Below are positions 1 to 64,000 of a DNA stretch of 64,000 bases, piece after piece (position 1 is the stretch's first letter; the number at the start of each line of letters is the position of its first letter). The position numbers and the translations under genes were made by a program. The stretch is taken from NCBI GenBank assembly GCA_026397015.1, contig JAPLVR010000003.1:276134-340133 (forward strand), read 5' to 3'. The notes beneath the pieces are model-generated. The model did no database searches. It was not told where the DNA came from and was given only the letters and a program-made list of their open reading frames with translations. This DNA is from Candidatus Iainarchaeum sp. GTDB lineage: Archaea > Iainarchaeota > Iainarchaeia > Iainarchaeales > JAAZKV01.

Positions 1-1
1 G

Positions 2-112
2 GTTGAAGCGTCGGCGGAAGCGGCAAAAAAAATCGCGGAAAAGGGAAAATTTATTTTGTTAAAGGATTACATTGAAAAAGGGGAAACAAAAAACACTGTA
101 ATTGTAAAATAA
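2..112 (+). CDS. 3' end of a gene running off the left edge; probably ribosomal protein eL18 (L18e)
   Basis: Frame 2 is open from the window edge to TAA at 110-112 (...VEASAEAAKKIAEKGKFILLKDYIEKGETKNTVIVK*). It lies directly upstream of uL13-uS9-RpoN, where eL18 sits in the conserved archaeal cluster. Only 36 aa are visible. Confidence 0.4.
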   Translation, partial: VEASAEAAKKIAEKGKFILLKDYIEKGETKNTVIVK

Positions 113-163
113 AATGCGAACAAAAAATTTATTTGGAATGAATAAAAAAATTAAAAAAAGGTA

Positions 164-589
164 ATGGGAATGTTGGTTGATGCAAACGGAAGGATTGCGG
201 GAAGGCTTTCCACAAGAATAGCGAAAGCGCTGATAAACGGCGAGAAGGTAATACTGATTAATGCGGAAGGAGCGTTAATAATTGGAACAAAAGAGGACAT
301 CTTGGAAAAGTTCAGGAGAAAAATCGATGCAAGCGTGAAATCAAACCCTGACTACGGCCCGAAATACGACAGGATTCCGAGCAGGATGCTGAAGAAAATG
401 GTGAAGGGAATGCTGCCGAACAAAAGCAGAACCGTTGAAAGATTGCTGAAAAATTTGAAGGTTTATAATGCCGTGCCGAAAGAAATGAAGGACAAAAAAT
501 TTGACGATGTCGGAGCGGAAAAATATGACGAAAGGCATGATTTCATGACTCTTAAAGAAATTGCATGCATGTTCGGTGGAAGATGGTAA
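164..589 (+). CDS. rpl13: 50S ribosomal protein uL13
   Basis: 141 aa. VDANGRIAGRLSTRIAKALINGEKVILINAEGALIIG matches the uL13 N-terminal signature. Followed by uS9 as in the canonical operon. Confidence 0.9.
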   Translation: MGMLVDANGRIAGRLSTRIAKALINGEKVILINAEGALIIGTKEDILEKFRRKIDASVKSNPDYGPKYDRIPSRMLKKMVKGMLPNKSRTVERLLKNLKVYNAVPKEMKDKKFDDVGAEKYDERHDFMTLKEIACMFGGRW

Positions 590-1143
590 AAATGGAAGAA
601 GCGGTAAAGATGGAAGAAAAGAAAATCGTTGAAAGCGCAGGGGTGCCAGTGGGCGTGTTGATCGGGGCGCCTGTTGAAGAAACTATGGACATTGATGATT
701 TAGACGAAGTAATTGACGTGAAAAAAAAGGTCAAGGCTGCTTCAAAGAGGGCCGGAATGATTGTTAAGGCAAAGAAAAAAACAGCCGTTGCAAGGGGGGT
801 AATAAAAAAAGGAACCGGAAAAATAAAGGTAAACAAGATGAATCTGAAAGCATATGCGATGGGTTATGTGCTTGAATTTATTTCGGAGCCCCTGAAGCTT
901 GCGAAAGACGATTTTAAGGATTATGACATCACAATAACAGTAAAGGGTTCGGGATTCATGAGTCAGGCAGTTGCGATAAGGGCTTGCATAGCAAAGGCAA
1001 TCGTGAGGGCGAAGGGCAAAAAATACAAGGAAATATTCAACAATTTCGACAGAATGCTTCTTGTTGACGATGTGAGAAAGGTTGAGAGCAAAAAGCCGCT
1101 TGGAAGAAAAGCGAGGAAAAAGTGGCAGCACAGCAAAAGGTAA
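583..1143 (+). CDS. rps9: 30S ribosomal protein uS9 with an acidic N-terminal extension
   Basis: C-terminal 130 aa are typical uS9 (KKKTAVARGVIKKGTGKIKVN...GSGFMSQAVAIRACIAKAIV...LGRKARKKWQHSKR). ATG at 583 overlaps the uL13 stop; in-frame alternatives at 565 and 592. Confidence 0.88.
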   Translation: MVKMEEAVKMEEKKIVESAGVPVGVLIGAPVEETMDIDDLDEVIDVKKKVKAASKRAGMIVKAKKKTAVARGVIKKGTGKIKVNKMNLKAYAMGYVLEFISEPLKLAKDDFKDYDITITVKGSGFMSQAVAIRACIAKAIVRAKGKKYKEIFNNFDRMLLVDDVRKVESKKPLGRKARKKWQHSKR

Positions 1144-1202
1144 ATGGTGTTTTGGAAAATTGTGCGTTATTGGAAAAATTTGTTTTTTGAGGTGTTGGTT
1201 GG

Positions 1203-1397
1203 ATGATAATGCCGGTAAGATGTTTTTCATGCGGAAAACCCGTTGCGGGATTTTATGAGGAATTCAAAGAAAGAACTGAAAAAGGGGAAAGCCCTGAAAA
1301 AGTTCTTGACGATTTAAAGGTGAAAAGATATTGCTGCAGAAGGATGCTTCTGGGGCACGCGGACCTCATTGACGAAGTAATGAAATACAAAAAATAA
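1203..1397 (+). CDS. rpoN: DNA-directed RNA polymerase subunit N (Rpo10/Rpb10)
   Basis: 64 aa. [14 protein letters not shown]...[16 protein letters not shown] is the RpoN zinc-bundle signature. Confidence 0.9.
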
Positions 1398-1415
1398 GGA
1401 AAAACGTGAAAATGC

Positions 1416-2222
1416 ATGAAAAGAAAAACGGAAGAAGCGATTGAAAAGGAAAATTTGCGAAGGCGCGAGAGGGCAAAGGCGGAAGCAAATGCCAACCCCG
1501 ACGGGGAAGAAGCGATTAAAGAAGTGGATGAGGTGATCGTTGGAACGGCAAGCAATCTGTTGGCAGAAACAGAAAAATATTTGAAGAGCGGAGTTCACAT
1601 AGGCACGAAATTCAAAAGCGATGAGATGAAGAGGTACATAAGGAAAAAAAGAAGCGACGGCCTGATGATGTTTGACATCGAAACAATCGATAAGAGAATA
1701 AGAATGGTTGGAAAAATACTTGCAAAGTACAGGGGAGAAGAAATTGCAGTTGTTTCAAGAAGGCTTTACGGGCACAAAGCGCTGAAAAAGTTTGCCGCGA
1801 TGACGGGCGCAAAAATATTCATTTCAAGGTTCATTCCGGGCACATTTACCAATCCGAATTCACGCGGATTCTTTGAACCGAAAATAATTATGGTTTGCGA
1901 CCCGATGAGCGATTTCCAGGCGGTAAAGGAAGCTGCTTCAATAAGAATCCCTATAATAGCGATTGCAGGAAGCGAATCGCCGCTTAAAAATGTCGATTTG
2001 ATAATAGCCGCAAACAACAAGGGAAGAAAATCTTTGGCATTAATATTCTACCTGATTACACGGGAAATCCTGGCCGAGAGGGGGGAAATTTCAAGAGAAA
2101 ATTTTAAGGAAAAAATAGAGGATTTCGAGCAGGAAGTGGAGGAAAAAAAACTCGAAGAGGCCAAGAAAAAATTTACAACAAGGCGCTTCAGCAGGGGCGG
2201 CTTTAGGCGCCAAAACCGATAA
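1416..2222 (+). CDS. rps2: 30S ribosomal protein uS2 with charged N- and C-terminal extensions
   Basis: LLAETEKYLKSGVHIGTKFKSDEMKRYI...FISRFIPGTFTNPNS...MVCDPMSDFQAVKEA is typical archaeal uS2. C-terminal tail EEKKLEEAKKKFTTRRFSRGGFRRQNR. Confidence 0.9.
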   Translation: MKRKTEEAIEKENLRRRERAKAEANANPDGEEAIKEVDEVIVGTASNLLAETEKYLKSGVHIGTKFKSDEMKRYIRKKRSDGLMMFDIETIDKRIRMVGKILAKYRGEEIAVVSRRLYGHKALKKFAAMTGAKIFISRFIPGTFTNPNSRGFFEPKIIMVCDPMSDFQAVKEAASIRIPIIAIAGSESPLKNVDLIIAANNKGRKSLALIFYLITREILAERGEISRENFKEKIEDFEQEVEEKKLEEAKKKFTTRRFSRGGFRRQNR

Positions 2223-2318
2223 AAGAAGTGGTTAAAACCGCTTTAAATCACTCTTTAACATGCCCAAATTGTTTGTGAAGGAATACTACCGAGAGTAAGT
2301 TTATAAACCAATTAAGCT

Positions 2319-2332
2319 CCCTATATATAGGG
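2319..2332. promoter_or_regulatory. Perfect 14-bp palindrome CCCTATATATAGGG containing a TATA-box-like core, upstream of the TrmB-family gene
   Basis: Read directly from the sequence. TATATATA at 2322-2329 ends 27 nt before ATG 2356, which would fit a leaderless or very short-leader archaeal transcript. A second TATA-like TTTATAAA lies at 2300-2307. Confidence 0.4.
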
Positions 2333-2355
2333 AATAAGTGAATACAGTGGGCGAT

Positions 2356-3096
2356 ATGGGCGAAACTGATCCGAACACTCTGCTGGAGAAGCTCGGGCTT
2401 ACGGAATACGAGGCAAGGACTGTAAGCACGCTATTCAAGCTTAAGGAAGCGGAAGCGCCGGCTATTTCAAGAAGCGCACAGGTTCCAAAAACCAGGGTTT
2501 ACGATGTCTTGGAAAAACTTATTGAAAGAAATATTATAATCGAAATAAAGGGCAGGCCAAAACTTTACAGAATCATTGAACCGGAAAAAGCAATCGATTC
2601 GCTGATAACTGCAAAAAAGGAACAATTGAGAGAACTTGAAAAAGACGCCGTTTCCTTGAAAGAAAGCATCATTACCTATCCGGACAAAGACGAATTCGGG
2701 GAAAAAATGATGAAGGTCAAGGACAAACAGGACTTCGAAAAAATATTGGGGCAGGAACTTTCAAAAGCGAACAAAACCATACAAGGACTTACGGAAATCA
2801 CTGATGACCACGACATAATATACGAAGAGCTGGTGAAAGCGAAAAAAAGAAATGTTACAATAAAACTCTTGAACGCATACCAGTCAAAGAGGCTTAAGGA
2901 CTGCTGTAAAGTCAGGCATCTTGAACACGGGCTTAATGCATTTATAATCGACGGAAAAAAAGTCGTGCTTGCAATTTCGGATTTCAAAAAGTCGAAGCCG
3001 GCGTACCATTTCACAATCCTGAACGACCATCAGCCGGTGGCAAACGCGCTCTCGCATTATTTCAACGCGCAATGGGAAAGCGGAAAAGAATACTGA
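2356..3096 (+). CDS. TrmB-family winged-helix transcriptional regulator
   Basis: N-terminus LLEKLGLTEYEARTVSTLFKLKEAEAPAISRSAQVPKTRVYDVLEKLIERNII matches the TrmB HTH. The track ORF starts at GTG 2338; ATG 2356 is preferred because of the TATA spacing. Confidence 0.75.
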   Translation: MGETDPNTLLEKLGLTEYEARTVSTLFKLKEAEAPAISRSAQVPKTRVYDVLEKLIERNIIIEIKGRPKLYRIIEPEKAIDSLITAKKEQLRELEKDAVSLKESIITYPDKDEFGEKMMKVKDKQDFEKILGQELSKANKTIQGLTEITDDHDIIYEELVKAKKRNVTIKLLNAYQSKRLKDCCKVRHLEHGLNAFIIDGKKVVLAISDFKKSKPAYHFTILNDHQPVANALSHYFNAQWESGKEY

Positions 3097-3218
3097 TTTT
3101 CATTTCGACTTCCAAGCTCGCCGACACAAAAGAATAAAATAACTCCCCCACTTCCTTCTTTTAAGGGTACAAATCCCAATAACGCTTGGGCGCTGCAAAC
3201 CCGGAAGCGGTGCGGAAG

Positions 3219-4886
3219 ATGGAAAAAGTAAGGGCAATGGCGCTGAAGTACGCCATCAAGAACGCCTATTCCCATGGGGGAAAGGCGGATGTCGGCGCGG
3301 TAATAGGAAAAATGAAGGCGCTTTTCCCCGACCTTGATATTGCGAAAGCTATGCCTCACATAAGCGGAGCGGTGAAAGAGGCAAACGAAATGAAAAAAGA
3401 ACAGCTCGAAAAAAAGTTTTTGGAGTTTGAAAAAGAAGGGTGGGAGCTAAAACACGTTGAAAAGGAAAAAACGCTTCCCGAATTAGAGTGGATCGGAAAA
3501 GAAAAATTGGTCACAAGGGTTGCGCCGAACCCGAGCGGAGCGATGCACCTCGGCCATGCAAGGCCGGCAATTCTAACGGATGAATATGTGAAAAAGTACG
3601 GCGGAAAATATATTCTCAGGTTTGATGACACCGACCCGAAAATAAAGGTGCCTGTCGCGGGAATCGAAAAAGAGTTTTTGGGGGAATTTAGGTGGCTGGG
3701 AATAAAAATTGATGAAACTGCGAATGCGTCCGACAACTTGAAAGAATATTACAATGTTGTCGAAGAGCTAATCAAAAAAGGAAAAGCCTATGTCTGTTTT
3801 TGCGAAGCTGAAGAATGGAGAAAACTAATCTCAAAATCAAAGGAATGCCCCTGCAGAAAAAAGGATGAAAAGGAACAGATGGAAGAATGGAAGAAAATGC
3901 TAACGCACGAAATCAAAGAAGGCGAAGCCGTTGTAAGGATAAAAACTGACTTGAAAAACAAGGACCCGAGCGTAAGGGACTGGTGGCTGGCAAAAGTTGT
4001 TGATGCGGTGGAGCATCCGAACAGGGAAGCCGCGAAAATGCACGTGTGGCCGAGCTACAACCTTGCATCCTCGGTTGACGACCATCGGATGGAAATAAAT
4101 TTCATAATAAGGGGGCAGGAGCACGCGCAAAATGAAACAAAACAACGCTACTTATACGAATACATGAAATGGAAGTATCCTCACGCGCTCTACCACGGGA
4201 AGCTCGCGAAGGTCGGGGACATGCTCTTGAGCAAGAGCAAAATAAGCGAACTGATGAAAAAAGGGAGCATCACTTCGGATGACGACCCGCGGCTGGCAAC
4301 GCTAAAAGCGTTAAGGAGAAGGGGTTTTACCCCGCAGGCGATTAGGAAAATAATTGTTGATATGGGCGTGAATCCGAGCGAGGCGAAGGTTTCGATGGAA
4401 AACTTTGCGGCGGCAAACAAATCTGTGCTCGGGAATGTTGCAGAATTTCCTTTTTTTGAAGAAGCGGTTGAAGTAGAAGCGTATAACGTTGGGAACGGCG
4501 CAGGGGAATGCTACGGAGAAAAAATCGAATTTGAGGGGCCAATTGAAAAATTTTTGGTGGACAAAAAGGAACTGAAAAGGCACAAAGCCGGAGAAATTAT
4601 CAGGTTCAAGAAGGCTTTCAATGTTAAGCTGGACGAGGTTTCGGAATATGGAGGAAAAGCAACATTCTCTTCCTACTCAAAAGCGGATGCGAATTATCCA
4701 ATCGTTTCATGGCTTGAGAACCAGGTTGATGTTGAACTTTTAATGAGCGATGGAACTAAGAAAATGGGTTTCACTGCGCCGAGCATTTTGGAAGCGAGTG
4801 GAGTAATCCACTTTGAAGGCGTAGGGTACGCGAATATTGAAGCGAAATCGGAAGGAATGGTTAAGTGCGTTTTTAGTTACGAATAA
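3219..4886 (+). CDS. gltX: Glutamyl-tRNA synthetase (archaeal type)
   Basis: Class I signatures are present: APNPSGAMHLGHARPA (HIGH) and MLLSKSK (KMSKS), plus RFDDTDP. The track ORF starts at TTG 3186; the first ATG is at 3219. Confidence 0.9.
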   Translation: MEKVRAMALKYAIKNAYSHGGKADVGAVIGKMKALFPDLDIAKAMPHISGAVKEANEMKKEQLEKKFLEFEKEGWELKHVEKEKTLPELEWIGKEKLVTRVAPNPSGAMHLGHARPAILTDEYVKKYGGKYILRFDDTDPKIKVPVAGIEKEFLGEFRWLGIKIDETANASDNLKEYYNVVEELIKKGKAYVCFCEAEEWRKLISKSKECPCRKKDEKEQMEEWKKMLTHEIKEGEAVVRIKTDLKNKDPSVRDWWLAKVVDAVEHPNREAAKMHVWPSYNLASSVDDHRMEINFIIRGQEHAQNETKQRYLYEYMKWKYPHALYHGKLAKVGDMLLSKSKISELMKKGSITSDDDPRLATLKALRRRGFTPQAIRKIIVDMGVNPSEAKVSMENFAAANKSVLGNVAEFPFFEEAVEVEAYNVGNGAGECYGEKIEFEGPIEKFLVDKKELKRHKAGEIIRFKKAFNVKLDEVSEYGGKATFSSYSKADANYPIVSWLENQVDVELLMSDGTKKMGFTAPSILEASGVIHFEGVGYANIEAKSEGMVKCVFSYE

Positions 4887-4915
4887 TAAAAATATCTCAG
4901 AGTTTTTTGAACAGG
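4882..4915. repeat. Left copy of an imperfect direct repeat bracketing the CAP-domain gene (gltX stop plus 3' flank)
   Basis: AATAATAAAAATATCTCAGAGTTTTTTGAACAGG here versus AATAATAAAAAAACTCTTTTTTTGGAACAGG at 5425-5455. Both begin at or within a stop codon (gltX TAA 4884-4886; CAP gene TAA 5423-5425). Confidence 0.5.
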
Positions 4916-5002
4916 GAATATAAAACTGCACAAATTTAATTAAAGTTTAAAAAATTTTTTCAAATAGAATATTCTAAATCCATAAATCGGTGTGAATAAT
5001 AA

Positions 5003-5425
5003 ATGCAAACCGCCTATAAAGTACACAAATTAATTAATCGCGAACGGAAAAAGCGTGGTTTGCATCATTTGCAATGGGATAGGAGGCTTGCAAAATTAGC
5101 CTTCAGACAAGCCAAATATTGTTCCAAAGTTCATCGGCTAGTACATTCTAAACGCTATGCTTTTCAGGGGGGAGAGAATCTAGCACTGGGCGGGAGACAT
5201 TTTAATCCAAAGGCCATTGTAACTTGTTGGATGCATAGTAAAGCTGGCCATAGAGAGTATCTATTAAGTCCTCGAGCAACAAAGGCTGGCGTGGGAGTAG
5301 TAAAATCCCGCAAAAAGACGTATGTAGCATGGGCGTTTAGTGATGAATTCACTATCGAGTCCTTACACATTCCAAGAAAAATTAGAAAACTAATTCAGGG
5401 ATTCGCAACTTTTCTTAATAGATAA
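5003..5425 (+). CDS. CAP/SCP/PR-1 (YkwD-like) domain protein without a signal peptide
   Basis: 140 aa. INRERKKRGLHHLQWDRRLAKLAFRQAKYC...GENLA...WMHSKAGHREYLLSPRATKAGVGV follows the CAP-domain pattern. Codon choice (cat, tta, cta, gta, gct, cca) differs from neighbouring genes, which use many gcg/ccg/acg codons. Confidence 0.65.
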   Translation: MQTAYKVHKLINRERKKRGLHHLQWDRRLAKLAFRQAKYCSKVHRLVHSKRYAFQGGENLALGGRHFNPKAIVTCWMHSKAGHREYLLSPRATKAGVGVVKSRKKTYVAWAFSDEFTIESLHIPRKIRKLIQGFATFLNR

Positions 5426-5455
5426 ATAATAAAAAAACTCTTTTTTTGGAACAGG
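5425..5455. repeat. Right copy of the direct repeat bracketing the CAP-domain gene
   Basis: See the 4882-4915 entry. About 24 of 31 positions align, allowing two small indels (hand alignment). Confidence 0.5.
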
Positions 5456-5639
5456 TGCTCCGCTTTTTAAAACTTTCTGGGGCAAGGGTTTACTGCAGAA
5501 TGGCTAGTTTCTGCCAATGAAACTGATGTCAAAGCAGTTGATTGTGCCGAACGAATGTGAGGCAAGCTGTATCGAGCCCAAAGGCGAAGATACTGCCCGC
5601 ATGTCAACTGGGCGCGACAGTTGAAGTGGAGGTGTTTTA

Positions 5640-5999
5640 ATGGCGGGATATGTAAAGGTTGAGCTTACAGCGGAGCTTAAAAAAGAAGTCGCTGACCTTT
5701 TGGACAAATCAAAGAAGGGAAAAATAAAAGCGGGAATCAACGAAGTGACTAAGGCAATTGAGAGGGGTAACGCGAAATTCGTGGTAATAGCGGAGGACGT
5801 AAGCCCTGCGGAAATAGTAATGCACTTGCCTTTGCTTTGCAACGAAAAGCAGGTTCCGTGCGCGTACATTGCAACCAAGAAAGAACTCGGAGAAAAATCG
5901 GGCATGAATGTGCCGACTTCTTCAGTTGCGATAATAAAATCGCCTGTTGAAAAGGAGCTCCAGAATCTTGGAAGCAAAATCGCGGAGCTGAAGAAGTAA
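5640..5999 (+). CDS. rpl7ae: 50S ribosomal protein L7Ae (eL8), K-turn binding
   Basis: 119 aa. GINEVTKAIERGNAKFVVIAEDVSPAEIVMHLPLLCNEKQVPCAYIATKKELG is canonical L7Ae. SD GGAGGTG lies at 5629-5635. Confidence 0.92.
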   Translation: MAGYVKVELTAELKKEVADLLDKSKKGKIKAGINEVTKAIERGNAKFVVIAEDVSPAEIVMHLPLLCNEKQVPCAYIATKKELGEKSGMNVPTSSVAIIKSPVEKELQNLGSKIAELKK

Positions 6000-6022
6000 A
6001 CTTTGCGGAAGGGGAATAAAAA

Positions 6023-6229
6023 ATGGAAGATGAAAGGGGAACTCCTGCAGAGGTAGTTGAAATAGTAAAGAGAACCGGCGTTCACGGAGAGGTAACGCAG
6101 CTTCTGTGCAAAATACTTGAGGGACCGGAACAGGGAAGGGTAAAACGAAGGAACATCAAGGGGTTGGTGCAGAAGGGCGACATATTAATCCTGCTGAACA
6201 CGGAAAGGGAAGCAAAAGAAATCAAGTAG
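6023..6229 (+). CDS. rps28e: 30S ribosomal protein eS28
   Basis: 68 aa. [61 protein letters not shown]. Confidence 0.9.
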
Positions 6230-6238
6230 GTGATATGA

Positions 6239-6487
6239 ATGGTGAAATGCGCATTTTGCGGCGAGGATTTGCCGCTCGGCGGGGGAAAAATGTACGTCAA
6301 AAAAGAAGGGGCGGTTTTTTACTTCTGCTCGAGCAAGTGCGAAAAAAACCAAATCGGCTTGGGAAGAAAACCTGCAAAAACCGATTGGACGGAAGAGCAC
6401 TACAAGTTGAAAAAAATTTCCGCACCTGAAAGAAAGCAGGCAAAGGAAGAAGGCGGCGGGAAAAAAAAAGATGAAAATGTTGTCTGA
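6239..6487 (+). CDS. rpl24e: 50S ribosomal protein eL24
   Basis: 82 aa. MVKCAFCGEDLPLGGGKMYVKKEGAVFYFCSSKCEKN is the eL24 zinc-ribbon signature. Confidence 0.9.
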   Translation: MVKCAFCGEDLPLGGGKMYVKKEGAVFYFCSSKCEKNQIGLGRKPAKTDWTEEHYKLKKISAPERKQAKEEGGGKKKDENVV

Positions 6488-6607
6488 ATCCGGAAATTTT
6501 TTTCAAATAAAAAATTAAAAAATCGCCTAAAAAGAAGCGATAAGAAAAATGAAAAGCGGTGAAAGGAAATAGCTGTGAGAGTAATTGCAAAAACGGTTGT
6601 GATTGAA

Positions 6608-8371
6608 ATGATAAGGCAGCCGATAATAACTGTGTTGGGTCATGTCGACCATGGAAAAACGAGCCTCCTTGACGCGATAAGGAACACGGCGGTGGCTTCG
6701 AGGGAGGCGGGGGCGATAACGCAACACATAGGCGCAACGGAAGTTCCATTAAAGGCAATAATGAAAACTGCCGGTCCGCTCATAAAAAAATTTGGATTCG
6801 ATTTGAAAATTCCGGGGCTGCTTTTTGTAGATACCCCGGGGCACGAGGCATTTACAAACCTGCGAAAACGCGGAGGAAAAATTGCGGATTTGGCGGTACT
6901 AACGATTGATGCCACGCAGGGGCTGCAGAAACAAACAATCGAAGCAATCGAAATTCTGCGGGAATACAAGGTTCCTTTCATAATTGCGATGAACAAAATC
7001 GATTTGCTGAATTTTTATTCCTCAAAAGAAGGAAGTTTTTTGGAAAATTTTTCAACCCAAAACGAGAACACGAAAAAACTTATGGAAGAAAAGCTTTACA
7101 CCCTCGTCGGACAACTGTACAAGCACGGGTTCGAGGGCGAAAGGTTCGACAGGTGCGAATTCGGAAAACAAATACCAATCGTGCCGTGTTCGGCGGAAAC
7201 AAAGGAAGGGATTCCTGAAATCCTGACTCTGCTTGCCGGGCTTTCACAAAAGTATTTGGCAAAACAGCTGGAAATAAGCGAAGGTGAGAGGGGAGAGGCG
7301 GCGGTGCTGGAAGAGAAAGAAGAGAAGGGGCTTGGAAAAACAATCGATGTTATTCTTTACAAGGGAACGCTAAGCGTGAATGACCCGATTGCTGTTGTAG
7401 GAAAAAACGGGGTAATTGAAACCAAGATAAGGGCACTGCTGCAGCCAAAACCGTTGCAGGAAATAAGGAACACTAACGAAAAATTTAACTCCGTGAAAAA
7501 GGTTTTCGCCGCAACAGGGGTAAAAATTGCCGCGCCAAATCTTGAAGGAATTGTTGCTGGAACAACGCTTCTTGTCGAGGCGACTGGAAACGAAAAACGG
7601 GAACTGGAAAACGAAATGGAAAGCATAAAGATTGATTCCACGAACAAGGGAATAATTTTAAAGGCGGACGCGATAGGGTCTCTTGAAGCGCTCATCGGGC
7701 TTTTGAAAAAAGAGGGAATACCGATAAGAAAAGCCGATATCGGAAATGTAAACAGAAAAGATGTGATGGAAGCGTCGTCTCTTTTGGAAGAAGAAAAAAC
7801 GCTTGCATGCATTCTGGCTTTCAATGTCGAAGTGGAAAAAGAAGCCGGAAAAGAAGCGGAAAAAAATGGGGTTCAGCTTTTCGATGAGAAGGTGATTTAC
7901 AAACTTTTGGATGATTACAAGGAATGGTCCGAGAAAACGAAACGCGCTGCAAAGGAGCAAAAGCTTTCCTGCCTAGTGATGCCCGTTGAGTTCGAAGTGC
8001 TGCGCGGAAACATTTTCAGGAACACGAAGCCGGCAATCGTCGGAGTAAAAATTCTTGGCGGAAAACTGCGCGAAGGCTGGAAGGTCATGAACAAAGAGGG
8101 AAAAATAATCGGCAAGGTAGAAGGAATGCAAAAAAATTCAAAAAGCGTAAAGGAAGGAGCCAAGGGGGATGAGATAGCGGTGTCAATAAGAGGCGCCAAT
8201 GTCGGAAGAAATCTTTTCGAAGGCGACCACCTATTCTCATGCATACCTGAAAGCCATTACTGTGAATTGCAGTGCTGCCTGGAAGATCTTTCGGAAGAGG
8301 AAAAATCCCTGCTTGAAAAAATAAAAGAAAAACAATTAAACTTAGGACAAAATAAGGAGGAAGCAGCATGA
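6608..8371 (+). CDS. infB: Translation initiation factor aIF5B (IF-2 type GTPase)
   Basis: IRQPIITVLGHVDHGKTSLLDAIR, DTPGHEAF and NKID G-motifs, with typical length. The track ORF starts at GTG 6575; ATG 6608 gives the usual N-terminus. Confidence 0.9.
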   Translation: MIRQPIITVLGHVDHGKTSLLDAIRNTAVASREAGAITQHIGATEVPLKAIMKTAGPLIKKFGFDLKIPGLLFVDTPGHEAFTNLRKRGGKIADLAVLTIDATQGLQKQTIEAIEILREYKVPFIIAMNKIDLLNFYSSKEGSFLENFSTQNENTKKLMEEKLYTLVGQLYKHGFEGERFDRCEFGKQIPIVPCSAETKEGIPEILTLLAGLSQKYLAKQLEISEGERGEAAVLEEKEEKGLGKTIDVILYKGTLSVNDPIAVVGKNGVIETKIRALLQPKPLQEIRNTNEKFNSVKKVFAATGVKIAAPNLEGIVAGTTLLVEATGNEKRELENEMESIKIDSTNKGIILKADAIGSLEALIGLLKKEGIPIRKADIGNVNRKDVMEASSLLEEEKTLACILAFNVEVEKEAGKEAEKNGVQLFDEKVIYKLLDDYKEWSEKTKRAAKEQKLSCLVMPVEFEVLRGNIFRNTKPAIVGVKILGGKLREGWKVMNKEGKIIGKVEGMQKNSKSVKEGAKGDEIAVSIRGANVGRNLFEGDHLFSCIPESHYCELQCCLEDLSEEEKSLLEKIKEKQLNLGQNKEEAA

Positions 8372-8844
8372 AATTCGTTGTAAGCGAGCCAAAAACGAGA
8401 AAGGCATACAGCATGAACTCGGACAAAATAACTTTTGCCGGAAAAAAAATCGGCGAAGTGATAAAATTGGACGAGGTCGGGCTGCCCGGCTATGAAGGAA
8501 AAATAACCGGCGGAAGCGACAAACAGGGATTCCCGATGAACAAATCCGTTCAAGGGGCCATGAGAAAAAAAATATTCACAGGAAACGGAGTAGGCTTCAA
8601 TGCCGAAAGAAAAGGCGAGCGAAAAAGGGTTTCAGTGAGGGGCAACACAGTAAGCGAAGAAACTGCACAGGTAAATCTAGTGGTGACAAAAGTTGGCTCT
8701 GTTGAACTGGACAAAATTCTGGCAAAGGGCGCTCCAAAAGAAGAGGATACACTAACTGCAAAAGAAAGGGCTGTAAAAACAAGCCTCGAAATGGCCGGCA
8801 GTGCTGAACTCGGAGCCGCACCGAAAAAAACAGGCAGGCACTAA
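8368..8844 (+). CDS. rps6e: 30S ribosomal protein eS6
   Basis: MKFVVSEPKTRKAY...GYEGKITGGSDKQGFPM...GERKRVSVRGNTVSEETAQVNLVV. ATGA overlap with aIF5B. Confidence 0.9.
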   Translation: MKFVVSEPKTRKAYSMNSDKITFAGKKIGEVIKLDEVGLPGYEGKITGGSDKQGFPMNKSVQGAMRKKIFTGNGVGFNAERKGERKRVSVRGNTVSEETAQVNLVVTKVGSVELDKILAKGAPKEEDTLTAKERAVKTSLEMAGSAELGAAPKKTGRH

Positions 8845-8896
8845 AAATAGTTCGAAAGAATTTGGGTTTGTTTTCGCGCTTCAGCGCTTGAAAACG

Positions 8897-8960
8897 GAAG
8901 CCAGGAGGCTTCATCCGTCGCCTAAGGCGACGGTTTTCGCCGGCCTTTTGTCAAAAGGCC
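8897..8960 (+). promoter_or_regulatory. Three consecutive perfect hairpins between eS6 and aIF2-gamma
   Basis: Hairpin 1: GAAGCC-AGGA-GGCTTC (8897-8912). Hairpin 2: CCGTCGCC-TAA-GGCGACGG (8915-8933), followed by TTTT. Hairpin 3: GGCCTTTTG-T-CAAAAGGCC (8942-8960), directly abutting SD GAGGTGG (8961-8967) and ATG 8972. Confidence 0.35.
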
Positions 8961-8971
8961 GAGGTGGAACT

Positions 8972-10261
8972 ATGCAAAAAAAAGAAAAAACTGGGAAGGC
9001 GAAAGAAAAGAAGCCGAGGGCGGCGCACGCGAAAGCACTAAAAAAAATAAAAGCGCACGCGCATAAAGAGAAACACAATAAAGGGGCGGCCGCACAGCCG
9101 GAAATAAATATCGGCATGATAGGCCACGTTGACCACGGCAAAACCTCGCTCACCAAGGCGCTCACCGGAAAGTGGTGCGACACGCACAGCGAAGAAATGA
9201 AGAGGGGAATTTCAATAAGGCTTGGATACGCCGACACCACTTTTTACAAACTCAAAACGAATAACGGAATAATTTACAGCAATGACAAAAGCAAGGGAAC
9301 GGTGATGAGCGAGAGATTGGTTTCTTTTGTTGATGCGCCAGGACACGAAACCCTTATGACGACAATGCTGAGCGGAGCTGTATTGATGAATGGGGCGGTG
9401 CTTGTAATAGCGGCAAACGAAATATGCCCGCAACCGAGAACAGTCGAACATCTGATGGCACTTAAATTTGCCGGCGTCGAAAAAATTGTGGTGGCACAAA
9501 ACAAAGTTGATTTGGTGGATGCGGAGAAGGCAAAACAACAACAGGGAGAAATAAAAAAATTTTTGAAAGAATACGGGTATGAAAACGCGCCGATAATTCC
9601 GACTGTTGCAAATTTCGGGACAAATATTGATTACCTTATAGAGGCGATTGAAACGCACATCCCTACGCCGAAATATGAGTTGCACAAGGGGCTGAAAATG
9701 TTTATTGCAAGAAGCTTTGACATCAACAGGCCTGGAACAAAAGTCAAGGAAATGAAGGGCGCTGTTGTCGGCGGAAGCATAACACAGGGAAAAATAAAAT
9801 TAGGCGATGAGGTCCAACTGTACCCGGGCATCAAGGGAAAAACAATAACAAAAGTTATAAGTCTTGCAACCGATTCTGGAATGCTGAATGAAGCCGTTCC
9901 GGGCGGACTTATTGCGGTTGGGACTGAAATTGATCCGAGCATAGGGCAGAATGACAGGTTGAGAGGGCAAATAATCGGAAAGCCCGGTTCGATGCCTGAA
10001 CCGACAAAAGTTGTTTTATTGAAATTAAATCCTTTTGAAAGAGCCGTCGCAATCGACCAAAAGGCGGAGATAAGAAGCAACGACATAATTGTTTTGACAA
10101 TCGGAACAAATACCGCAATCGGAACGGCGGCGCAAAGTGCTGGCGGGAAAGTTATTGTTTCTTTGAAGAACGAAGTGGTTGCGGAGAAGGGAGAAAAAGT
10201 TGCGGTGAGCAAGAACTTAAATAACCAATGGAGGCTAGTGGCGTATGGGGAGGTCTTGTAA
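8972..10261 (+). CDS. eif2g: Translation initiation factor aIF2 gamma subunit with a Lys-rich N-terminal extension
   Basis: EINIGMIGHVDHGKTSLTKALTG...DAPGHE...NKVDL, with typical domains II/III. ATG 8972 has an SD 5 nt upstream. The track ORF's 57 extra N-terminal codons cover the hairpin spacer. Confidence 0.9.
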   Translation: MQKKEKTGKAKEKKPRAAHAKALKKIKAHAHKEKHNKGAAAQPEINIGMIGHVDHGKTSLTKALTGKWCDTHSEEMKRGISIRLGYADTTFYKLKTNNGIIYSNDKSKGTVMSERLVSFVDAPGHETLMTTMLSGAVLMNGAVLVIAANEICPQPRTVEHLMALKFAGVEKIVVAQNKVDLVDAEKAKQQQGEIKKFLKEYGYENAPIIPTVANFGTNIDYLIEAIETHIPTPKYELHKGLKMFIARSFDINRPGTKVKEMKGAVVGGSITQGKIKLGDEVQLYPGIKGKTITKVISLATDSGMLNEAVPGGLIAVGTEIDPSIGQNDRLRGQIIGKPGSMPEPTKVVLLKLNPFERAVAIDQKAEIRSNDIIVLTIGTNTAIGTAAQSAGGKVIVSLKNEVVAEKGEKVAVSKNLNNQWRLVAYGEVL

Positions 10262-10637
10262 GGTTTTATTGGACACAAATTTTCTCCTCGGCATCGCAAG
10301 GCTAAAAATCGATGTTTTCGGGGAAATAAAAAACAAATTTTCGGAAAACGGGGTTGAAACGGAATTTTTTGTGCTTGGCGGCGTAATGGATGAATTGAAA
10401 AAATTGGGTGCGAATAAAACGCTGGAAAAGGGGGCAAAAATAGCAAAAAAATTGCTTGATGGGAACGGCGCAAAGGTGTTGGACGACAAGGGCGATGTGG
10501 ACACATTATTAGCCGAAAAAAGCCCGGAATACTGGATCGCAACCAACGATAGTGCACTTAGAAAAAAGATAAAAAGCTTTGGAGGAAGAACCATATACAT
10601 CAGAAAAAGGTCTTTTGTCGAAATAGATGGCATTTAA
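10245..10637 (+). CDS. PIN-domain protein (Fcf1/Utp24-like)
   Basis: 130 aa. VLLDTNFLL...VLGGVMDELKKL...WIATNDSALRKKI carries the PIN acidic residues. It lies downstream of aIF2-gamma and upstream of rpoE, the conserved archaeal neighbourhood. Confidence 0.7.
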   Translation: MGRSCKVLLDTNFLLGIARLKIDVFGEIKNKFSENGVETEFFVLGGVMDELKKLGANKTLEKGAKIAKKLLDGNGAKVLDDKGDVDTLLAEKSPEYWIATNDSALRKKIKSFGGRTIYIRKRSFVEIDGI

Positions 10638-10733
10638 ATCACTGATGTTTTTAAAGTTTTTCAGAGTTTAATTTGTTGTTTAATTGGTTGTTTTTATTAT
10701 TTGAAAAATTGTTTCGAAGCGAAAGGTGAGCAA

Positions 10734-11378
10734 ATGTACTACAAAACAAAAATAATTGATAAGGTGAGGGTCCCTCCAAAAAATCTTGGGGCGAAAATAA
10801 AGGAATCAATACTGGGAATATGCAAGGAAGATTACGAAGGAAGAATAAATGACGAATATGGAATAATCGTTGCCATAACGGGAATAGGCAAAGTTGGGGA
10901 CGGGCACGTAATACCCGGAGACGGCGCGGTTTATTATGAAACTGAGATAGAAATGCTGACATACAAGCCGCACATACAGGAAATCACAAGAGGAGTTATA
11001 ACTGAAGTAACCGAGTTCGGCGCATTTGCAAGAATCGGGCCGATTGAAGGATTGATACACGTGAGCCAAATAATGGACGATTACATAAATTATGACGCGA
11101 AGCTGCCGGGATTTGTCGGAAAGAAAACCGGAAAAAAACTTGTCGGAGAGGATTCGGTGCTGACCAGGGTCGTAACAATTTCAATGAAGGGGCACACGCC
11201 AAGCTCCAAAATAGGATTGACAATGAGGCAGCCTTTCCTCGGAAAACCGGAATGGGAAAAAATTGATGATAAGCTTGCAAAATCTATAAAGGATGAGAAG
11301 GGAAAGAAAGGAAAGGCGCCTGTTGTGGAAAAAGCCGAGAAGGCGAAGAAAAAAGAAAAAGAGGCCGAAAAGAAATGA
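10734..11378 (+). CDS. rpoE: RNA polymerase subunit E' (Rpo7) with a Lys/Glu-rich C-terminal tail
   Basis: MYYKTKIIDKVRVPPKNLG... followed by an S1 domain (GVITEVTEFGAFARIGPIEGLIHVSQIMDD). SD AAAGGTGAG precedes ATG 10734. Tail: KSIKDEKGKKGKAPVVEKAEKAKKKEKEAEKK. Confidence 0.85.
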   Translation: MYYKTKIIDKVRVPPKNLGAKIKESILGICKEDYEGRINDEYGIIVAITGIGKVGDGHVIPGDGAVYYETEIEMLTYKPHIQEITRGVITEVTEFGAFARIGPIEGLIHVSQIMDDYINYDAKLPGFVGKKTGKKLVGEDSVLTRVVTISMKGHTPSSKIGLTMRQPFLGKPEWEKIDDKLAKSIKDEKGKKGKAPVVEKAEKAKKKEKEAEKK

Positions 11379-11569
11379 TAAAAGAGAAGGCGTGCAGAAC
11401 ATGCAGATTCATTGTTGAAGATGCGAAGGTTTGCCCAAACTGCGGCGGAAACACCTTCACAACATTCTGGAGAGGGTATATAGTAATAACAAAACCTGAA
11501 GAATCGGAGATAGCAAAAAAAATGGGAATAACAAAACCAGGCAAATTTGCCCTGAGGCTCAGCAGGTAA
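11375..11569 (+). CDS. spt4: Transcription elongation factor Spt4 (RpoE'')
   Basis: 64 aa. KACRTCRFIVEDAKVCPNCGG...WRGYIVITKPEESEIAKKMGITKPGKFALRL. ATGA overlap with rpoE. Confidence 0.85.
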   Translation: MIKEKACRTCRFIVEDAKVCPNCGGNTFTTFWRGYIVITKPEESEIAKKMGITKPGKFALRLSR

Positions 11570-11672
11570 AAAAAAATTGTGCAAAAAAAGCTGGAAAAAA
11601 TAAAAAAGGAAATTTAGGGAAAACAAAAAATGAAATTTAGGAAAAATAAAAAAGAACTTAAAGGTGTGAAAA

Positions 11673-12038
11673 ATGAAATTGGATATAAAAACAAACAACA
11701 GGAATGAAACGCTGAAGAGAAACGAGGTGACGGTTGAAACCGAAGAAAAAGTAACCCCCTCAAGGGCCGCGCTCAGGGAAAAACTTTCGGCCGTTTTGAA
11801 TGCTCCGCAGGAAAAAATAATTATCGACAAAATAGAAACAAAATTCGGGAGCCCGAAGGCAACTATTTATGTCAAGGTTTATGACAGCAGGGAACAGCTG
11901 AGAAAAATTGAGGCAAAACACATGCTGAAAAGAAATTTCAGGGAAGAAATGGAAAAGGAAGAAAAAGAGAAAAAAGAAAAGGCCGAAAAAAATAAGGCGG
12001 CGGAAAAAAAATCCGAAGAAGCTCCGCAGGCGGCATAA
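11673..12038 (+). CDS. rps24e: 30S ribosomal protein eS24 with a Lys/Glu-rich C-terminal tail
   Basis: NRNETLKRNEVTVETEEKVTPSRAALREKLSAVLNAPQEKIIIDKIETKFGSPKATIYVKVYDS. Tail: EEMEKEEKEKKEKAEKNKAAEKKSEEAPQAA. Confidence 0.9.
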   Translation: MKLDIKTNNRNETLKRNEVTVETEEKVTPSRAALREKLSAVLNAPQEKIIIDKIETKFGSPKATIYVKVYDSREQLRKIEAKHMLKRNFREEMEKEEKEKKEKAEKNKAAEKKSEEAPQAA

Positions 12039-12069
12039 AAAAGTAAAAAACGGTTCAAGGTGAATTAAT

Positions 12070-12249
12070 GTGGCTGAAAAGGAAAAAAACAAAAAATTGA
12101 AATCAGAACTTTATTCTGTTACGCCCGAAGGGCTCAATAGAAAGGCGAACTTTTGCCCCAAGTGCGGAGCGGGAGTTTTCATGGCAAACCACAAAAACAG
12201 GCTCACATGCGGAAAATGCGGATACACCGAAATGAAAACTCAAAAATAA
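12070..12249 (+). CDS. rps27ae: 30S ribosomal protein eS31 (S27ae); not on the supplied ORF track (59 aa, GTG start)
   Basis: Hand translation: (GTG)AEKEKNKKLKSELYSVTPEGLNRKANFCPKCGAGVFMANHKNRLTCGKCGYTEMKTQK*. It has the C4 zinc ribbon, and its position after eS24 is canonical. TTG 12097 is an alternative start. Confidence 0.8.
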   Translation: MAEKEKNKKLKSELYSVTPEGLNRKANFCPKCGAGVFMANHKNRLTCGKCGYTEMKTQK

Positions 12250-12306
12250 TCGGAAGAATCCACACTTATTTAAAAAGAACAAGCCTATCTGTTTAGTCTG
12301 ATTAAT

Positions 12307-12852
12307 ATGGGCGGAATAATTGAAATGTTCGCGATAGATTTCGTAATGCTGTTATTGCCTCTTTTTTTTCTCAGGGCGGTAAAGGGGAAAGAATGGGGGG
12401 AAATCGAAAAAGAACTTCTTGGAAAGTATCAGGGAAATAAAAAAGAAATTGTGGGCGCTTTGGCGCTTTTCTCCGCCCTCCTCATAGGATTTGTAGTGAT
12501 GGGCTCAATTATAAGTTTTCTCGGGATAAACGACCTGTCAAAAGTGCAAGAAGTGGTGGTGGAAACCTATTCCCGAAACGCGCCCGCACTAATATTTACC
12601 CTGTTGATAGGGGTTTTTGCGGAAGAATTTTTCTTCAGGGTTTTTCTGGTAAAGAGAACGGGCATACTGGTCTCAACAATAATATTCACTTTCGCGCACC
12701 TTGGTTACGGGTCGGCAGCGGAAACGATTGGCGTTTTCTTCCTTGGGTTGATACTCTCTTGCTGGTACAAGAAAAAAAAGTCGCTGTTCCAAAATTATTT
12801 CGGGCACATGCTTTACAATCTGTTTGCAATTACAATCTATCTGGTTGGGTAA
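12307..12852 (+). CDS. CPBP (CAAX) family intramembrane metalloprotease
   Basis: Multi-TM protein with the three family motifs: EEFFFRVFL, FTFAHLGYG and HMLYNLFA. Confidence 0.8.
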   Translation: MGGIIEMFAIDFVMLLLPLFFLRAVKGKEWGEIEKELLGKYQGNKKEIVGALALFSALLIGFVVMGSIISFLGINDLSKVQEVVVETYSRNAPALIFTLLIGVFAEEFFFRVFLVKRTGILVSTIIFTFAHLGYGSAAETIGVFFLGLILSCWYKKKKSLFQNYFGHMLYNLFAITIYLVG

Positions 12853-12888
12853 AAACCGCGCCGGACAAAAAATTGGCGGGCGAGGCTG

Positions 12889-13542
12889 ATGATTGAAATA
12901 AAAGAAAAAGAGTTCCTTTCCGGAAAAATGGATTCGAAAATAAGGAAGGCGCTTGAAAACGGGGCAATAATTATTTTTCCGAGCGAAAGCTCATATGGTT
13001 TTGGGGCGAACTGCCTAAATGAAAAAGCGGTAAAAAAAATTCATGAAACAAAAAAAGAAAGTTTTGACAAGCCAATCGGACTTGTAACTGATGATGTGAA
13101 AAAAGCAGGCCCGCTTTTTGAAATCGGGCAAAAGGAAAAAAAGCTTCTTGAGGCAAGGCTTTCCGGACCGCTTACAATCCTATTGAAAGAAAAGAAAAAA
13201 ATGCCGTGCTCTTCCAACGGAACTGTCGGCATAAGAATCCCCATCAATAAAACACTCCTCAGACTTTGCTCGCTGGCAAAATTTCCACTGACGGCGACTT
13301 CCGCAAACATCCATGGAGAAGAGGCAACCTTTTTACCTGAAAAAATAATGGGCGCCTTTAGCGCGGAGAAGGATTTTATTTTTATAAACGCGGGAAAACT
13401 CGAAGAAAACAAACCATCCACATATTACGATCCGACCAACGGAAAGATTCTACGGGAAGGAAAAGTAAAACTGGAAGAAATAAAAGGAGCACTAAGCAAA
13501 AAATTAATGCAGCAAAAAAGAGTATCCATGGTGATTGAATGA
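12889..13542 (+). CDS. L-threonylcarbamoyladenylate synthase, YrdC-domain-only type (TsaC/Sua5)
   Basis: IIIFPSESSYGFGANCLNEKAVKKIHETKKESFDKPIGL...SGPLTILLK...GIRIPIN...PLTATSANIHGEE. At 217 aa there is no Sua5 C-terminal domain. Confidence 0.85.
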   Translation: MIEIKEKEFLSGKMDSKIRKALENGAIIIFPSESSYGFGANCLNEKAVKKIHETKKESFDKPIGLVTDDVKKAGPLFEIGQKEKKLLEARLSGPLTILLKEKKKMPCSSNGTVGIRIPINKTLLRLCSLAKFPLTATSANIHGEEATFLPEKIMGAFSAEKDFIFINAGKLEENKPSTYYDPTNGKILREGKVKLEEIKGALSKKLMQQKRVSMVIE

Positions 13543-14519
13543 AATGCTTTGCAATAGAATCAACGGCGCATACATTCGGCGCCGCAGTTGTGGATGAAAA
13601 ATGCAATATTCTTTCAAACGAAAAAAGTGTATATACAACGGAAAAAGGGGGGATGATTCCGAGGGAACTTGCGGAGCACCACTACAAATGCGCACCAAAA
13701 GTTGTTGCGGGCGCACTTGAAAAGGCGAACTGCAAAATGAGTGAAATTGATCTGGTTGCCTTCTCGCAGGGGCCGGGAATAGGAAACGCGCTGAAGTGCG
13801 GGGCAATAGCGGCGAGGCAGCTTTCATTGTTGCACAATATCCCGCTAATCGGAGTGAATCACTGCGTCGCGCACGTGGAAATCGGGAGGAAACTTTGCGG
13901 AGCGAAAGATCCTGTTTTGTTGTACGCGAGCGGAGCGAACACGCAAATAATCTGCTTTGAAAATTCTTATTACCGCGTATTTGGGGAAACGCTGGATGTG
14001 GGAATAGGAAATTTTTTGGATTCATTTGGAAGGGAATTAGGGCTGGGTTTTCCGGCCGGACCGGCGCTGGACAAAATGTATTTTGAGGGCAAAAAATACA
14101 TCGAATTGCCTTACACTGTAAAGGGAATGGACCTTGCGTTTTCAGGGCTTTTCACGGCTGCGAAAAACAAAATCGGAAAAGTAAGGAAAGAAGATTTGGT
14201 TTACTCGGCGCTGCACAATGCGTTTGCGATGCTCACGGAAGTAACTGAAAGGGCGCTGGCGCACACGGAAAAAAAAGAGGTAATACTCGGCGGAGGAGTG
14301 GGGTGTTCGCGCGCGCTGCAGGAAATGATTTCAAAAATGTGCGAGGAGCGCGGAGCAAAGCTCTTCGTTCCTCCGAATTCGGTTATGGTGGATAATGCCG
14401 CGCAAATTGGTTGGACCGGCATACTGATGTATAAACATGGAAATAAAACAAAAATAGGCGATTCAATTATTCTGCCAAAGCAGAGAACTGATGATGTTAA
14501 AGTGAATTGGAGAAAATAA
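13539..14519 (+). CDS. kae1: tRNA N6-adenosine threonylcarbamoyltransferase Kae1
   Basis: CFAIESTAHTFGAAVVDEK...MIPRELAEHH...GVNHCVAHVEIG...YASGANTQ. ATGA overlap with the TsaC/Sua5 gene. Confidence 0.9.
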   Translation: MKCFAIESTAHTFGAAVVDEKCNILSNEKSVYTTEKGGMIPRELAEHHYKCAPKVVAGALEKANCKMSEIDLVAFSQGPGIGNALKCGAIAARQLSLLHNIPLIGVNHCVAHVEIGRKLCGAKDPVLLYASGANTQIICFENSYYRVFGETLDVGIGNFLDSFGRELGLGFPAGPALDKMYFEGKKYIELPYTVKGMDLAFSGLFTAAKNKIGKVRKEDLVYSALHNAFAMLTEVTERALAHTEKKEVILGGGVGCSRALQEMISKMCEERGAKLFVPPNSVMVDNAAQIGWTGILMYKHGNKTKIGDSIILPKQRTDDVKVNWRK

Positions 14520-14537
14520 CTTGTGGGATTTGGAAAA

Positions 14538-15137
14538 CTATTTTCTTCTCTTTTTCGCGATTCTTTTTTTCTTCTTGGGTCTTGGCGCGGCTTTTTTCCC
14601 GGACTGTCTAGCGGGCCTGATTTTTGACTGCAAAAAGCCCTGCCCATAAACCGCACGCCTGAAGGGTTTCGTGTGCGAAAAAATTATCATTCCGAAAGTG
14701 AGAAGACCCAGGAAACCTATGAAATTATAGGGAAAAGGAACGATGTTTACTTCCGGGTCGAGGTAAACGTAAATGCTCATTGCAATTACGGAGGCGAAAG
14801 CGAATTCCGCAATCCAGAGCACGATTATTTCAGTGCGAATGCCTAAAATTTTTCTTTTTGCCGAACCCAAAATTATTTTTGAAAATCCTTTGTGAACTTC
14901 TGCAACAGTTTTATCTTTCTTTACAACAACAATTTGGCCGATTGAGAGAAGGAAAACTGCAAGGAAAAGAAGAATTGCCGAATCGAAAAGGGTTGATTCA
15001 AAAGAAAGGAAAGATACAAAATTTGTTCCAAGGAGGGCTTTTACAATATTTTTTACCTGGAGGACAATTATAAGTGCCAAAAGCACTTCCAGAAAAATAA
15101 ATGCAGTTGCCTGTTTCTTTGAAAGCATGCTAAACAA
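14538..15137 (-). CDS. Hypothetical multi-pass membrane protein with a poly-basic C-terminal tail
   Basis: 199 aa with about 5 hydrophobic segments and the tail RPARQSGKKAAPRPKKKKRIAKKRRK. No family recognised. Confidence 0.5.
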   Translation of the reverse strand: MFSMLSKKQATAFIFLEVLLALIIVLQVKNIVKALLGTNFVSFLSFESTLFDSAILLFLAVFLLSIGQIVVVKKDKTVAEVHKGFSKIILGSAKRKILGIRTEIIVLWIAEFAFASVIAMSIYVYLDPEVNIVPFPYNFIGFLGLLTFGMIIFSHTKPFRRAVYGQGFLQSKIRPARQSGKKAAPRPKKKKRIAKKRRK

Positions 15138-15208
15138 TACGCAAAAGCAGTAAATAAAGGTTACCTTTTGGAAAGATTTTCACTTTTTGGTCCAAGAAAA
15201 CGAATGTG

Positions 15209-15724
15209 CTAAATTCTTTTAATGGCCGAATATACGCTATAAACTTTGACACTTCTTGGGCGAACACGCTTTCCCACTTTTGGAACCATCCTTGCCTTCC
15301 CAATTCCCTTGGAACGCATGCCAATTTTTTCTTTCAAAATGCGCGCCATTGCCTGATGCGTTTCAATTCTCACGGTTGAAACCCCCCTTGTTTTCAGGTG
15401 ACTGAACACATGCGGCATAAATTTTATTAGTGCACGAACTCCCTGCATTTTGTTTGCATAACCATCTTCGGGATAGATATTCGCAATGGTAAAATAGTTT
15501 TTTCTGCCGTATCCATATATTCCCATATTTTCTTTTCTTTGTGGAAAAACAAATTCAAATTCAAATACTCTCAGACTCGGGTCGTGCTTGTGAATACCTT
15601 CAGCAATGTTAAGCCTGTACCCCTTGCCGCAGGAATCGCTGAGATCAATTGATTTTAAAGCGGTTAATTCTGATTCTGTAATATATATTGGCATAATGGT
15701 CGCAGAAAAATAATAGTGTTTCAA
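15209..15724 (-). CDS. Hypothetical protein, possibly a GNAT-like acetyltransferase fold
   Basis: IYPEDGYANKMQGVRALIKFMPHVFSHLKTRGVSTVRIETHQAMARILKEKIGM loosely follows the GNAT motif A/B layout. Weak, by eye only. ATG at 15694 is an alternative start. Confidence 0.35.
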   Translation of the reverse strand: MKHYYFSATIMPIYITESELTALKSIDLSDSCGKGYRLNIAEGIHKHDPSLRVFEFEFVFPQRKENMGIYGYGRKNYFTIANIYPEDGYANKMQGVRALIKFMPHVFSHLKTRGVSTVRIETHQAMARILKEKIGMRSKGIGKARMVPKVGKRVRPRSVKVYSVYSAIKRI

Positions 15725-15774
15725 ATATAAAAAAGAAGCATATAAGGGCTGAAAGAACTAAAAACCATTCAATT

Positions 15775-16314
15775 TTATTCCAAACCGAACTGCCTGTCAA
15801 TTTCGATGGCGGATTTTTTGAGCTGCTCGAAAATCCTGTCCACGTCGGATTCGATTTCTTCAATCGTGCGTTCAAGGGAACTGCTTCTTGAGGAATAAAA
15901 CTTTCCATTCTTTTCAATGAGACCGGATTTCAGAAGCCGGTTCAAATGGTTTATTGTGCTGCCGCGGCTCATGCCGATGCGCTGCGCAATCGCAGTGCTT
16001 GAAAGGGCTTCGCCATTTTCTGTAGCGGAAACGATTTCTTTAAAAACAGCCGCAGCATTTTTCTCCTTGTCGATTGGCTCAAAAAAACCAAGCGAGGAAC
16101 AAATCCATGCCAATTGGTGTTCAAAATCATCGTGGTAAGGCCTCTCCACCTTCCTGATAACGACCTTAAAAACGCCTCTCCGCGGCGAAATATGCTTCAC
16201 AGAGGCTTTTTTTATGGGCAAAGCAATGAGAGAATTAGAAATTTGCACCCTCCCAAAGTGGTTTCCTGAAAGCTGTTTACCCCCAGATTCCTGCTCCAAC
16301 TCATTTTGAGGCAT
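15775..16314 (-). CDS. Winged-helix DNA-binding protein, divergent from grpE
   Basis: LSSTAIAQRIGMSRGSTINHLNRLLKSGLIEKNGKFY is a clear HTH plus wing. Same architecture as the ORF at 59286-59765. Confidence 0.6.
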   Translation of the reverse strand: MPQNELEQESGGKQLSGNHFGRVQISNSLIALPIKKASVKHISPRRGVFKVVIRKVERPYHDDFEHQLAWICSSLGFFEPIDKEKNAAAVFKEIVSATENGEALSSTAIAQRIGMSRGSTINHLNRLLKSGLIEKNGKFYSSRSSSLERTIEEIESDVDRIFEQLKKSAIEIDRQFGLE

Positions 16315-16428
16315 AAAACCAATAAAAACTTATTTACAGAAGGATTTAAAAACTATTTGTTTAAGAAATATCAATATTGTTCATAAAGTATAGACGTTTT
16401 GGTTGGTTTTTTAGTTTTGGTGGACAAA

Positions 16429-17031
16429 ATGGCCAATAAACAGAAACAAAAAGAAGGTCAAACTGACCAAACAGGCCAAAAAACACCAAGCGAAGAAAAT
16501 ATTCAACCAAAAGTCGATGAACAAGAACAAAAAGGCGAAAAAAGCAGTTCGAAAGAGGCAGTAGAGATATTGAAGGAAGTGGGAGAGCTTACTGAAACAC
16601 TTCAGCGCGTACAGGCAGAATTTGAAAACTATCAGAAAAGAGTTCAGAAACAAAATGAGGAATTCAGGCAATACGCAAATTCAAAATTAATGGAAGAAAT
16701 TTTGCCGACGCTCGACACACTGGAACAAGGAGTTATACATAACAAAGGATTTGTGGGCGTCCAGAAACAGATAATGCAAACTCTTGGAAAAAACGGGCTT
16801 GAAAAAATAGCGGTAAAAGAAGGTGACGATTTCGACCACGAAACAATGGAAGCAATGATGCGAGAAAGCAACGAAAAAATCGGGGATGGAAGGGTGGCAA
16901 AGGTTTTACTGGGCGGATATAAATTGAACGGAAAGATTCTGAGGCATACAAAAGTTTCGGTGAATAAGTTAGAAAAGAAAAACGAAGAAAAAAATGAAAC
17001 AAACGAAGAAAATGGCAAAAAAGTATTTTAA
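16429..17031 (+). CDS. grpE: Nucleotide exchange factor GrpE
   Basis: LQRVQAEFENYQKRVQKQNEEFRQYANSKLMEEILPTLDTLE...FDHETMEAMM...VAKVLLGGYKLNGKILRHTKVSV. The first ATG is 16429; the track start is TTG 16399. Confidence 0.9.
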   Translation: MANKQKQKEGQTDQTGQKTPSEENIQPKVDEQEQKGEKSSSKEAVEILKEVGELTETLQRVQAEFENYQKRVQKQNEEFRQYANSKLMEEILPTLDTLEQGVIHNKGFVGVQKQIMQTLGKNGLEKIAVKEGDDFDHETMEAMMRESNEKIGDGRVAKVLLGGYKLNGKILRHTKVSVNKLEKKNEEKNETNEENGKKVF

Positions 17032-18001
17032 AAACAGGAAAGTGAAATTTATGGTAAATTATAAAACTGGTTATTTAGATATTGGGCTTCCCAAAGAAGA
17101 CTTAAAAATCATAAAACGAATTTCAGAAATAAGAAAATTAGGGAACTTCCAAACAGTCAGAAAAACCATTGGCGATAAAAAATTAGTTTCGTTGATAAAT
17201 AGGCTTTATCCAAAAAATAATATTTCAACTCTCGAAAAAATATTTGGTGTTCCTGATTCATCAATCAATTACTGGTTTAAACAACTTGAAATTAAACCCT
17301 CCAGAAAACATGTAAACAATTTGGTGGTCCCGGCAAATTTTAATGGATCCTCTGTTTTTTCAGTTGGCAACAAGTCAACTAATTTTTCAGCGATTAGAAT
17401 TGACAAAGATTTAGCTTATTTAATTGGATTCTGCATTGGGGATGGAAGCGTCCAAAAATATGCCATAGATGTTTTCAACAAAAATCACGGGATGAAAGAA
17501 TATCTCAATAAAATTATGGCAAGATACGGAAAAGTAAAAGAAACGAATCGAAAAGATGGATTATGGAAGCTAAGGCTTTCAAGTGTCAAAATAGCTGATT
17601 TAATAAAGAGGAATTCCATAATCAGAAATGACACTTTGAATCACATTTTTTCTGAGAAAATACTTGCCGGAAATTTTCTTGCTGGGCTTTGGGATTCGGA
17701 AGGGAGTGTGCTAAAACAAAAAAATTATTTTCACGTTTATTTGTATAATTCCAACAAAAAACTTATTGATGAAGTTTCCAATTATCTTGAAAGAGATGGA
17801 ATTCAAAATTCAGTACTTGCTATGAAAAAAAGACTCAACCGCTATGTTCTGCAAGGAAGAGTGGTGAAAGCAAAGAAAACTGTATATCGCATTGGGATAA
17901 AAAAAACCAGTTTGGATAAATGGGTTAATTTAATTGGTTTGCATTTAAAACACGACAAAAAATATGTCGTAGTTAAACAAATTTTGGAGGAGTGTGATTA
18001 A
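17012..18001 (+). CDS. Free-standing double-motif LAGLIDADG homing endonuclease-like protein with an N-terminal HTH-like region
   Basis: Two LAGLIDADG motifs with acidic catalytic residues: [14 protein letters not shown] and [15 protein letters not shown]-rich, with codon usage unlike its neighbours. In-frame starts at 16994, 17012 and 17051. Confidence 0.8.
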
Positions 18002-18003
18002 AT
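17012..18003 (+). mobile_element. Putative homing-endonuclease gene insertion in the grpE/dnaK junction, bracketed by the 10-bp direct repeat ATGGCAAAAA
   Basis: ATGGCAAAAA occurs at 17012-17021 (the MAK... start of the endonuclease ORF) and again at 18004-18013 (the MAK... start of dnaK). The segment between them is compositionally distinct. Confidence 0.45.
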
Positions 18004-19923
18004 ATGGCAAAAATCGTAGGTATAGACCTTGGAACATCGAACAGCGCGGCAGCAGTGCTTGAAGGGGGAAAACCGAAAATAATTCCCTCGGCGGAAGGAA
18101 ACACCGTTTACGGGAAATCATTCCCGAGCTACATTGCTTTTGCAAAAGACGGAAAACTTTTGGTCGGAGAGCCGGCGAGAAGGCAGGCAGTAACAAATCC
18201 GGACAGAACAATTACGAAGGCGAAAAGAAAAATGGGCACCGGCCACAAATACAAAATTGATAACAAGGAATATACGCCGCAGCAGATTTCCGCTTTCCTT
18301 CTTCAGAAAATAAAAAAGGACGCAGAATCTTTTTTAGGCACAACAGTTGAAAAAGCGGTAATTACCGTGCCAGCTTACTTTGACGACAATCAGAGGCAGG
18401 CCACAAAAGATGCGGGAGCAATCGCAGGATTGGAAGTAATAAGAATAATTAACGAGCCAACGGCTGCTTCGCTCGCATACGGTTTGGACAAAAAGGGAAA
18501 AGAATCAAAAATACTTGTTTTCGACCTCGGAGGAGGAACACTCGACGTAACAATAATGGAAATGGGCGACGGAGTTTTCGAAGTAAAATCAACTTCAGGG
18601 GATACGGCGCTCGGCGGAACTGACATGGATGAAATTTTGCTTAAATACGTTGCGGACGAATTCAAAAAAAGTGAGGGCGTCGACATTAGAAAGGATTCAA
18701 TGGCTGTTCAGAGAGTAAGGGAGGCTGTTGAAAAGGCGAAGATAGAGCTTTCAACTGTGCTTGAAACGGACATAAATTTGCCTTACATTACGGCGGATCC
18801 GACCGGCCCGAAGCACTTGGCGATAAAACTGAACAGGGCGAAACTTGAAGAGCTTGTTGAGCCGCTGATAAAGAGATGCGAAAAACCGATAACACAGGCG
18901 TTGGCGGACGCGAAGCTTACAGCAGCAGACATTGACAAAATAATTTTGGTCGGAGGGCCAACGAGAATGCCTTCAGTACAGAAATTAATAAAAAAAGTTG
19001 TCGGAATCGAACCGGAAAGAGGTGTTGACCCGATGGAATGCGTTGCGATGGGCGCGGCGATACAGGCAGGGGTGCTTGTAGGAGAAGTAAAGGATGTGCT
19101 GCTGCTCGATGTAACACCATTGTCTCTTGGAATCGAAACGCTCGGAGGAGTATTCACAAAACTAATCGAAAGAAACACCACAATTCCGACAAAGAAATCG
19201 CAAATATTTTCAACCGCGAGCGATAATCAAAGCGCAGTCGACATAAATGTTTTGCAGGGAGAAAGACCGCTGGCAAGGGACAATAAACCACTTGGAAGAT
19301 TCCAGCTCACTGGACTCTTACCCGCGCCGAGAGGGCTTCCCCAAATAGAAGTAATTTTTGACATTGATGCAAACGGAATAGTTCACGTAACGGCAAAGGA
19401 CAAGGGAACCGGAAAGGAACAGAGCATCAAAATCGTTGCTTCGCAAAAATTAAATGAAGCCGAAATAAACAGAATGAAAAAGGAAGCGGAAGAGCACGCG
19501 TCCGAAGATGTGAAAGCAAAGGAAGAAATCGAAATAATCAACAATGCGGATGCGACAGTTTATTCGGCGGAACAAATGCTGAAAGAAATAAAGGAAAAAA
19601 TCGGCGAAAAAGACAGAAAAGAAATTGAAGAAAAACTGGGCGCATTGAAAGAAGAACTAAAGAAAGAGCAGAAAGATGCGCAAGGCGTAAAAACAAAAAT
19701 GGAGGAACTCACTTCGAAGCTTCAGGAAATCGGCAAAAACTTCTACCAGCAGGCGGGAGGAAGCGGACCGCAGAACGAAAACTGGGAAGGAGGAGGCAAT
19801 CCGGAAAAAGAAGGCGGGGAAAGTGAAAACAGGGGCGAAGAAAATGACAATGTTGTTGACGCCGAATTTGAAGAAAAAGATTCGGACAAAAGCGGAAAGG
19901 ACAAGAATAAAAAAAGAAAGTAA
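18004..19923 (+). CDS. dnaK: Chaperone DnaK (Hsp70)
   Basis: [18 protein letters not shown]..., [17 protein letters not shown] and a full substrate-binding domain. Acidic/Lys-rich C-terminal tail. Confidence 0.97.
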
Positions 19924-20019
19924 TCCAAACACTAACAACCCGAACGACGGAAAAAAAGAAGTTTGGCACGCCGCATAATCATTGGCGCGCGCCCGATTGC
20001 CTGATGCAGAGTTGATTTA

Positions 20020-21141
20020 ATGGAAAAGGATCACTACGAAGTTCTTGGACTGAAAAGGGGTGCCCAGATCGAAGAAGTAAAGAAAGCGTACAAGCGCCTT
20101 GCAAAAAAGTATCATCCCGATGTTTCAACCGACAAGGAGGCTGAAAAAAAATTCAAGGAAATAGCGGAAGCATACTCCGTGCTCTCGGATCCTGAAAAAA
20201 AACAGAACTACGACAATTACGGAAACACTTACAAACAGTTCGAAGGATTCAGCGGATTCGATTTCGGAAAAGGGTTTGACTTTGATTTCGAAAACATATT
20301 CAACCAGTTCGGATTTGAAAATTTTTCTGATTTTGGAAGCGCCTTCGGTTCAACGAACAGGCGGGGAAAAGATTTCGGTTCAAACATAAAAGCCGAAATA
20401 TCGCTCACATTTGAAGAAGCGGCATTCGGCACAACAAAGCAAATAGCCTACAATAAAACTGTCAGGTGCAAAAACTGCGGCGGAAGCGGAGCGGAAGGCG
20501 GCAAATTCAAAACCTGCAAAAACTGCGGCGGAAAAGGATATTCCATAAGGCAATCAAACCAGGGATTTATGGTTTTCCAGTCAAGAAGCGTATGCCATCA
20601 CTGCGGTGGAAGGGGAAAGGCCCCGGAAAAAAATTGTTCTGAATGCAACAGTCACGGTTTTATTAATAAGAGGGTTTCGCTCGAAGTAAAAGTGCCCGCC
20701 GGAATAAATACGGGAAACCATTTGTTCCCGATAAAAGGCGGGGGAAACGAGGGAACGGATGGCGAAGGCGCACTTTTTGTTGTTGTGTTTGTTGAGCCGC
20801 ACGAAATATTCAAGAGGGACGACGCCGACATTTACACGGAAATTCCTATTTCCTTTACCGAAGCGGCGCTGGGTTCAACAGTTGAAGTACCGACTTTGAA
20901 AGGAAAAGCGGATTTAAAAGTGCCCGCGGGAACTCAAACAGGCACAATATTCAGGATGAAAGAAAAAGGGGTAAAACACCTGAACCAAGAAGGATTCGGG
21001 GACGAATATGTTAAATTAATTATAGAGACTCCTAAAAAAATAAGTGAAAAACAGAGGAAACTTCTCGAGGAACTGGAAAAAGAAGCGCAGCTGGCAAAAA
21101 AAAGAAAAAACTTTTTTTCAAAAATAATAGAAAAATTTTGA
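20020..21141 (+). CDS. dnaJ: Co-chaperone DnaJ (type I)
   Basis: J domain with HPD (KKYHPDVS), a G/F-rich linker, and four CxxCxGxG-type motifs ([32 protein letters not shown]). Confidence 0.95.
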
Positions 21142-21201
21142 TGCACCGGCAAAAAGAAAAGAATTTAATACACTATAGCGCACCTATATATCTGATTCGC
21201 G

Positions 21202-21768
21202 ATGGCAAAACTTGCTTATGAGAGAAAAAACGGTTTCTTCGTGCTCGCAATTTTTTTCGTGGTAGCAGTTGTGTCCATTTACATTCTGATGGGGCACCCC
21301 TCGTTTGGAGGAAGCTCCTTAACACAGGTTGATGATGCCACAGCTTTGAAAGAGCTTGCGGCAACCATTGCAAAACACGGAGTGGAAAACGGCTTCATCC
21401 CTATTTCAGTAAAAATGGAGGGTTACATAAACGATCTCTCAATTCTGAGGGGAAGAACTGGAAACGGGAGCGCTTCAGCCATAATTGATGCCGAACTTTC
21501 TTCGGCAAATAGCCATTATTATTTGACAAGAGCGCTTGAGGAATTAAATCTCATAGACAGGGCAAAACCGAACTGCGGCGGCGCCGAAATAAAAGAAATA
21601 ATTTTGTTCTGCGATTCCTCGATAAGAGAGGCGAATGCAGCGGTTGCAAAAATAAATTCTCTCAACGGGGAAGACAAGGAAAAGATAAGGGAAAACGGGC
21701 TTGAAATTGCGCAGTCCAACATTGAACTGGCCGAAGAAGTGAAGGCGCAAGTAAACAAAATCTGCTAA
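21202..21768 (+). CDS. Hypothetical N-terminally anchored protein
   Basis: 188 aa with one N-terminal TM (FFVLAIFFVVAVVSIYILM), then a helical soluble part. No family recognised. Confidence 0.5.
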   Translation: MAKLAYERKNGFFVLAIFFVVAVVSIYILMGHPSFGGSSLTQVDDATALKELAATIAKHGVENGFIPISVKMEGYINDLSILRGRTGNGSASAIIDAELSSANSHYYLTRALEELNLIDRAKPNCGGAEIKEIILFCDSSIREANAAVAKINSLNGEDKEKIRENGLEIAQSNIELAEEVKAQVNKIC

Positions 21769-21824
21769 AAGTTTTTCTAACCGGCTCGTTTGGAGGGGAC
21801 CTGAAAAGCGCCGAAATAATTCTT

Positions 21825-22466
21825 ATGCAAAAAAAATCTGGCGAAAAAAAACGCCGCGAAGAAAAAAAATTCCGCAAAATCGGCGCGGAAGCTGTGCTGA
21901 CGGAAAAAATTTTCATGGGAAAAAAGGCTGTTTCAAAGAGGCGACTGAAGAAAAAATATAGAAACGGGGCGCTCGATTCGGCGATAAGAAAAAAAAGAAC
22001 GAGGGCGGAAGCGAAACTGATAAGGGCGGGCGCGCCGATTGTGAGAGTTCCTTCCATATTCAATGTTGATGAGGCGGACGCGGAAATATTGATGGAATTC
22101 ATCGAAGGGAAAAGACTGAAAGAAGTTGTTGAGAAGAGAGGAAGCCTTTGCACCCTCGCAGGAAAAGAAATAAGAAAACTCCATGACTGCGGAATAATAC
22201 ACGGCGACCTCACCACTTCGAACATAATTGTGGTTGCCGGGGCAAAGGGCGGGAAAAACGGATTGTGCTTAGTCGATTTCGGCTTGGGTTTCTTCTCAAA
22301 CAAAATCGAGGACAAGGCAACCGACTTGATTGTGTTCAAAAAAACGTTTAACGCGACGCACTCAGGACTGAGAGACGGCTGGGCGCTTGTGATGAAGGGT
22401 TACGCGCCGAACGAAGAAATGAACTCAAAGATGAACGCGATTGAAAAAAGGGCGCGTTATCATTGA
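21825..22466 (+). CDS. bud32: Bud32/PRPK atypical kinase (KEOPS subunit)
   Basis: IGAEAVL...KRRLKKKYRNGALDSAIRKKRTRAEAKLI...ILMEFIEGKRL...IIHGDLTTSNIIV...LVDFGL. Confidence 0.8.
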   Translation: MQKKSGEKKRREEKKFRKIGAEAVLTEKIFMGKKAVSKRRLKKKYRNGALDSAIRKKRTRAEAKLIRAGAPIVRVPSIFNVDEADAEILMEFIEGKRLKEVVEKRGSLCTLAGKEIRKLHDCGIIHGDLTTSNIIVVAGAKGGKNGLCLVDFGLGFFSNKIEDKATDLIVFKKTFNATHSGLRDGWALVMKGYAPNEEMNSKMNAIEKRARYH

Positions 22467-22579
22467 CTGCCTCGCCGCTTCCCGATTAGCTTTTTAAAGG
22501 TTCCTTTAGTTAGAGTATTAAGCATAATTTTGTTGTTCTTTTCCAAGCCCCGAGGGTTGGAAAGGTTAAATTAAAAAAA

Positions 22580-23098
22580 GTGGTAATTGTGAAGAAGAAA
22601 AGCGGAAGCGCCGAAGAGGAAACGAAGGCAGCAGTTGCCGCCGAAGAGAAAGAGGAAAAAGAGCCGGTGCCCGTGAAGGCGAAGAAAAAGGTTTCTTCAA
22701 AAAAGAAAGTTGTGCAGGTTTCGGTTTCGCCGAAAGAAGCCGAAGAAATTGTTGTTTCTCTTTCGAACGCCGGGCACTCGCCGAGCGAGATAGGGCTCAT
22801 TCTAAGGGATGAACACGGCGTAAAAAATTTTTATGTTCATACCGGGAAAAGAATACAAAAAGTGATGGCGGAACACAAACTGGTAGGAGAAGTTCCTGAA
22901 GACATGTTGAATTTGATAAAAAAAAGCGTTGCCCTGCAGAATCACCTGGCAAAAAATAAAAAAGATTTTTCGGCAAAGCGCGGATATGAGATAACGGTTT
23001 CAAAAATAAGAAGACTTGCCGCTTACTATTCAAAGAAAGGAAGGATTGCAAAGGACTGGAAGTATGATGCGGAAAGCACAGCATTACTGGTAAAGTAA
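22580..23098 (+). CDS. rps15: 30S ribosomal protein uS15 with a Lys/Glu-rich N-terminal extension (GTG start)
   Basis: LSNAGHSPSEIGLILRDEHGV...VPEDMLNLIKKSVALQNHLAKNKKDFSAKRGYEITVSKIRRLAAYY. Confidence 0.85.
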   Translation: MVIVKKKSGSAEEETKAAVAAEEKEEKEPVPVKAKKKVSSKKKVVQVSVSPKEAEEIVVSLSNAGHSPSEIGLILRDEHGVKNFYVHTGKRIQKVMAEHKLVGEVPEDMLNLIKKSVALQNHLAKNKKDFSAKRGYEITVSKIRRLAAYYSKKGRIAKDWKYDAESTALLVK

Positions 23099-23126
23099 AT
23101 GAGGAATTTTATTTTGAGTGGTTTTT

Positions 23127-23723
23127 ATGGTTGAAGAAAAAAAATCAAAGGGCGCACACAAGAGCGTTGACAAGTGGAAGAAGAAAAAATGGTTCATTTT
23201 GAACGCTCCAAAGGTGTTTGATGGCAGGGTTCTTGGAAGCTGCCCTGCGGAAAAGCCGAAGAATATTATGGGCAGGACAATAAAGGTAACGCTCGATGTG
23301 ATAACCGGGCAAAGGGCCATGAGGGATGTTGCAACTTATTTCAAGGTAGTGGATGTTCAGGGGCAGAATGCAAACACCAAAATTTCCTGCTTTGAAACAA
23401 ACAGGGGTTACCTAATGAGAACAATAAGGAGAAGGGCGAGCAAAATCGCGCTGATTGAAAAAATTCCTGTTAAGGGCGGGGATGCGAGGGTAACGATTGT
23501 GGCAGTAAGCGACAGGAAATGCACAAAGGGTCAAAAGACCGGCGTGAGAAAAGTAATTTCTGAGGAATTGAAAGTTATAAGCGGAAAAGAAAATGAATTC
23601 GATGATGTCGCAAAGGAACTTTTGTTCGGAAAGTTCAACAATGCTGTTTTCAAGAGGGCAAAAAATATTTGCGCCATGAAAAAGGTAATAGCAGCAAAAG
23701 CCACATTCATTGAGGCAAAATAA
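23127..23723 (+). CDS. rps3ae: 30S ribosomal protein eS1 (S3Ae)
   Basis: KSVDKWKKKKWFILNAPKVFDGRVLG...GRTIKVTLDVITG. ATG 23127; the track start is GTG 23118. Confidence 0.9.
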   Translation: MVEEKKSKGAHKSVDKWKKKKWFILNAPKVFDGRVLGSCPAEKPKNIMGRTIKVTLDVITGQRAMRDVATYFKVVDVQGQNANTKISCFETNRGYLMRTIRRRASKIALIEKIPVKGGDARVTIVAVSDRKCTKGQKTGVRKVISEELKVISGKENEFDDVAKELLFGKFNNAVFKRAKNICAMKKVIAAKATFIEAK

Positions 23724-24421
23724 TGGTTTCTTTGGAAGAAATGCTGGTAGTCCTCGCCCTTCTTTTGGCATTCTCAATTTTTTCTTACAAAAAAAAGCTC
23801 CTCGACACCGACGGAATATTAATTGCAAACGCAATCGGAATAGCGGCAATGCTTTCCGGCCCGAACAGGCTGGCGAATTTTTTTGTTGTAGTAATTTTCT
23901 TTCTGATTGCGGAACTGGCAAGCAACTTTCCGCTAAAAAAGCACGAAACCCGCGGAATAAGAAATATTGTTGGCAACGCTCTTCCGGCGCTCATAATGCT
24001 CTTCATGACAAAGATTTTTCCGCAGAACCCGCTCGCCTTTGAACTTGCTTTTTTTGGAGCGGTTTCGGCTGCGCTTGCTGATACTCTCGCATCCGAAGTC
24101 GGTTATTATTCAAAAAAGGACCCGGTAATGATAACCACTTTTAAAAAAGTAAAACCAGGCATTGACGGCGGGATAACGGTGCTCGGCGAATCCGCCGCAT
24201 TTGCAGGAGGGCTTTCAATCGCAATGATTCATTTTTTTCTCTACAGAAACATTTTCATGTTTTTTGTGATAATACTTGCAGGAATATTTGGGACAAATAT
24301 TGACTCGCTTTTCGGGGCGACATACGAAAGAAAAAAAATCATAGGAAATACCACTGTAAATTTCATCGGAAGCCTTTCGGGCGCGCTGCTTGCCCTCGGA
24401 TTCGGGCTGGCGCTGCTTTAA
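23723..24421 (+). CDS. DUF92/TMEM19-family integral membrane protein (the family of plant VTE6 phytyl-phosphate kinase)
   Basis: 232 aa, multi-TM. SYKKKLLDTDGILIANAIG...ALADTLASEVG...GGITVLG...GTNIDSLFGATYE follows the DUF92 pattern as I recall it. TAATG overlap with eS1. Confidence 0.6.
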   Translation: MVSLEEMLVVLALLLAFSIFSYKKKLLDTDGILIANAIGIAAMLSGPNRLANFFVVVIFFLIAELASNFPLKKHETRGIRNIVGNALPALIMLFMTKIFPQNPLAFELAFFGAVSAALADTLASEVGYYSKKDPVMITTFKKVKPGIDGGITVLGESAAFAGGLSIAMIHFFLYRNIFMFFVIILAGIFGTNIDSLFGATYERKKIIGNTTVNFIGSLSGALLALGFGLALL

Positions 24422-24497
24422 AATATGTGCGATTTCAAAACCCTGCAAAAGCTTTTATCCCCTCTCAACAAAGTATCTTTGAATTGAGTTGATTTTT

Positions 24498-25025
24498 ATG
24501 GAAAATGAAATCTTAAAAATCGCAATTTTGATAGCCGCATATGCCGTGCCGATGTACTTTGCAAATGCAGCGCCCCTGCTTTTTTTCAATTACCATTCAA
24601 AAATTCCCCTTGATTTTGGAAAAAAAATCGGGAAGGAAAGAATTTTTGGAAAGGGAAAAACCTGGCTTGGAACGGAAATAGGAATACTTTCCGGTTTAGC
24701 TGCCGCATGTATTTTTGGTTTTGCACTGCCTGCTGTGTATGAAATAATCCCTAATTATTTTGCCGTTTCGGCGCTGCTTGCAATAGGGGCAGTGCTTGGC
24801 GACATCGCCAAAAGCTTTTTGAAAAGAAGAATAGGGATAGAAAGCGGGGAAATGTGGATTTTTGCTGACCAGCTGGATTTTATTGCGGGTGGCTTTTTAC
24901 TGAGCGCGGTCATAAGGGTTCCAGAAATAACGGTCATATCGATAATTGTGGTTGCGACCGTTTTCATCCACATAATAACAAATTTTGCCGCGTTTAAAAT
25001 GAGAATAAAGAAGGTGCCGTGGTGA
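24498..25025 (+). CDS. carS: CDP-archaeol synthase (CarS, DUF46 family)
   Basis: 175 aa, 5 TM. PLDFGKKIGKERIFGKGKTWLGT and LGDIAKSFLKRRIGIESGEMWIFADQLDF are the CarS signature blocks. Confidence 0.75.
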   Translation: MENEILKIAILIAAYAVPMYFANAAPLLFFNYHSKIPLDFGKKIGKERIFGKGKTWLGTEIGILSGLAAACIFGFALPAVYEIIPNYFAVSALLAIGAVLGDIAKSFLKRRIGIESGEMWIFADQLDFIAGGFLLSAVIRVPEITVISIIVVATVFIHIITNFAAFKMRIKKVPW

Positions 25026-25603
25026 AAAAAAAGAAACAAACAAAAAAAAGAACGAAAACTTTCAAAACCGGGCGTTCGAAAGGAACCGCAAAAAAAACAA
25101 TAAAAAAGGCGCAAAAATCTGAAAAGGAATCGTTTAAAATCGCGGTCTTTCTGGCAAAGTTTTTTTTGCTGTTTGCCTTTTTCAGCTATGCGATTGAAAA
25201 AATTAATCTTTCAGCCCTGAACACGTACATTGCGGGCATTACTGCGGCAATCGCGGCGCTTCCTTTTTCAGGAAATGAAATAATTATTCCAAACGGCGAA
25301 AAATTTATTATAACAAATCTTTGCACGGGGCTTTTGAGCGGAAGCATACTATTCTCAATAATTTTCTCGTTAAAGAGGCCTGCAATGAAGAAAAAAATAA
25401 TTACTTTTCTCGCCGGACTGGCGGTTTTGTTGCTGGCAAACATTCCGCGCATTTCAATAGTTTTGGTTGCGGCAAAAAGCGGCTTTGACGCCGAACTTGT
25501 GCACACGACCTCATGGTTTTTAATGAGCGGGTTGGTGGTGCTGCTCTGGTACTACGGCACGAAAAAAATCGCGGGAATAAAAAATTTCAACGAGTTGATT
25601 TAA
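25019..25603 (+). CDS. Small exosortase/archaeosortase-family protein with a poly-Lys N-terminal extension (GTG start)
   Basis: Family layout with Cys/Arg/His candidates in the expected order and TM context: FIITNLCTGLLSGS (Cys), LLLANIPRISIVLV (Arg), FDAELVHTTSW (His). Overlaps the carS stop by 7 nt. Confidence 0.55.
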   Translation: MVKKKKQTKKRTKTFKTGRSKGTAKKTIKKAQKSEKESFKIAVFLAKFFLLFAFFSYAIEKINLSALNTYIAGITAAIAALPFSGNEIIIPNGEKFIITNLCTGLLSGSILFSIIFSLKRPAMKKKIITFLAGLAVLLLANIPRISIVLVAAKSGFDAELVHTTSWFLMSGLVVLLWYYGTKKIAGIKNFNELI

Positions 25604-25652
25604 GGAATTTTTGCGAATTTTGCATCGGCAAATCAAAATCTAAAATAATTTT

Positions 25653-27305
25653 TTAAGAAGACTCTTTTTTCTCTTTCATGGTTACTACTTTTTCCACTAT
25701 CTTCGTAAATGCTGGTCTTGTAAAAAGGACTCCCGCTACCGAACCAAATATTGCGATGATTGCAAAACCGTAGAGTTTTTCCATGCCCGGAAAACTTCTT
25801 GATAACAGCACTATTGGGCCCATAACACCGACTATTGTAATTGTTGAAGTTGTTATTATGAAGAGGGCGCTTTTTACCCTCTGAAGGGTTGACTCCTGCA
25901 CAACTTCCGACTTTCTGGTTATTTCATCTGTTATTACAACTTCTGAGTTCACGCCCGAACCGAGCGCCGCAATAAGCCCCGCAAACGCCGCCAAATCAAG
26001 TGGGTTTCTTGTGAGGGCAAGAAAACCAAAAAGTATAATTGTTTCGGCAACAACCGTTGCAAAAATTGGAATGGCGAGCAAAATTGTTTTATATCTCAAA
26101 ACTATGAACGCCGCAACAGCTACCAGTGCGATCACTCCCATCAAAAACAACTCATTCAAAAAAGACGCTCCGAGCGAAGGAGAAATCGTTTCCCTTGAAA
26201 TACTTTTTACCGGCGTAGGAAGGGAACCGGATTCCAAAAGAATAGTAAGTTCTTCAAGGTCCGTTTTTGCGACTTCCGCACTTGACCTTGTGCCTGTTAT
26301 TACAAGAGTCGTGAACATTTCCGCCTTTGAAATGTCGGAAACGTCTTCATTCGTTACGTTTTCAGTAAGGGAAATAACTTGTTTTGCTTTTGTAACTGAC
26401 CAGAGCCATGGAACATCTTTTTTAATTTCCTCTTTTGTAACATTAAACCCTTTTGCCTTGAGGGCATTTACAACATTGTCGCCGATGCCGGGCGAAACGA
26501 TTGCATCGCTGGTTTTCAATAATGCAAAACTTAAAATATTTTCATCCAATCCGATTGATGCACCAGAGTTTGAATCTGATGGATTGCTGTAAATAATCAA
26601 AGGAAGCTGCGCGTTTTCAACAAGGGTCTTTATGTCAGTTCCCTGAGAGATGTCCGCAAAAGAATTTCCCACATTAAGGGATTCCGAATCCACGTCGTAC
26701 TGCTCCTCGCTTATCACCAAAAGCGCGTTGGGCTTGTCAAGGAAGAAATAAGTTTTTGCACATTCATATACGGGCTTTCCGTTGGTTCCGATTGAAGAAA
26801 CATCGCATTGGTGGAATGTTTTTTCCATGAAGCGCTTGGCGGCTGTTTCGCTCAAAACAAAGGGCATTCTCCAGCCTACTGCCTTGCCGCCCGCGGAATA
26901 AATTCCATATGTGGTCGAACCGCGCAAAACACTTTTTATTTCATCACCGGTAAAAATCGTTTCGCCGTTGAGCGTCGCTTCAAAGCGCCCCTGCTGCCTT
27001 ATGCGCGCCTCTATTTTTTCAAGCTCAATCTGGTCGGTTTCAGTAGTTTGTATCAGTATAAATTGCCCGCCGACCGGAGAAACAGAATCTCCGCGAAGAC
27101 CGCCAGGATCCATACGTTGGGAAATTATGTTCGCTACTCTTGCTATTTCTTCGGAAGAAATTTGATTGGCGAGCTCGACCTGGTAAAGGGTCCCACCCTT
27201 GAAATCGATTCCAAGCCTTATCCCAAAAATCGCAATAAATATTATTGAAATAAGAACAACCCCGATTACAAGGGCATATCTCCAATATTTTAACACGGGA
27301 TTCAA
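25653..27305 (-). CDS. secD: Protein-export membrane protein SecD
   Basis: 550 aa. N-terminal TM, a large periplasmic-type domain, and a C-terminal 5-TM bundle (LGASFLNELFLMGVIALV...AGLIAALGSGVNSEVVITDE). Confidence 0.85.
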   Translation of the reverse strand: MNPVLKYWRYALVIGVVLISIIFIAIFGIRLGIDFKGGTLYQVELANQISSEEIARVANIISQRMDPGGLRGDSVSPVGGQFILIQTTETDQIELEKIEARIRQQGRFEATLNGETIFTGDEIKSVLRGSTTYGIYSAGGKAVGWRMPFVLSETAAKRFMEKTFHQCDVSSIGTNGKPVYECAKTYFFLDKPNALLVISEEQYDVDSESLNVGNSFADISQGTDIKTLVENAQLPLIIYSNPSDSNSGASIGLDENILSFALLKTSDAIVSPGIGDNVVNALKAKGFNVTKEEIKKDVPWLWSVTKAKQVISLTENVTNEDVSDISKAEMFTTLVITGTRSSAEVAKTDLEELTILLESGSLPTPVKSISRETISPSLGASFLNELFLMGVIALVAVAAFIVLRYKTILLAIPIFATVVAETIILFGFLALTRNPLDLAAFAGLIAALGSGVNSEVVITDEITRKSEVVQESTLQRVKSALFIITTSTITIVGVMGPIVLLSRSFPGMEKLYGFAIIAIFGSVAGVLFTRPAFTKIVEKVVTMKEKKESS

Positions 27306-28345
27306 TTCGACACCTTCTTTTCAACAAACCATAGCAATATTGAAGTGTTCATGAACCATGTTGCAATTACATCCCCGATTTGACCGAAGAAAAGAACCGC
27401 GGCTATTTGGAAAACTATATCAATTTGATAGAAATAGGATATTGCAAGCATTGGAATCAGTGCAGCCATCGTTGTTCCGGTCATTGTAAGCCCGGTTTTC
27501 ATGGAAATTGTTGCACGCTCGCTTGGCGTACCGCTCTTTCCTTTCAGTATGCGCGACGTAAGCATTATGTCACTGTCAACTGAGTAGCCGACTACCATCA
27601 AAAGCGTGGAAATTGTGAGCAATGAAAGCGGTATGCCCAGAAGCGCCATTCCGGTTAGGCCTGCGAGTACGTCAAAAATCATTGATTGTATTATTGCCGC
27701 AGATGGAACAACCTGCCTGAAGGAAACAAAAATTATTATCAGGAGCGCTATTGCGCCCAAAAGTGAAATGAACAGGGCCGATTCTAACGACGCCTTTCCA
27801 AGCGTCGGGGAAACTTCGCGCATCTGAAATTCTACATTTTTTCCAAGTGAGAGTTTGTCCGAAAGCATTGCCTGAATCTTTGAAGAAAATTCCTGCTTAT
27901 AGGCTGCAAGGGCACCCTGTGCCGCATTTAGGGCCGCTTTTGAATTTTGAAATGACTGCTCGGGCTTTCCAAGAGACTTCAGGGCAGAATTAGAAAATAC
28001 AATTGACTCCTGCTCGTTGTCTATTGAGGCCGCTGCCTTGGAAATAAAATCTTCGGCGGAACTTACAAAATACTCCTTGCTATATTGAATATATGCGCCG
28101 TAACCGGTGGGGGAAGAAATTGTTGAAACGGCGAGGTCGGTGAGCTGAAATTCGCTTTTCAAAATTGATTCTATCTGCGAGATCGAAAACGGGCTGCTCG
28201 AGCGGAGAACAATTACATTGCCCCCAGTAAGCTCTGTGCCCATGGGGATGCCCGGGTAAACAATTATTGCAAAAAGCATCGGAATAAGAAGTATTAGCGG
28301 AACAAGCATCATTCGCTTGTATTCGCCAGCGTAAAAATCTTTCAT
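27302..28345 (-). CDS. secF: Protein-export membrane protein SecF
   Basis: MKDFYAGEYKRMMLVPLILL...VGYSVDSDIMLTSRIL. ATGA overlap with secD. The longer track ORF (to 28657) runs through the divergent Nog1 gene and is rejected. Confidence 0.85.
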   Translation of the reverse strand: MKDFYAGEYKRMMLVPLILLIPMLFAIIVYPGIPMGTELTGGNVIVLRSSSPFSISQIESILKSEFQLTDLAVSTISSPTGYGAYIQYSKEYFVSSAEDFISKAAASIDNEQESIVFSNSALKSLGKPEQSFQNSKAALNAAQGALAAYKQEFSSKIQAMLSDKLSLGKNVEFQMREVSPTLGKASLESALFISLLGAIALLIIIFVSFRQVVPSAAIIQSMIFDVLAGLTGMALLGIPLSLLTISTLLMVVGYSVDSDIMLTSRILKGKSGTPSERATISMKTGLTMTGTTMAALIPMLAISYFYQIDIVFQIAAVLFFGQIGDVIATWFMNTSILLWFVEKKVSN

Positions 28346-28486
28346 TAAAAGACCCCGAAAAATTGCTCTATCGCTCTTAAACTTCCATAGGATTAAAAAC
28401 CTGCTAACCCTTAAATAGGTTATTGTTTGCTTTGACAAAGTTTTTATTGAAGCGCAACCTGTGCATTTATTTGGGTGAATTTTCGC

Positions 28487-29542
28487 ATGAATCTGAAGTT
28501 TTTGGAGAAACCTGAACAGCTTTTGGACAACGCTTTCAGAGCAGGAAGAAAGGAAGCATCTATTTACAAAAAACAAAAAACGCCGTTTTACACACTCAAG
28601 GGAAAAGAAATAACAAAAATTGATATTTCCGCCACATACCTTCAGGAAACGCTCCAAAAAATTGTGGAGGAGTTCCCGAGGATTGAAGAGCTTGATTCTT
28701 TTTACAGGGAATTGGTGGAATGCATAATCGATGCGGATGAAACAAGAAAGGCCCTTTCAAGCATCTCGTCTGTTTCAAAGCTGATAAAAAAACAGAAAAT
28801 AATCGCGATTACAAGACTGAAGGAACTGAATTTCGAAAAAAAATTCGAATCCGGAAAAGGAAGGAGTGGAAAAAACAGGGGTGGGGAAAAAGGAAGCGGA
28901 GGCTGGAGCTGGAACCGCGTGAAAAAAATTTCAAACGAATACTTCGGAAGGACTTCTTCGCTTGTGAAGGGGCTTCGCAAGCAAATTGAGGTTTACAACG
29001 GGGCGGCAAAAAAAATGAGGGAGCTTCCTTCAATAAGGGCAAGCGAAGAATCGATAATTCTTGCAGGTTACCCGAATGTAGGAAAGACGACGCTGCTGGG
29101 AAAAATCACGGAGTCGAAAGCGAAAGTCGCGTCATATCCATTCACAACGCAGGGGCTGAATATCGGGTATTTGAAAAAAAAGCACATTCCAATTCAGATA
29201 ATTGACACGCCCGGCTTGCTTGACAGGCCCCTTAACAGGCGAAATAAAATAGAGATGAGGGCGATTTCGGCGCTGCGGCACCTGAACGGATTGGTGGTTT
29301 TCATTGTTGACCCGCTGGAAGATTTGCCGGCGCAAAAAAATCTTTTGCTCGAAATGAAAAAACTTTTTTCCGAAAAAAAGTTTTTAATAATAATAAATAA
29401 AACGGACATAACGCCGGAAGAAATCAGGGATAAGACGGAAAAAGAATTACGCGAATTCTTGGACAGCATCGGCGGGAAAGAAAAAATTATTTTTGAGGGA
29501 AACGGGCTGGATAACCTGAAAAATGAATTGCTGTCAAACTGA
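28487..29542 (+). CDS. Nog1-like GTPase with a Gly/Lys-rich insertion
   Basis: N-terminal NOG1-type helical domain, then ILAGYPNVGKTTLLGKIT, YPFTT, DTPGLLDRP and NKTD. Insert: KFESGKGRSGKNRGGEKGSGGWSW. Confidence 0.8.
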   Translation: MNLKFLEKPEQLLDNAFRAGRKEASIYKKQKTPFYTLKGKEITKIDISATYLQETLQKIVEEFPRIEELDSFYRELVECIIDADETRKALSSISSVSKLIKKQKIIAITRLKELNFEKKFESGKGRSGKNRGGEKGSGGWSWNRVKKISNEYFGRTSSLVKGLRKQIEVYNGAAKKMRELPSIRASEESIILAGYPNVGKTTLLGKITESKAKVASYPFTTQGLNIGYLKKKHIPIQIIDTPGLLDRPLNRRNKIEMRAISALRHLNGLVVFIVDPLEDLPAQKNLLLEMKKLFSEKKFLIIINKTDITPEEIRDKTEKELREFLDSIGGKEKIIFEGNGLDNLKNELLSN

Positions 29543-29645
29543 ATAGGCACAGGCGCCAGCATTCTTTTAAAAGGATTTCAGCGGGAATATCCTTGTTGGG
29601 TCAGGCGGATTTTAATTAACTTTTCCGCTCGGCGCTGTTTTGGTG

Positions 29646-29894
29646 ATGGGAATGCATGAGGGGCTCGTACAGTTGATGGAAGAAATCCTCAGCGATAGGA
29701 CCGTTCCAAGGAATATCAGGGAAAAGGTTGAGGGCGCAATCCAGAAGGTCAAAGTAGACAATACTACTTCGCTTAGCGAGGCGATTTACATTCTGGACGA
29801 TATAAGCAGCGACATCAATATGCCTGAGCATACGCGGACGGACATTTGGCACGCAATCTCAATGATTGAGGAAGCCAAAGAAAAAATGAAGTAG
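29646..29894 (+). CDS. UPF0147 family protein (conserved archaeal small protein)
   Basis: LSDRTVPRNIREKVEGAIQKV...AIYILDDISSDINMPEHTRTDIWHAISMIE matches the UPF0147 consensus. Confidence 0.75.
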   Translation: MGMHEGLVQLMEEILSDRTVPRNIREKVEGAIQKVKVDNTTSLSEAIYILDDISSDINMPEHTRTDIWHAISMIEEAKEKMK

Positions 29895-29955
29895 TTCCCA
29901 AAGTTTCGGATTTGAAAAAATCCGCCTGGCCGACAATTCAGAAAAAGGTGTTGGG

Positions 29956-31539
29956 TTGGGCGAAGTGAAAGACGCCGGTAGCGGAGCGGAAGAAACCGAG
30001 GCGGCAAAAATATGGGATGCGCGGGCGGCTGAAAAAGGAATCTTTAATTTCGCCGAGGAGAAAGGGCTGATAATTTCAAAGGAATCCGTTGCGCTGCTTT
30101 CATCGAACGAGAACTGGAAAAAAATTTTGGAAGAGCTCGCGGACGAAGGAAATTTTCTGATTGACAATAATATTCTTGGAAAAAAAATCACTGTAACAAA
30201 AATTTCGCACGCAACCCCCGAAGTTGAAATAAGAAAAACAAGGTTTAATGCGCAGGCCAAGGAAAGGGCGCCGAATTTCAGGGTAATGGAGGAATACGAT
30301 GTTACGGGACAAAGCACTTCAGAAGGGCACATAGAAGATTTTTTGCGGCTGTTCAGAAGCAAATACGAATTGATTTCGGCGATGCTGAGAGAGAGGCACA
30401 ACCTTTCCCCTATTCCGCTGAAACAACTTGAAAAAATACAAAAAAATGAGAAAGTGGATGTAATCGGAATAATAAACAAAAAATGGGTTACAAAAAACGG
30501 CCACCTTGCTTTTGAAATCGAAGATTTGGAAAACAGGTGCATTGCGCTGATAATGGAAAAAGAAAAGGAACTTACAAAAAAAGGCGAGCATGTTCTTGAG
30601 GACAATGTTGTCGGAATAAAGGGCGCGAAATTAAGCAATGATTTCATAATAATAAACGAAATTTATTGGCCCGATTTGCCGATAAACAAGCCAAAACTTT
30701 TGAACGAAGAGGTTTATATCGGCGGAATAACCGATTTGCATGTCGGAAGCCAGCTGTTTTACGAGGACAAATTCAAAAAACTTTTGGAAAGGCTGAACGG
30801 AAAAGGGCTCGAAGGAAAAAAACTCGAACAAATGGGAAAACTGCAGTATCTGATTGTTGCGGGGGACAATGTCGCGGGCATAGGAGTTTATCCCGGCCAA
30901 CTGGATGAATTGCTGGTAAGGGATTTGTACGAGCAGTACGCTAGATTTGAAGATTTGATGATTCAGATTCCCGAATACATTCATGTTTTTGTATGCCCAG
31001 GACAGCATGACGGGGTGAGAAGGGCGGAGCCACAGCCGGCAGTCCCAAAAGAGTTTTTGCCGCGGCTCTCAAAATTGAGGAATTTTCATTTCATCTCTTC
31101 GCCGTCATGGGTGGAAATAGAGGGATTGAAAAATTTGGTTTATCACGGGGCAAGCATTCATGATCTCATAAGTAGCGTCAGCTTTTTGGAGATGAGCAAG
31201 CCGCAGGAAGGCATGGTGGAACTGCTGAAAAAAAGGGACCTCATGCCTAAGTACGGCGGAAAAAACCCGTATGTGCCGGAAAAAAAGGATTACATGGTGA
31301 TAAAGGAAATACCCGACCTGGTTTGGATAGGGGATATGCACACAAACGGATACACAACATACAAGGGAACAACCGTGCTCAATTCGGGCTGCTGGGAAGG
31401 GCAGACAACTTTTCAGGAAAAAATCGGGCACAAACCAACCCCGTGCATCTTTCCAATGATAAATCTTCAGACGCGGCAAATATACGAAACACATTTTTTG
31501 AGGGAAACGGCGGAAGAACTTGCGGAGGAAAAAAAATGA
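29956..31539 (+). CDS. dp1: DNA polymerase D small subunit (DP1; 3'-5' exonuclease, calcineurin-like phosphoesterase)
   Basis: GGITDLHVGS, LIVAGDNVAGIGVYPGQ, VCPGQHDGVRRAEPQP, HGASIHD and GDMHTNGY. There is no ATG near the 5' end; the start is TTG 29956 or GTG 29965. Confidence 0.9.
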   Translation: MGEVKDAGSGAEETEAAKIWDARAAEKGIFNFAEEKGLIISKESVALLSSNENWKKILEELADEGNFLIDNNILGKKITVTKISHATPEVEIRKTRFNAQAKERAPNFRVMEEYDVTGQSTSEGHIEDFLRLFRSKYELISAMLRERHNLSPIPLKQLEKIQKNEKVDVIGIINKKWVTKNGHLAFEIEDLENRCIALIMEKEKELTKKGEHVLEDNVVGIKGAKLSNDFIIINEIYWPDLPINKPKLLNEEVYIGGITDLHVGSQLFYEDKFKKLLERLNGKGLEGKKLEQMGKLQYLIVAGDNVAGIGVYPGQLDELLVRDLYEQYARFEDLMIQIPEYIHVFVCPGQHDGVRRAEPQPAVPKEFLPRLSKLRNFHFISSPSWVEIEGLKNLVYHGASIHDLISSVSFLEMSKPQEGMVELLKKRDLMPKYGGKNPYVPEKKDYMVIKEIPDLVWIGDMHTNGYTTYKGTTVLNSGCWEGQTTFQEKIGHKPTPCIFPMINLQTRQIYETHFLRETAEELAEEKK

Positions 31540-34500
31540 AAAATAACAACAACAGCCCAGACGAAAAAACAGGTTCAACTAATAAAATAAATTCAATTAA
31601 CAAAACAAGTTCATCTTCATCCGGTGAAAAAATTTCAATCGCTGAATTCAGGGAAGAAATGAAAATTCCCGAAATAGGGTTTGCATGCAACGCCCAAATA
31701 AAAAAATATTTTGAAAAAATCCAGCTGGATACTTACAGCGCGCTAAAGGTCGCAAGACAGGCGAGGGCAAAAGGGCTTGATACGAGCATGGAAGTTGAGA
31801 CTACGCCGACGCTGGACCTCGCGGACAGGGCAGAAACAATCATAGGATTGCCGGGCTTGGCGAGAAGATACAGGGAAGTTTTTGCGCAGAAAAAGGACAG
31901 AAAGGAAACATACTTCCAGCTTTTCAGGGAAATTTTGGAACAAAAGTGGTGCTCAATTCCGGATGTGCAAAAGAGAGTTGAGATAGGAATAAAAGCGTGC
32001 CTGCTAATAGAAACGGAAGGCGTGGTTGTGGCGCCGCTTGACGGAGTGCCAAAAATAGAAATAAACTCTAATCCGGATGGAAGCAAATATATTGACATTT
32101 ATTATGCGGGGCCGATAAGAGCCGCGGGAGGATCTGCCGCGGTAATGCCCCTCATACTCGGGGATTATGCGAGGCAGCTTCTTGGAATCGACAAATACAA
32201 GCCCACAAACGACGAAGTTGAGAGGTATGTTGAAGAAATCGACATTTACCAAAACGAAATTTTTTCAAGGCAATACAAAATTCCGGCGGAAGAAATAAGA
32301 ATAATTGTAACCAACTGCCCCGTTTGCATCAACGGCATGCCAACCGAAGAGAACGAAGTTTCTGTTTACCGCGATTTGAAAAGAATTCCCACCAACAGAG
32401 TCCGAGGCGGAGTCGGATTAGTTATTTCGGAAGGGCTCGGGCTGAAAGCATCATGGGTCATGAAAACGGCGAAAAAACAGGGATTGGACTGGAGCTTTCT
32501 TGAAAAAATAATAAAGGTTGAAAAAACCCAGACAAAAATTGAAATCGTTCCGAACAAAAAAATTCTTGACGGATTGGCTGCTGGAAGACCGATACTTGCA
32601 TATCCGAGCGCGTGGGGCGGCTTTCGGCTCAGATACGGAAGGGGAAGAAACACCGGAATAATGGCGAAAGCCATCAATCCGGCTTCGATGGTAATATTTG
32701 ATGAATTTATTGCGGTTGGAACGCACGGAAAGCTTGAAAGGCCGGGAAAAGCAACGCAATTTTTTCCGTGCACAACAATTGACGGGCCGATTGTATTGCT
32801 TGACGATGATTCCGTAGTAAGAGTGAATGACACAAAAAAAGCAAACGAAGTAAAGGCGAGATTAAAAAAAATTCTTTACATAGGAGATCTCCTTTCGAGC
32901 TACGGCGATTTCAGGAAAAGCGCCCACCCGCTGATTCCTGCAGGGTATTGCGAAGAATGGTGGCTTGAAGAACTAAAAGAAGCAGTTAAGGACGGAACAA
33001 AGATGAAAGAACTGAAAAAACTCGGGCTCGAAAAAACTTTGAAGGAATGCAGAAATGTTTCGCAGGAGGAGGCAATTGCGATTTCGAGAAAGTTCGGCAT
33101 TCCATTACACCCGAAGTGGCTGCATTTTTACAGGGCGATAAACGAAAAGGAAATTGTTTTACTGCACAATAAATTGCTGGGCGCCAGGCTTGAAAAAGAA
33201 AATGAAAAAGTGAAAAGGATTGTTGCGGAAAATGATTTGGAACTGAAAAGATTTTTGGACGGAATAGGCCTGCCCCACCACTTTGAAAACGAAAAAATAA
33301 TAATTGATGAATTTGCCGAAAGCGTTGCCTCGACTTTTGCGCTTGAAAGCGGGCAAAAATCAATCAACACTGAAGAAAAAGTAGAAAATGTTTTGGATTA
33401 TTTGAGCAAAATTTCTGGAATGAAAATAATGGACAAAGCAGGTTCGTTCATCGGCGGAAGGATGGGCAGGCCCGAACAGGCGAAGCCGAGGGAAATGAAG
33501 GGAAACCCGCACGTGCTTTTCCCAATCGGCATGAAAGGGGGAAGCACGAGAAGCATCAACAAGGCGATTGATGAAGAATATAACCCGGGGGGAAAGGTAA
33601 CGGTCGAAATTTCAGAATACAAATGCGCAAAATGCGGAAAAATAGTGCACATACCATATTGTCCGGATTGCAATGTAAGAACAAAAAAAATGAAGTATTG
33701 CCCGAAGTGCAAGTCAACAGTGGCGGGGGAAAAATGCTACAAGTGCGGAGCGGAAACGGTTGAAGCGGGGGAGCACGAAGTCGCCCTGAGAAAAATGTTC
33801 GAGAAGGCGAAGGAAAGGCTCCGCGTAAGTATTCCCGAAACATTTAAAGGGGTCAAGGGAATGATTTCGGAAACGAAAGAAGTGGAGCCGCTGGAAAAAG
33901 GAATATTAAGGGCGAGGCACGATGTCCACATGTTTAGGGATGGAACTTCGAGATTCGAATTGCTGAACGCGACAATAACCCATTTCAAGCCGAAAGAAAT
34001 AAGCATGAGCGTCGAAAAAGCCATGGAATTAGGCTATGAAAAAGACATTTACGGAAATGAAATAACGAGCGACGAACAAATTGTTGAAATTTTTCCGCAG
34101 GACATCATCGTGCATGAATCGTGCGGGAACTGGCTTGTTAATATGAGCCAGTTCATCGATGAGTTGCTTGAAAGATTCTATGAGATTGACAGGTTCTACA
34201 ACGCGAAAACAAAAGAGGACCTCATCGGGCAACTGACACTCGGCCTGGCGCCGCACACATCCGCGGCTGTCGTGGGAAGAATAATCGGGTACACTAAGGC
34301 AAGGCTCGGATTCGGGCACCCGTATTTTGTGTGCGCAAAAAGGAGAAATGTTGACGGGGACCAGGATTCGCTGATTTTGCTGATGGATGCATTAGTAAAT
34401 TTCTCACAAAAATATTTGTCGCTGAAAAGCGGCGGTAGGATGGATGCGCCGCTCGTTTTTACAACAATAATAAATCCAGAAGAGGTTGACAACGAGGTTC

Positions 34501-35105
34501 ATGAAATGGAAACCTGCTGCAATTATCCGCGCGAGTTCTACGAATCCGCGGCAAAAATATGCGAACCATCTCTTGAAAACCTGAGCATCGAAATTGTGAA
34601 ATCAAGGCTCGGGAAGCCCGCCCAATACAGCGGGTTCGGATACACTCATGAAACGGACATCTTTGACGAGGGACCGAAAACTTCGCGTTATATCCAGTTG
34701 AAAACGATGGATGAAAAGATACAGATGCAAAATATTTTGCAGAAAAAAATAGTTGCAGTTGATGCAAGGGACTGCCTCGAGAGGGTAATGGCGTCCCACT
34801 TCCTGCCGGACATAATCGGAAACGCAAGGGCTTTTTCCAGGCAAACATTCAGGTGCACTTATTGTAACGAAAAATACAGGCGGATTCCTCTGTGCGGAAA
34901 GTGCTACAAGTGCGGAAAAAACACGTTAATACTTACAATCAATCAGGGCGGGGTAAGGAAGTACCTGAAGATTGCGCAGAGAATGGCGAAGCAGGAACAC
35001 CTCTCAGCATATCTTATCCAGCGTCTTGACATGATTGAGAAAGAAATTGATTCGGTTTTCAAGGATGAGAGGGCGCAGCAAAAAAGTTTGTTCGAATTTG
35101 TTTAA
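31536..35105 (+). CDS. dp2: DNA polymerase D large subunit (DP2)
   Basis: 1189 aa from ATG 31536 (ATGA overlap with DP1). IYYAGPIRAAGGSAAV, RYGRGRNTG, LAPHTSAAVVGRIIGY, DGDQDS and Cys clusters. No intein-sized insertion. Confidence 0.92.
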   Translation: MKNNNNSPDEKTGSTNKINSINKTSSSSSGEKISIAEFREEMKIPEIGFACNAQIKKYFEKIQLDTYSALKVARQARAKGLDTSMEVETTPTLDLADRAETIIGLPGLARRYREVFAQKKDRKETYFQLFREILEQKWCSIPDVQKRVEIGIKACLLIETEGVVVAPLDGVPKIEINSNPDGSKYIDIYYAGPIRAAGGSAAVMPLILGDYARQLLGIDKYKPTNDEVERYVEEIDIYQNEIFSRQYKIPAEEIRIIVTNCPVCINGMPTEENEVSVYRDLKRIPTNRVRGGVGLVISEGLGLKASWVMKTAKKQGLDWSFLEKIIKVEKTQTKIEIVPNKKILDGLAAGRPILAYPSAWGGFRLRYGRGRNTGIMAKAINPASMVIFDEFIAVGTHGKLERPGKATQFFPCTTIDGPIVLLDDDSVVRVNDTKKANEVKARLKKILYIGDLLSSYGDFRKSAHPLIPAGYCEEWWLEELKEAVKDGTKMKELKKLGLEKTLKECRNVSQEEAIAISRKFGIPLHPKWLHFYRAINEKEIVLLHNKLLGARLEKENEKVKRIVAENDLELKRFLDGIGLPHHFENEKIIIDEFAESVASTFALESGQKSINTEEKVENVLDYLSKISGMKIMDKAGSFIGGRMGRPEQAKPREMKGNPHVLFPIGMKGGSTRSINKAIDEEYNPGGKVTVEISEYKCAKCGKIVHIPYCPDCNVRTKKMKYCPKCKSTVAGEKCYKCGAETVEAGEHEVALRKMFEKAKERLRVSIPETFKGVKGMISETKEVEPLEKGILRARHDVHMFRDGTSRFELLNATITHFKPKEISMSVEKAMELGYEKDIYGNEITSDEQIVEIFPQDIIVHESCGNWLVNMSQFIDELLERFYEIDRFYNAKTKEDLIGQLTLGLAPHTSAAVVGRIIGYTKARLGFGHPYFVCAKRRNVDGDQDSLILLMDALVNFSQKYLSLKSGGRMDAPLVFTTIINPEEVDNEVHEMETCCNYPREFYESAAKICEPSLENLSIEIVKSRLGKPAQYSGFGYTHETDIFDEGPKTSRYIQLKTMDEKIQMQNILQKKIVAVDARDCLERVMASHFLPDIIGNARAFSRQTFRCTYCNEKYRRIPLCGKCYKCGKNTLILTINQGGVRKYLKIAQRMAKQEHLSAYLIQRLDMIEKEIDSVFKDERAQQKSLFEFV

Positions 35106-35116
35106 ACTGAACAAAA

Positions 35117-36427
35117 CTATTTGAACAATTCTTTTTCAAGCGCGCTTTTTATTCTTTCGGCGTCGAAGCCGAGTTTTATCAGCCTTGTCTGCCCCCTGAT
35201 TCCCTTTCCCGACGCCGTAATTAAAATCAAGCCGTACATTTCAAGCTCATTAATGTATTGCCTATACCACCTGCTTGTAATTGTCCTTCTGCCGAGGTGC
35301 TTTGCCATCTCGCAATAAGTTTCGAAAATTTCTCCGGAAAACAAGGTGCCCTCTTCTATTTCGCCTGTTATGCGCCTGCTTCCCTTGTGCTGAATGGTCA
35401 TTGCTGAAATTGAATAAAGAACAAGTTGCTGCTGTCCTGGCAAAGTTGAAACCATCGAGAGGATTATTTCCTCTTCAACGCTTGCCTTCGCCTTCTCAAC
35501 GTGCTGCTCGACAACCAGCACAGCTTTTTCTGAATCGGCGATTTCGCCGGCGCGCTGCATCAGCATTACCGCTGTTCTTGCGTCGCCGGATTCCTGCGCC
35601 GCCAAAGCAGCGACTAGGGAAATCGAAGAGTCGGAAACTGCTTTCGGTTTGAAGGCTTTTTCACAGCGCTCGACCAAAATTTCTTTCAGCTCATTCGCAT
35701 TATAGGGGGAAAAAACAAGTTCCTTTTCGCAAAGGGAACTTTTCGTCCGCGGATCGAGCTTTTCTTTGAACATCAGATTGTTTGAAATCCCGATTAGGGT
35801 TATGGAACCTTTTCCAAGCTCGTCGTTCCCGCGCGTGAGCGAATAAACCAGTTCGTCCAAATCCTTTACTTTGTCGATTTCATCAAGCACCAAAATCAGG
35901 TGTGCGGAATTGGCTTCACAAAAATCAAGAATTTTTTCGTAAATAAATGAAACGCTGTAGCCCAAAAAATCTTTTGAAGGGTAAAATGATTTTGCAACTT
36001 TCAAAAGAACCTTGTATTTTGAGGGGTGGTTTCTGCAGTTAATGTACGCGGAGAAAACCGGAAGGCTCTGTTTTGAAACAAATTCGGTGAGCTGCTCAAG
36101 AACGTGCTTCACAGTGGCTGTTTTTCCGGTGCCGGTTTTTCCATAGAGAAAAATATTGTTCGGCTTCGTTCCTTTTATCGACGGGCTCAAATCGGAACTG
36201 ATTTCATCTATCTGTTTCTCCCTGAACGGAAGCTTTTCTGGAATGTAGTGCTGCGAAATTATCTCCTTGTTGGCGAAAACGGAGGCATTTAAAAGCCGCC
36301 TTTCAAAAACATTTTTCACGATTTCAGATATCTCAGATTTGGCCTTGGATTCAACTATTCCAGATTCAAGCACTTCCGCGTCTGATTCAGCGCGGAGCGA
36401 AAGCGATAAATTACTCATACCATTCAT
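35117..36427 (-). CDS. cdc6: Orc1/Cdc6 replication initiator
   Basis: Walker A FLYGKTGTGKTATV, Walker B LILVLDEIDKV, and a C-terminal winged helix. ATG at 36427 or 36418. Convergent with dp2, 11 nt apart. Confidence 0.9.
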   Translation of the reverse strand: MNGMSNLSLSLRAESDAEVLESGIVESKAKSEISEIVKNVFERRLLNASVFANKEIISQHYIPEKLPFREKQIDEISSDLSPSIKGTKPNNIFLYGKTGTGKTATVKHVLEQLTEFVSKQSLPVFSAYINCRNHPSKYKVLLKVAKSFYPSKDFLGYSVSFIYEKILDFCEANSAHLILVLDEIDKVKDLDELVYSLTRGNDELGKGSITLIGISNNLMFKEKLDPRTKSSLCEKELVFSPYNANELKEILVERCEKAFKPKAVSDSSISLVAALAAQESGDARTAVMLMQRAGEIADSEKAVLVVEQHVEKAKASVEEEIILSMVSTLPGQQQLVLYSISAMTIQHKGSRRITGEIEEGTLFSGEIFETYCEMAKHLGRRTITSRWYRQYINELEMYGLILITASGKGIRGQTRLIKLGFDAERIKSALEKELFK

Positions 36428-36879
36428 AAGCCCACCAACCCACACAAATAAAAAACTTAAAACCTTCGCGTTCCGAAACTTCAATTTGAAGGCCAAAAAA
36501 CCAAGGCTTAGTTCCAATAATTTACTTCCACTAATAGACGCGGGCGAAAAATTAATACCTTTGGGGTTTGGAAACCGAATGAATTCCCTTTCCTTTCAAA
36601 GCAAAACCAAATAAACATAAAAAAAATTGGGAAAAATTTTGAAAATTCAAAAAAAAATCTAAAAAAAGCAAAAAATTTTAAAAAAAACAAGAAAAATTAA
36701 TTTTTTCAAGATTTCTCGTAAAAGTATTGCTTTTATATTTTTCGCACAGGGGATTTATTGCATTAGACGGGTTTAATGCCTGTTTGAGGCGAACTGGATA
36801 GGACTTTGTGGAAGCCAACAAATGGGCTTATATACATTTTGCACAAGGGAAATCCATACAAAAGCGCTTTTAACGCGGG
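36428..36879. other. Candidate replication origin (oriC) between cdc6 and sepF
   Basis: Largest spacer in the window. It contains a roughly 120-bp A-tract-rich segment (about 36600-36720), which is flanked by inverted CTTCCAC[T/A]AA copies at 36525-36534 (+) and 36805-36814 (-). Direct repeats GCACA[G/A]GGGA lie at 36744-36753 and 36841-36850. The palindrome CTTCAATTTGAAG lies at 36479-36491. Confidence 0.45.
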
Positions 36880-37239
36880 GTGGTCATTTTGGGTTTGTTT
36901 AACAAAGTAATGTCGAAGCAGGACTCTGACATAGAAGAATTTTTGAATACTATTGACGAGGAGCCTGAAGAAAATTACGAAGACGCTGACGCTTTCGTAA
37001 AGCCTATGGACCTTATTTCAGAGGCGGACGCAACGGCAATAATCAAGGAAGCAAAATCCGGGAATATTGTTCTGGTAAATATTGATGATTTGTCGAGGAG
37101 AAACAGCGTAAAGCTGAAAGAGCTCATTGGAAGAATAAAGCGGGAAATAAAGCTTATTGACGGCGATCTGGCAAGAATTTCACAGGAAAGAATAATTGTT
37201 ACGCCATCAAAAGTAAAAATAATCAAAAGAAGGCAGTGA
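36880..37239 (+). CDS. sepF: Cell division protein SepF homologue (DUF552), GTG start
   Basis: N-terminal amphipathic ILGLFNKV (membrane-targeting type), an acidic linker, then KEAKSGNIVLVNIDDLSRRNSVKLKELIGRIKREIKLIDGDLARISQERIIVTPSKVKI. Confidence 0.7.
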   Translation: MVILGLFNKVMSKQDSDIEEFLNTIDEEPEENYEDADAFVKPMDLISEADATAIIKEAKSGNIVLVNIDDLSRRNSVKLKELIGRIKREIKLIDGDLARISQERIIVTPSKVKIIKRRQ

Positions 37240-37249
37240 GGCGAGGGCG

Positions 37250-38065
37250 TTGTATTTAGGCAGCCCCGCATTGCCGATCAAATTGGTTCCGGCGGACGCA
37301 GTAAAATCGTTGGATGATATTATCAGAAAGAAAAAGCGCTGGCACAAATTCGAGATAGCGACATTGAAGCTAATTCTCGTGCCCTATTTCTACTTTAATT
37401 ATCACTACTTTAAGGAAAAGGAGAAGGGCGGAGAAAAAATAATTGAAAGCTCGGTGGACGGCTTTCTTGCGATGAATGGGGAAACGCTTCAAATTGACGA
37501 GGAAACAACCACATTGATAAAGGAGAACATAAAAGCGGCTTCGGCCGAGGCACCGGGCATAGAATTTGAAATAATTGAAACGGGGATTGAAAAAAAGGAG
37601 CAGGAAACCGTTCTGAAGCTCAAGCTCGCGGAATATTTCCAAATATCGAAGGCAAACGTTGTTATTTCCAGCACAAAAAAAATTCTTTTGCCGCTCTACA
37701 AATCGTTTGTGACTGTTGAAGAAGGCACATTTCAGGTGCTGATAAACGCGGTAAACGGAGAAATTTCGGGAATTGAAAAAGTTCCGGCAAGGGAAAGGGA
37801 GCTCATAGAAATAACAAAAGAAACCATTAACGAGTTAAAGGACCCTGCTGCGTGGGTGGAATACACGAAAGGAATTTTATTCGAGACAAAAAAAATTGTT
37901 GTTCCGAAAAAAATGGCTGAAAAATCTGCCCGCGAATCGAAAAAAAGCGGAAGCGGAGAAGGATTTTCCATTGATTTAAATTTCTTTTCAAGCAAGTGGA
38001 TTCTGGTTCTGATAATGATATTGGCGCTTTTTGTGATTTACATGGCGCTCTTCGGAAGGCGCTAA
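37250..38065 (+). CDS. Hypothetical tail-anchored protein next to sepF (TTG start)
   Basis: 271 aa with no signal peptide and a C-terminal TM plus RR end (WILVLIMILALFVIYMALFGRR). Two similar internal modules (LILVPYFYFNYHY...VDGFLAMNGETL / ILLPLYKSFVTVEEG...INAVNGEI). Confidence 0.5.
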   Translation: MYLGSPALPIKLVPADAVKSLDDIIRKKKRWHKFEIATLKLILVPYFYFNYHYFKEKEKGGEKIIESSVDGFLAMNGETLQIDEETTTLIKENIKAASAEAPGIEFEIIETGIEKKEQETVLKLKLAEYFQISKANVVISSTKKILLPLYKSFVTVEEGTFQVLINAVNGEISGIEKVPARERELIEITKETINELKDPAAWVEYTKGILFETKKIVVPKKMAEKSARESKKSGSGEGFSIDLNFFSSKWILVLIMILALFVIYMALFGRR

Positions 38066-38144
38066 CAAAAGGACGCGAAAAGAAAACTTGGAATCTGAAC
38101 GCCGGCACCCTTCAAAATCAGACTCTCTTCAAAATTCGGGAAAA

Positions 38145-40826
38145 TCAACCGACTATTTCCGCCGCACAAATCTGGTTCGCCGGAACAACTGCTGTTTTTG
38201 CGCCGGCCAATTCGGTCGCCAAAACTTTCTGCTGATTCCAAAAGACTATCCATTTCGGGCTTCCCGTGCCGCTCATTTCCCTTGCGACACAAACGTCTTT
38301 GGTCTTTATTTTGTTCAAAATATCTTTCAGAATACTTATTTTGTCCGTGTTAAGCGAACTTACAAATGAAGCCGAAGTATTAGAGTAACTTAATGAGCAA
38401 GCGGCACCTGTGCTTGTACAGCTGCCTAATGCGCCTTCGCCTTTGTAAAAAGCGCTGACAGACGGGCTTGAAGGCTTGAAATCGAGCGACTGGTTAACTG
38501 CGCCCACTGGCAAGTAAAGGACCGTTTCGAGATAAATGTTACTATCAGGAATTAATCCTGCTTTGAATTTATCCAATTCGAATTGGGTGCCTGCTATAGG
38601 TGCATCCGGTTCCCTGTAAGGCAACGGATCTACCCCTGGAGATACGATACTTCCGCATCCGTTCTTAACCGAACTTGCAAAGCCCGTCCAATAAGAGAAA
38701 GTGTCTTTTCCGTTGAAGGGAGTTCCCCAGTCACCAGAAACATTGAACGAAGAATTTGCAGTTCCTGCACCGCCAGCATTTATTCGAATGAAAATCGGAA
38801 TCGCGAATGTGTTGTAAAGGATTCTGTTCAGATTTTGCTCTCCGCCTTCCATATACTCAAGCAGGTAACCGCTTTTCAAAACATTTGTTGCATACGGAAA
38901 ATTTGTAAATGCCTCGTTATACATTGAAATATTGTTTGAAACGCCGTCGGAATTAAAGTCGCTGTCGTAAAAGAACCAGTGCAAAGCTGGCTTGGAAACC
39001 GGCCCCGTAAGCTTAATTTCAATCTGCAACTTAGGGTCTACTGCAGCAGTGCTGCCGCTCAAACATGTGTCGCCGAAAACGTATGCGCAGTCACTACCTG
39101 AAACACTTGGAGGTGCCGACCTTGAAACTGTTATTGCAACATCATACGAGCCGGCATCAACAAACCCCATATAGTTTCCGTTGACGCTTATTTTTGCCGC
39201 ATTGTAAAGGGCTGAAAGCCTTGCAAATTTATCCGCATTTGTAGCCCCATAAACGTTCGCGTTTACTCCTGAATTTGAAAGGAAACTATTTATTATCCCG
39301 AGACTTTTTGTAATTTCTTCGGCACTAACTTGCTGGTCTCGCACATAAGAACTGAAAGCCATATACTGCGCTTCTTCAGCTGAGCCTTCTCCCTGATCAG
39401 TCCTTATCTCCGCAACCTTTGCAATTTTGTTTGCGAGCTCCACAAGGAATTCTGACTGCATGCAGTAGACATAATTCGAATTACTCGAATCACATTCATC
39501 AATTGATATTGCCCCGCCGCCCGTGCTTCCTCCGTGGACGAGATTTACTTGCGGGTCAACTTCTTCGCCCGTGCGGCCAACCAGCCCTTCAAACCCTATA
39601 CATTCATTCTGACCCGCGGCAACTTTGACTTCCGCCTGGAAATCCTGCTGGTCAAGCAGCCCGACAGTGTAATCTATTGGGCTTGAGGAGATTGAAGCTG
39701 ATTCCGGATTGGAACCGTTGAATAGGTAATTCACGTTCAGGGAAACAGCCGATGTTATTGGGCTGTTTGATTTTGCAAACGTTAATTTCAGCGGAACGAT
39801 TAGTGACCCTCCATTTTCAATAGGCCAACCGTTATATTCTGTCGGAGCAACACAGGTTACGCCGTTTGACGCCGTACAACTAAAAGTTGTTGTTGTTTCC
39901 TGTGCGCCGGAATTGTTCACCAAAATAAAGTAAATCGTTTCATTATATCCCCCTGTCTGTTCGAAGTGCCTTATTGCCTTTGTTTGTGCCGGGCCAAAAA
40001 TTAAGAGGGATGGACGAGACGGGGGAACAGGTTCAACCACATTAACGACTATTTCTTGAGAATCCCTCCAAACAAAATTTGCCTCTCCTTCTCCAGGGAT
40101 AGGTGCCCCAGCGATTGCAAACAACCCATATTTCAGTTTCATTTTGTACGTGCCAGCTTCAGCAAATGTGTATTCGACTGTGTTATTTGCCCAGTCATTG
40201 CCACTTCCAACTTTAAAATCTTCAGAAACATTACCACAGATCTCCTGTGACAGCTTCCCATCCGCCCCAAACGCGCCCGATGGGACCGTTTTGTAAAGTG
40301 TGGAAGGAATGTATGCACAAAACCCTATTTTGACTTGACCGCCACTGTCCCTGCAAAGCACTTGAAGACCTCCCGAATTTGGCAAGCTAATTAACCCGTT
40401 ATTGCAACTATGCCCGGGGTTATGAACTCCATGATCAAAAAGGCAGTATTTAACTGTGGAATACGCCTTCGGAGAACACCAACCAACTTGGCCGCTATCA
40501 CAGGAATTCGTCACAAGATAACTGTCTTTACGGACTGTTGCGTCTGAGGAATTGTAGAGTGCCACGAAAGGCGCCACTGCCCCTTGGAGAGCCTGATCAT
40601 CACAATAAGCATTCATTTTCCCAAATGTTAATGTCATTTTCGTTCCAACTGGGAAAGAATTATCCGGATTGGCAGTCTGATCATAGGAAGGAGTGGTTGT
40701 AAGCGCATTATCCAATTGAGGCACCATGCAGTGAACATTTTGTTCGATGACAAATGAAAATGAAAAAGGCGTTAAGACAAAAAGCGCTAGAACCAAGCAA
40801 AACACGGCAACTTTTCTTGAAGTCAT
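38145..40826 (-). CDS. Secreted Cys-rich protein, 893 aa, no recognisable domain (surface operon gene 3)
   Basis: Signal peptide MTSRKVAVFCLVLALFVLTPFSFS and many Cys. ATGA overlap with the upstream gene. Confidence 0.65.
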   Translation of the reverse strand: MTSRKVAVFCLVLALFVLTPFSFSFVIEQNVHCMVPQLDNALTTTPSYDQTANPDNSFPVGTKMTLTFGKMNAYCDDQALQGAVAPFVALYNSSDATVRKDSYLVTNSCDSGQVGWCSPKAYSTVKYCLFDHGVHNPGHSCNNGLISLPNSGGLQVLCRDSGGQVKIGFCAYIPSTLYKTVPSGAFGADGKLSQEICGNVSEDFKVGSGNDWANNTVEYTFAEAGTYKMKLKYGLFAIAGAPIPGEGEANFVWRDSQEIVVNVVEPVPPSRPSLLIFGPAQTKAIRHFEQTGGYNETIYFILVNNSGAQETTTTFSCTASNGVTCVAPTEYNGWPIENGGSLIVPLKLTFAKSNSPITSAVSLNVNYLFNGSNPESASISSSPIDYTVGLLDQQDFQAEVKVAAGQNECIGFEGLVGRTGEEVDPQVNLVHGGSTGGGAISIDECDSSNSNYVYCMQSEFLVELANKIAKVAEIRTDQGEGSAEEAQYMAFSSYVRDQQVSAEEITKSLGIINSFLSNSGVNANVYGATNADKFARLSALYNAAKISVNGNYMGFVDAGSYDVAITVSRSAPPSVSGSDCAYVFGDTCLSGSTAAVDPKLQIEIKLTGPVSKPALHWFFYDSDFNSDGVSNNISMYNEAFTNFPYATNVLKSGYLLEYMEGGEQNLNRILYNTFAIPIFIRINAGGAGTANSSFNVSGDWGTPFNGKDTFSYWTGFASSVKNGCGSIVSPGVDPLPYREPDAPIAGTQFELDKFKAGLIPDSNIYLETVLYLPVGAVNQSLDFKPSSPSVSAFYKGEGALGSCTSTGAACSLSYSNTSASFVSSLNTDKISILKDILNKIKTKDVCVAREMSGTGSPKWIVFWNQQKVLATELAGAKTAVVPANQICAAEIVG

Positions 40827-42559
40827 TTCTTTTTCACCTTCTCTTTTTTGTGCTGAACCTCTTTCTTCTTAACAGCCTGCTTAACAGAAATTTTCTTCGG
40901 GCTCCTCAGCACCGTGAAAAGAACAGCCAATGCAATCACTATAATTATTATTGCCGCCCACAAAATAAAAGGTATGCTGAAAATCGACAGGAACGAAATT
41001 GGCTCTATTGCGGGCTGGCATGTTCCAATACAACACAAACCCTGAACCGATTTGTAGGAGTTTCCTCTGCACGCTTCCCCTGCGGAGCAGATTATGCCTG
41101 CGCACTCGGTCGGCTGTGCCTGCCCTTCCGATTGTTTTGAAGAGAAATCTAATGTAAACATCTGCTGCCTTTTTGCATCAAAGTCATCAACTGTCATTGT
41201 AAGGTCGCCCTTCCTTAAGTAAATACTTTTCTTGTAAATGCCGGGCTGGTTTATCTGCTCTTCAAAAAGCGTTTCATCCGAAGAAAAGATTCTTACCCTT
41301 GCATTGATGCTTTCTTTTTCGAGGGTGAGAGAAAGCGTTTCGGCGGATTCCTCATATGCCCAAGTTACTTTTACAACTCGCGGGTGCCTTGCGTCATAAG
41401 CTGCTTGTATCTCTTCAATTGGCGCGGGAAAGCATTCCTGCTCGTAAATTGTCCCGCCTTTCTCAATCTTTGCGCATATCTTTGTAAACTTTTTAGACTC
41501 GAGGTTGAAGGACTGCAAAATAATGTACCTGAATTCCTCGCCCCCCGCACCGAGCTTTTCTCCTTCGGCGGATTTTTCCTCAATCAATTTTTCGCCATCA
41601 TAAATCTCTGCCTTTATCGAATAACCTTCAAAAGCTGGATAGTTGAAATGGTCAGGACTGCCCGCAATTAATAGGTTGAGTGAATATTTTCCAACATCAA
41701 GACCGTCAATGAAAATTTTTCTGAATTTTGCTGTGCCGCCGGCGACGATTGCCCTGTTTTTGTAAACCGATTCTGTCTTGTCTCCGTTGAAAAGTTTGAG
41801 ATTTATTTCATAAGCGGAAGGAATTGCAGGGGCTTTCATGGCAACTTGCACATCAACAGTTCCGCCTGCAGGGATTGATATTACATCAACAACCGTTTCC
41901 TCCGGATTTTCGCAAAATGCTGAAGCCCAATCACACATTGAAACGTGCAATTTTAGAGAATCTTTTGGAACAGTTGAAGGATTCGAAACGCGCACGACAC
42001 CTTTTATTTCTCCATTTGGTTCAACTGGAAATCCAACCGGGCCAACGGTATCATTGAATTTTGTATTTTCCCTGTCAATCGATGCTTTTGCTTCCGCACT
42101 GCCCCCCGAAACTTTAAACTCTTTCGATGCCGGCGCCAGGAATATTGCGCTATTGCCAATAAGAATTGATTTCAGCGCCCAGGAATAAATATCTATCCTA
42201 TATTCTCCACTTTCCTGCGCATCAACAGAAAAATTTATTGTTTTATTTGCGTTCGGAAGTATCCATATGTCGCCATAATTTTTCTCTGAAATAACGTTGT
42301 CCTTTGTGGTAAATTGCGCCACATAATCGTATTTTCCCTGCGCCAATTGAACTACGACTTTCGCCCCCAAAAGCGGATAATTTTCAGAATTCAAGAGGGT
42401 TATTTTTCCCGTTATCGGTTCGCCGCTTTGGAACTCTGCCTTATCAAGCTGAATCGTTACTGCGCCTTTCCAAATCAAATCTTCGAATGAGTATGCGAAT
42501 GCTCCCGAAAGCAGGAACGTCAAAGCCAAAAATAATGCGATTTGCTGCAGTACCTTCAT
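40823..42559 (-). CDS. Surface protein, 578 aa: signal peptide, Ig/CARDB-like modules, Cys cluster, C-terminal TM and Lys-rich tail (surface operon gene 2)
   Basis: MKVLQQIALFLALTFLLSGAFA; FQSGEPITGKITLLNSENYPLLGAKVVVQL; ECAGIICSAGEACRGNSYKSVQGLCCIGTCQP; FILWAAIIIIVIALAVLFTVL followed by a 27-aa K-rich tail. Confidence 0.65.
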   Translation of the reverse strand: MKVLQQIALFLALTFLLSGAFAYSFEDLIWKGAVTIQLDKAEFQSGEPITGKITLLNSENYPLLGAKVVVQLAQGKYDYVAQFTTKDNVISEKNYGDIWILPNANKTINFSVDAQESGEYRIDIYSWALKSILIGNSAIFLAPASKEFKVSGGSAEAKASIDRENTKFNDTVGPVGFPVEPNGEIKGVVRVSNPSTVPKDSLKLHVSMCDWASAFCENPEETVVDVISIPAGGTVDVQVAMKAPAIPSAYEINLKLFNGDKTESVYKNRAIVAGGTAKFRKIFIDGLDVGKYSLNLLIAGSPDHFNYPAFEGYSIKAEIYDGEKLIEEKSAEGEKLGAGGEEFRYIILQSFNLESKKFTKICAKIEKGGTIYEQECFPAPIEEIQAAYDARHPRVVKVTWAYEESAETLSLTLEKESINARVRIFSSDETLFEEQINQPGIYKKSIYLRKGDLTMTVDDFDAKRQQMFTLDFSSKQSEGQAQPTECAGIICSAGEACRGNSYKSVQGLCCIGTCQPAIEPISFLSIFSIPFILWAAIIIIVIALAVLFTVLRSPKKISVKQAVKKKEVQHKKEKVKKK

Positions 42560-45500
42560 TATTTCGCCCTCCCTTTATTTACATAATCTGTAATATTTAT
42601 TATGCTGTAATTGGTTCCGCTTGAAGTTCCCTTGTTCAGCAAAAAATCCATTTTGCCGCTGGAATCAATAGGCGTATTGTTTGTTCCGAAGTACCTTGCC
42701 TTTATTATTCCCAGGTATCTCCCATTTAGGTACCCTCCTTCGATCCAAAAAAACAAACTTGAATCGGCGGGCGCGCACACTATTTGTGTAGTTGGATTAT
42801 TAACACCGGAATTGCTGAAAATTGAATAGTCAATCGTGCCCAGTGTTTGCGTAATCCCATTCGTCGATTTTACGGAATAAGTGCCGAGCGTTATTTCTTT
42901 CGCCGTGCCCCCCGAAGTCAACTTTACGTTGCAGCCATAGTTGGCCGCTGTTCCAGGGTTTGCGGTGCCAGGGCCAACAGTTAATCCGAAAGAATCCACA
43001 GCAACTTTTGGAGTTTCCGAATCCTTATTTGTGCCAATGCTTTTTCTACAAGAATTTGTTATTGAAAATGCCTCTGATGCATTAGATATGAGGTCGAAGC
43101 TGTCCTTGGAAATCACGAAACAATCTGACGGCCTCGTCAGGTGCACTATTGCACGCTCAGCCATTACAAATCTTTTGTTTGTGCCCGCAAACTTTGCTTT
43201 CACCAAAATCGGGAAGAAACCTAAAATGTCCGTAAAGTTTGGATCCGGCTTAGCTGAAAGAGGAAGGTAACCCTTGTTCATTCCATTAATATTGAATGAG
43301 TGGGAATTAAGAGGATAGCCCGCGAGAGAAGGAATTGTTATTTCAAGAGTGCTCGCATTAATGTCTGTTTCAAGCTTTACAACAACATCCCTCACACAAT
43401 TGTTAGTAACTATCAGCGTTGCGTTTGCGCCCCACTCCAAAGTTGTTTCGCTTTCCTCTGTAATGTTTGGAACGCCTGCAAATACAGCATCAACGCATGC
43501 AAGAGAAGGATCCGGACCCTGGCCCCTTCCTGCATAAAGTGTTGCACTTAGCATCTCAAAATCAGGATTAACTGCTGAGGCATTTATATCTAAACAATCA
43601 ACATTATACACGTAAACACCCGGAATGTTTTTCCAAAAATATCCGTCGGCAGGAGAATTTACGCCAGCAATAAGCCCGACTAAAGGCGGGTGAGTATCGC
43701 CATAAGGATCAATTGCAATAGTTTTTGTTCCTGTTCCTCTGCAATTTCTGTAAACTGTAACCGAAGCGTTTCCAAGTTTTACCAAATTTTTATCGGAAAT
43801 CGGCTGAGTCGAGCCGGGCAAACCTGTCAAATAAACGTAACCGTCAAAGTTTTGGTCCGGGAAGCGCGCAAGGAATTCCGCGTCCAAACTTATCTGGCTT
43901 CCAAGGGTGTGAGTTGAAACGAGCGCCGCATAAATTTTGCCGCTTGAATTCGTGTCCATTACGAGCCAGTTGTCCTTATTCAATTTGCTTGAATAGACTA
44001 ACATATCTATTGGTGATGAACATTCTCCGGATACAATTGTTCCAACCGGGAAAGTTTTCATCTGCACTGTCTGATCGTCAATGTAAAGGTAGCCGCTGCC
44101 GCTGAAACCCGGCTTGCCTATTACCGTGAGATCCAAAGTTGCAGCTGAAAACACAACCAAATTTCCGAAAGAAATATTTGCCCCTGAATTATTGCAAACG
44201 CTTATGCTCGCCTTGTTGAATTGATTTCCTACAAGAACGCGGGAGCTGGTTCCTTGAGAAGCTATTACGCCTGCAGGAACGCCTGAAGTCAATTGTGTTA
44301 AATCAACTGCAGTGTCCTTTATTGAAACGTCAAAATAAATTCCCTTTTTAACCGGCTTTCCGACAACGAACATTACTTTTTTCAATTCCGTTTGGGATGC
44401 GAATGAAGTGTGTTTTTCTTTTGCGCGGTAACCAACCGTAACAGTATCGCCCTTGAGCGCAGTTGGTCCGAGAAGGAAATCAACTGCAAAAGAATATACT
44501 CCTGTCGGAAGAGGGTCATTTTTCCAATCCGTTCCGACCTGAACATTTTTTAGGAAACATCCCGATGTTGTTGGGAAATAATAATTGTCATCGCATACTG
44601 TTGCGGAGCAGTTGGCTTGTGAACCTCTGCAAGTGAAAACCGAGGGCGAAGGCGGATTGTAATAGAAAGGCGTCGCAAGTTTTGATGGAATGCTTATCAT
44701 TTCTGCCGTCCCGTTGCTTTTTGAAACAATATTTATGTCCGCCATTGAAAGCAATTCCTGATAACTCACTTCTTTATTTATCACAATATCGAGCTTCACA
44801 TAGTAATGCTTGCCATTTGTAGAGTCTGTTGAGAAAGTCGTTACTGTTGAGGCGTCCTTGCCTTTCCACGGATCATCCGTAACGTTGTAAAGCTGGTCAA
44901 AGAAAATATTTATGTTTCCATCAAGATTTGAAGGATACATCTTTATTGCGTATTCATTTGAACCGACTGCGAGGCTGCCGGGCTCGATTGGAACGCTTGT
45001 AGAAACAAATCCTGAGGCGTTTGCCTTTATCATCAGCCTTTTTGAGCTATCATAATTGAGGGAGCTTGCAAGCAAATGTGAAGAGGAATCGAAAACCATT
45101 TTTTCAGCGGAAACCAAAGTGGAGTAATCTGTTGAACTTGAAATATAAATATTCACATCCGCGCTTTGCATCGCCGAATCGGAAAGCTTTTCCTCAGTTA
45201 TGCCATTGTAAAGCAAAACTTTTATTGTGCTCAGGCTTGTGTCAACATTCAAGTCAAAGAAAATTATTCCCCCCTTATACAGGTTATTGGTGTCAGATAA
45301 TACCGAAACGGCGCCGCCGTAGGACGCTTTCGCCCTGTAAGTGCCTTGCATCATTCCGGAATAAGTTGCTTTTCCGTACGGAACAGTGGTGTCCCTTTCG
45401 GGGTACAATTTTATTGTTCTCAATGCGGCTGCGTTCAATGTTGGAGAACAAGGACTTGTTATGCAAAAATCATAATACAGCCATGTTTTCGCATCGATGA

Positions 45501-46977
45501 GAGGCTTGAGATTGCTTTTCTGCTTTACGCCCACTTCAACTGTGCCGCTATTTGAAGCAGTGGCTTTTTCAAGTTTCACCGAATCATATTCCGTGCTTGA
45601 AGTTTCCTTCAAAGTCGGAACAAATGCGGAATACAAATAACCTTCCTTGTAAACTGTAACAACCAATACATTTCTGTCTCTGACTGTGCAGCTACTTGAA
45701 CCGGCGCCGCCATTCGGATTGCAAAGAATTACCTTTCCATTTGAATCCGTTTGATTTGTTTCCCTGAGCCCCGTGCCCGCAATTGCATTATTGAAATCAA
45801 ATTCCATGTCTTCTAAAGCTACAAGTGCCCCGGGAATCGCTGCACCCGTAGAAGAATCTGTAACCACCAAATTTATTCTTCTCCTGTCCAGGGGGTTAAT
45901 GAATTCAAGATAAATGTTTACTTCTTTTGGAGGACTGACTTTTATTTCAAATTCTATTCCTTTTTGTGTGTAATAGCTTGGGTGATTTACGGTGAGCGAA
46001 TATGCGCCGGGGTCCAAATCGCTTTTTGTATAAGAACCCCTTGAATTTGCAAGATAAGTTCCAAGGATGTCGCCGTCTTTGTAAATGCTTATTGTTGCGC
46101 TTGTCGGATCGACAATTTGCTCCGGAGTTGCTCCTGAAGAAGGCGCTGGTCCCTTGTACAAATTGACCGTTAATGTTCCCTTTGTGTTAGGGTTGTTTTT
46201 TCTCAATACAATCGTGGTTGAAGAATCCGTCAATATTTTTGGCAAAGATGTCACCGCAATGTAACCGTCTGCGCTCGCATCAACAATTTGGAATTGGCAT
46301 TCATCCCTCGCCAAGCTGATGCTTCCATCCGTATCCCCGTCTTCTGAATCGTTCACAGTAAATTTTGTTCCCGGGCTGTTTGCACAAACATATTTTACAA
46401 GCGAGCTTTCTTCGACGATAGTGTTGCCGCTTTCATCCTCAAACAAAACTTCGGCTGCGCCCAAAAACTCGCTCTTAATTTGATAAAGCTTCATTTCATA
46501 TTGAAGGGAACCTAAATCAATCTCTGCGCCTTCTATTGTGCCATAACCTGTTTTCTCCGCGGAAATTAGTGCTGAAAAAGTTTCTTTTGAAGGAAGAATT
46601 ATTTTTCCAATCATGCCAAAAAAATTTACAGGTTCACCCGCAAAAGACAGTGTTGCTTTTCCTTCCGCGCCAGTTACTTTATCCATAAAAGGTGTTCCAC
46701 TTATTGAACCGTATAATTTAACTCCCGGGAGCGGATCTCCTGTATCGCCGTCCTTGGTTATTATCATTGCCTCATAATTGCTGGAAAAATTTAGAAGATA
46801 CCCAACCAGAACCAAAAGAAAAACAATTGAAAGCAAAAAAAGGACGAAACTGGGAATTATTTCGTCAATCTTATCAATTACGTGGTAAACAGGCATCTTT
46901 GCATCTATTTTATCCAAAAGGTTGTACCATTTATCCTCAAAAGAGAAATAAATGTTCTTCAGGAAATCCAACGCCAT
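42559..46977 (-). CDS. Giant N-terminally anchored surface protein, 1472 aa, with tandem carboxypeptidase-regulatory-like beta-sandwich modules (surface operon gene 1)
   Basis: 43-aa cytoplasmic head and TM FVLFLLSIVFLLVLVGYLL. About six ~100-aa modules follow (ITKDGDTGDPLPGVKLYG...TGAEGKATL; VVTDSSTGAAIPGALVALED...TDSNGKVIL), then about 800 unassigned aa. TAATG overlap with gene 2. Confidence 0.7.
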   Translation of the reverse strand: MALDFLKNIYFSFEDKWYNLLDKIDAKMPVYHVIDKIDEIIPSFVLFLLSIVFLLVLVGYLLNFSSNYEAMIITKDGDTGDPLPGVKLYGSISGTPFMDKVTGAEGKATLSFAGEPVNFFGMIGKIILPSKETFSALISAEKTGYGTIEGAEIDLGSLQYEMKLYQIKSEFLGAAEVLFEDESGNTIVEESSLVKYVCANSPGTKFTVNDSEDGDTDGSISLARDECQFQIVDASADGYIAVTSLPKILTDSSTTIVLRKNNPNTKGTLTVNLYKGPAPSSGATPEQIVDPTSATISIYKDGDILGTYLANSRGSYTKSDLDPGAYSLTVNHPSYYTQKGIEFEIKVSPPKEVNIYLEFINPLDRRRINLVVTDSSTGAAIPGALVALEDMEFDFNNAIAGTGLRETNQTDSNGKVILCNPNGGAGSSSCTVRDRNVLVVTVYKEGYLYSAFVPTLKETSSTEYDSVKLEKATASNSGTVEVGVKQKSNLKPLIDAKTWLYYDFCITSPCSPTLNAAALRTIKLYPERDTTVPYGKATYSGMMQGTYRAKASYGGAVSVLSDTNNLYKGGIIFFDLNVDTSLSTIKVLLYNGITEEKLSDSAMQSADVNIYISSSTDYSTLVSAEKMVFDSSSHLLASSLNYDSSKRLMIKANASGFVSTSVPIEPGSLAVGSNEYAIKMYPSNLDGNINIFFDQLYNVTDDPWKGKDASTVTTFSTDSTNGKHYYVKLDIVINKEVSYQELLSMADINIVSKSNGTAEMISIPSKLATPFYYNPPSPSVFTCRGSQANCSATVCDDNYYFPTTSGCFLKNVQVGTDWKNDPLPTGVYSFAVDFLLGPTALKGDTVTVGYRAKEKHTSFASQTELKKVMFVVGKPVKKGIYFDVSIKDTAVDLTQLTSGVPAGVIASQGTSSRVLVGNQFNKASISVCNNSGANISFGNLVVFSAATLDLTVIGKPGFSGSGYLYIDDQTVQMKTFPVGTIVSGECSSPIDMLVYSSKLNKDNWLVMDTNSSGKIYAALVSTHTLGSQISLDAEFLARFPDQNFDGYVYLTGLPGSTQPISDKNLVKLGNASVTVYRNCRGTGTKTIAIDPYGDTHPPLVGLIAGVNSPADGYFWKNIPGVYVYNVDCLDINASAVNPDFEMLSATLYAGRGQGPDPSLACVDAVFAGVPNITEESETTLEWGANATLIVTNNCVRDVVVKLETDINASTLEITIPSLAGYPLNSHSFNINGMNKGYLPLSAKPDPNFTDILGFFPILVKAKFAGTNKRFVMAERAIVHLTRPSDCFVISKDSFDLISNASEAFSITNSCRKSIGTNKDSETPKVAVDSFGLTVGPGTANPGTAANYGCNVKLTSGGTAKEITLGTYSVKSTNGITQTLGTIDYSIFSNSGVNNPTTQIVCAPADSSLFFWIEGGYLNGRYLGIIKARYFGTNNTPIDSSGKMDFLLNKGTSSGTNYSIINITDYVNKGRAK

Positions 46978-46998
46978 CGAAAACTACCCACAATATTT

Positions 46999-47027
46999 TG
47001 TATGCCTGCAATCTTCCGCAGCATACA
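46999..47027 (-). promoter_or_regulatory. Inverted repeat between a TATA-like element and the start of the giant surface gene
   Basis: + strand TGTATGCCTGC (46999-47009) / GCAGCATACA (47018-47027): 10 bp with one bulge and an 8-nt loop. TATA-like TTATATTATATT (minus-strand reading) lies at about 47029-47042; the ATG is at 46977. Confidence 0.3.
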
Positions 47028-47124
47028 CACAATATAATATAACAGTTAAATAATAGTTTTAGGTTGTTAATAAAGCTTTTGCGCTGCAAAATGCGCGAAA
47101 AATGGCCCCGTTGCCGCGGTTGCA

Positions 47125-49215
47125 TTATGCTGAAAGTTGCCTTGCTAACTGAAGAGAAACGGCCTTTCCGAATATTGCCTCAACCTTTGAAAGATTTTTC
47201 TTAATCTCCGAAGGTTTTGTGATGCCCGCATTGAAAAGCCTTCTCGCACGCACCCTTCCGATTCCCTTCAACTGCACAAGGGAAAGCAGTTCTTCTTTAA
47301 CGCCGTACTTCGCGCGGTCGGAAAGCTTTTTTGCCGGAATCAAATGATGTTCAAGTCCTAAAACTTTTGAAAGCTCTATTGTTGAATATGCGAGCCATTC
47401 AATTATCCGGGTTTTTCCGAAAAGGGTTCCGGGAAGAACGCCATACTTTTCAAAAAGCTCCTGCTCGCGCTTTTCCTCAATCCACTGCTCAAGCATCATC
47501 GCGGAAAAAAATTTGTTTGTTGATTCGGGTTCGAACAAAAGTTTTTCCTGCGAAAAGGGCACTTCAAAAAAGCGGGAATTTATTTCCTCCGAAATAATCG
47601 GCTCAATTTTTTTAGGGGTATTCAGCCACGGGGAAAATTCCATACAATTCGCCCATGCAAAAAGATAGGAAAAAGGGGTGAAAGTTTTTTTGACGCGGAG
47701 AGCCCGTATCAGGGAGTAGGCGCTTTCGGGATCGAGGAACAAATCGGAAACGCGCTTGCCTAATTGAGTGGGCTCGTAGCGGGCCAGCATCGGATTCATG
47801 CTTCCGCTCTTTTTTACGAAACCGAATTCCTCCAAATCGTTTATTATTCCCATTATTTTTTCAAGGAGTGCAGACATTTCCCCGAATTGCTTTGCGTAAA
47901 AGGTTTTTGAGAAAAAAGATCCGGCGCTCTTCAGGTCATAAACATAACGTATTGCAACCAAACCCAAAATATGGGTGCGCAAAATAGGGATAATTCCCAG
48001 TTGAGAGTTCACCGGTTCGGGCAGGCCGTTGATGTAATCTTCCATGTACAAATCTTTTTGTGTTTCGCTGTTTGCGAAAACAATGCTTTTTCCTTCCTTT
48101 GAAAATTTTGGACGACCTGAACGCCCCGACATCTGCTTGAATTCTCGAACTGAGATTAGTTCCATTCCGTATTTTTCGAAGCGGTAAAGGCTTGGAATCA
48201 ATACTATGTCAGCTGGAGAATTTATTCCGGCGGCAAGTGTTGTCGTGGCAACAATTATTTTTATCAATCCGTTTCTAAAATTTTCTTCCACAAGCGAGCG
48301 CTGTTTTTGAATCAGGCCTGCATGGTGGAACGCAATCCCGTTCTTAATTGCTTCCCCCAAAGAAATGCACTGTTCGGTGGGCTGCTCCAAAAAAGAAATC
48401 GCTTCCAAAGAAATTTTTTCAAGCTTCGGCTTTTCTTTTTCGCACAATTTCTTGGACACTGATTCCGACAACTTTTTTGCAGTTGTTTCAGTGCGCTTAC
48501 GCGCGTTCATAAAAATCAGAATTTGTTTTCCCTGCACAAGCGCGTCGTCGACAATTTTTTCGAAGTCGCCTTCCTCAACAGAATCATCGTTAAATTCCAC
48601 AATTTCATTGTAACCCACGCCTTCTTTCAATTTCACCGGACGGAAACTGCTTTCCACCAGCTCGGCATCAAGCCAATTCGAAATTTCTTTCGCATTTGGA
48701 ATGGTGGCGCTCAGTGCCAGGACCTTCAGCTGCGGAATGAGCTGCCTCAATTGAGTAATCGTTATTTCAAGCACCGGCCCCCTGTCGGAATCAATCTCGT
48801 GTATTTCATCAACAATCAGGCAGCCGATTTCTTTCAGCCATTCAGCATCGTGCCTTATCAGCGAAGCGAGCTTTTCATACGTGGTGAAAATCACGTCAAA
48901 CTTTTTCAAATAGGAGCTGCTCGAATCCAAGTCCCCTGTGGAAAGCGCGAACTTGAGTTCGGAATATTTTTTCTTGAAATCGGAGTAGTGTTCGCTTGCA
49001 AGCGCGCGCAACGGACAGGTGTAAATAACTTTTTTTCTGTTGTTGAACGCCTGCTCAAGCATAAATAATTCGGCAATAATCGTTTTCCCTGAAGCGGTGG
49101 GCGCGGAAACCACTAAATTTTTTTCAAATTTTTTTTCAATGCAAAGTTTCTGCATTTCGTTGAAATCAGAAAAACCGTTTGCTTCAAGCACCCTTTTTGC
49201 AACATCGATTTTCAT
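47125..49215 (-). CDS. Ski2-like/Hel308 family DNA helicase
   Basis: VVSAPTASGKTIIAELFML (motif I), LIVDEIHEIDSDRGP (DEIH), SATIPNA, HHAGL, and a C-terminal HhH-like end (GIGRVRARRLFNAGI). ATG 49215; the track start is TTG 49230. Confidence 0.85.
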   Translation of the reverse strand: MKIDVAKRVLEANGFSDFNEMQKLCIEKKFEKNLVVSAPTASGKTIIAELFMLEQAFNNRKKVIYTCPLRALASEHYSDFKKKYSELKFALSTGDLDSSSSYLKKFDVIFTTYEKLASLIRHDAEWLKEIGCLIVDEIHEIDSDRGPVLEITITQLRQLIPQLKVLALSATIPNAKEISNWLDAELVESSFRPVKLKEGVGYNEIVEFNDDSVEEGDFEKIVDDALVQGKQILIFMNARKRTETTAKKLSESVSKKLCEKEKPKLEKISLEAISFLEQPTEQCISLGEAIKNGIAFHHAGLIQKQRSLVEENFRNGLIKIIVATTTLAAGINSPADIVLIPSLYRFEKYGMELISVREFKQMSGRSGRPKFSKEGKSIVFANSETQKDLYMEDYINGLPEPVNSQLGIIPILRTHILGLVAIRYVYDLKSAGSFFSKTFYAKQFGEMSALLEKIMGIINDLEEFGFVKKSGSMNPMLARYEPTQLGKRVSDLFLDPESAYSLIRALRVKKTFTPFSYLFAWANCMEFSPWLNTPKKIEPIISEEINSRFFEVPFSQEKLLFEPESTNKFFSAMMLEQWIEEKREQELFEKYGVLPGTLFGKTRIIEWLAYSTIELSKVLGLEHHLIPAKKLSDRAKYGVKEELLSLVQLKGIGRVRARRLFNAGITKPSEIKKNLSKVEAIFGKAVSLQLARQLSA

Positions 49216-49233
49216 CAAACCAGCTTCCAAAAA

Positions 49234-50061
49234 TCAGAAATAAAATTTTTTTATCTGGGCGCGGACAATTTCCTCGTCCCCGGGATTTGTTACCCCAAAC
49301 CACTTATCACGGGTTTCAATTTTTTTCAACGAAATATTTTTTCTTTCAACTAATGCTCCGACTGAATTTGAAATGGCTGTTTCCGCGTTCTGGTCGTCTT
49401 TGTTGGCTTCCTTGAAGTCGACCAAAATTTTTTCAAAGAGCCCTAAAATTTCCGGCTGGAAACCAAAAATAAGCATGTTTGTCAGAGAGTTTTCGCTCAA
49501 TCCGCTTTCTTTTAAATTCGATTTTTCTATGCCAAAAAATTCTTTTACTTCAACAATATTTCCTTTCGCATCCGCAAAAATTATTCCCCTGTTCACTTTC
49601 CCATTTTCAGGAATGACATCGCCTAACCTGTGAACTACTGCTGCATTGGATTTATTTTTCGAAAGGAAGTCATAAAGCAACTTGAAAGTTTTTTCCCCGT
49701 AAATGTCGTCGCCTGTGCAGACGACAAAAGATTCTTTTATGTTTTCCTTTGCGGAAAGCATAGCATCAAGCGTGCCCCAAGGCTTTCCTCTCTTTGAATG
49801 GTCGAATGTTTGTTTCGCGTAAAAAACCGGCACACCCTTGTAATTGTTCCCGAATTTTTCCTTGAAAGGCTTTTCGGTTTTTTCGCCCACGACGAAAATT
49901 ATTTTGCCAAACGGTGATTTCAATGCCTGGTTGAGGGAAAACTCAATCAGTGTTTCCCCACTCGGCCCGACGCGCGCGAACTGCTTCATCCTGCCGCCGA
50001 AGCGGCTTGAAACGCCTGCGACCAAAAAAACAAGCGCAACTCCCTTCCCCAAATTGAACAC
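49234..50061 (-). CDS. Sugar-phosphate nucleotidyltransferase family protein
   Basis: LVAGVSSRFGG (GxGxRF-type), KPWGTLDA, GDDIY and a C-terminal WFGVTNPGDEE block. Specific substrate not assignable. Confidence 0.65.
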   Translation of the reverse strand: MFNLGKGVALVFLVAGVSSRFGGRMKQFARVGPSGETLIEFSLNQALKSPFGKIIFVVGEKTEKPFKEKFGNNYKGVPVFYAKQTFDHSKRGKPWGTLDAMLSAKENIKESFVVCTGDDIYGEKTFKLLYDFLSKNKSNAAVVHRLGDVIPENGKVNRGIIFADAKGNIVEVKEFFGIEKSNLKESGLSENSLTNMLIFGFQPEILGLFEKILVDFKEANKDDQNAETAISNSVGALVERKNISLKKIETRDKWFGVTNPGDEEIVRAQIKKFYF

Positions 50062-50156
50062 CGATACAAATTAATATTGCAAAAGAATTTTTGAAGGAAA
50101 ATGTTTATGAAACCCCCTCAATGGACTGTAACTTCTGCTCCCGCCCACCTAAAAAT

Positions 50157-50477
50157 TTAATCCTCTTTCAGGGAAGCGAATTCGAAAGCCTTTTGAAGCG
50201 CAAGAATCGCTTTCGGCAAATCATTCATTCGGAAGGAATTGGTTTTTTTCCACTCTTCGCCTTTCTTGTAGCTGCGCTCAATCGTTGTTGTAAAAAACTT
50301 GTCCCCTTTTTTGGACTCGTTCTCCCAAACTGCCACATCAATTGTTCCAATCTTCAATTTTTTCACCGGCTTCACAAAAACACCTCTCGCAGAAATTGAA
50401 TCTGCAAAATAATTGCGAGAGTTTTTGTTTTTAAATGCAGAGCCAGCATCCGTGCCGGTGGAAAAAAATTTATCCAA
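50157..50477 (-). CDS. Hypothetical small protein, possibly a PC4/YdbC-like ssDNA-binding fold
   Basis: IGTIDVAVWENESKKGDKFFTTTIERSYKKGEEWKKTNSFRMNDLPKAILALQKAFEF has the beta-sheet plus C-terminal helix pattern of PC4-like proteins. By eye only. Confidence 0.3.
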   Translation of the reverse strand: MDKFFSTGTDAGSAFKNKNSRNYFADSISARGVFVKPVKKLKIGTIDVAVWENESKKGDKFFTTTIERSYKKGEEWKKTNSFRMNDLPKAILALQKAFEFASLKED

Positions 50478-50519
50478 AAAAATTGGGAAAAAAAGAAGTA
50501 AAAATTTATGGAAAAAAAA

Positions 50520-51161
50520 TTATTCTCTCGCCCATCTCTGGATTTCTTTCAAGGCTTTTTCGGTTTTTTCTATTTCCAAAACTTTTTTTTCAAGGCTGTC
50601 GATTTCTTTCTGCGATGCCGCCATCCTGAAACCCTGCAAATCATCGGCATACCTTGCAACCTTCTTGTTTTTTCTGTAGGCGATTGAAGTGCTTACTGTT
50701 TCCGTAAGCTGTTTTCTGTAATCCAAATCCGTTACGAACATTTTCACCATCGGTTTCCAGCGGTCATCGCCGACAAGATGCGCGGGCAGCTTTACTTTTT
50801 CAGCGTCCTTTTTGTAATCGGAGTCGGAAAGGACTTTTGCCATGTGCTGCCAGTAAAGCGGCTCCTTCAGTTTTTTTAACTGCTGAATCTGGTGGTAAAG
50901 AGAAGCGGAAGCGTATTTCAGCCTCCAATCGCCAAGCTTGCCGGAATAAATTTTTTTCTTGTCACGCAACTCTTTTATTTTTCTGTCAAGAACCAAATAG
51001 CTCGGATAGGTTAGCTTCGGCCACTTGCCACCAATGTCGTATGCTTTTATCACGCCGCCGGAAGAAAAGTATTCTTTTAATGCGTCCTTCCTTTCGCCCT
51101 TTTTCGGGAGTTTTGGAAACGTCTTGTCAAAGCTCTCCAAAGAGGCAATTACTTTATCCAT
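50520..51161 (-). CDS. Hypothetical basic Trp-rich protein, 213 aa
   Basis: Long uninterrupted ORF with native-looking codon usage. No family recognised. Confidence 0.5.
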   Translation of the reverse strand: MDKVIASLESFDKTFPKLPKKGERKDALKEYFSSGGVIKAYDIGGKWPKLTYPSYLVLDRKIKELRDKKKIYSGKLGDWRLKYASASLYHQIQQLKKLKEPLYWQHMAKVLSDSDYKKDAEKVKLPAHLVGDDRWKPMVKMFVTDLDYRKQLTETVSTSIAYRKNKKVARYADDLQGFRMAASQKEIDSLEKKVLEIEKTEKALKEIQRWARE

Positions 51162-51292
51162 AAAATCACAATAGGCTCAACCAGCAAATTTCATATTAGC
51201 AAGTTTTTGATTATAATAGAGAGCAGGGCTAATATTTAAAATATGCTACTTGAAAGTATTTATTAGAAGGTTAATTATCTAGGTGATTTTTT

Positions 51293-51628
51293 TTGTTTCC
51301 GGGCGGAATAAATCCGAAGCAGATGGGAAAAATGATGCGGCAAATGGGCATCAAGAGCGAGGATCTAGAAGCGGAAGAGATAGTAATAAAATTGAAGAAC
51401 GGAAAAAAACTTATTTTCAAAGAGCCGCAGGTTCAAAGCATCGAAATGCAGGGAACGAAAACCTATACGGTAATTGGAAATCCTTCGGAGGAAAGCGGCG
51501 TTCCTGAGGAAGATGTGAAGATGGTTGCGGAGCAAACCGGTGCTTCAAAAGAAAAAGCAAAAAAGGCTTTGGAAGAAAGCAACGGGAATATTGCGGAAGC
51601 GATAATGAAATTAAAGGAAAAAGAGTAG
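51293..51628 (+). CDS. nac: Nascent polypeptide-associated complex protein (NAC + UBA), TTG start
   Basis: (TTG)FPGGINPKQMGKMMRQMGIKSEDL...VQSIEMQGTKTYTVIG...EDVKMVAEQTGASKEKAKKALEESNGNIAEAIMKL. SD AGGTGA at 51281-51286. Confidence 0.9.
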   Translation: MFPGGINPKQMGKMMRQMGIKSEDLEAEEIVIKLKNGKKLIFKEPQVQSIEMQGTKTYTVIGNPSEESGVPEEDVKMVAEQTGASKEKAKKALEESNGNIAEAIMKLKEKE

Positions 51629-51728
51629 TTAGTGTGAACTAAATTGTTCAGAAAATTAATTAGCTCGAATCAAATCCAACAAAAAAGTAATTCGCACAAA
51701 TTAGGCTAATTTTTGAAAATAAAAAAAA

Positions 51729-53846
51729 TTACTCGGGCGGGCGGACCTTCCAAATAAATCCTGTTCTGGACGTGAAATTTGTGTCATCAAATGAAGCATC
51801 ACTACTCCATGCCTCTCCGACTATATACACATAACCTGAAGAATCAAGCGCGATTCCATTAGGGTAATCAGAATCTGCTCCGCCGCCCTGTTTCGCCCAG
51901 TCCAGATTGCCGCTGGAATCAAACTTTGCGACGAGCACATCAAACGAACCGTACGCTCCAAATTGTTCTTCTCCTCCGATTGTAAGCGTTCCTGCGAATC
52001 CGTACGTTACATACACGTTCTCAGAAGAATCGACTGCAAGTGATTTTGTACCCCCGCCATAGGTTAGCATGCCGATCAATAAATCCGAATCCATTACTTT
52101 TGCCCACTGCCAGTTTCCAGAACTGTCAAGCTTTGCCAAAAACATGGCTTTGCCGCCATCGGAAGAGCTTATCTCGATACTGCCGAAAGTCGCCGTTTCG
52201 GTGAATTGCCCGAGAACATATACTCCGCCTGATTCCCCGACAACGACATCATACACCGAACCGGCAGAGGCCTGCGCAACCCACCCCCAATTGCCATCAG
52301 TATTAATTTTTCCAACAAAAACACTGCCATCATAGGCATTCAAGTCAAACGCATCAAACAGCACACTATCGCCAAAAGTGCCCGTTACATATAAGTTGCC
52401 TGAACTGTCTATGTCAATGCTCACGCCCCCATCAACAGACACTCCGCCATCCCTTCTTGCCCAAACCCAGTTGCCATCAGAATCAAGTTTTGAGACAAAA
52501 ATATCTCTGTCATCTTCGCCTTCAACAGCCAGCAAATTTGTATCCCCGAATAATGCATTGGGCCCAAAAGTTCCAGTTAAATAAGTATTGCCGGAAGCGT
52601 CAACAACACACTTGCCGCCATATACGCCGTGGTTTGCAAACAAATATGAGCCGACATAGGGGTTTCTTCCCGACTGCTCTGCCCACAGCCAATTTCCACC
52701 AGAATTTAATGTAGCCGAATATATGTCCGTAACATCGTCTTCGTAAGCTTGCAACATCACACCATCGAAAAATGCCGATCCATAAAATCCACCGCAAGTA
52801 TGTATTTTGCTTGATGAATCAACCTGCGGCCTGCTAGAAACAACACTTTCATTTGTCCCATACGAAGTATTTGCCCACACCCAGTTGCTTCCGTTACTAT
52901 CAAGTTTTGCTATCGCGGCACCCTGATCACACGCTGGATCTGTATGGGTTGCGGTCAGATTGATGCTCCCGAATGACATTGAATCAGTATATGTTGCAGT
53001 CACGAAAATATTGCCGCTTGAATCAACAAACACTCCGTTTCCGGTGCCATCAAAACCTTTCGCAAAATAAATCGGTGGCGCAGGTGCGGCATACGTTACG
53101 CTCCACGGCCCGTTGTTGCTGTCCGCCCAATTATTGTTGCCGTCAATACAATTAACATTCCACTCATAAACCCCTTCTTCGCCGAACGAAACGCTAAAAG
53201 AATCAAAAGGCGCGCTGGAATCCGTTTGGTCAACAACTCCGCCAATAATAAGCTTACAATTCGAAACCCCTACATCATCACTCACAAAATAAACAAAATT
53301 AACATCCCCGTCCTCATCAACACTCTCATCCGAAGGAGAAACCAAAGAAACAACTGGCGAAGTCACATCTATAAAAACATCAGGAGTACAATTCACAACA
53401 AACTCGCCCGACCCTGCAATGATTTTGGTAAGTCCATGCTGGTCAATGTAAATAATATTTATTTTGTAGCCGTGCTCGTTGCCTGTGCAGGCAGGCAAAT
53501 TGGAAACGCTTATTGCTGCATCGCTGCCCACAGGAACCTTTGTGATTGTAAGGTTTTTGTCCTCGCCGTCAATATTTACGCCAACAATTGTTATATCATC
53601 TGCGCTATTATTACTAAACTTGAAAATTGCATCCCCCTTGGAATCAGCAACAGATTCAACAATACTCACATCCTGCGAAGACCAAACCAACTGAGAATTA
53701 TCCTTCGTAAGCCCTGGAGCAGAATCAATAAAACCAGAAATCAAAGAAATAACAACCAAACTTATGACAACTATTATCGCCAAAAGAACCACATATTCAA
53801 TCGTTCCCTGGGCGCGCACCGGCCTTCCTCCACTCATTTTACGCAT
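51729..53846 (-). CDS. Class III (type IV pilin-like) signal peptide protein with an Ig-like domain and an SBBP-type beta-propeller
   Basis: MRKMSGGRPVRAQG|TIEYVVLLAIIVVISLVVISLISG matches the archaeal prepilin motif. About 12 alternating half-repeats follow, of the types DSSGN[IL]YVTGTF and D[SG]GNW[VQ]WA[RK]. Confidence 0.7.
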   Translation of the reverse strand: MRKMSGGRPVRAQGTIEYVVLLAIIVVISLVVISLISGFIDSAPGLTKDNSQLVWSSQDVSIVESVADSKGDAIFKFSNNSADDITIVGVNIDGEDKNLTITKVPVGSDAAISVSNLPACTGNEHGYKINIIYIDQHGLTKIIAGSGEFVVNCTPDVFIDVTSPVVSLVSPSDESVDEDGDVNFVYFVSDDVGVSNCKLIIGGVVDQTDSSAPFDSFSVSFGEEGVYEWNVNCIDGNNNWADSNNGPWSVTYAAPAPPIYFAKGFDGTGNGVFVDSSGNIFVTATYTDSMSFGSINLTATHTDPACDQGAAIAKLDSNGSNWVWANTSYGTNESVVSSRPQVDSSSKIHTCGGFYGSAFFDGVMLQAYEDDVTDIYSATLNSGGNWLWAEQSGRNPYVGSYLFANHGVYGGKCVVDASGNTYLTGTFGPNALFGDTNLLAVEGEDDRDIFVSKLDSDGNWVWARRDGGVSVDGGVSIDIDSSGNLYVTGTFGDSVLFDAFDLNAYDGSVFVGKINTDGNWGWVAQASAGSVYDVVVGESGGVYVLGQFTETATFGSIEISSSDGGKAMFLAKLDSSGNWQWAKVMDSDLLIGMLTYGGGTKSLAVDSSENVYVTYGFAGTLTIGGEEQFGAYGSFDVLVAKFDSSGNLDWAKQGGGADSDYPNGIALDSSGYVYIVGEAWSSDASFDDTNFTSRTGFIWKVRPPE

Positions 53847-53986
53847 AAAAATCAATTGGCGGCGTTCATCGCTTAACAATTAGAAGGCGTTATTGTTTAT
53901 ATTATTATCTTGACCATTTTTCCAACGCGCATAGTATAGAATATAGGTTTCACTGTGTGTCATAAGACCGAACATGCCGTAGCGCC

Positions 53987-55354
53987 TTATTCGCTTTCCT
54001 CGCCGGAAATTCCGGAAATTTTTTCCCTTTGAACCGTGAGGGTGAGAAGAAGATTCAGGCCATCACCTATTTTGTGGCCGGGATTCACTATTGCGGTGAA
54101 GCTCCCCTTTTCAAAAGGAAGCTCCTTTCCAAACGAATTAACCATTAGGCCGTTCATGTCGAAATTCGCGTCCTGTTTCAATGAAACGGAAAAGCCTTTT
54201 GAGGAAAGAATCGTTTCAAGTACGCCTGCATTTTCGGAAGAGAGAATTTCGCCGAAGACAACCTCTTTTGGATACGAAATTTGAATTGCTGCATTTTTGC
54301 CCTTGAAATAATTTCGAATTGAGGAAATAATGGAATCGATTTTTTCTTTCTGGAAACCTGCTGAAATCGAATTGTCTTCGCCCGCTTCCGCCGAGGAAAC
54401 GCCTGCAAAACCCTTAATCATATCGATGTCAGAAGAAGACACTGTGTAATTTTTGTCAACCGAAATTGTTAGGGAATTTTGAAGGGAAAAAATTGCAGGC
54501 CGCGCATTTACGCCGGCGGCGACCAATTGTGATTTCAACGCATTTTCATCGACATAAGAATTCAAATCTCTTTCGCCTTCATATGAAATTTTTTCCCCGA
54601 GAGAAATTATGTTTAATGAAGCGTTTTGGGAAAAATCTTTTGATGAACCTGTATTGTTTGAGGACTCGAGCAGCTCGGCATTAACAAGGGTTTTTCCCTG
54701 CAGCTGAATCGTGCCGCCGACAACGATTGAATCATTCGGAATCGTTGAAAGTTCAACCCACGCCGTTTGCGCCTTTCCTTCAAAAGAAAAATTCACGTCC
54801 ATATTTAGGTCTGTGTTGCGCAGAATCATCGGTTCCTTCGGAACGGAAATTGTAACGCTTTTCTTTACCTCATATGTTCCCTGTTCGCCGGAAAAAAAGC
54901 CCGATGCGAGAATTTTTTCTGCCACCGCGCTTGGAGAAGCATTTTTCTCTATTGAAATTTCGGCGAAGTAAACCCACTCGCCTTCCGGAAAGCCCGTTTG
55001 TGTTTTGAAATTTGAAATTGAAACGGACTTAACGCCGTCTATTCCTTTCACAAACTTGTCGATTTTGTAGATATCGGATTCCTCTGTAATCGCGGCAAAT
55101 CTGACGAAGTTGAGTTCCTTCAAAACAGTTGTTTCAAAACTGGCGGTATAATTGAATTTTGATGTTTCAACAGTTGTTGGCGTTTCTTCCTGATTATTTT
55201 TGTTTGCATTCTTTTCGGTTGAAAGGATGGCTCCCGCTATCATGCTGCCGCCCATTACGACTACAACGAGGATGCCGAGCGCCTGCAACATCTTTTCTTT
55301 TTTCTTTTCGTCCAATTCAACCACTTCAGAACAACCTTTAAAAAGATTCCACAA
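53987..55354 (-). CDS. Hypothetical N-terminally anchored extracellular protein, 455 aa
   Basis: One TM (ALGILVVVVMGGSMIAGAIL), then Ser/Asn-rich sequence of beta-rich character. Directly upstream of, and co-oriented with, the pilin-like propeller gene. ATG 55291 is an alternative start. Confidence 0.55.
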   Translation of the reverse strand: MWNLFKGCSEVVELDEKKKEKMLQALGILVVVVMGGSMIAGAILSTEKNANKNNQEETPTTVETSKFNYTASFETTVLKELNFVRFAAITEESDIYKIDKFVKGIDGVKSVSISNFKTQTGFPEGEWVYFAEISIEKNASPSAVAEKILASGFFSGEQGTYEVKKSVTISVPKEPMILRNTDLNMDVNFSFEGKAQTAWVELSTIPNDSIVVGGTIQLQGKTLVNAELLESSNNTGSSKDFSQNASLNIISLGEKISYEGERDLNSYVDENALKSQLVAAGVNARPAIFSLQNSLTISVDKNYTVSSSDIDMIKGFAGVSSAEAGEDNSISAGFQKEKIDSIISSIRNYFKGKNAAIQISYPKEVVFGEILSSENAGVLETILSSKGFSVSLKQDANFDMNGLMVNSFGKELPFEKGSFTAIVNPGHKIGDGLNLLLTLTVQREKISGISGEESE

Positions 55355-55458
55355 CCCAATCCTGCAATCGGCTGATTTATTTTTAATTTGGAAAGGATTA
55401 TAAAACGTGGGAATTACAGCGGGTGTTTGGGTTGGAAACCGAAAAAGAAAAAATTAAA

Positions 55459-56244
55459 ATGAATAAAAAAATGGTGAAAATAAATTTTACCGGAAGGGAG
55501 CTTACCACCCAAAGCATATTTGATACTACCATAGAGAAGGAAGCGAAGGAAGCTGAAATTTTTGATGAAAAAAGAAAGTATGGCGGGATAACTGTAATCC
55601 TCGGCGAAAAGGAAATGCTGCCCCTTGTTGAGAAAGAGCTTGAAACCATGAAAAATGGGGAGGAGAGAGTTGTTAAAATCGGGCCGAAAGACGGCTTCGG
55701 GGAAAGAAAAACCGACTTGGTAAGGGTAATGCCGATTCTTGATTTTCAAAAACAAAAGTTGAATCCTTTTCCTGGAATGCTGATAAGGGCGGAGCAGTAC
55801 ATCGGAAAGGTGCAAAGTGTAAGCGGAGGAAGGGTGCGTGTCGATTTCAATCATCCGCTTGCAGGGCGCGAACTGGAATACAGAATAAAACTGGAGGAAG
55901 AAGTGAAGGGCAAGGAAAAAATCTGCGAAGAAATTTTTGAAAAATATTATTCGATGGTTCCGGGCGCAAAAAAAGAAATCAAAGATGAAAGCTTATACAT
56001 AACAATTCCTTCTCCCCTTTACAAAAATTTGGAGGGAGTAAATAAAAGCGTTGAAACTCTTGGAAAAGAAATGGGAATAAAAATTTCATTTGCAGAGGGG
56101 AAGGAAAAGCCGGCAGAAGCAAAAAAGGATGAGGGGAAAACTAAAAAAGAAAAGGCATCCGAAAAAAAATCGAGAAATAAAAAATTGTTGGGAAAAGAAC
56201 CAAAAAAAGAAAAAAAGGCCGAAGAAGAAAAGGGCGAGAAATAG
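55459..56244 (+). CDS. FKBP-type peptidyl-prolyl isomerase (SlyD-like with IF insert) with a Lys/Glu-rich tail
   Basis: VKINFTGRELTTQSIFDTT...GERKTDLV...GKVQSVSGGRVRVDFNHPLAGRELEYRIKLEE. Tail of about 50 aa (KEKPAEAKKDEGKTKKEKASEKK...). Confidence 0.85.
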   Translation: MNKKMVKINFTGRELTTQSIFDTTIEKEAKEAEIFDEKRKYGGITVILGEKEMLPLVEKELETMKNGEERVVKIGPKDGFGERKTDLVRVMPILDFQKQKLNPFPGMLIRAEQYIGKVQSVSGGRVRVDFNHPLAGRELEYRIKLEEEVKGKEKICEEIFEKYYSMVPGAKKEIKDESLYITIPSPLYKNLEGVNKSVETLGKEMGIKISFAEGKEKPAEAKKDEGKTKKEKASEKKSRNKKLLGKEPKKEKKAEEEKGEK

Positions 56245-56309
56245 CTTTTTAAAGGTTTCACTAGCCAAATCTGATATTAGAGCTAATTGCGAATTCTTTC
56301 TGTGATAAA

Positions 56310-57050
56310 ATGAATTATTATAGGGAAGCAGAGGGGCTGCCAATAAGCCTCATAAGTGAAAGGGCACAATTCAATCCGCCGAGAGGGGCGATAAGTGCGA
56401 CAAACGCGAACAGCCACCAAGATGACAGGAAAAGCGGAACGACCACGCTTGGATTGGCGGGAAAGGATTTTGTTGTTCTTGCCGCGGACCAAAGGGGGGT
56501 AATGGGAAACATTGCAACCGAAGCGAATGTGCCGAAAATTTATCCGATAACAAAATACGTTGCAGTAACTGTAGCGGGCGCAGTCGGAGACGCGCTGGCA
56601 GTGATAAGGTTTTTGAAGGCACAGGCGAATTTGTACGAAATCGAGAGGGGAACAAAAATGACTCCGAAAGCGTTGACAACGCTGCTCTCAAATGTGCTTA
56701 ACAATAACAGGTATTACCCTTTTATTTTCCAGCCGATAATTGCGGGTTTTGTGAAGGTGCCTGACATTTATGAAGCGACCCCTTACGGCTGCGTGGTTCA
56801 AAAAGACGATTACGCGATAACGGGTTCGGGAACAACATTCGCAATGACGACGCTTGATTCCGAATACAAAAAAGGGATGACAAAAGAAGAGGCGATTGCG
56901 CTCGCTGTGAAGGCGGTAAGCGCGGCAAAGCACAGGGATATTTACAGCGGCGGAGAGAGCGTAACAGTTGCTGTGATCGATGCTAACGGGTATAGAGAAA
57001 TTGACAGAAAAGAGATTGACAAAATAATACAGAAGCTGAAATTCAACTAA
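56310..57050 (+). CDS. psmB: Proteasome subunit beta with an unusually long (~48 aa) propeptide
   Basis: ...RKSG|TTTLGLAGKDFVVLAADQRGVMG is the N-terminal Thr active-site context. No in-frame ATG/GTG/TTG closer to the Thr that I could find. Confidence 0.9.
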   Translation: MNYYREAEGLPISLISERAQFNPPRGAISATNANSHQDDRKSGTTTLGLAGKDFVVLAADQRGVMGNIATEANVPKIYPITKYVAVTVAGAVGDALAVIRFLKAQANLYEIERGTKMTPKALTTLLSNVLNNNRYYPFIFQPIIAGFVKVPDIYEATPYGCVVQKDDYAITGSGTTFAMTTLDSEYKKGMTKEEAIALAVKAVSAAKHRDIYSGGESVTVAVIDANGYREIDRKEIDKIIQKLKFN

Positions 57051-57094
57051 TTAAAAAATTGCGAAGCAAACAAGCGGCAAACTTAAAGAATTTT

Positions 57095-57110
57095 TTTGCG
57101 GACACGCAAA
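57095..57110 (+). terminator. Hairpin after psmB within a T-rich context
   Basis: TTTGCG-GACA-CGCAAA, preceded by TTTTTTT (57091-57097). Archaeal termination mainly uses oligo-T, so this is tentative. Confidence 0.3.
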
Positions 57111-57122
57111 TTAACTTAATTG

Positions 57123-57236
57123 ATTTAACAAACTGGATTACCAAAATTTATTTAACAAATTAGATTACCGAAGTTGATTTAACAAATTGAATCATCAAAA
57201 TTTATTTAACAAATTGAACAACTGAAATTGATTTTT
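57123..57236 (+). repeat. Tandem 27-bp repeat, 4 full units plus a partial fifth, ending at the aCPSF1 start codon
   Basis: ATTTAACAAA begins at 57123, 57150, 57177 and 57204 (exact 27-nt phase). The units are atttaacaaactggattaccaaaattt, atttaacaaattagattaccgaagttg, atttaacaaattgaatcatcaaaattt and atttaacaaattgaacaactgaaattg. The fifth unit, atttttATG, carries the start codon at 57237. Unit endings alternate, giving a 54-nt super-period. Confidence 0.85.
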
Positions 57237-59141
57237 ATGCCTCAGAAAATTGAAATACTAAAGCATATTGAGGAACAGCTCAAAGAAACCCTGCCGGACA
57301 GGTGCGAGGTTTCAAAAATAGAAATGGAAGGGCCCGAAGTTGTAATCTATACAAAAAATCCTTCCGCGTTTTTTGGAAACGACAACTTCGTTTCAAAAAC
57401 GGCGTTCGCACTCAAAAAAAGAATTAACATAAGAACCGATAAAAGCCTGCTCGGGCCGGAAGAACAAACCAGAAAACAGGTTTTCGAATTGGTGCCGAAG
57501 GAAGCCGAGGTGAAGGACATTTATTTCAACGCGCCGTTTTCACAGGTCGTAATTGAGGCAGTGAAAAAAGGGATTGTAATAGGAAAAGGCGGGGAAATTT
57601 CAAAAAAAATAATTATGGAAACCGGCTGGACGCCTGAAATTCTGAGGGCGCCGACAAGCGATTCGGAAATATTGAAGGGTATAAGAAGGCACCTCCACAC
57701 GCACTGCGACGAAAGAAAAAAATTCCTGTTAAAAACTGCGGAAGACATTTACACCCGGCCAAGCAAGGCGCAGCATGAATGGGTGAGGTTCAACGCGCTT
57801 GGGGGGTTTAGAGAGGTGGGAAGAAGCTGCATGCTGGTTGAAACGCCGCACACAAGATTGATGATGGATGCGGGAATAAACATGAGCCAGGATGACCCTT
57901 ATCCTTACCTTGATGCGCTTGGATATCCTCTCACAGAACTTGATGCTGTTGTGATTTCACACGCGCACATCGACCACTCGGGATTACTGCCTTACCTTTA
58001 CAGATTGGGATTTGAAGGGCCGACATACTGCACGGAACCGACAAGAGATTTGATGACGCTGCTGCAATTTGATTACATTGATGTTGGGATTACGAATGAA
58101 AAGGAAGCCCCTTTCGGAGAAAGGGACGTGAAAAATGCGTTGCTCCACACGATTCCGAGGGATTACAGGGAAGTTACCGACATCGCGCCCGACATGAGAT
58201 TGACTCTGCACAATGCGGCGCATATTTTAGGTTCAAGTTCCGTGCATTTGAACATCGGAGAAGGCGCGCACAACCTTGTTTACAGTGCGGACATAAAATA
58301 CGGTTTTACAAGATTGTTCAACAATCTTGACATAAAGTATCCGAGAATTGAGACGCTTGTAATTGAAAGCACCTACGGTTCAAAGGACGCAATACAAATG
58401 CCGAGGGAAATCGCGGAGCAGAAGCTGCTTGAAATAATACAGGAAACGACGCAATTCGGCGGCAACGTTTTGATTCCGGTTTTCGGAGTCGGAAGGGGGC
58501 AGGAAATCGCGCTTGTAATTGAAAATTTTTACAAGCAGGGAATTTTAACTGACCAAAACAAAATTTACATTGACGGAATGATAAGAGAAGCTTCTGCAAT
58601 ACACACTGCGTACCCTGAACAATTGAGGAAAAGCCTTGAGAGAAGAATACTTACAAACGATTCTCCATTTGATTCGCCGATATTCAAGGTTGCGAAACGC
58701 GAGGACAGGGAGAAAATAATTAAGGAAAGCGGGGCGGTAATAATTTCCACATCGGGAATGATGCAAGGGGGCCCAATAATTGAATATTTTAACGCAATGG
58801 CCGAGAACCCGTCAAACACTTTGGTGTTCGTTGGTTATTTGGCTGAAGGGACGCTTGGAAGGAGAATACAGCAGGGAATGCGAAGCCTGCCGATAATACA
58901 GAACGGCAAAACAAAAAAATTGGAAGTTAAAATGAAAATTGAAACGGTTGACGGATTTTCCGGGCACAGCGACTTCAACCAGCTTTCTGCTTATGTCGGC
59001 GCATTGAAGCCGAGCCCGAAAAGAATTTTGGTTGGGCACGGGGACCCCGCGAGAAGCGTCGAATTTTCGAGGTACCTCGCCGGAAGGTACAAAATCAATT
59101 CCACTTCAATCAGAAACCTCGACGCGGTGAGGCTCAAATAA
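57237..59141 (+). CDS. aCPSF1/FttA: KH domains plus metallo-beta-lactamase/beta-CASP ribonuclease
   Basis: N-terminal KH-like domains (VIGKGGEISKKI), HAHIDHSG (HxHxDH), a beta-CASP region, and C-terminal GFSGHSD...VGHGD. Confidence 0.9.
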   Translation: MPQKIEILKHIEEQLKETLPDRCEVSKIEMEGPEVVIYTKNPSAFFGNDNFVSKTAFALKKRINIRTDKSLLGPEEQTRKQVFELVPKEAEVKDIYFNAPFSQVVIEAVKKGIVIGKGGEISKKIIMETGWTPEILRAPTSDSEILKGIRRHLHTHCDERKKFLLKTAEDIYTRPSKAQHEWVRFNALGGFREVGRSCMLVETPHTRLMMDAGINMSQDDPYPYLDALGYPLTELDAVVISHAHIDHSGLLPYLYRLGFEGPTYCTEPTRDLMTLLQFDYIDVGITNEKEAPFGERDVKNALLHTIPRDYREVTDIAPDMRLTLHNAAHILGSSSVHLNIGEGAHNLVYSADIKYGFTRLFNNLDIKYPRIETLVIESTYGSKDAIQMPREIAEQKLLEIIQETTQFGGNVLIPVFGVGRGQEIALVIENFYKQGILTDQNKIYIDGMIREASAIHTAYPEQLRKSLERRILTNDSPFDSPIFKVAKREDREKIIKESGAVIISTSGMMQGGPIIEYFNAMAENPSNTLVFVGYLAEGTLGRRIQQGMRSLPIIQNGKTKKLEVKMKIETVDGFSGHSDFNQLSAYVGALKPSPKRILVGHGDPARSVEFSRYLAGRYKINSTSIRNLDAVRLK

Positions 59142-59285
59142 TTTTTGTTTAAAACCCGCTCAAATAACCACAAACAAGTTCAAACTCGAAAAACTGGAAA
59201 AAATTTGGGAAATAATCTTTTTCCTTTGGAAATAAACAATTCCCAATAACTTTTTGCTTTTTTCGCAACGTTTCTTTAAATTTTT

Positions 59286-59765
59286 TTATTTTTCGTAAAT
59301 CCTTTGGAGTTTTTCCAGCGCGGCCGAAATTTTTTCCAATTCTTGGTCGAAAGGGGCTCTGACCCAGGCGTCGAAAGAAGCGGAAAGCGACCCCCTTTTT
59401 TCGGAATAAGGGTTTGGGTTTATCGAGTAGCGGTTTTTCTTCCGCTGAATTATTCCCAAATCAACAAGCCGATTCAGATGATACCTTATAAGTTTCTCGC
59501 TCACCACAAAAGAATACTTTTTCTTAATTGACGCTTGAACATCAAGCGTTGTCGGCTTTTCCTTTTTCTTGAAAAGCAGCGAAAAAAGGGAGTCGAAAAT
59601 TATTATCGCCTTGTCCCTGCTTTCCTTCGGAGAAATTAAGCCGAGGGAGAGGGAACACCAGCGGAGTAGGGACTTTTTTGTGAGCGTAACTGATTGCGGT
59701 AGGTCGAGCTGGCGCAAAATAATTTCCTTTCTAATATATTCCGCCTCGGGAATCACCTGTGCCAT
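59286..59765 (-). CDS. Winged-helix DNA-binding protein (same architecture as 15775-16314)
   Basis: LRWCSLSLGLISPKESRDKAIIIF...SEKLIRYHLNRLVDLGIIQRKKNRY. Last gene of the minus-strand pilin-like locus. Confidence 0.55.
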   Translation of the reverse strand: MAQVIPEAEYIRKEIILRQLDLPQSVTLTKKSLLRWCSLSLGLISPKESRDKAIIIFDSLFSLLFKKKEKPTTLDVQASIKKKYSFVVSEKLIRYHLNRLVDLGIIQRKKNRYSINPNPYSEKRGSLSASFDAWVRAPFDQELEKISAALEKLQRIYEK

Positions 59766-59884
59766 TATCCAAATAGAGCTGAAGAAGTTAAAAAACTATG
59801 GAAAAAGAGTTTTTCCTTAAATAATAAATTGTTCTAAAAATATTAAACGCCGACTGAAAATTTTTACAAACAATAATCAAATCG

Positions 59885-61015
59885 TCAATTTTCTAAACGG
59901 ACACACCGAGCACCGTAGGTGCCGCCATCGCTCTTACTGCCGAAGCCAAGGGTGCCGCCATTACTGGAATACAATCTGAACGCGCTGCCCGGACTCGACG
60001 GAACACTCGTACTAGACCAATAAAAAATACAACCGGTAAACCCGGAATAACAAGTGCCTGTCTGATTATCATATATCAACCCAATCTCAATCTTAGTAGG
60101 CAAATGCCAATCATCATAACCAGCCAAAGACAAATTATTACAATAATCCAAAGCACCCTGCCAAGTAACCGTAGAACCACTACTGCCTTTTTGCCACATC
60201 AAACCACTACTCAAATCACTCAAAGTAAAATTATCACTATTAACCCTCCAAACCCTCGCATAACTAGCACCATAAATATTACCATCCTCGCCAGTACCAC
60301 TACAAGACCTAGGAGCACCGCCAGTATCCCAACAACCAGTCTGGCCAGTCATAGTTTGATAAAAAGAACCATTAAAACCAAAAATACTTGTTCCTAATTT
60401 AATCCTACTAGCCCTCAAATCAGGATCAACTGTACTCAAAGTATTCGCATCATAATAACCAGCACTCAAAACCGCAGAAGAAGGACTCAAATACTGAGTC
60501 GGCAAAGAACCATGCAACAAAGTACTAGAATTACCATAAAAACTATACCCGCTCAAAACCTTATCCACAACAGCATTACCATCATAACTACAAGAACCAC
60601 CTTCTACCAAAGAACCATCAACACCAAAAATATTTACCCCTGATTTAATGTTTCCAACAACCAAATCAGGATCAACTGTATTCAAAGCAGTTGCGTCATA
60701 ACAACCAGCCGAAACATTTGTTGAAAGAGGATTCAAAGTTTGCGGACCACCACTGCAACTCGAACCACAACTACCCGGAACATTCCCTTTACATGAAACA
60801 GGATTTATTACTTCACAATTCGAGTCACTTGTCGGGCTGTCATAGCTGCAACTCTCAAAGCATTTTAATTTATCCAGTTCACTAGTTACCTCTTCTGGCT
60901 TTGGATTCGCAGAACTCCCAATACCCACTATCACTGCAATAACTATTGCTGCAACCACCACTGCCGCGCCAATTATCAGAAGGTATTCCACTGCCCCCTG
61001 CCCTTTTCTTCCCAT
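59885..61015 (-). CDS. Class III signal peptide protein with an internal duplicated module and a C-terminal DUF1566 (Lcl C-terminal, lectin-like) domain
   Basis: MGRKGQG|AVEYLLIIGAAVVVAAIVIAVIVG. Duplicated AG[CY]YDA..L.TVDPDL....IK.G..IFG..GS module. DDWHLPTKIEIGLIYD...YWSSTS...ARCVRLEN is the DUF1566 pattern. Confidence 0.7.
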   Translation of the reverse strand: MGRKGQGAVEYLLIIGAAVVVAAIVIAVIVGIGSSANPKPEEVTSELDKLKCFESCSYDSPTSDSNCEVINPVSCKGNVPGSCGSSCSGGPQTLNPLSTNVSAGCYDATALNTVDPDLVVGNIKSGVNIFGVDGSLVEGGSCSYDGNAVVDKVLSGYSFYGNSSTLLHGSLPTQYLSPSSAVLSAGYYDANTLSTVDPDLRASRIKLGTSIFGFNGSFYQTMTGQTGCWDTGGAPRSCSGTGEDGNIYGASYARVWRVNSDNFTLSDLSSGLMWQKGSSGSTVTWQGALDYCNNLSLAGYDDWHLPTKIEIGLIYDNQTGTCYSGFTGCIFYWSSTSVPSSPGSAFRLYSSNGGTLGFGSKSDGGTYGARCVRLEN

Positions 61016-61049
61016 AAAAATCATAACTATGTCCAAAAAGCAATACTCG

Positions 61050-61085
61050 AAGTAACATTTAAAGTAATATTTGAAGTAATATTTA
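61050..61085. repeat. 12-bp tandem repeat x3 (a degenerate 4th unit precedes at 61038-61049) upstream of the DUF1566 pilin-like gene
   Basis: + strand aagtaacattta / aagtaatatttg / aagtaatattta. On the gene strand these read AAATATTACTT-type TATA-like units, 35-70 nt upstream of ATG 61015. Confidence 0.6.
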
Positions 61086-61136
61086 ACACTTGCTATTGTA
61101 ATTCAACGCCGGCTTTCGAATGTAAGCCCGATTGAT

Positions 61137-62780
61137 TTAAGTGAGGATAAAATTAGTGAAACCCATTTTTATCAGCAGTTTTTCAACCGGAATCCTGAAC
61201 TCGGCGAGGCACTCTTCCGAATAGTCGAAGCCGAGCTGCATCTTGTATGTGCAATCCGAATTTCGCTGGCATTCGTCAATTGTGATGTACTTGAACATGG
61301 AACCCTGCGGAATGCGGGCGCGCAGTTCCGAAAGGGAAAATTTGTCGTTAGTTATTATCTTTATTTCTTTGGGGAGGGAGAAGAAATCGCATTCGAATTT
61401 CCACTTTATCGCGTACTGCATCGCCTTAATGTTGTTCGGCCAGGTGCTCACCTGCGCCAAAGTTGTTTCTTCTTTTGCCTCAATGAGAATCATTTCCTTT
61501 GAATCGCCAATTACCTTGAATTTGCTGAAATCCCTCAGCGCGTCAGGGGTAACATAAAATCTGTCGCCTTTTTTTATTGGCGCAGTCATTTCTTCGAAAG
61601 GGCCTATGTAATTCCTTTTGAAAAAAACATTGAGGAAGAAAATCATTGAAATGAAAAAAATTAACAGAAAAATAACTGCTAAAAATCGCTTCCAATTTTC
61701 TTTCAATAAAACAAAAATAAAGTTTTTCTTTTTTTCACCTTTCTTTTTCTTCGCATTCAACCCCTCAAGTCCATACTTTATTTTTTGAATTAAATAAATC
61801 AAAAAGTAGGGAATGAGGGCGAAAGTGAGGAAACCCGAAAAAATAATTAAGTTCATAATTACGCCGGTAATCATCAGGTCAAACGGGTAACCGCCACTAA
61901 TGAGGTAAATTGTCGCTGGAATTAGGTTGAAAATAAAGGTTGGAAGAAAACAAAATTTGAAGTAATTTTTAACCGGCGAGAAAATTGTTTTTGGGTTTCC
62001 TAAGAGAAGATAGAGGAAGAAGGGCGCGCCCACGAGGAAGTCTTCGGTGAAGATACCGCCGTCGATGATTGTTTTTGTGACAAGGAAAAAGGCGCACACG
62101 AAAAGCCATGTTAAAGGAAACAAAATTTCTTTCGGCCATTTTTTTACGAACCTCGAAAACAAGAAAATGCTGCATAATAAAAAGGCGGCGTAAAAAATGA
62201 ATGCGAGGAACCACACGGGAAAAAACCATTGTGGCATGAAATCGACCAGCGCCAAATCCAAGCCGTAAAAGTTTTCGATTCCGGGGAAAAGTATTTTCAA
62301 CGGGAGAAGGAGGGGCTTCATCACGTGATTATGCGTCATGCTGGTGACGCTTAGAACGGGTGCGTTTGTGGAATAAACCAAATACGAAAGCGTAAAAGGG
62401 GAAAGATTATTGTAGTCGGAATAAACCATGAATGAAAAGATGTTCAGGAAACCCAAAACAACTAGCAGCAGAACAACGAGAAAACTCAGGAACGCGATTC
62501 TTTTTTCCAAAACTTCTTTCATGCCTTCCAATTTTTCAAAAAAAGAAAAAAATTTTATGGGCTTTGAACCAATTTTTCGATTTGTTTTGATTTTTTGTTT
62601 TTGTTGCGCGCGGAAAACAATAAAAAAACAAATCCCAAAAATTACCAAAAATAAAAGGACCTTTGAATTTGAATAGGCTTTGAAAAAACCCATTCCTGCA
62701 ATGCGATACCACAAATCGAAAGGGGAAACAAACGCAAGCGCGAACAAGGCAAGCAACACGGCGAAAAACAGCCACATCAT
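61137..62780 (-). CDS. Hypothetical polytopic membrane protein (about 12 or more TM) with a C-terminal soluble domain
   Basis: 547 aa. Very hydrophobic N-terminal ~370 aa, a Lys-rich loop (NAKKKKGEKKK), one more TM, then a ~170-aa soluble domain containing Cys. No family recognised. Confidence 0.6.
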   Translation of the reverse strand: MMWLFFAVLLALFALAFVSPFDLWYRIAGMGFFKAYSNSKVLLFLVIFGICFFIVFRAQQKQKIKTNRKIGSKPIKFFSFFEKLEGMKEVLEKRIAFLSFLVVLLLVVLGFLNIFSFMVYSDYNNLSPFTLSYLVYSTNAPVLSVTSMTHNHVMKPLLLPLKILFPGIENFYGLDLALVDFMPQWFFPVWFLAFIFYAAFLLCSIFLFSRFVKKWPKEILFPLTWLFVCAFFLVTKTIIDGGIFTEDFLVGAPFFLYLLLGNPKTIFSPVKNYFKFCFLPTFIFNLIPATIYLISGGYPFDLMITGVIMNLIIFSGFLTFALIPYFLIYLIQKIKYGLEGLNAKKKKGEKKKNFIFVLLKENWKRFLAVIFLLIFFISMIFFLNVFFKRNYIGPFEEMTAPIKKGDRFYVTPDALRDFSKFKVIGDSKEMILIEAKEETTLAQVSTWPNNIKAMQYAIKWKFECDFFSLPKEIKIITNDKFSLSELRARIPQGSMFKYITIDECQRNSDCTYKMQLGFDYSEECLAEFRIPVEKLLIKMGFTNFILT

Positions 62781-62901
62781 GCAACACCAAAAAATGCGAA
62801 GGATTAAAAAAGCAGAGAGAAACCGCGCAACCCGCTATTAAAACAAGCGGTGCATGAAACAAAAATCCGGCTCAACAAAAACAACACCCCGCCAATACAC
62901 A

Positions 62902-64000
62902 TCAACAATCAGGACACCAGCCACATTCACAACCATCAGTATCACCACACCCCGGGCGGCGCAAATAATTAAAACCACCAGAATAGCCGGTGTTGCTGTA
63001 ACAATACACGCCCTTGCCTATCTGATTGGAATCTGTGCTGGTCATCGTGCTGCCGGCAGGCGTGTAATAAAACTTTGCTGTAACCGCACGCCGCGCATTA
63101 TCCACACAGGGGAAAATCAGCCCACTACTCTTACCCATCCTATCCATCAAAAGCCCGGTGGTTTCCTCGGAATTAATATTAATATCCGGCGGGTCACGCG
63201 TGCATTTGTAATCATAATTCATATCCCCATTGCCAGTAGTTGCATCCCAACTAGCATAAGTAACGGTAGGCGCCTTCATCAAACCTTTCCAAGCCCCGCA
63301 AACATTACAACCCTCCCCACTCGGCCCAGTAGCCCTGATGCTCCCGTCATACATCCCGACCTGATTACCGTTAATATCCATCTTATTAACCTGCACCATG
63401 CTGTTAGAAATGTTCTTTATCAAGAACTGGATAATGCTGCCACTTTGGACACTTGGTAAAGAATTATAATCAATCCCGACCGCAGAAAAAATATGGAACG
63501 GCCAAAACTTCGCAGGGAAATAAAAAAAATCAGGGTCCTGAATATAATCAAACGCACCCTCATAACCGTTGCCCGAATACCGACTCTCCTTGCATGGAAT
63601 ATTAACATCGTCAAAAAACTGGGAAGAACCATCGGCGAAAACAAAATTAATATCAAGAACCTTCCAATAATTACCCCAAGAACCGATGCACCAGTCAGGC
63701 CAAGCGTCATCACTGAAAATCCCAATAGTCGCACCCGCGGAAACATAAGCCCTCGGCGGCAACGAGGTGCACGCAAACTGGCCATTAAGGTCCCCACCAG
63801 TAATATTCGAATCCTTGGGAGAAGCCCCCTGCAAATACGATAAATTAATCACCTTACCCAAACTATCGGGCAACGAACTACCACAACCACCTGTCTTCGG
63901 ATCTGAAACAGAATCTGAAATTTTATAATTCTGTGTCACAGTGCAGGAAGTGGAAGTTGCATTGCACATGTTGCCACTAGTCCCAGTCTTACCACCGCAG
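62902..64000 (-). CDS. Cys-rich, Gly/Asn/Asp-rich secreted-type protein; 5' end lies beyond the window
   Basis: The frame stays open upstream of the annotated ATG (63969) to the window edge (...CGGKTGTSGNMCNATSTSC...). Ends ...RRPGCGDTDGCECGWCPDC*. No family recognised. Confidence 0.55.
   Translation of the reverse strand, partial: CGGKTGTSGNMCNATSTSCTVTQNYKISDSVSDPKTGGCGSSLPDSLGKVINLSYLQGASPKDSNITGGDLNGQFACTSLPPRAYVSAGATIGIFSDDAWPDWCIGSWGNYWKVLDINFVFADGSSQFFDDVNIPCKESRYSGNGYEGAFDYIQDPDFFYFPAKFWPFHIFSAVGIDYNSLPSVQSGSIIQFLIKNISNSMVQVNKMDINGNQVGMYDGSIRATGPSGEGCNVCGAWKGLMKAPTVTYASWDATTGNGDMNYDYKCTRDPPDININSEETTGLLMDRMGKSSGLIFPCVDNARRAVTAKFYYTPAGSTMTSTDSNQIGKGVYCYSNTGYSGGFNYLRRPGCGDTDGCECGWCPDC

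What the first reader, a model, noticed from the sequence alone, without database searches (positions are those of the whole stretch)
38145..46977. Translationally coupled three-gene operon encoding 2943 aa of surface proteins with complementary membrane topologies
- Three consecutive minus-strand ORFs of 1472, 578 and 893 aa take up 8.8 kb, about 14% of the window.
- They are joined by stop/start overlaps that I verified in the sequence: TAATG at 42557-42561 and ATGA at 40823-40826.
- Gene 1 has a 43-aa cytoplasmic head (MALDFLKNIYFSFEDKWYNLLDKIDAKMPVYHVIDKIDEIIPS) and a single N-terminal TM. About six carboxypeptidase-regulatory/transthyretin-like beta-sandwich modules follow, then about 800 unassigned residues.
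- Gene 2 has a cleavable-type signal peptide, Ig/CARDB-like modules and a Cys cluster (ECAGIICSAGEACRGNSYKSVQGLCCIGTCQP). It ends in a C-terminal TM and a 27-aa poly-Lys cytoplasmic tail.
- Gene 3 has only a signal peptide and is Cys-rich with no recognisable domain.
- One N-anchored, one C-anchored and one soluble partner made in fixed stoichiometry looks like a dedicated envelope or attachment complex rather than three unrelated adhesins.
- None of them resembles a known S-layer, pilus or secretion family that I can recognise.
- If the organism is an episymbiotic DPANN-type archaeon, this is a prime candidate for a host-contact apparatus.
Basis: partly seen in the sequence, partly recalled or inferred. 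Interest (0 to 1): 0.7.

Follow-up and report, generated by a model that had tools for sequence, protein, structure and literature searches.

The report
Split giant archaeal cell-surface protein operon
These three overlapping genes of a tiny DPANN archaeon are real and always found together, and they turn out to be the separated pieces (plus one extra membrane protein) of a single giant, membrane-anchored surface protein that related archaea make as one chain; the whole protein family is undescribed and its job on the cell surface is still unknown.

Summary
Three minus-strand ORFs (1472, 578 and 893 aa) are joined by TAATG and ATGA overlaps, and the predicted topologies are as described. The organism is a Candidatus Diapherotrites (Iainarchaeota) MAG.

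The trio is syntenic in every relative that has enough flank: helicase, g1, g2, g3, then p271, SepF, Orc1 and PolD. Two genomes carry the trio twice in tandem.

The main new result is that more distant relatives have one fused giant (about 2200 aa) at the same locus. Its N-terminal 1200 residues match g1 (hhalign E 1e-48 to 1e-76). Its C-terminal 500 residues match g3 (E 1e-19 to 1e-30). g2 has no counterpart in the giants.

So g1 and g3 are fission products of one head-anchored surface protein, and g2 is a lineage-specific type-I membrane protein translationally coupled to g3 (A/GTGA overlap in 14 of 15 junctions).

The 45-residue cytoplasmic head of g1 is its most conserved part. It marks a family of giant proteins: 130 hits in metagenomes, always at the N-terminus.

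No Pfam, NCBIfam, PDB or Foldseek match identifies an S-layer, pilus or adhesin family beyond generic beta-sandwiches.

The surface-complex idea is supported. The host-contact idea is not, because Iainarchaeota are described as putatively free-living. Function remains inferred.

The parts
47067..47078 (-). BRE/TATA-like promoter element AAGCTTTATTAA, 90 nt upstream of the g1 start codon
   Evidence: It occurs once in the window and not inside the trio. The same motif (TTTATTAA preceded by an A-rich stretch) lies upstream of g1 in about 15 of 18 orthologous loci, and a CTTATAAA variant in the other 3. Promoter function is inferred.
42559..46977 (-). g1: type-II (N-in) membrane-anchored stalk protein, 1472 aa, 158 kDa, pI 5.0
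   Evidence: Homologous over residues 3-1327 to the N-terminal ~1200 aa of fused giants.
46849..46977 (-). g1 cytoplasmic 'head' (residues 1-43: ..KNIYFSFEDKWYNLLDKIDAKMPVYHVIDKIDEIIPS)
   Evidence: It is 52-65% identical among g1 orthologues against 25-31% for the whole protein. It is 62-73% identical to the N-termini of otherwise divergent giants P0005 and P0006. Metagenomes hold 130 hits, always at the N-terminus of a large protein. Pfam and NCBIfam have no model for it.
46780..46848 (-). g1 single transmembrane helix (residues ~44-66)
   Evidence: Hydropathy scan and alignment A6.
44938..46770 (-). g1 tandem beta-sandwich (transthyretin/CarboxypepD_reg-like) repeat region, residues ~70-680
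   Evidence: Pfam CarboxypepD_reg at residues 294-358 (E 4e-9). In the family, CarboxypepD_reg hits 13 of 16 members, SpaA 6 of 16 and SdrD_B 5 of 16. Internal repeats appear.
42562..44937 (-). g1 distal region, residues ~681-1472, no assigned domain
   Evidence: No Pfam, NCBIfam or PDB hit. Residues up to ~1327 are still colinear with the giants.
42557..42561 (-). g1 stop / g2 start overlap TAATG, with GGGAGGG at 42567-42573
   Evidence: This junction is not conserved in relatives.
40823..42559 (-). g2: type-I membrane protein, 578 aa. It has a signal peptide (residues 1-22), about five Ig/MG-like beta-sandwiches, a 6-Cys module (residues 486-514; 41018-41104), a TM helix (~528-552; 40904-40978) and a Lys-rich tail.
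   Evidence: AF2 model pLDDT 85.5, pTM 0.71. Foldseek gives only MG-domain arrays at TM 0.15-0.26. The family alignment of 35 sequences has invariant Cys residues. The fused giants have no counterpart.
40823..40826 (-). g2 stop / g3 start overlap ATGA, with GGTGA at 40834-40838 inside the Lys-tail codons
   Evidence: An A/GTGA overlap with an SD-like motif is conserved in 14 of 15 orthologous junctions.
38145..40826 (-). g3: secreted soluble protein, 893 aa, 95 kDa, pI 4.75, 22 Cys, signal peptide residues ~1-25
   Evidence: AF2 model pLDDT 79.3. No specific structural neighbour in PDB or BFVD.
38172..39662 (-). g3 conserved core (residues ~389-885; motifs GLLDxQDFQ, CxGxxGxxGxTGE, DECD..WVYC, WFFY, YWTGFASS..GC, LPYR, FWN)
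   Evidence: Alignments A2 and A5. Homologous to the extreme C-terminus of the fused giants. An exhaustive search found 135 relatives in 1.84e9 representatives.
38066..38144 (-). Intergenic region after g3 with several oligo-T runs (38141-38144, 38131-38134, 38114-38117, 38078-38086); probable archaeal terminator, convergent with p271
   Evidence: Read directly. Terminator function is inferred.
36880..38065 (+). Conserved convergent neighbours: sepF (36880-37239) and p271 (37250-38065, a tail-anchored membrane protein of unknown function)
   Evidence: Pfam SepF E 4e-11 and no hit for p271. The pair is adjacent to the trio or to a fused giant in all class A and class B loci. A functional link to the trio is not shown.

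Best explanation
The trio is the split form of one giant, membrane-anchored cell-surface protein that is a conserved, vertically inherited component of the cell envelope in Iainarchaeota and their relatives.

Parts:
- g1 is inserted N-in/C-out by a single TM helix. Before the helix comes a strongly conserved 43-residue cytoplasmic head. After it comes a stalk of tandem transthyretin-like beta-sandwiches and a distal region.
- g3 corresponds to the distal C-terminal ~500-residue module of the ancestral giant. After gene fission it acquired its own Sec signal peptide and is exported separately. It most likely re-associates non-covalently with the outer end of g1.
- g2 is an added type-I membrane protein with an Ig/MG-like stalk, a membrane-proximal Cys knot and a C-terminal TM helix. 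It is found only in the split lineages. It is made from the same message immediately before g3 by stop/start coupling. It probably acts as a second membrane pillar or retention partner for g3.

Together they would form a glycosylated, disulfide-stabilised surface spike or coat: stalks anchored in the membrane with a distal cap.

Shown: gene structure, synteny, fission/fusion homology, topology, fold class and conserved coupling.

Inferred: physical assembly of g1 with g3 and g2, surface-coat function, and glycosylation.
For: - Synteny: the order helicase-g1-g2-g3-p271-sepF-orc1-polD holds in all 13 GTDB species loci and in the contigs of g2 homologues, and in 13 more metagenome loci.
- Duplication: the whole cassette is duplicated in L003 and L019, with copies 40-52% identical.
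- Positional orthologues: at the same locus, L022 and L025 have one 2218/2209-aa protein.
- Homology to giants: the g1 profile matches giant residues 5-1193 (prob 100%, E 1e-48; E 1e-76 against a giant profile). The g3 profile matches residues 1692-2201 (prob 99.2-99.8%, E 1e-19 to 1e-30). The same holds for P0005 and the L021 giant.
- Independent split: L091 has a two-gene split without g2 and with a 4-nt overlap.
- Head conservation.
- g2 to g3 coupling is conserved in 14 of 15 junctions.
- A conserved BRE/TATA motif lies only upstream of g1.
- Extracellular-type composition: pI 4.75-5.0, N/S/T-rich, 1.2-1.4 sequons per 100 aa against about 0.3 in cytoplasmic neighbours.
- AF2 models are beta-sandwich rich.
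- g1 and g3 evolve fast (24-32% identity) while neighbours are 60-77% identical, as expected for exposed surface proteins.
Against: - No interaction prediction or expression data could be obtained, so assembly of the three products is inferred from fusion and synteny only.
- g1 residues ~1328-1472 and g3 residues 1-392 have no detectable counterpart in the giants, so the junction is not colinear in detail.
- g2 has no counterpart in the giants and is absent from the L091 split, so its role is the weakest part of the model.
- Cys content (1.4-2.5%) is atypical of classical S-layer proteins (criteria quoted in bioRxiv 10.1101/2021.04.28.441871), and no S-layer domain was found.
- Tandem paralogue arrays in other lineages (class C) resemble variable adhesins more than a single structural coat protein.
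Confidence: 0.62

Rival explanations
1. It is the S-layer proper: a two- or three-component paracrystalline lattice analogous to Sulfolobales SlaA/SlaB. g2 (and g1) would be membrane-anchored stalks and g3 the lattice-forming canopy.
For: - g2 has the SlaB-like layout of signal peptide, beta-sandwich domains and C-terminal TM helix.
- g3 is a large soluble acidic secreted protein.
- The locus is a conserved core locus in a putatively free-living lineage.
- Masses (64-158 kDa) and pI (4.75-5.9) fit general S-layer criteria.
- A consensus-like promoter is conserved.
Against: - No sequence or fold similarity to SlaA, SlaB or any S-layer domain.
- The g2 model has no coiled-coil stalk.
- Sulfur amino acids are relatively abundant, whereas S-layer proteins typically have few.
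- In relatives the same protein is one N-terminally anchored 2200-2900-aa chain, often in 2-3 tandem paralogues. That is unlike known S-layer genes.
- No abundance data are available.
Confidence: 0.2
2. It is an adhesin or host-contact (or substrate-contact) fibre: a long stalk presenting a binding tip (the g3 module). It would be used for attachment to a host cell, to particles or to other cells, and would diversify under selection.
For: - The stalk domains (CarboxypepD_reg, SpaA, SdrD_B) are those of bacterial adhesin stalks.
- Divergence is fast and paralogous cassettes and tandem arrays exist.
- The proteins are Cys-rich extracellular modules.
- The DPANN affiliation is confirmed.
Against: - Iainarchaeota are described as putatively free-living.
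- The locus is syntenic and apparently universal in the sampled species, not accessory.
- The part that would be the binding tip (g3 core) is the more conserved extracellular part, with invariant Trp, Cys and Gly residues, whereas adhesin tips usually vary most.
- No lectin or known binding fold was found.
Confidence: 0.15
3. It is an artefact: a single giant gene broken by sequencing or assembly errors or by pseudogenisation. The three 'genes' would then be fragments.
For: The fused giants show that a single-gene form exists.
Against: - The same three-gene structure recurs in more than 25 independent assemblies. Start codons, SD-like motifs and signal peptides of g2 and g3 are conserved, and g2 has its own TM helix and stop codon.
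- g2 is not homologous to any part of the giants.
- All three evolve as intact ORFs at 24-46% identity.
Confidence: 0.01

Closest known systems
Sulfolobales two-component S-layer (SlaA canopy + SlaB membrane stalk; Metallosphaera/Sulfolobus structures, PMC11329633)
   Same: - Operon-encoded combination of a large soluble acidic secreted protein with a type-I membrane protein. That protein has a Sec signal peptide, beta-sandwich domains and a C-terminal TM helix.
- Rapid sequence divergence.
- Probable N-glycosylation.
   Different: - No detectable sequence or fold homology.
- A third, N-terminally anchored 158-kDa partner with a conserved cytoplasmic head is present.
- g2 has no coiled coil.
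- The proteins are Cys-rich.
- The soluble partner is homologous to the C-terminus of a membrane-anchored giant in relatives.
Giant beta-sandwich surface adhesins with CarboxypepD_reg / SpaA / SdrD_B stalk domains (e.g. Gram-positive MSCRAMM/Sdr and pilin-type stalks)
   Same: A tandem transthyretin/prealbumin-like beta-sandwich stalk carries a distal module. Sizes are very large and paralogue arrays occur.
   Different: - Anchoring is by an N-terminal signal-anchor with a conserved cytoplasmic head, not by LPXTG/sortase or a C-terminal anchor. No LPXTG motif is present.
- The organism is an archaeon.
- The distal module has no known binding fold.
Alpha-2-macroglobulin / complement C3-C5 macroglobulin (MG) domain arrays
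   Same: The best Foldseek matches of g2 (E about 1e-10) and g3 (E about 1e-5) are MG-domain chains. Faint bMG3 and MG4 Pfam hits occur in the related giants.
   Different: TM-scores are only 0.1-0.26. There is no thioester motif CGEQ and no bait region or TED/CUB domains. The match reflects only a generic Ig-like array.
Giant surface proteins of other DPANN archaea (e.g. nanohaloarchaeal giant surface proteins discussed in PMC10266531)
   Same: Very large secreted or membrane-anchored multi-domain proteins in ultrasmall archaea, presumed to mediate envelope or contact functions.
   Different: No homology was tested or found here. The head motif and the g3 module define a separate family that is, as far as I could find, undescribed.

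Membership tests
Head-anchored giant surface protein family (undescribed; defined here) | N-terminal ~45-aa head motif (..YYFFEDKWYxxLDKIDxKIPVYKIIDPIDKVIPSF) followed directly by one TM helix | tested here: met
   g1 residues 1-66..
Head-anchored giant surface protein family (undescribed; defined here) | Tandem transthyretin-like beta-sandwich region homologous to the N-terminal ~1200 aa of the giants | tested here: met
   hhalign prob 99.85-100%, E 1e-30 to 1e-76.
Head-anchored giant surface protein family (undescribed; defined here) | C-terminal ~500-aa conserved module (GLLDxQDFQ ... FWN) | tested here: met
   The module is present in trans as g3 residues 389-885. hhalign prob 96-99.8%, E 1e-9 to 1e-30.
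Sulfolobales-type SlaA/SlaB S-layer | Sequence or fold homology to SlaA or SlaB | tested here: not met
   No PDB sequence hit. No SlaA or SlaB entry appears among the top 50 Foldseek PDB matches of g2 or g3. g1 could not be modelled.
Sulfolobales-type SlaA/SlaB S-layer | Stalk subunit with signal peptide, beta-sandwich domains, trimeric coiled coil and C-terminal TM helix | tested here: inconclusive
   g2 has the signal peptide, beta-sandwiches and C-terminal TM helix. It has no long helix other than the TM and tail. Oligomeric state was not testable.
Sulfolobales-type SlaA/SlaB S-layer | Forms a 2-D lattice and is among the most abundant proteins | not testable with these tools
   Needs cryo-ET or proteomics of an Iainarchaeota enrichment.
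Generic archaeal S-layer glycoprotein (criteria quoted in bioRxiv 10.1101/2021.04.28.441871) | 40-200 kDa and pI 4-6 | tested here: met
   Masses are 158, 64 and 95 kDa. pI values are 4.99, 5.9 and 4.75.
Generic archaeal S-layer glycoprotein (criteria quoted in bioRxiv 10.1101/2021.04.28.441871) | Few or no sulfur-containing amino acids | tested here: not met
   Cys+Met is 2.6-3.7%, with 20, 10 and 22 Cys residues, many of them invariant.
Generic archaeal S-layer glycoprotein (criteria quoted in bioRxiv 10.1101/2021.04.28.441871) | Recognisable S-layer domain (e.g. TIGR01567-type) or PGF-CTERM/archaeosortase signal | tested here: not met
   No such hit in Pfam or NCBIfam. There is no C-terminal PGF motif.
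Alpha-2-macroglobulin / complement thioester proteins | Thioester motif CGEQ with TED domain and bait region | tested here: not met
   No C[GL]EQ motif in any of the three proteins. Only MG-like sandwiches match, at TM <= 0.26.
Sortase- or LPXTG-anchored adhesins with SpaA/SdrD_B stalks | C-terminal LPXTG sorting signal | tested here: not met
   No LPxTG motif. Anchoring is by TM helices.
Type IV pilin-like (class III signal peptide) surface structures | Class III signal peptide at the N-terminus | tested here: not met
   No Class_IIIsignal hit in g1-g3. Two other window proteins do have one.

The most novel reading that the evidence does not exclude
The 45-residue cytoplasmic head is a new, dedicated intracellular docking or sorting module. 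It would couple giant surface proteins across the membrane to a conserved cytoplasmic partner. One candidate is the always-adjacent SepF / tail-anchored p271 division module; another is a specialised insertion pathway for giant proteins. The surface coat would then be positioned or assembled in step with cell division. The natural fission (g1 | g3, with or without g2) provides a ready-made map of the subunit interfaces.
Probability: 0.15. Interest if true: 0.75.

Novelty: new variant of a known kind. Interest (0 to 1): 0.55.

Why it matters
Almost nothing is known about the cell envelope of Iainarchaeota (Diapherotrites), and no member has been cultured. This locus is a conserved, core-like, large (2943 aa) set of surface proteins and is therefore the best candidate for the main surface structure of these cells.

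The fused and split forms give evolutionary evidence that g1 and g3 belong to one structure, and they show where the domain boundary lies.

The highly conserved cytoplasmic head and the g3 core are two undescribed protein modules that could be turned into family models. Those models would improve annotation of hundreds of 'hypothetical' giant proteins in DPANN metagenomes, and would provide targets for antibodies, FISH-correlated imaging or cryo-ET.

It would not overturn any concept, because it is a new variant of the familiar theme of membrane-anchored beta-sandwich surface proteins.

Tried and rejected
- Pfam, NCBIfam and PDB sequence searches for all three proteins and for family profiles found nothing beyond one CarboxypepD_reg domain.
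- Foldseek of the g2 and g3 models against PDB, and of g3 against BFVD, gave only generic Ig/MG-like arrays with TM <= 0.26. On that basis I rejected membership of the alpha-2-macroglobulin, fusexin-like, S-layer and viral glycoprotein families.
- Profile-profile comparison found no paralogy among g1, g2 and g3.
- g2 is not a fragment of the giants.
It was repeated with hits from the exhaustive search.
The 'about six modules' claim and the fold of its distal 800 aa therefore remain open.
- The head alignment of 18 sequences was too degenerate for a metagenome scan. A tighter subset worked.
- My first TATA regex missed the conserved TTTATTAA box; I found it by eye and checked it.
- Rfam and tRNA scans of the window found nothing.
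- Literature searches found no description of this family.
- I considered and rejected a mobile-element or viral origin. GC content matches the flanks, and the locus is a stable core locus next to orc1, polD and sepF.
Full report
**1. Observation**

The TAATG (42557-42561) and ATGA (40823-40826) overlaps were read directly. Each downstream start codon is preceded at 7 nt by a Shine-Dalgarno-like motif: GGGAGGG at 42567-42573 and GGTGA at 40834-40838.

Base composition is uniform with the flanks. There are no RNA genes in the window.

g1 and g2 are 100% identical to proteins of a 'Candidatus Diapherotrites archaeon' MAG on a 347-kb contig. The neighbours are archaeal housekeeping genes: PolD DP2, Orc1/Cdc6, SepF, a Hel308-type helicase, SecDF and FttA.

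**2. The proteins themselves**

- **g1** (158 kDa, pI 5.0) has a 43-residue N-terminal segment, one hydrophobic helix at about residues 44-66, and then about 1400 extracellular-type residues.
  - Pfam recognises one CarboxypepD_reg domain at residues 294-358 (E 4e-9).
  - Across 16 family members, CarboxypepD_reg hits 13, SpaA 6 and SdrD_B 5.
  - A sequence-iteration search finds two clearly related modules, at about 252-374 and 463-584.
- Off-diagonal profile-profile hits (prob 88-98%, shifts of about 90-270 residues within residues ~70-680) show a tandem-repeat region.
- **g2** (64 kDa) was modelled with a 35-sequence alignment (pLDDT 85.5, pTM 0.71).
  - In order, it has a signal peptide, about five beta-sandwich domains, a small beta module carrying six invariant Cys (C486, C491, C497, C509, C510, C514), a TM helix and a basic tail.
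  - The 27-residue Lys-rich tail is unique to this genome; homologues have tails of 5-10 residues.
  - Foldseek finds only macroglobulin-type domain arrays (E about 1e-10, TM 0.15-0.26). No thioester motif exists.
- **g3** (95 kDa, pI 4.75, 22 Cys) has a signal peptide and no Pfam, NCBIfam or PDB sequence match.
  - Its model (pLDDT 79.3, with the conserved C-terminal 600 residues mostly above 85) has no specific neighbour in PDB or BFVD.
- g1 and g3 are N/S/T-rich and acidic. They carry 1.2-1.4 N-glycosylation sequons per 100 residues, against about 0.3 in cytoplasmic neighbours.
- The three proteins are not detectable paralogues of each other.

**3. Conservation and synteny**

g2 has 35 full-length homologues at 36-46% identity. 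I examined three sets of loci:

- contigs encoding three of these homologues;
- 13 loci from GTDB species representatives, all labelled Iainarchaeum, Forterrea, 'ainarchaeum' or archaeon;
- 13 further metagenome loci.

Every locus with enough flank shows the same order: NTP-transferase, helicase, g1, g2, g3, then convergent p271-sepF, then orc1 and polD.

g1 and g3 are only 24-32% identical to their orthologues. The flanking helicase, Orc1 and SepF are 60-77% identical. The trio therefore evolves fast, as exposed surface proteins do.

The whole cassette is tandemly duplicated in L003 and L019, and the copies are 40-52% identical, so the duplications are old.

The g2 stop / g3 start overlap (A/GTGA) is conserved in 14 of 15 junctions, and the remaining one overlaps by 8 nt. 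A GGTGA/GGAGG-like motif is embedded in the codons of g2's basic tail. The g1/g2 spacing varies from -14 to +108 nt.

A BRE/TATA-like element, AAGCTTTATTAA, lies 90 nt upstream of g1 (47067-47078). It is unique in the window and absent from the trio interior. The same element precedes g1 in about 15 of 18 orthologous loci, and a CTTATAAA variant precedes it in the other three.

Oligo-T runs follow the g3 stop codon.

These data support one conserved transcription unit with tight g2-to-g3 translational coupling.

**4. The head**

The first ~45 residues of g1 are by far its most conserved part: 52-65% identity among orthologues. They are also 62-73% identical to the N-termini of otherwise very different proteins of 2326-2471 aa.

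The consensus is ..LKGxYYFFEDKWYxxLDKIDxKIPVYKIIDPIDKVIPSF, followed directly by the TM helix. It contains an internal [LI]DKID..[IP] repeat.

A metagenome scan with two head peptides found 130 confirmed occurrences, of which 78 loci were kept. In every one of the 78 kept loci examined, the head is at the N-terminus of a large ORF. Neither Pfam nor NCBIfam has a model for it.

Because the ~1400 residues after the single TM helix are of extracellular type, the head must be cytoplasmic. This is an inference.

**5. The key result: fission and fusion**

The head-bearing loci fall into four classes:

- **Class A:** split trios like the window.
- **Class B:** a single fused giant of 2042-2360 aa next to helicase, orc1, sepF and p271 (L022, L025, L075, L076, L083, L090, L093).
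- **Class C:** tandem arrays of two or three giants of 2400-2940 aa (for example L020, L021, L024, L027, L031).
- **Class D:** a two-gene split of a g1-like 1136-aa protein and a g3-like 786-aa protein, with a 4-nt overlap and no g2 (L091).

In L022 and L025 the giant occupies exactly the position of the trio: giant, then convergent p262-sepF, then orc1 and polD. That genome is more distant from the window (Orc1 58%, PolD 54%, SepF 56% identity).

Profile-profile comparisons give the following:

| Query | Match in giant | Probability and E-value |
|---|---|---|
| g1 family | P0105 residues 5-1193 | prob 100%, E 1.4e-48 |
| g1 residues 3-1327 | class-B giant profile, residues 7-1197 | E 1.3e-76 |
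| g3 residues 393-883 | P0105 residues 1692-2201 | prob 99.2%, E 1e-19 |
| g3 residues 393-883 | class-B giant profile, residues 1692-2201 | prob 99.8%, E 1.4e-30 |
| g1 and g3 families | class-C giants | g1 vs P0005: E 1e-30; g3 vs P0005 and the L021 giant: E 1e-9 to 1e-10 |
| g2 family | no match in any giant | none |

An exhaustive HMMER search of 1.84 billion representative proteins with a g3 profile found only 135 relatives, 56 of them at E <= 1e-30. They include many giants in which the g3 core is the extreme C-terminus. All that carry a name are 'hypothetical protein'.

Thus g1 and g3 are the two ends of one ancestral polypeptide. Because fused forms occur in the more distant lineages, fission in the class-A lineage is the more parsimonious direction (inference). 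g2 is an addition specific to that lineage.

g1 residues ~1328-1472 and g3 residues 1-392 have no detectable counterpart in the giants. These may be where the post-fission interface and the new signal peptide evolved (inference).

**6. Most likely mechanism**

- g1 is a signal-anchored stalk: head inside the cell, beta-sandwich repeats outside.
- g3, the former distal module, is exported by its own Sec signal and re-binds the distal part of g1.
- g2 is made immediately before g3 from the same message. It provides a second membrane-anchored Ig-like pillar with a disulfide-knotted, membrane-proximal module, and it probably helps retain or organise g3.

The assembly is a glycosylated, disulfide-stabilised spike or coat on the cell surface. 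Gene structure, homology, topology and coupling are shown. Assembly and function are inferred. I put 0.62 on this structural reading.

Within this reading, two sub-questions stay open:

- **A true S-layer (0.2).** For it: g2 resembles SlaB in layout, and mass and pI fit S-layer criteria. Against it: there is no S-layer domain, no coiled coil, and relatively many sulfur residues, and N-anchored giants in tandem paralogues are unlike known S-layer genes.
- **An adhesin or contact fibre (0.15).** For it: the stalk domain types, the fast divergence and the paralogous cassettes. Against it: Iainarchaeota are described as putatively free-living (PMC12892359), the locus is core-like, and the presumed tip is the conserved part.

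An assembly artefact or pseudogene is excluded by the comparative data.

**7. Comparison with known systems and novelty**

The closest functional analogy is the SlaA/SlaB-type stalk-plus-canopy arrangement. The closest structural vocabulary is that of giant beta-sandwich adhesins and MG-domain arrays. Membership in each of those families fails at least one tested defining feature (see the membership table).

The head module and the g3 core define a family that I could not find described in the literature or in Pfam or NCBIfam. I rate this a new variant of a known kind (membrane-anchored multi-domain archaeal surface proteins), not a categorically new system.

Interest is moderate, for three reasons:

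- It is probably the main surface structure of an uncultured phylum.
- It comes with a natural fission experiment.
- It carries a strikingly conserved cytoplasmic head whose partner is unknown.

The most novel reading not excluded is that the head couples the surface protein to a cytoplasmic partner, such as the adjacent SepF/p271 module or a dedicated insertion route (probability about 0.15).

Noticed in passing
window 36880-38065 (+): sepF (119 aa) is followed 10 nt later by p271, a 271-aa tail-anchored protein (C-terminal TM helix, no Pfam or NCBIfam hit). This pair is conserved and lies next to the trio or the fused giant in all class A and class B loci, in different orientations. It may be an undescribed SepF-associated membrane protein.
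   Followed up: partly
window 47067-47078 (-): A BRE/TATA-like AAGCTTTATTAA lies 90 nt upstream of g1. It is unique in the window, and the same box is conserved upstream of g1 orthologues in about 15 of 18 loci. This implies a 5' UTR of about 60 nt.
   Followed up: partly
window 59885-61036 (-) and 51729-53879 (-): Two secreted proteins have class III (type IV pilin-like) signal peptides. One is 383 aa with an Lcl_C domain and 3.7% Cys. The other is 716 aa with an SBBP beta-propeller repeat (its class III hit is weak). A third secreted acidic protein at 53987-55354 has no domain hit.
   Followed up: partly
L020:17471-19985, L021:15951-17800, L024:15932-18825: In class C loci, the tandem giants are followed by five or six small co-directional ORFs (76-220 aa, no Pfam hits) and then a family-B DNA polymerase. 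This is a recurrent arrangement of unknown meaning.
   Followed up: no
L022:148-9906 and L025:1-7889: Upstream of the fused giant and divergent from it are an A24-type prepilin peptidase and a cluster of five radical-SAM genes with HxsD (a His-Xaa-Ser-type peptide maturation system). The arrangement is conserved in both loci.
   Followed up: no
L001:15667-17973; L014:1463-4936; L034:865-4338: Inteins interrupt Orc1/Cdc6 (768 aa, Intein_splicing + LAGLIDADG) in some relatives, and apparently also the helicase (about 1157 aa). They are absent from the window's copies.
   Followed up: no
window 40224-40433 (g3 residues ~132-201): The window's g3 has a Cys-rich insertion that is absent from all homologues and has low pLDDT. 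The exact g3 protein is not in the 15-billion-protein collection although g1 and g2 are, which suggests a different gene call in the public record.
   Followed up: no
L016:11665-16053: One orthologue of g3 is extended to 1462 aa (P0076-like). The g3 core is followed by about 600 extra residues, so the distal module can also grow by C-terminal addition.
   Followed up: no
P0002: The closest g1 homologue (46% identity, partial) is labelled 'Candidatus Izemoplasmatales bacterium' in NCBI. This is probably a mis-binned archaeal contig.
   Followed up: no

Follow-up and report, generated by a model that had tools for sequence, protein, structure and literature searches.

The 64,000-nt stretch of DNA analysed here (the window) comes from a DPANN archaeon of the Iainarchaeota with a genome of about 0.9 Mb. 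On its minus strand lies the gene of a predicted modular type IV pilin (51729..53846), which encodes 705 aa when read from the ATG at 53846. The open reading frame at this position, proposed earlier in a sequence-only reading, is real, and the whole minus-strand frame 51729-53879 is free of interruptions. Translation from the ATG begins MRKMSGGRPVRAQGTIEYVVLLAIIVVISLVVISLISGF..., whereas the GTG at 53819, the start in the public gene call, gives MRAQG... and 696 aa; TTG 53879 is a further alternative start. GGAGG lies 7 nt upstream of the GTG. Either codon, ATG or GTG, is a plausible start, because leaders range from 3 to 56 residues across the family of proteins that share this pilin module. 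The intergenic spacer 5' of the gene (53880..53986, minus strand) contains A+T-rich, TATA-like stretches and may hold the pilin gene's own promoter.

The next gene upstream (53987..55354, minus strand) encodes a lineage-conserved, membrane-anchored protein of 455 aa. Its co-orientation, its single N-terminal hydrophobic helix and its lack of a recognisable domain had been described before and were found again; the protein has no significant match in Pfam or NCBIfam. It had also been put forward as a possible partner of the pilin, a pairing that its distribution does not support. The gene is present as a single copy with a match in 34 of 38 genomes of the Iainarchaeota family, in a fixed housekeeping neighbourhood, and only in three of these 34, the host genome included, does a pilin gene follow it directly. 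Pilin genes in this neighbourhood occupy three different sites, or none; in a close relative the 455-aa gene abuts NAC and no pilin gene is found there. The neighbours of the pilin gene studied here are FKBP, a proteasome subunit, NAC and a helicase. Judged by these gene orders, the 455-aa gene is not a dedicated partner of the pilin.

Signal peptide and pilin module

The predicted leader MRKMSGGRPVRA (53811..53846, minus strand) was assigned by direct reading of the sequence and from the family logo; it is basic and ends with Ala at position -1. From the GTG start the leader consists of MRA, followed by Q. The mature protein would begin with QGTIEYVVLLAIIVVISLVVISLISGFI (53727..53810, minus strand). 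This segment has Glu at +5, and its hydrophobic alpha-1 helix is the putative polymerisation stem; the AlphaFold model also places a helix at the N-terminus. The residues QGTIEYVVL fit the motif QxSxExxxL with Thr replacing Ser and lead into the hydrophobic segment LAIIVVISLVVISLISGF. Since Gln of this motif is the +1 residue in EppA substrates (PMC2910488), cleavage is predicted most likely at RA↓QGTIEY, with Gln at +1, Glu at +5 and removal of the leader by an A24 prepilin peptidase. The site suggested earlier, after the Gly (AQG↓TIEY), lies two residues further on and appears less likely.

To place this N-terminus in its family, representatives of the pilin-module family were compared. All 147 representatives have Ala or Gly at position -1 and 77 of them have Arg or Lys at position -2, while the sequence of the N-terminal helix is near-invariant. 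The Q-G-T-I-E-Y motif, together with Ala/Gly at -1 and Glu at helix position 5, is maintained in 147 of 150 representatives. The Pfam model of the class III signal, PF04021, scored slightly short of its gathering threshold of 23.7 bits on the protein itself (17.7 bits with hmmscan, 22.7 bits in the genome scan). Seven other sites in the genome reached or passed the cut-off by themselves, and an eighth did so together with its neighbours in the frame. The PF04021 scan suggested with the sequence-only reading thus succeeded for the paralogues and fell below cut-off for the protein itself, so that the predicted class III signal is carried by the family evidence, the Pfam model alone being sub-threshold. 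Motif and family evidence agree with the earlier view, which took the N-terminus to be that of a type IV pilin with a class III signal. The sub-threshold score, and the little information that hydrophobic helices carry, would also suit an ordinary uncleaved signal-anchor (type II) membrane protein whose pilin likeness is just a hydrophobic helix. We consider this very improbable: a plain anchor needs none of the residues kept in 147 of the 150 representatives, paralogues pass PF04021, small family members are placed in pilus operons and the genome holds two A24 peptidases.

The helix is followed by a pilin globular body (53382..53705, minus strand) made of a short helix and a seven-stranded beta-sandwich with a conserved Cys120-Cys153 pair. 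In the AlphaFold model residues ~48-155 form the beta-sandwich at pLDDT 93-98, and a model of the N-terminal module, again a helix plus a beta-sandwich, reached pLDDT 90.5. The module ends at Cys153, and a linker of ~10 residues joins it to the Ig domain. It aligns end to end with a stand-alone pilin of 168 aa encoded at C3:5077-5583 (33% identity, E 9e-11), a gene that adjoins platform and ATPase genes; other stand-alone homologues, pilins of 150-230 aa, likewise align end to end. Foldseek placed archaeal type IV pilins among the best matches (E 1e-4 to 2e-3, TM ~0.4), namely the AAP pilin of S. acidocaldarius (8q30, E 1.4e-4), two structures from Pyrobaculum (6w8u and 8fk7) and one from S. 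islandicus (6nav). The fold evidence is consistent with a pilin but not decisive, because the TM scores are low and translocon TRAP subunits, which resemble the module only in the general plan of a beta-sandwich with a membrane helix, rank higher in the list. The body belongs to a family without a Pfam model.

The sequence alignments make it clear that a full pilin module, homologous to small stand-alone pilins, precedes the Ig domain. A normal pilin body of ~15 kDa had been reported as absent; the ~110-aa beta-sandwich found here, which aligns with stand-alone pilins, speaks against that statement. Attachment of the cargo directly to the stem is likewise not supported, a complete module preceding the Ig domain.

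Ig-like spacer and propeller

An Ig-like (Big_7-type) spacer domain (53088..53357, minus strand) with a Cys197-Cys233 pair comes next and is shared with the paralogue P0025. AlphaFold modelled residues ~164-253 as a beta-sandwich (pLDDT 66-81), in line with the Ig-like domain proposed before. Big_7 (PF17957) scored 17.6 bits, below its cut-off of 24.1, and the homologous domain of P0117 scored 31.8 bits. The Ig-like fold stands in the model, and assignment to the Big_7 family is tentative.

The remainder of the protein is a seven-bladed SBBP beta-propeller (51744..53066, minus strand). Where about 12 half-repeats had been noted, we counted 13, seven of the form DSSGNxYVTG and six of the form DxxGNWxWA. 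PF06739 (SBBP) matched four stretches with 52.8 bits against a cut-off of 20.5 (E 3.8e-14). The structure prediction that had been proposed as a check yielded a closed seven-bladed propeller with pLDDT mostly above 85 (full-length mean 85.2). The LipL53-family model NF047494 gave a partial match of 129.5 bits against an equivalog cut-off of 400; the protein also has a class III N-terminus and no lipobox Cys, and identity as a LipL53 equivalog was rejected.

The propeller is presumed to be a ligand-binding cargo. Its best solved structural match, however, is the propeller of the alkylating enzyme CylK (E 1.4e-19, 21% identity), further propeller enzymes appear lower in the match list, and some modular pilins of bacteria carry peptidase modules (PMC8179133). 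The head could then be an extracellular enzyme on a pilin carrier, with CylK-like chemistry or activity as a hydrolase or lyase, rather than an adhesin. This appears improbable to us, as the likeness is that of a shared SBBP propeller scaffold and the separate N-terminal domain of CylK is missing. Most of the SBBP proteins found are surface proteins with T9SS sorting, PKD, Ig or S-layer domains, and the cargos of sister proteins are lectin- or adhesin-like (Laminin_G_3, Glug, Lcl_C).

Pilus machinery, pilin family and predicted role

Genes for a pilus ATPase, platform protein or prepilin peptidase were absent from the 64,000-nt window, as the sequence-only reading had stated, and all matches lie elsewhere in the genome. 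The machinery whose absence from the genome would have spoken against a pilin is present there. There are two Peptidase_A24 (prepilin peptidase) genes, each with both Asp motifs visible in its sequence, and one of the two belongs to a pilus locus. T2SSE-type ATPases gave five matches that pass the Pfam cut-off, T2SSF platform genes form three sets, and the ATPase/platform loci number three. One of these (C3:5.7-10.1 kb) comprises an ATPase and two platform genes, and its small pilin has the same module as the protein studied here. An ATPase gene, two platform genes and genes for small pilins follow one another in this order in three other genomes as well (L084, L093 and L095), and small family members are linked to one machine type by a conserved linkage. 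The modular pilin gene is itself distant from any machinery, and machinery within 6 kb is missing at 72 of 78 related loci.

The module family comprises at least 881 cluster representatives at E <= 1e-3, 255 of them at E <= 1e-10, and the module is always N-terminal. Among the best 150 representatives, 42 stand alone, at a length of at most 260 aa, and align with the module from end to end. The module occurs in 38 of 38 genomes of the Iainarchaeota family with 2-32 hits each, in genomes of ~1 Mb; the gene studied here is one of many modular pilin genes in this lineage. The cargos of 82 long members include Glug (19), Laminin_G_3 (8), Lcl_C (6), beta-helix, SBBP and others. Paralogue P0025 is 51% identical over residues 4-253 (pilin and Ig) and unrelated beyond, where Glug repeats take the place of the propeller; one paralogue carries a ConA-like Laminin_G_3 module. 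Two further modular pilins lie in the window. The first (59885..61024, minus strand), found by motif scan, begins GQGAVEYLLIIGAA... and belongs to the other pilin class; it passes the PF04021 cut-off with 30.0 bits and bears an Lcl_C (DUF1566) cargo (PF07603, E 6.5e-18). The second (62905..64000, minus strand) is cut by the window edge, which leaves the C-terminal 365 aa of the 666-aa protein P0132 (100% identity over these residues). P0132 is of the same pilin-module family as the protein studied here, its module being 40% identical, and its Cys-rich cargo contains a MopE motif.

The protein has a complete N-terminal pilin module joined by a short linker to domains foreign to the pilus, which is the arrangement of a modular pilin. 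Taking this together with leader, class III site, alpha-1 helix, pilin body, Ig domain and propeller, we consider it probable that the protein is a modular type IV pilin displaying an adhesin, a predicted role with which the earlier suggestion of a pilus-displayed adhesin or receptor is in keeping. The prepilin would insert in the membrane, and its leader would be cut off by one of the two A24 aspartic peptidases. The pilin module would then be taken up by a type IV pilus machine, likely the ATPase with two platforms at C3:5.7-10.1 kb, whose own small pilin has the same module. The Ig-propeller head would end on the filament. If bacterial modular pilins are a guide, it would probably sit at the tip or occur along the filament at low frequency, and would there bind a surface or host ligand.

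Cleavage of the leader could also leave the protein on the cell surface as a receptor or adhesin, anchored through its helix either in the membrane or in a short assembly that resembles a bindosome or pseudopilus, with no extended filament. Archaeal class III signals are indeed found on non-pilin sugar-binding proteins of Sulfolobus for which no long pilus has been seen (PMC2910488, PMC13705601), the gene lies away from machinery, as do most large family members, and a head of 60 kDa would not easily be accommodated along the shaft of a filament. We regard such a pilin-like anchor as unlikely: unlike the Sulfolobus binding proteins, the protein retains a whole pilin head homologous to small pilins beside ATPase and platform genes, it has neither a substrate-binding-protein domain nor an ABC transporter nearby, and bacterial modular pilins with equally bulky modules do enter pili (PMC8179133). 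A class III substrate-binding protein of the bindosome type was rejected, Pfam and NCBIfam giving no SBP domain and the neighbouring genes no ABC transporter.

Cargo swaps in the family take place at the boundary that follows the module or the Ig domain, and pilin genes are inserted at varying sites, even within strings of housekeeping genes. The Iainarchaeota family might employ its one almost invariant pilin module as a universal carrier for a large repertoire of grafted binding domains with fast turnover, one machine displaying polymorphic adhesins that set the range of hosts or surfaces. We put this forward tentatively, as possible but doubtful; if true, host range would be governed here much as it is by phage tail-fibre or polymorphic-adhesin cassettes.

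Comparison with known systems

The DPANN archaea, whose genomes are tiny, are believed to live in attachment to other cells, and the Iainarchaeota family studied here consists of minimal, probably episymbiotic archaea. To the question of how they attach, the gene described here suggests a simple answer at the level of sequence, a pilus subunit with an added binding head. In this lineage a considerable part of a ~1-Mb genome goes into pilin genes with many different heads and one conserved stem, and this family-wide expansion is of more interest than the single gene. For annotation, a 'hypothetical SBBP repeat protein' becomes a predicted pilus adhesin with a corrected cleavage site, and a false operon partner is removed. 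According to a recent survey, type IV filament systems are widespread across most phyla of archaea, with DPANN and Asgard archaea as the exceptions (PMC13705601). Current models may undercount such systems, as this one genome contains, besides three ATPase/platform loci, no fewer than nine pilin-type genes for whose pilin bodies Pfam has no matching family.

Modular pilins are already known as a kind, and the best reading of the protein is as an archaeal counterpart of those in bacteria. In Streptococcus sanguinis, PilB carries a vWA and PilC a ConA-like lectin module (Raynaud et al. 2021, PMC8179133). The two groups share a complete N-terminal pilin module, a short linker and a bulky domain unspecific to pili (PMC8179133), as well as many architectures on one carrier and predicted adhesion by display on a filament, a likeness known here from sequence and models. 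They differ in that the protein is archaeal and has a signal with Gln at +1 (QxSxExxxL) in place of the N-methylation motif G↓F/M-TLxE (IPR012902), in that its pilin head, like those of archaeal pilins, has the form of an Ig-like beta-sandwich, and in its cargo of Ig domain and SBBP propeller.

The EppA-processed Epd pilins of Methanococcus maripaludis (PF04021 / DUF361) have the same Gln at +1 and Glu at +5, and that system likewise has a dedicated A24 peptidase within a pilus locus and a platform made of two separate genes. The Epd pilins are small, however, whereas the present protein has about 550 aa of extra domains, a head from a family without a Pfam model and a PF04021 score narrowly below threshold. 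The Sulfolobus bindosome proteins GlcS, AraS and TreS also bear a large non-pilin cargo behind a class III signal, with genes dispersed from the machine, and one machine may serve many of them (PMC13705601). Their solute-binding domain sits directly on the helix and their genes beside ABC transporters; the present protein, in contrast, has a full pilin head, no solute-binding domain and no transporter nearby.

Large beta-propeller adhesins whose other domains vary are also found at the tips of bacterial type IVa pili as PilY1/PilC (PMC8179133). PilY1 is a non-pilin and uses a propeller of its own, of the PilY1 type (IPR008707), to dock on minor pilins, whereas here an SBBP-type propeller is covalently fused to a pilin. 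The propeller itself belongs to the repeat family found in bacterial SBBP surface proteins (T9SS cargo of Bacteroidota and the Leptospira LipL53 family, NF047494), with 30-41% identity over the propeller, and in the CylK propeller. The bacterial SBBP proteins are exported or anchored by T9SS sorting domains or lipoboxes, and the archaeal protein, as predicted here, by a pilin.

Pilin module, start codon and predicted cleavage site

The minus-strand open frame of the modular pilin gene under study (the target) runs without interruption over window 51729-53879. Read from the ATG at 53846, the protein begins MRKMSGGRPVRAQGTIEYVVLLAIIVVISLVVISLISGF... and comprises 705 aa in total; P0003, the public gene call of the same protein, starts from a GTG at 53819, with GGAGG 7 nt upstream, and has 696 aa with the N-terminus MRAQG... 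Because leaders in the family vary from 3 to 56 residues both starts are possible, and the choice leaves the conclusions unchanged.

A genome scan for the motif [AG]Q[GA][TSA][IV]E[YF] preceding a hydrophobic run returned 13 ORFs, and PF04021 (class III signal) gave 17 sites at E <= 1 across the genome. Seven of these ORFs resemble the target past the helix, over ~110 further residues, and share the pattern LxW..Q..I.D...D..G......N, then C.G...Y...Y, then C. Among them is a 168-aa pilin on another contig of the genome (C3:5077-5583), directly adjoining platform and ATPase genes. It aligns with target residues 11-154 (33% identity, E 9e-11) and ends one residue past the second conserved Cys, Cys153 of the target. 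The sequence-only reading had held that a pilin body was absent, which was wrong. The argument for the predicted body is carried by this homology to small pilins encoded in operons, and the order of the target is pilin, Ig, propeller.

Residues 1-170 of the target were searched against 1.84 billion cluster representatives, yielding 881 relatives at E <= 1e-3, of which 255 reach E <= 1e-10. Among the best 150 of the 881, the match starts no later than about residue 50 of the hit, the motif is present in 147, 68 exceed 500 aa, and 42 are no longer than 260 aa and are therefore stand-alone pilins. The relatives come from uncultured archaea only, the named ones being Candidatus Iainarchaeum and Candidatus Forterrea, which assigns this genome to the Iainarchaeota (Diapherotrites), among the DPANN archaea. 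The class III signal proposed earlier was upheld by family sequence comparison as far as the pilin-type motif is concerned; the Pfam Class_IIIsignal score of the target, 17.7 bits, lay under the cut-off of 23.7.

AlphaFold models were built for the full-length target (97-row alignment; mean pLDDT 85.2) and for the pilin module alone (mean pLDDT 90.5). Both models show the following elements, given in P0003 numbering: a first helix that starts at about residue 4-6 and ends at 29-31, a second, short one at 39-47, and, at 51-145, a beta-sandwich of seven strands whose pLDDT is 93-98. When the module was compared with the PDB by Foldseek, archaeal type IV pilins were among the top matches (S. acidocaldarius AAP 8q30, E 1.4e-4; Pyrobaculum 6w8u and 8fk7; S. 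islandicus 6nav), with FlaF/FlaG and archaellins further down the list. With TM-scores of only ~0.4 and TRAP translocon subunits as the top-ranked matches, the modelled fold agrees with a pilin body without proving it. Searched by sequence against PDB chains, the N-terminal 170 aa returned only a chance amylase match (E 0.29), so the module has no close relative with a solved structure.

In bacterial pilins, Glu stands at +5 of the mature protein, where a cut at RA/Q (slash marking the cut) would place the Glu of the target. The predicted mature end, QGTIEYVVL, agrees with the motif QxSxExxxL, whose Q is at +1 in EppA-processed Methanococcus proteins (PMC2910488). In 147 family representatives, for which the Q and E of the motif were set by the search pattern itself, Ala (116) or Gly (31) stands directly before Q, the residue two before Q is Arg or Lys in 77, and conservation drops upstream of that position. 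On the Q at +1, the Ala or Gly before it and the Glu at +5, we predict cleavage at RA/QGTIEY in place of the cut after Gly (AQG/TIEY) proposed earlier, although sequence alone also allows the G/T alternative. Eight family representatives (P0208, P0213, P0214, P0216, P0221, P0230, P0231 and P0242) carry a second, degenerate AQGTIEE... motif, with no trailing hydrophobic run, 20-45 residues upstream of the true AQGTIEYL helix. Duplication of the leader, or a start called too far upstream, could account for it.

Cargo of the target and its family

The domains C-terminal to the pilin module are an Ig-like sandwich at residues ~164-253 (AlphaFold, pLDDT 66-81) and a closed seven-bladed propeller at residues ~261-701. 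The Ig-like domain, recognised already from sequence, is Big_7-like; the target itself scores 17.6 bits against a Big_7 cut-off of 24.1, and the homologue P0117 clears that cut-off. The SBBP repeats reported earlier were likewise borne out: the Pfam match passes its cut-off (PF06739, E 3.8e-14), and we counted seven 'DSSGNxYVTG' and six 'DxxGNWxWA' half-repeats. In NCBIfam the match to the LipL53 SBBP family is partial only, at 129.5 bits vs a cut-off of 400. Full-length Foldseek gave the propeller of the alkylating enzyme CylK as best solved match (E 1.4e-19, 21% identity) and ranked designed, NHL and PQQ propellers next. The propeller itself stands; no lectin was among the matches, and they point to no ligand.

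The closest full-length relative is P0004, from a same-genus MAG (38% identity, 100% coverage), and the pilin-Ig-SBBP plan is common to P0015, P0117 and P0066. Outside these few archaeal relatives, the named best propeller matches belong to bacterial surface proteins, of which many possess T9SS sorting domains. Within the genome, the paralogue P0025 is 51% identical to the target across residues 4-253 (pilin and Ig) and then continues into Glug repeats; another paralogue carries Glug and a ConA-like Laminin_G_3, and yet another a MopE motif. Among 82 long family members, the cargo includes Glug (19), Laminin_G_3 (8), Lcl_C (6) and SBBP (2), together with Gly_rich_2, beta-helix, DUF5018, NosD, InlB-type repeats, PQQ, pentraxin and C1q.

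A module profile matched all 38 genomes of the GTDB family, with 2-32 matches each at E <= 1e-5 (median 14), counts that include other pilin classes because the profile takes in the generic helix. Many matches lie in open frames of 450-1381 aa, and 7 of the 13 in this genome have the body type of the target. Two further modular pilins lie near the target, both on the minus strand. The first, P0132 (666 aa), is a Cys-rich ORF at the right edge of the window; its C-terminal 365 aa occupy 62905-64000, the gene runs on to about C5:341020 outside the window, its N-terminal module is 40% identical to that of the target, and it has a MopE metal-binding motif. Just past it, at C5:341839, is another family member of 222 aa. 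The second, at window 59885-61024, is of a second class: it reads GQGAVEYLLIIGAA..., ends in Lcl_C/DUF1566, scores 30 bits against PF04021, above the cut-off, and resembles the small Cys-rich pilins of a pilus locus on contig C1.

The upstream gene P0002

P0002 (window 53987-55354, minus strand) carries a single TM helix, at its N-terminus, and lacks any recognisable domain; searches of Pfam, NCBIfam and PDB profiles returned nothing significant. Only two relatives were found in a large protein database. A six-frame search matched it in 34 of the 38 family genomes, with one gene copy per genome; six genomes gave two match rows, the second being the C-terminal part of the same gene. The homologues have 250-450 aa and always adjoin FKBP, in divergent orientation to it (L098-L136); the longer forms, P0002 included, have an extra C-terminal part that is missing from some relatives. 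P0002 is a conserved lineage-specific gene.

The sequence-only reading had offered P0002 as a possible partner of the target. Its neighbourhood was mapped at 33 loci which, with this genome, make 34. The fixed backbone is aCPSF1<, PSMB<, FKBP<, P2> (P0002), NAC<, h213>, PC4-like>, NTP-transferase> and Hel308>, an order kept across the GTDB family (L104-L136, relatives of window 47125-59141). A pilin-module gene lies inside the P2-to-PC4-like stretch at 13 of the 34 loci: between P2 and NAC in three (this genome, the congener G037 and G020), between NAC and h213 in five, between h213 and PC4-like in four, and in an inverted arrangement in one (G011). Cargo lengths of these pilins differ (255-742 aa, plus one 62-aa fragment). 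In a 56%-identical relative, P2 abuts NAC with no pilin gene between. Since the pilin occupies varied sites or is absent, the position of P2 is independent of it, and P0002 and the target are not a dedicated pair. Synteny with GCA_041653195.1 was dropped as support for pairing, because the whole neighbourhood is syntenic and a third relative lacks the pilin; a link from above-chance proximity was dropped too, the 33 loci giving three sites, mostly past the opposite-strand NAC. The pilin association belongs to the region, not to P0002. Pilins occur in this stretch far above chance, given a median of ~14 pilin hits per ~1-Mb genome; a hot spot for insertion or the relocation of an ancestral gene might lie behind this recurrence. 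Between this genome and that of P0004, the target and its orthologue are 38% identical and the P0002 orthologues 58%, so the predicted surface adhesin is evolving much faster than the adjacent P0002.

Pilus machinery and known systems

The assembly (0.9 Mb, six contigs, 85% complete) has two Peptidase_A24 genes; both Asp motifs can be read in each, and one of the two also encodes the archaeal C-terminal domain. There are in addition three sets of T2SSF platform genes and five matches to T2SSE-type ATPases that exceed the cut-off. A genome devoid of prepilin peptidase and pilus machinery would have refuted the sequence-only reading, and this genome has both; in line with the earlier remark that the window has no such genes, none of the three ATPase/platform loci lies inside it. 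The first, at C1:121-133 kb, combines an ATPase and two platform genes with small Cys-rich pilins and an A24 peptidase; the second, at C3:1.9-10.1 kb, combines an 807-aa ATPase and two platform genes with the 168-aa pilin and divergent minor-pilin-like genes; the third is at C5:73.5-76.8 kb. The divergent genes of the second locus are five co-oriented plus-strand genes (C3:1871-5014; 141-291 aa), whose N-termini resemble short leaders followed by hydrophobic helices (e.g. ARAQISIEFMM..., KSKGFLISLDAFL...), and they are probably the minor-pilin set of the C3 machine.

A C3-type ATPase and two platform genes followed by small family pilins recur in three other genomes (L084, L093 and L095). The large modular members are scattered, with machinery absent within 6 kb at 72 of 78 related loci. 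The helix AQGTIEYxxLLAIIVVI is found in the target and the C3 pilin, and GQG[AS][IV]EYLLIIGAA in the C1 pilins as well as in the Lcl_C protein (window 59885-61024); these two classes with distinct helices suggest that any given modular pilin is served by a single machine. We infer that the target may be incorporated into a filament, at its tip or in its shaft, and may have an adhesive role.

A literature search for this pilin family or for archaeal modular pilins found no description in the library covered. In archaea, large non-pilin proteins with class III signals are already known (PMC2910488; PMC13705601), and divergent pilins have been noted in DPANN (PMC6393860). What makes the family worth following is how extensively cargo is shuffled on a single carrier within a ~1-Mb genome. 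DPANN and Asgard archaea apart, type IV filament systems are reported to be widespread among most archaeal phyla (PMC13705601), whereas this DPANN genome has three ATPase/platform loci. In bacteria modular pilins are established (PMC8179133; PMC10191384), and their architecture and cargo diversity (PMC8179133) are the same as those of the family described here.
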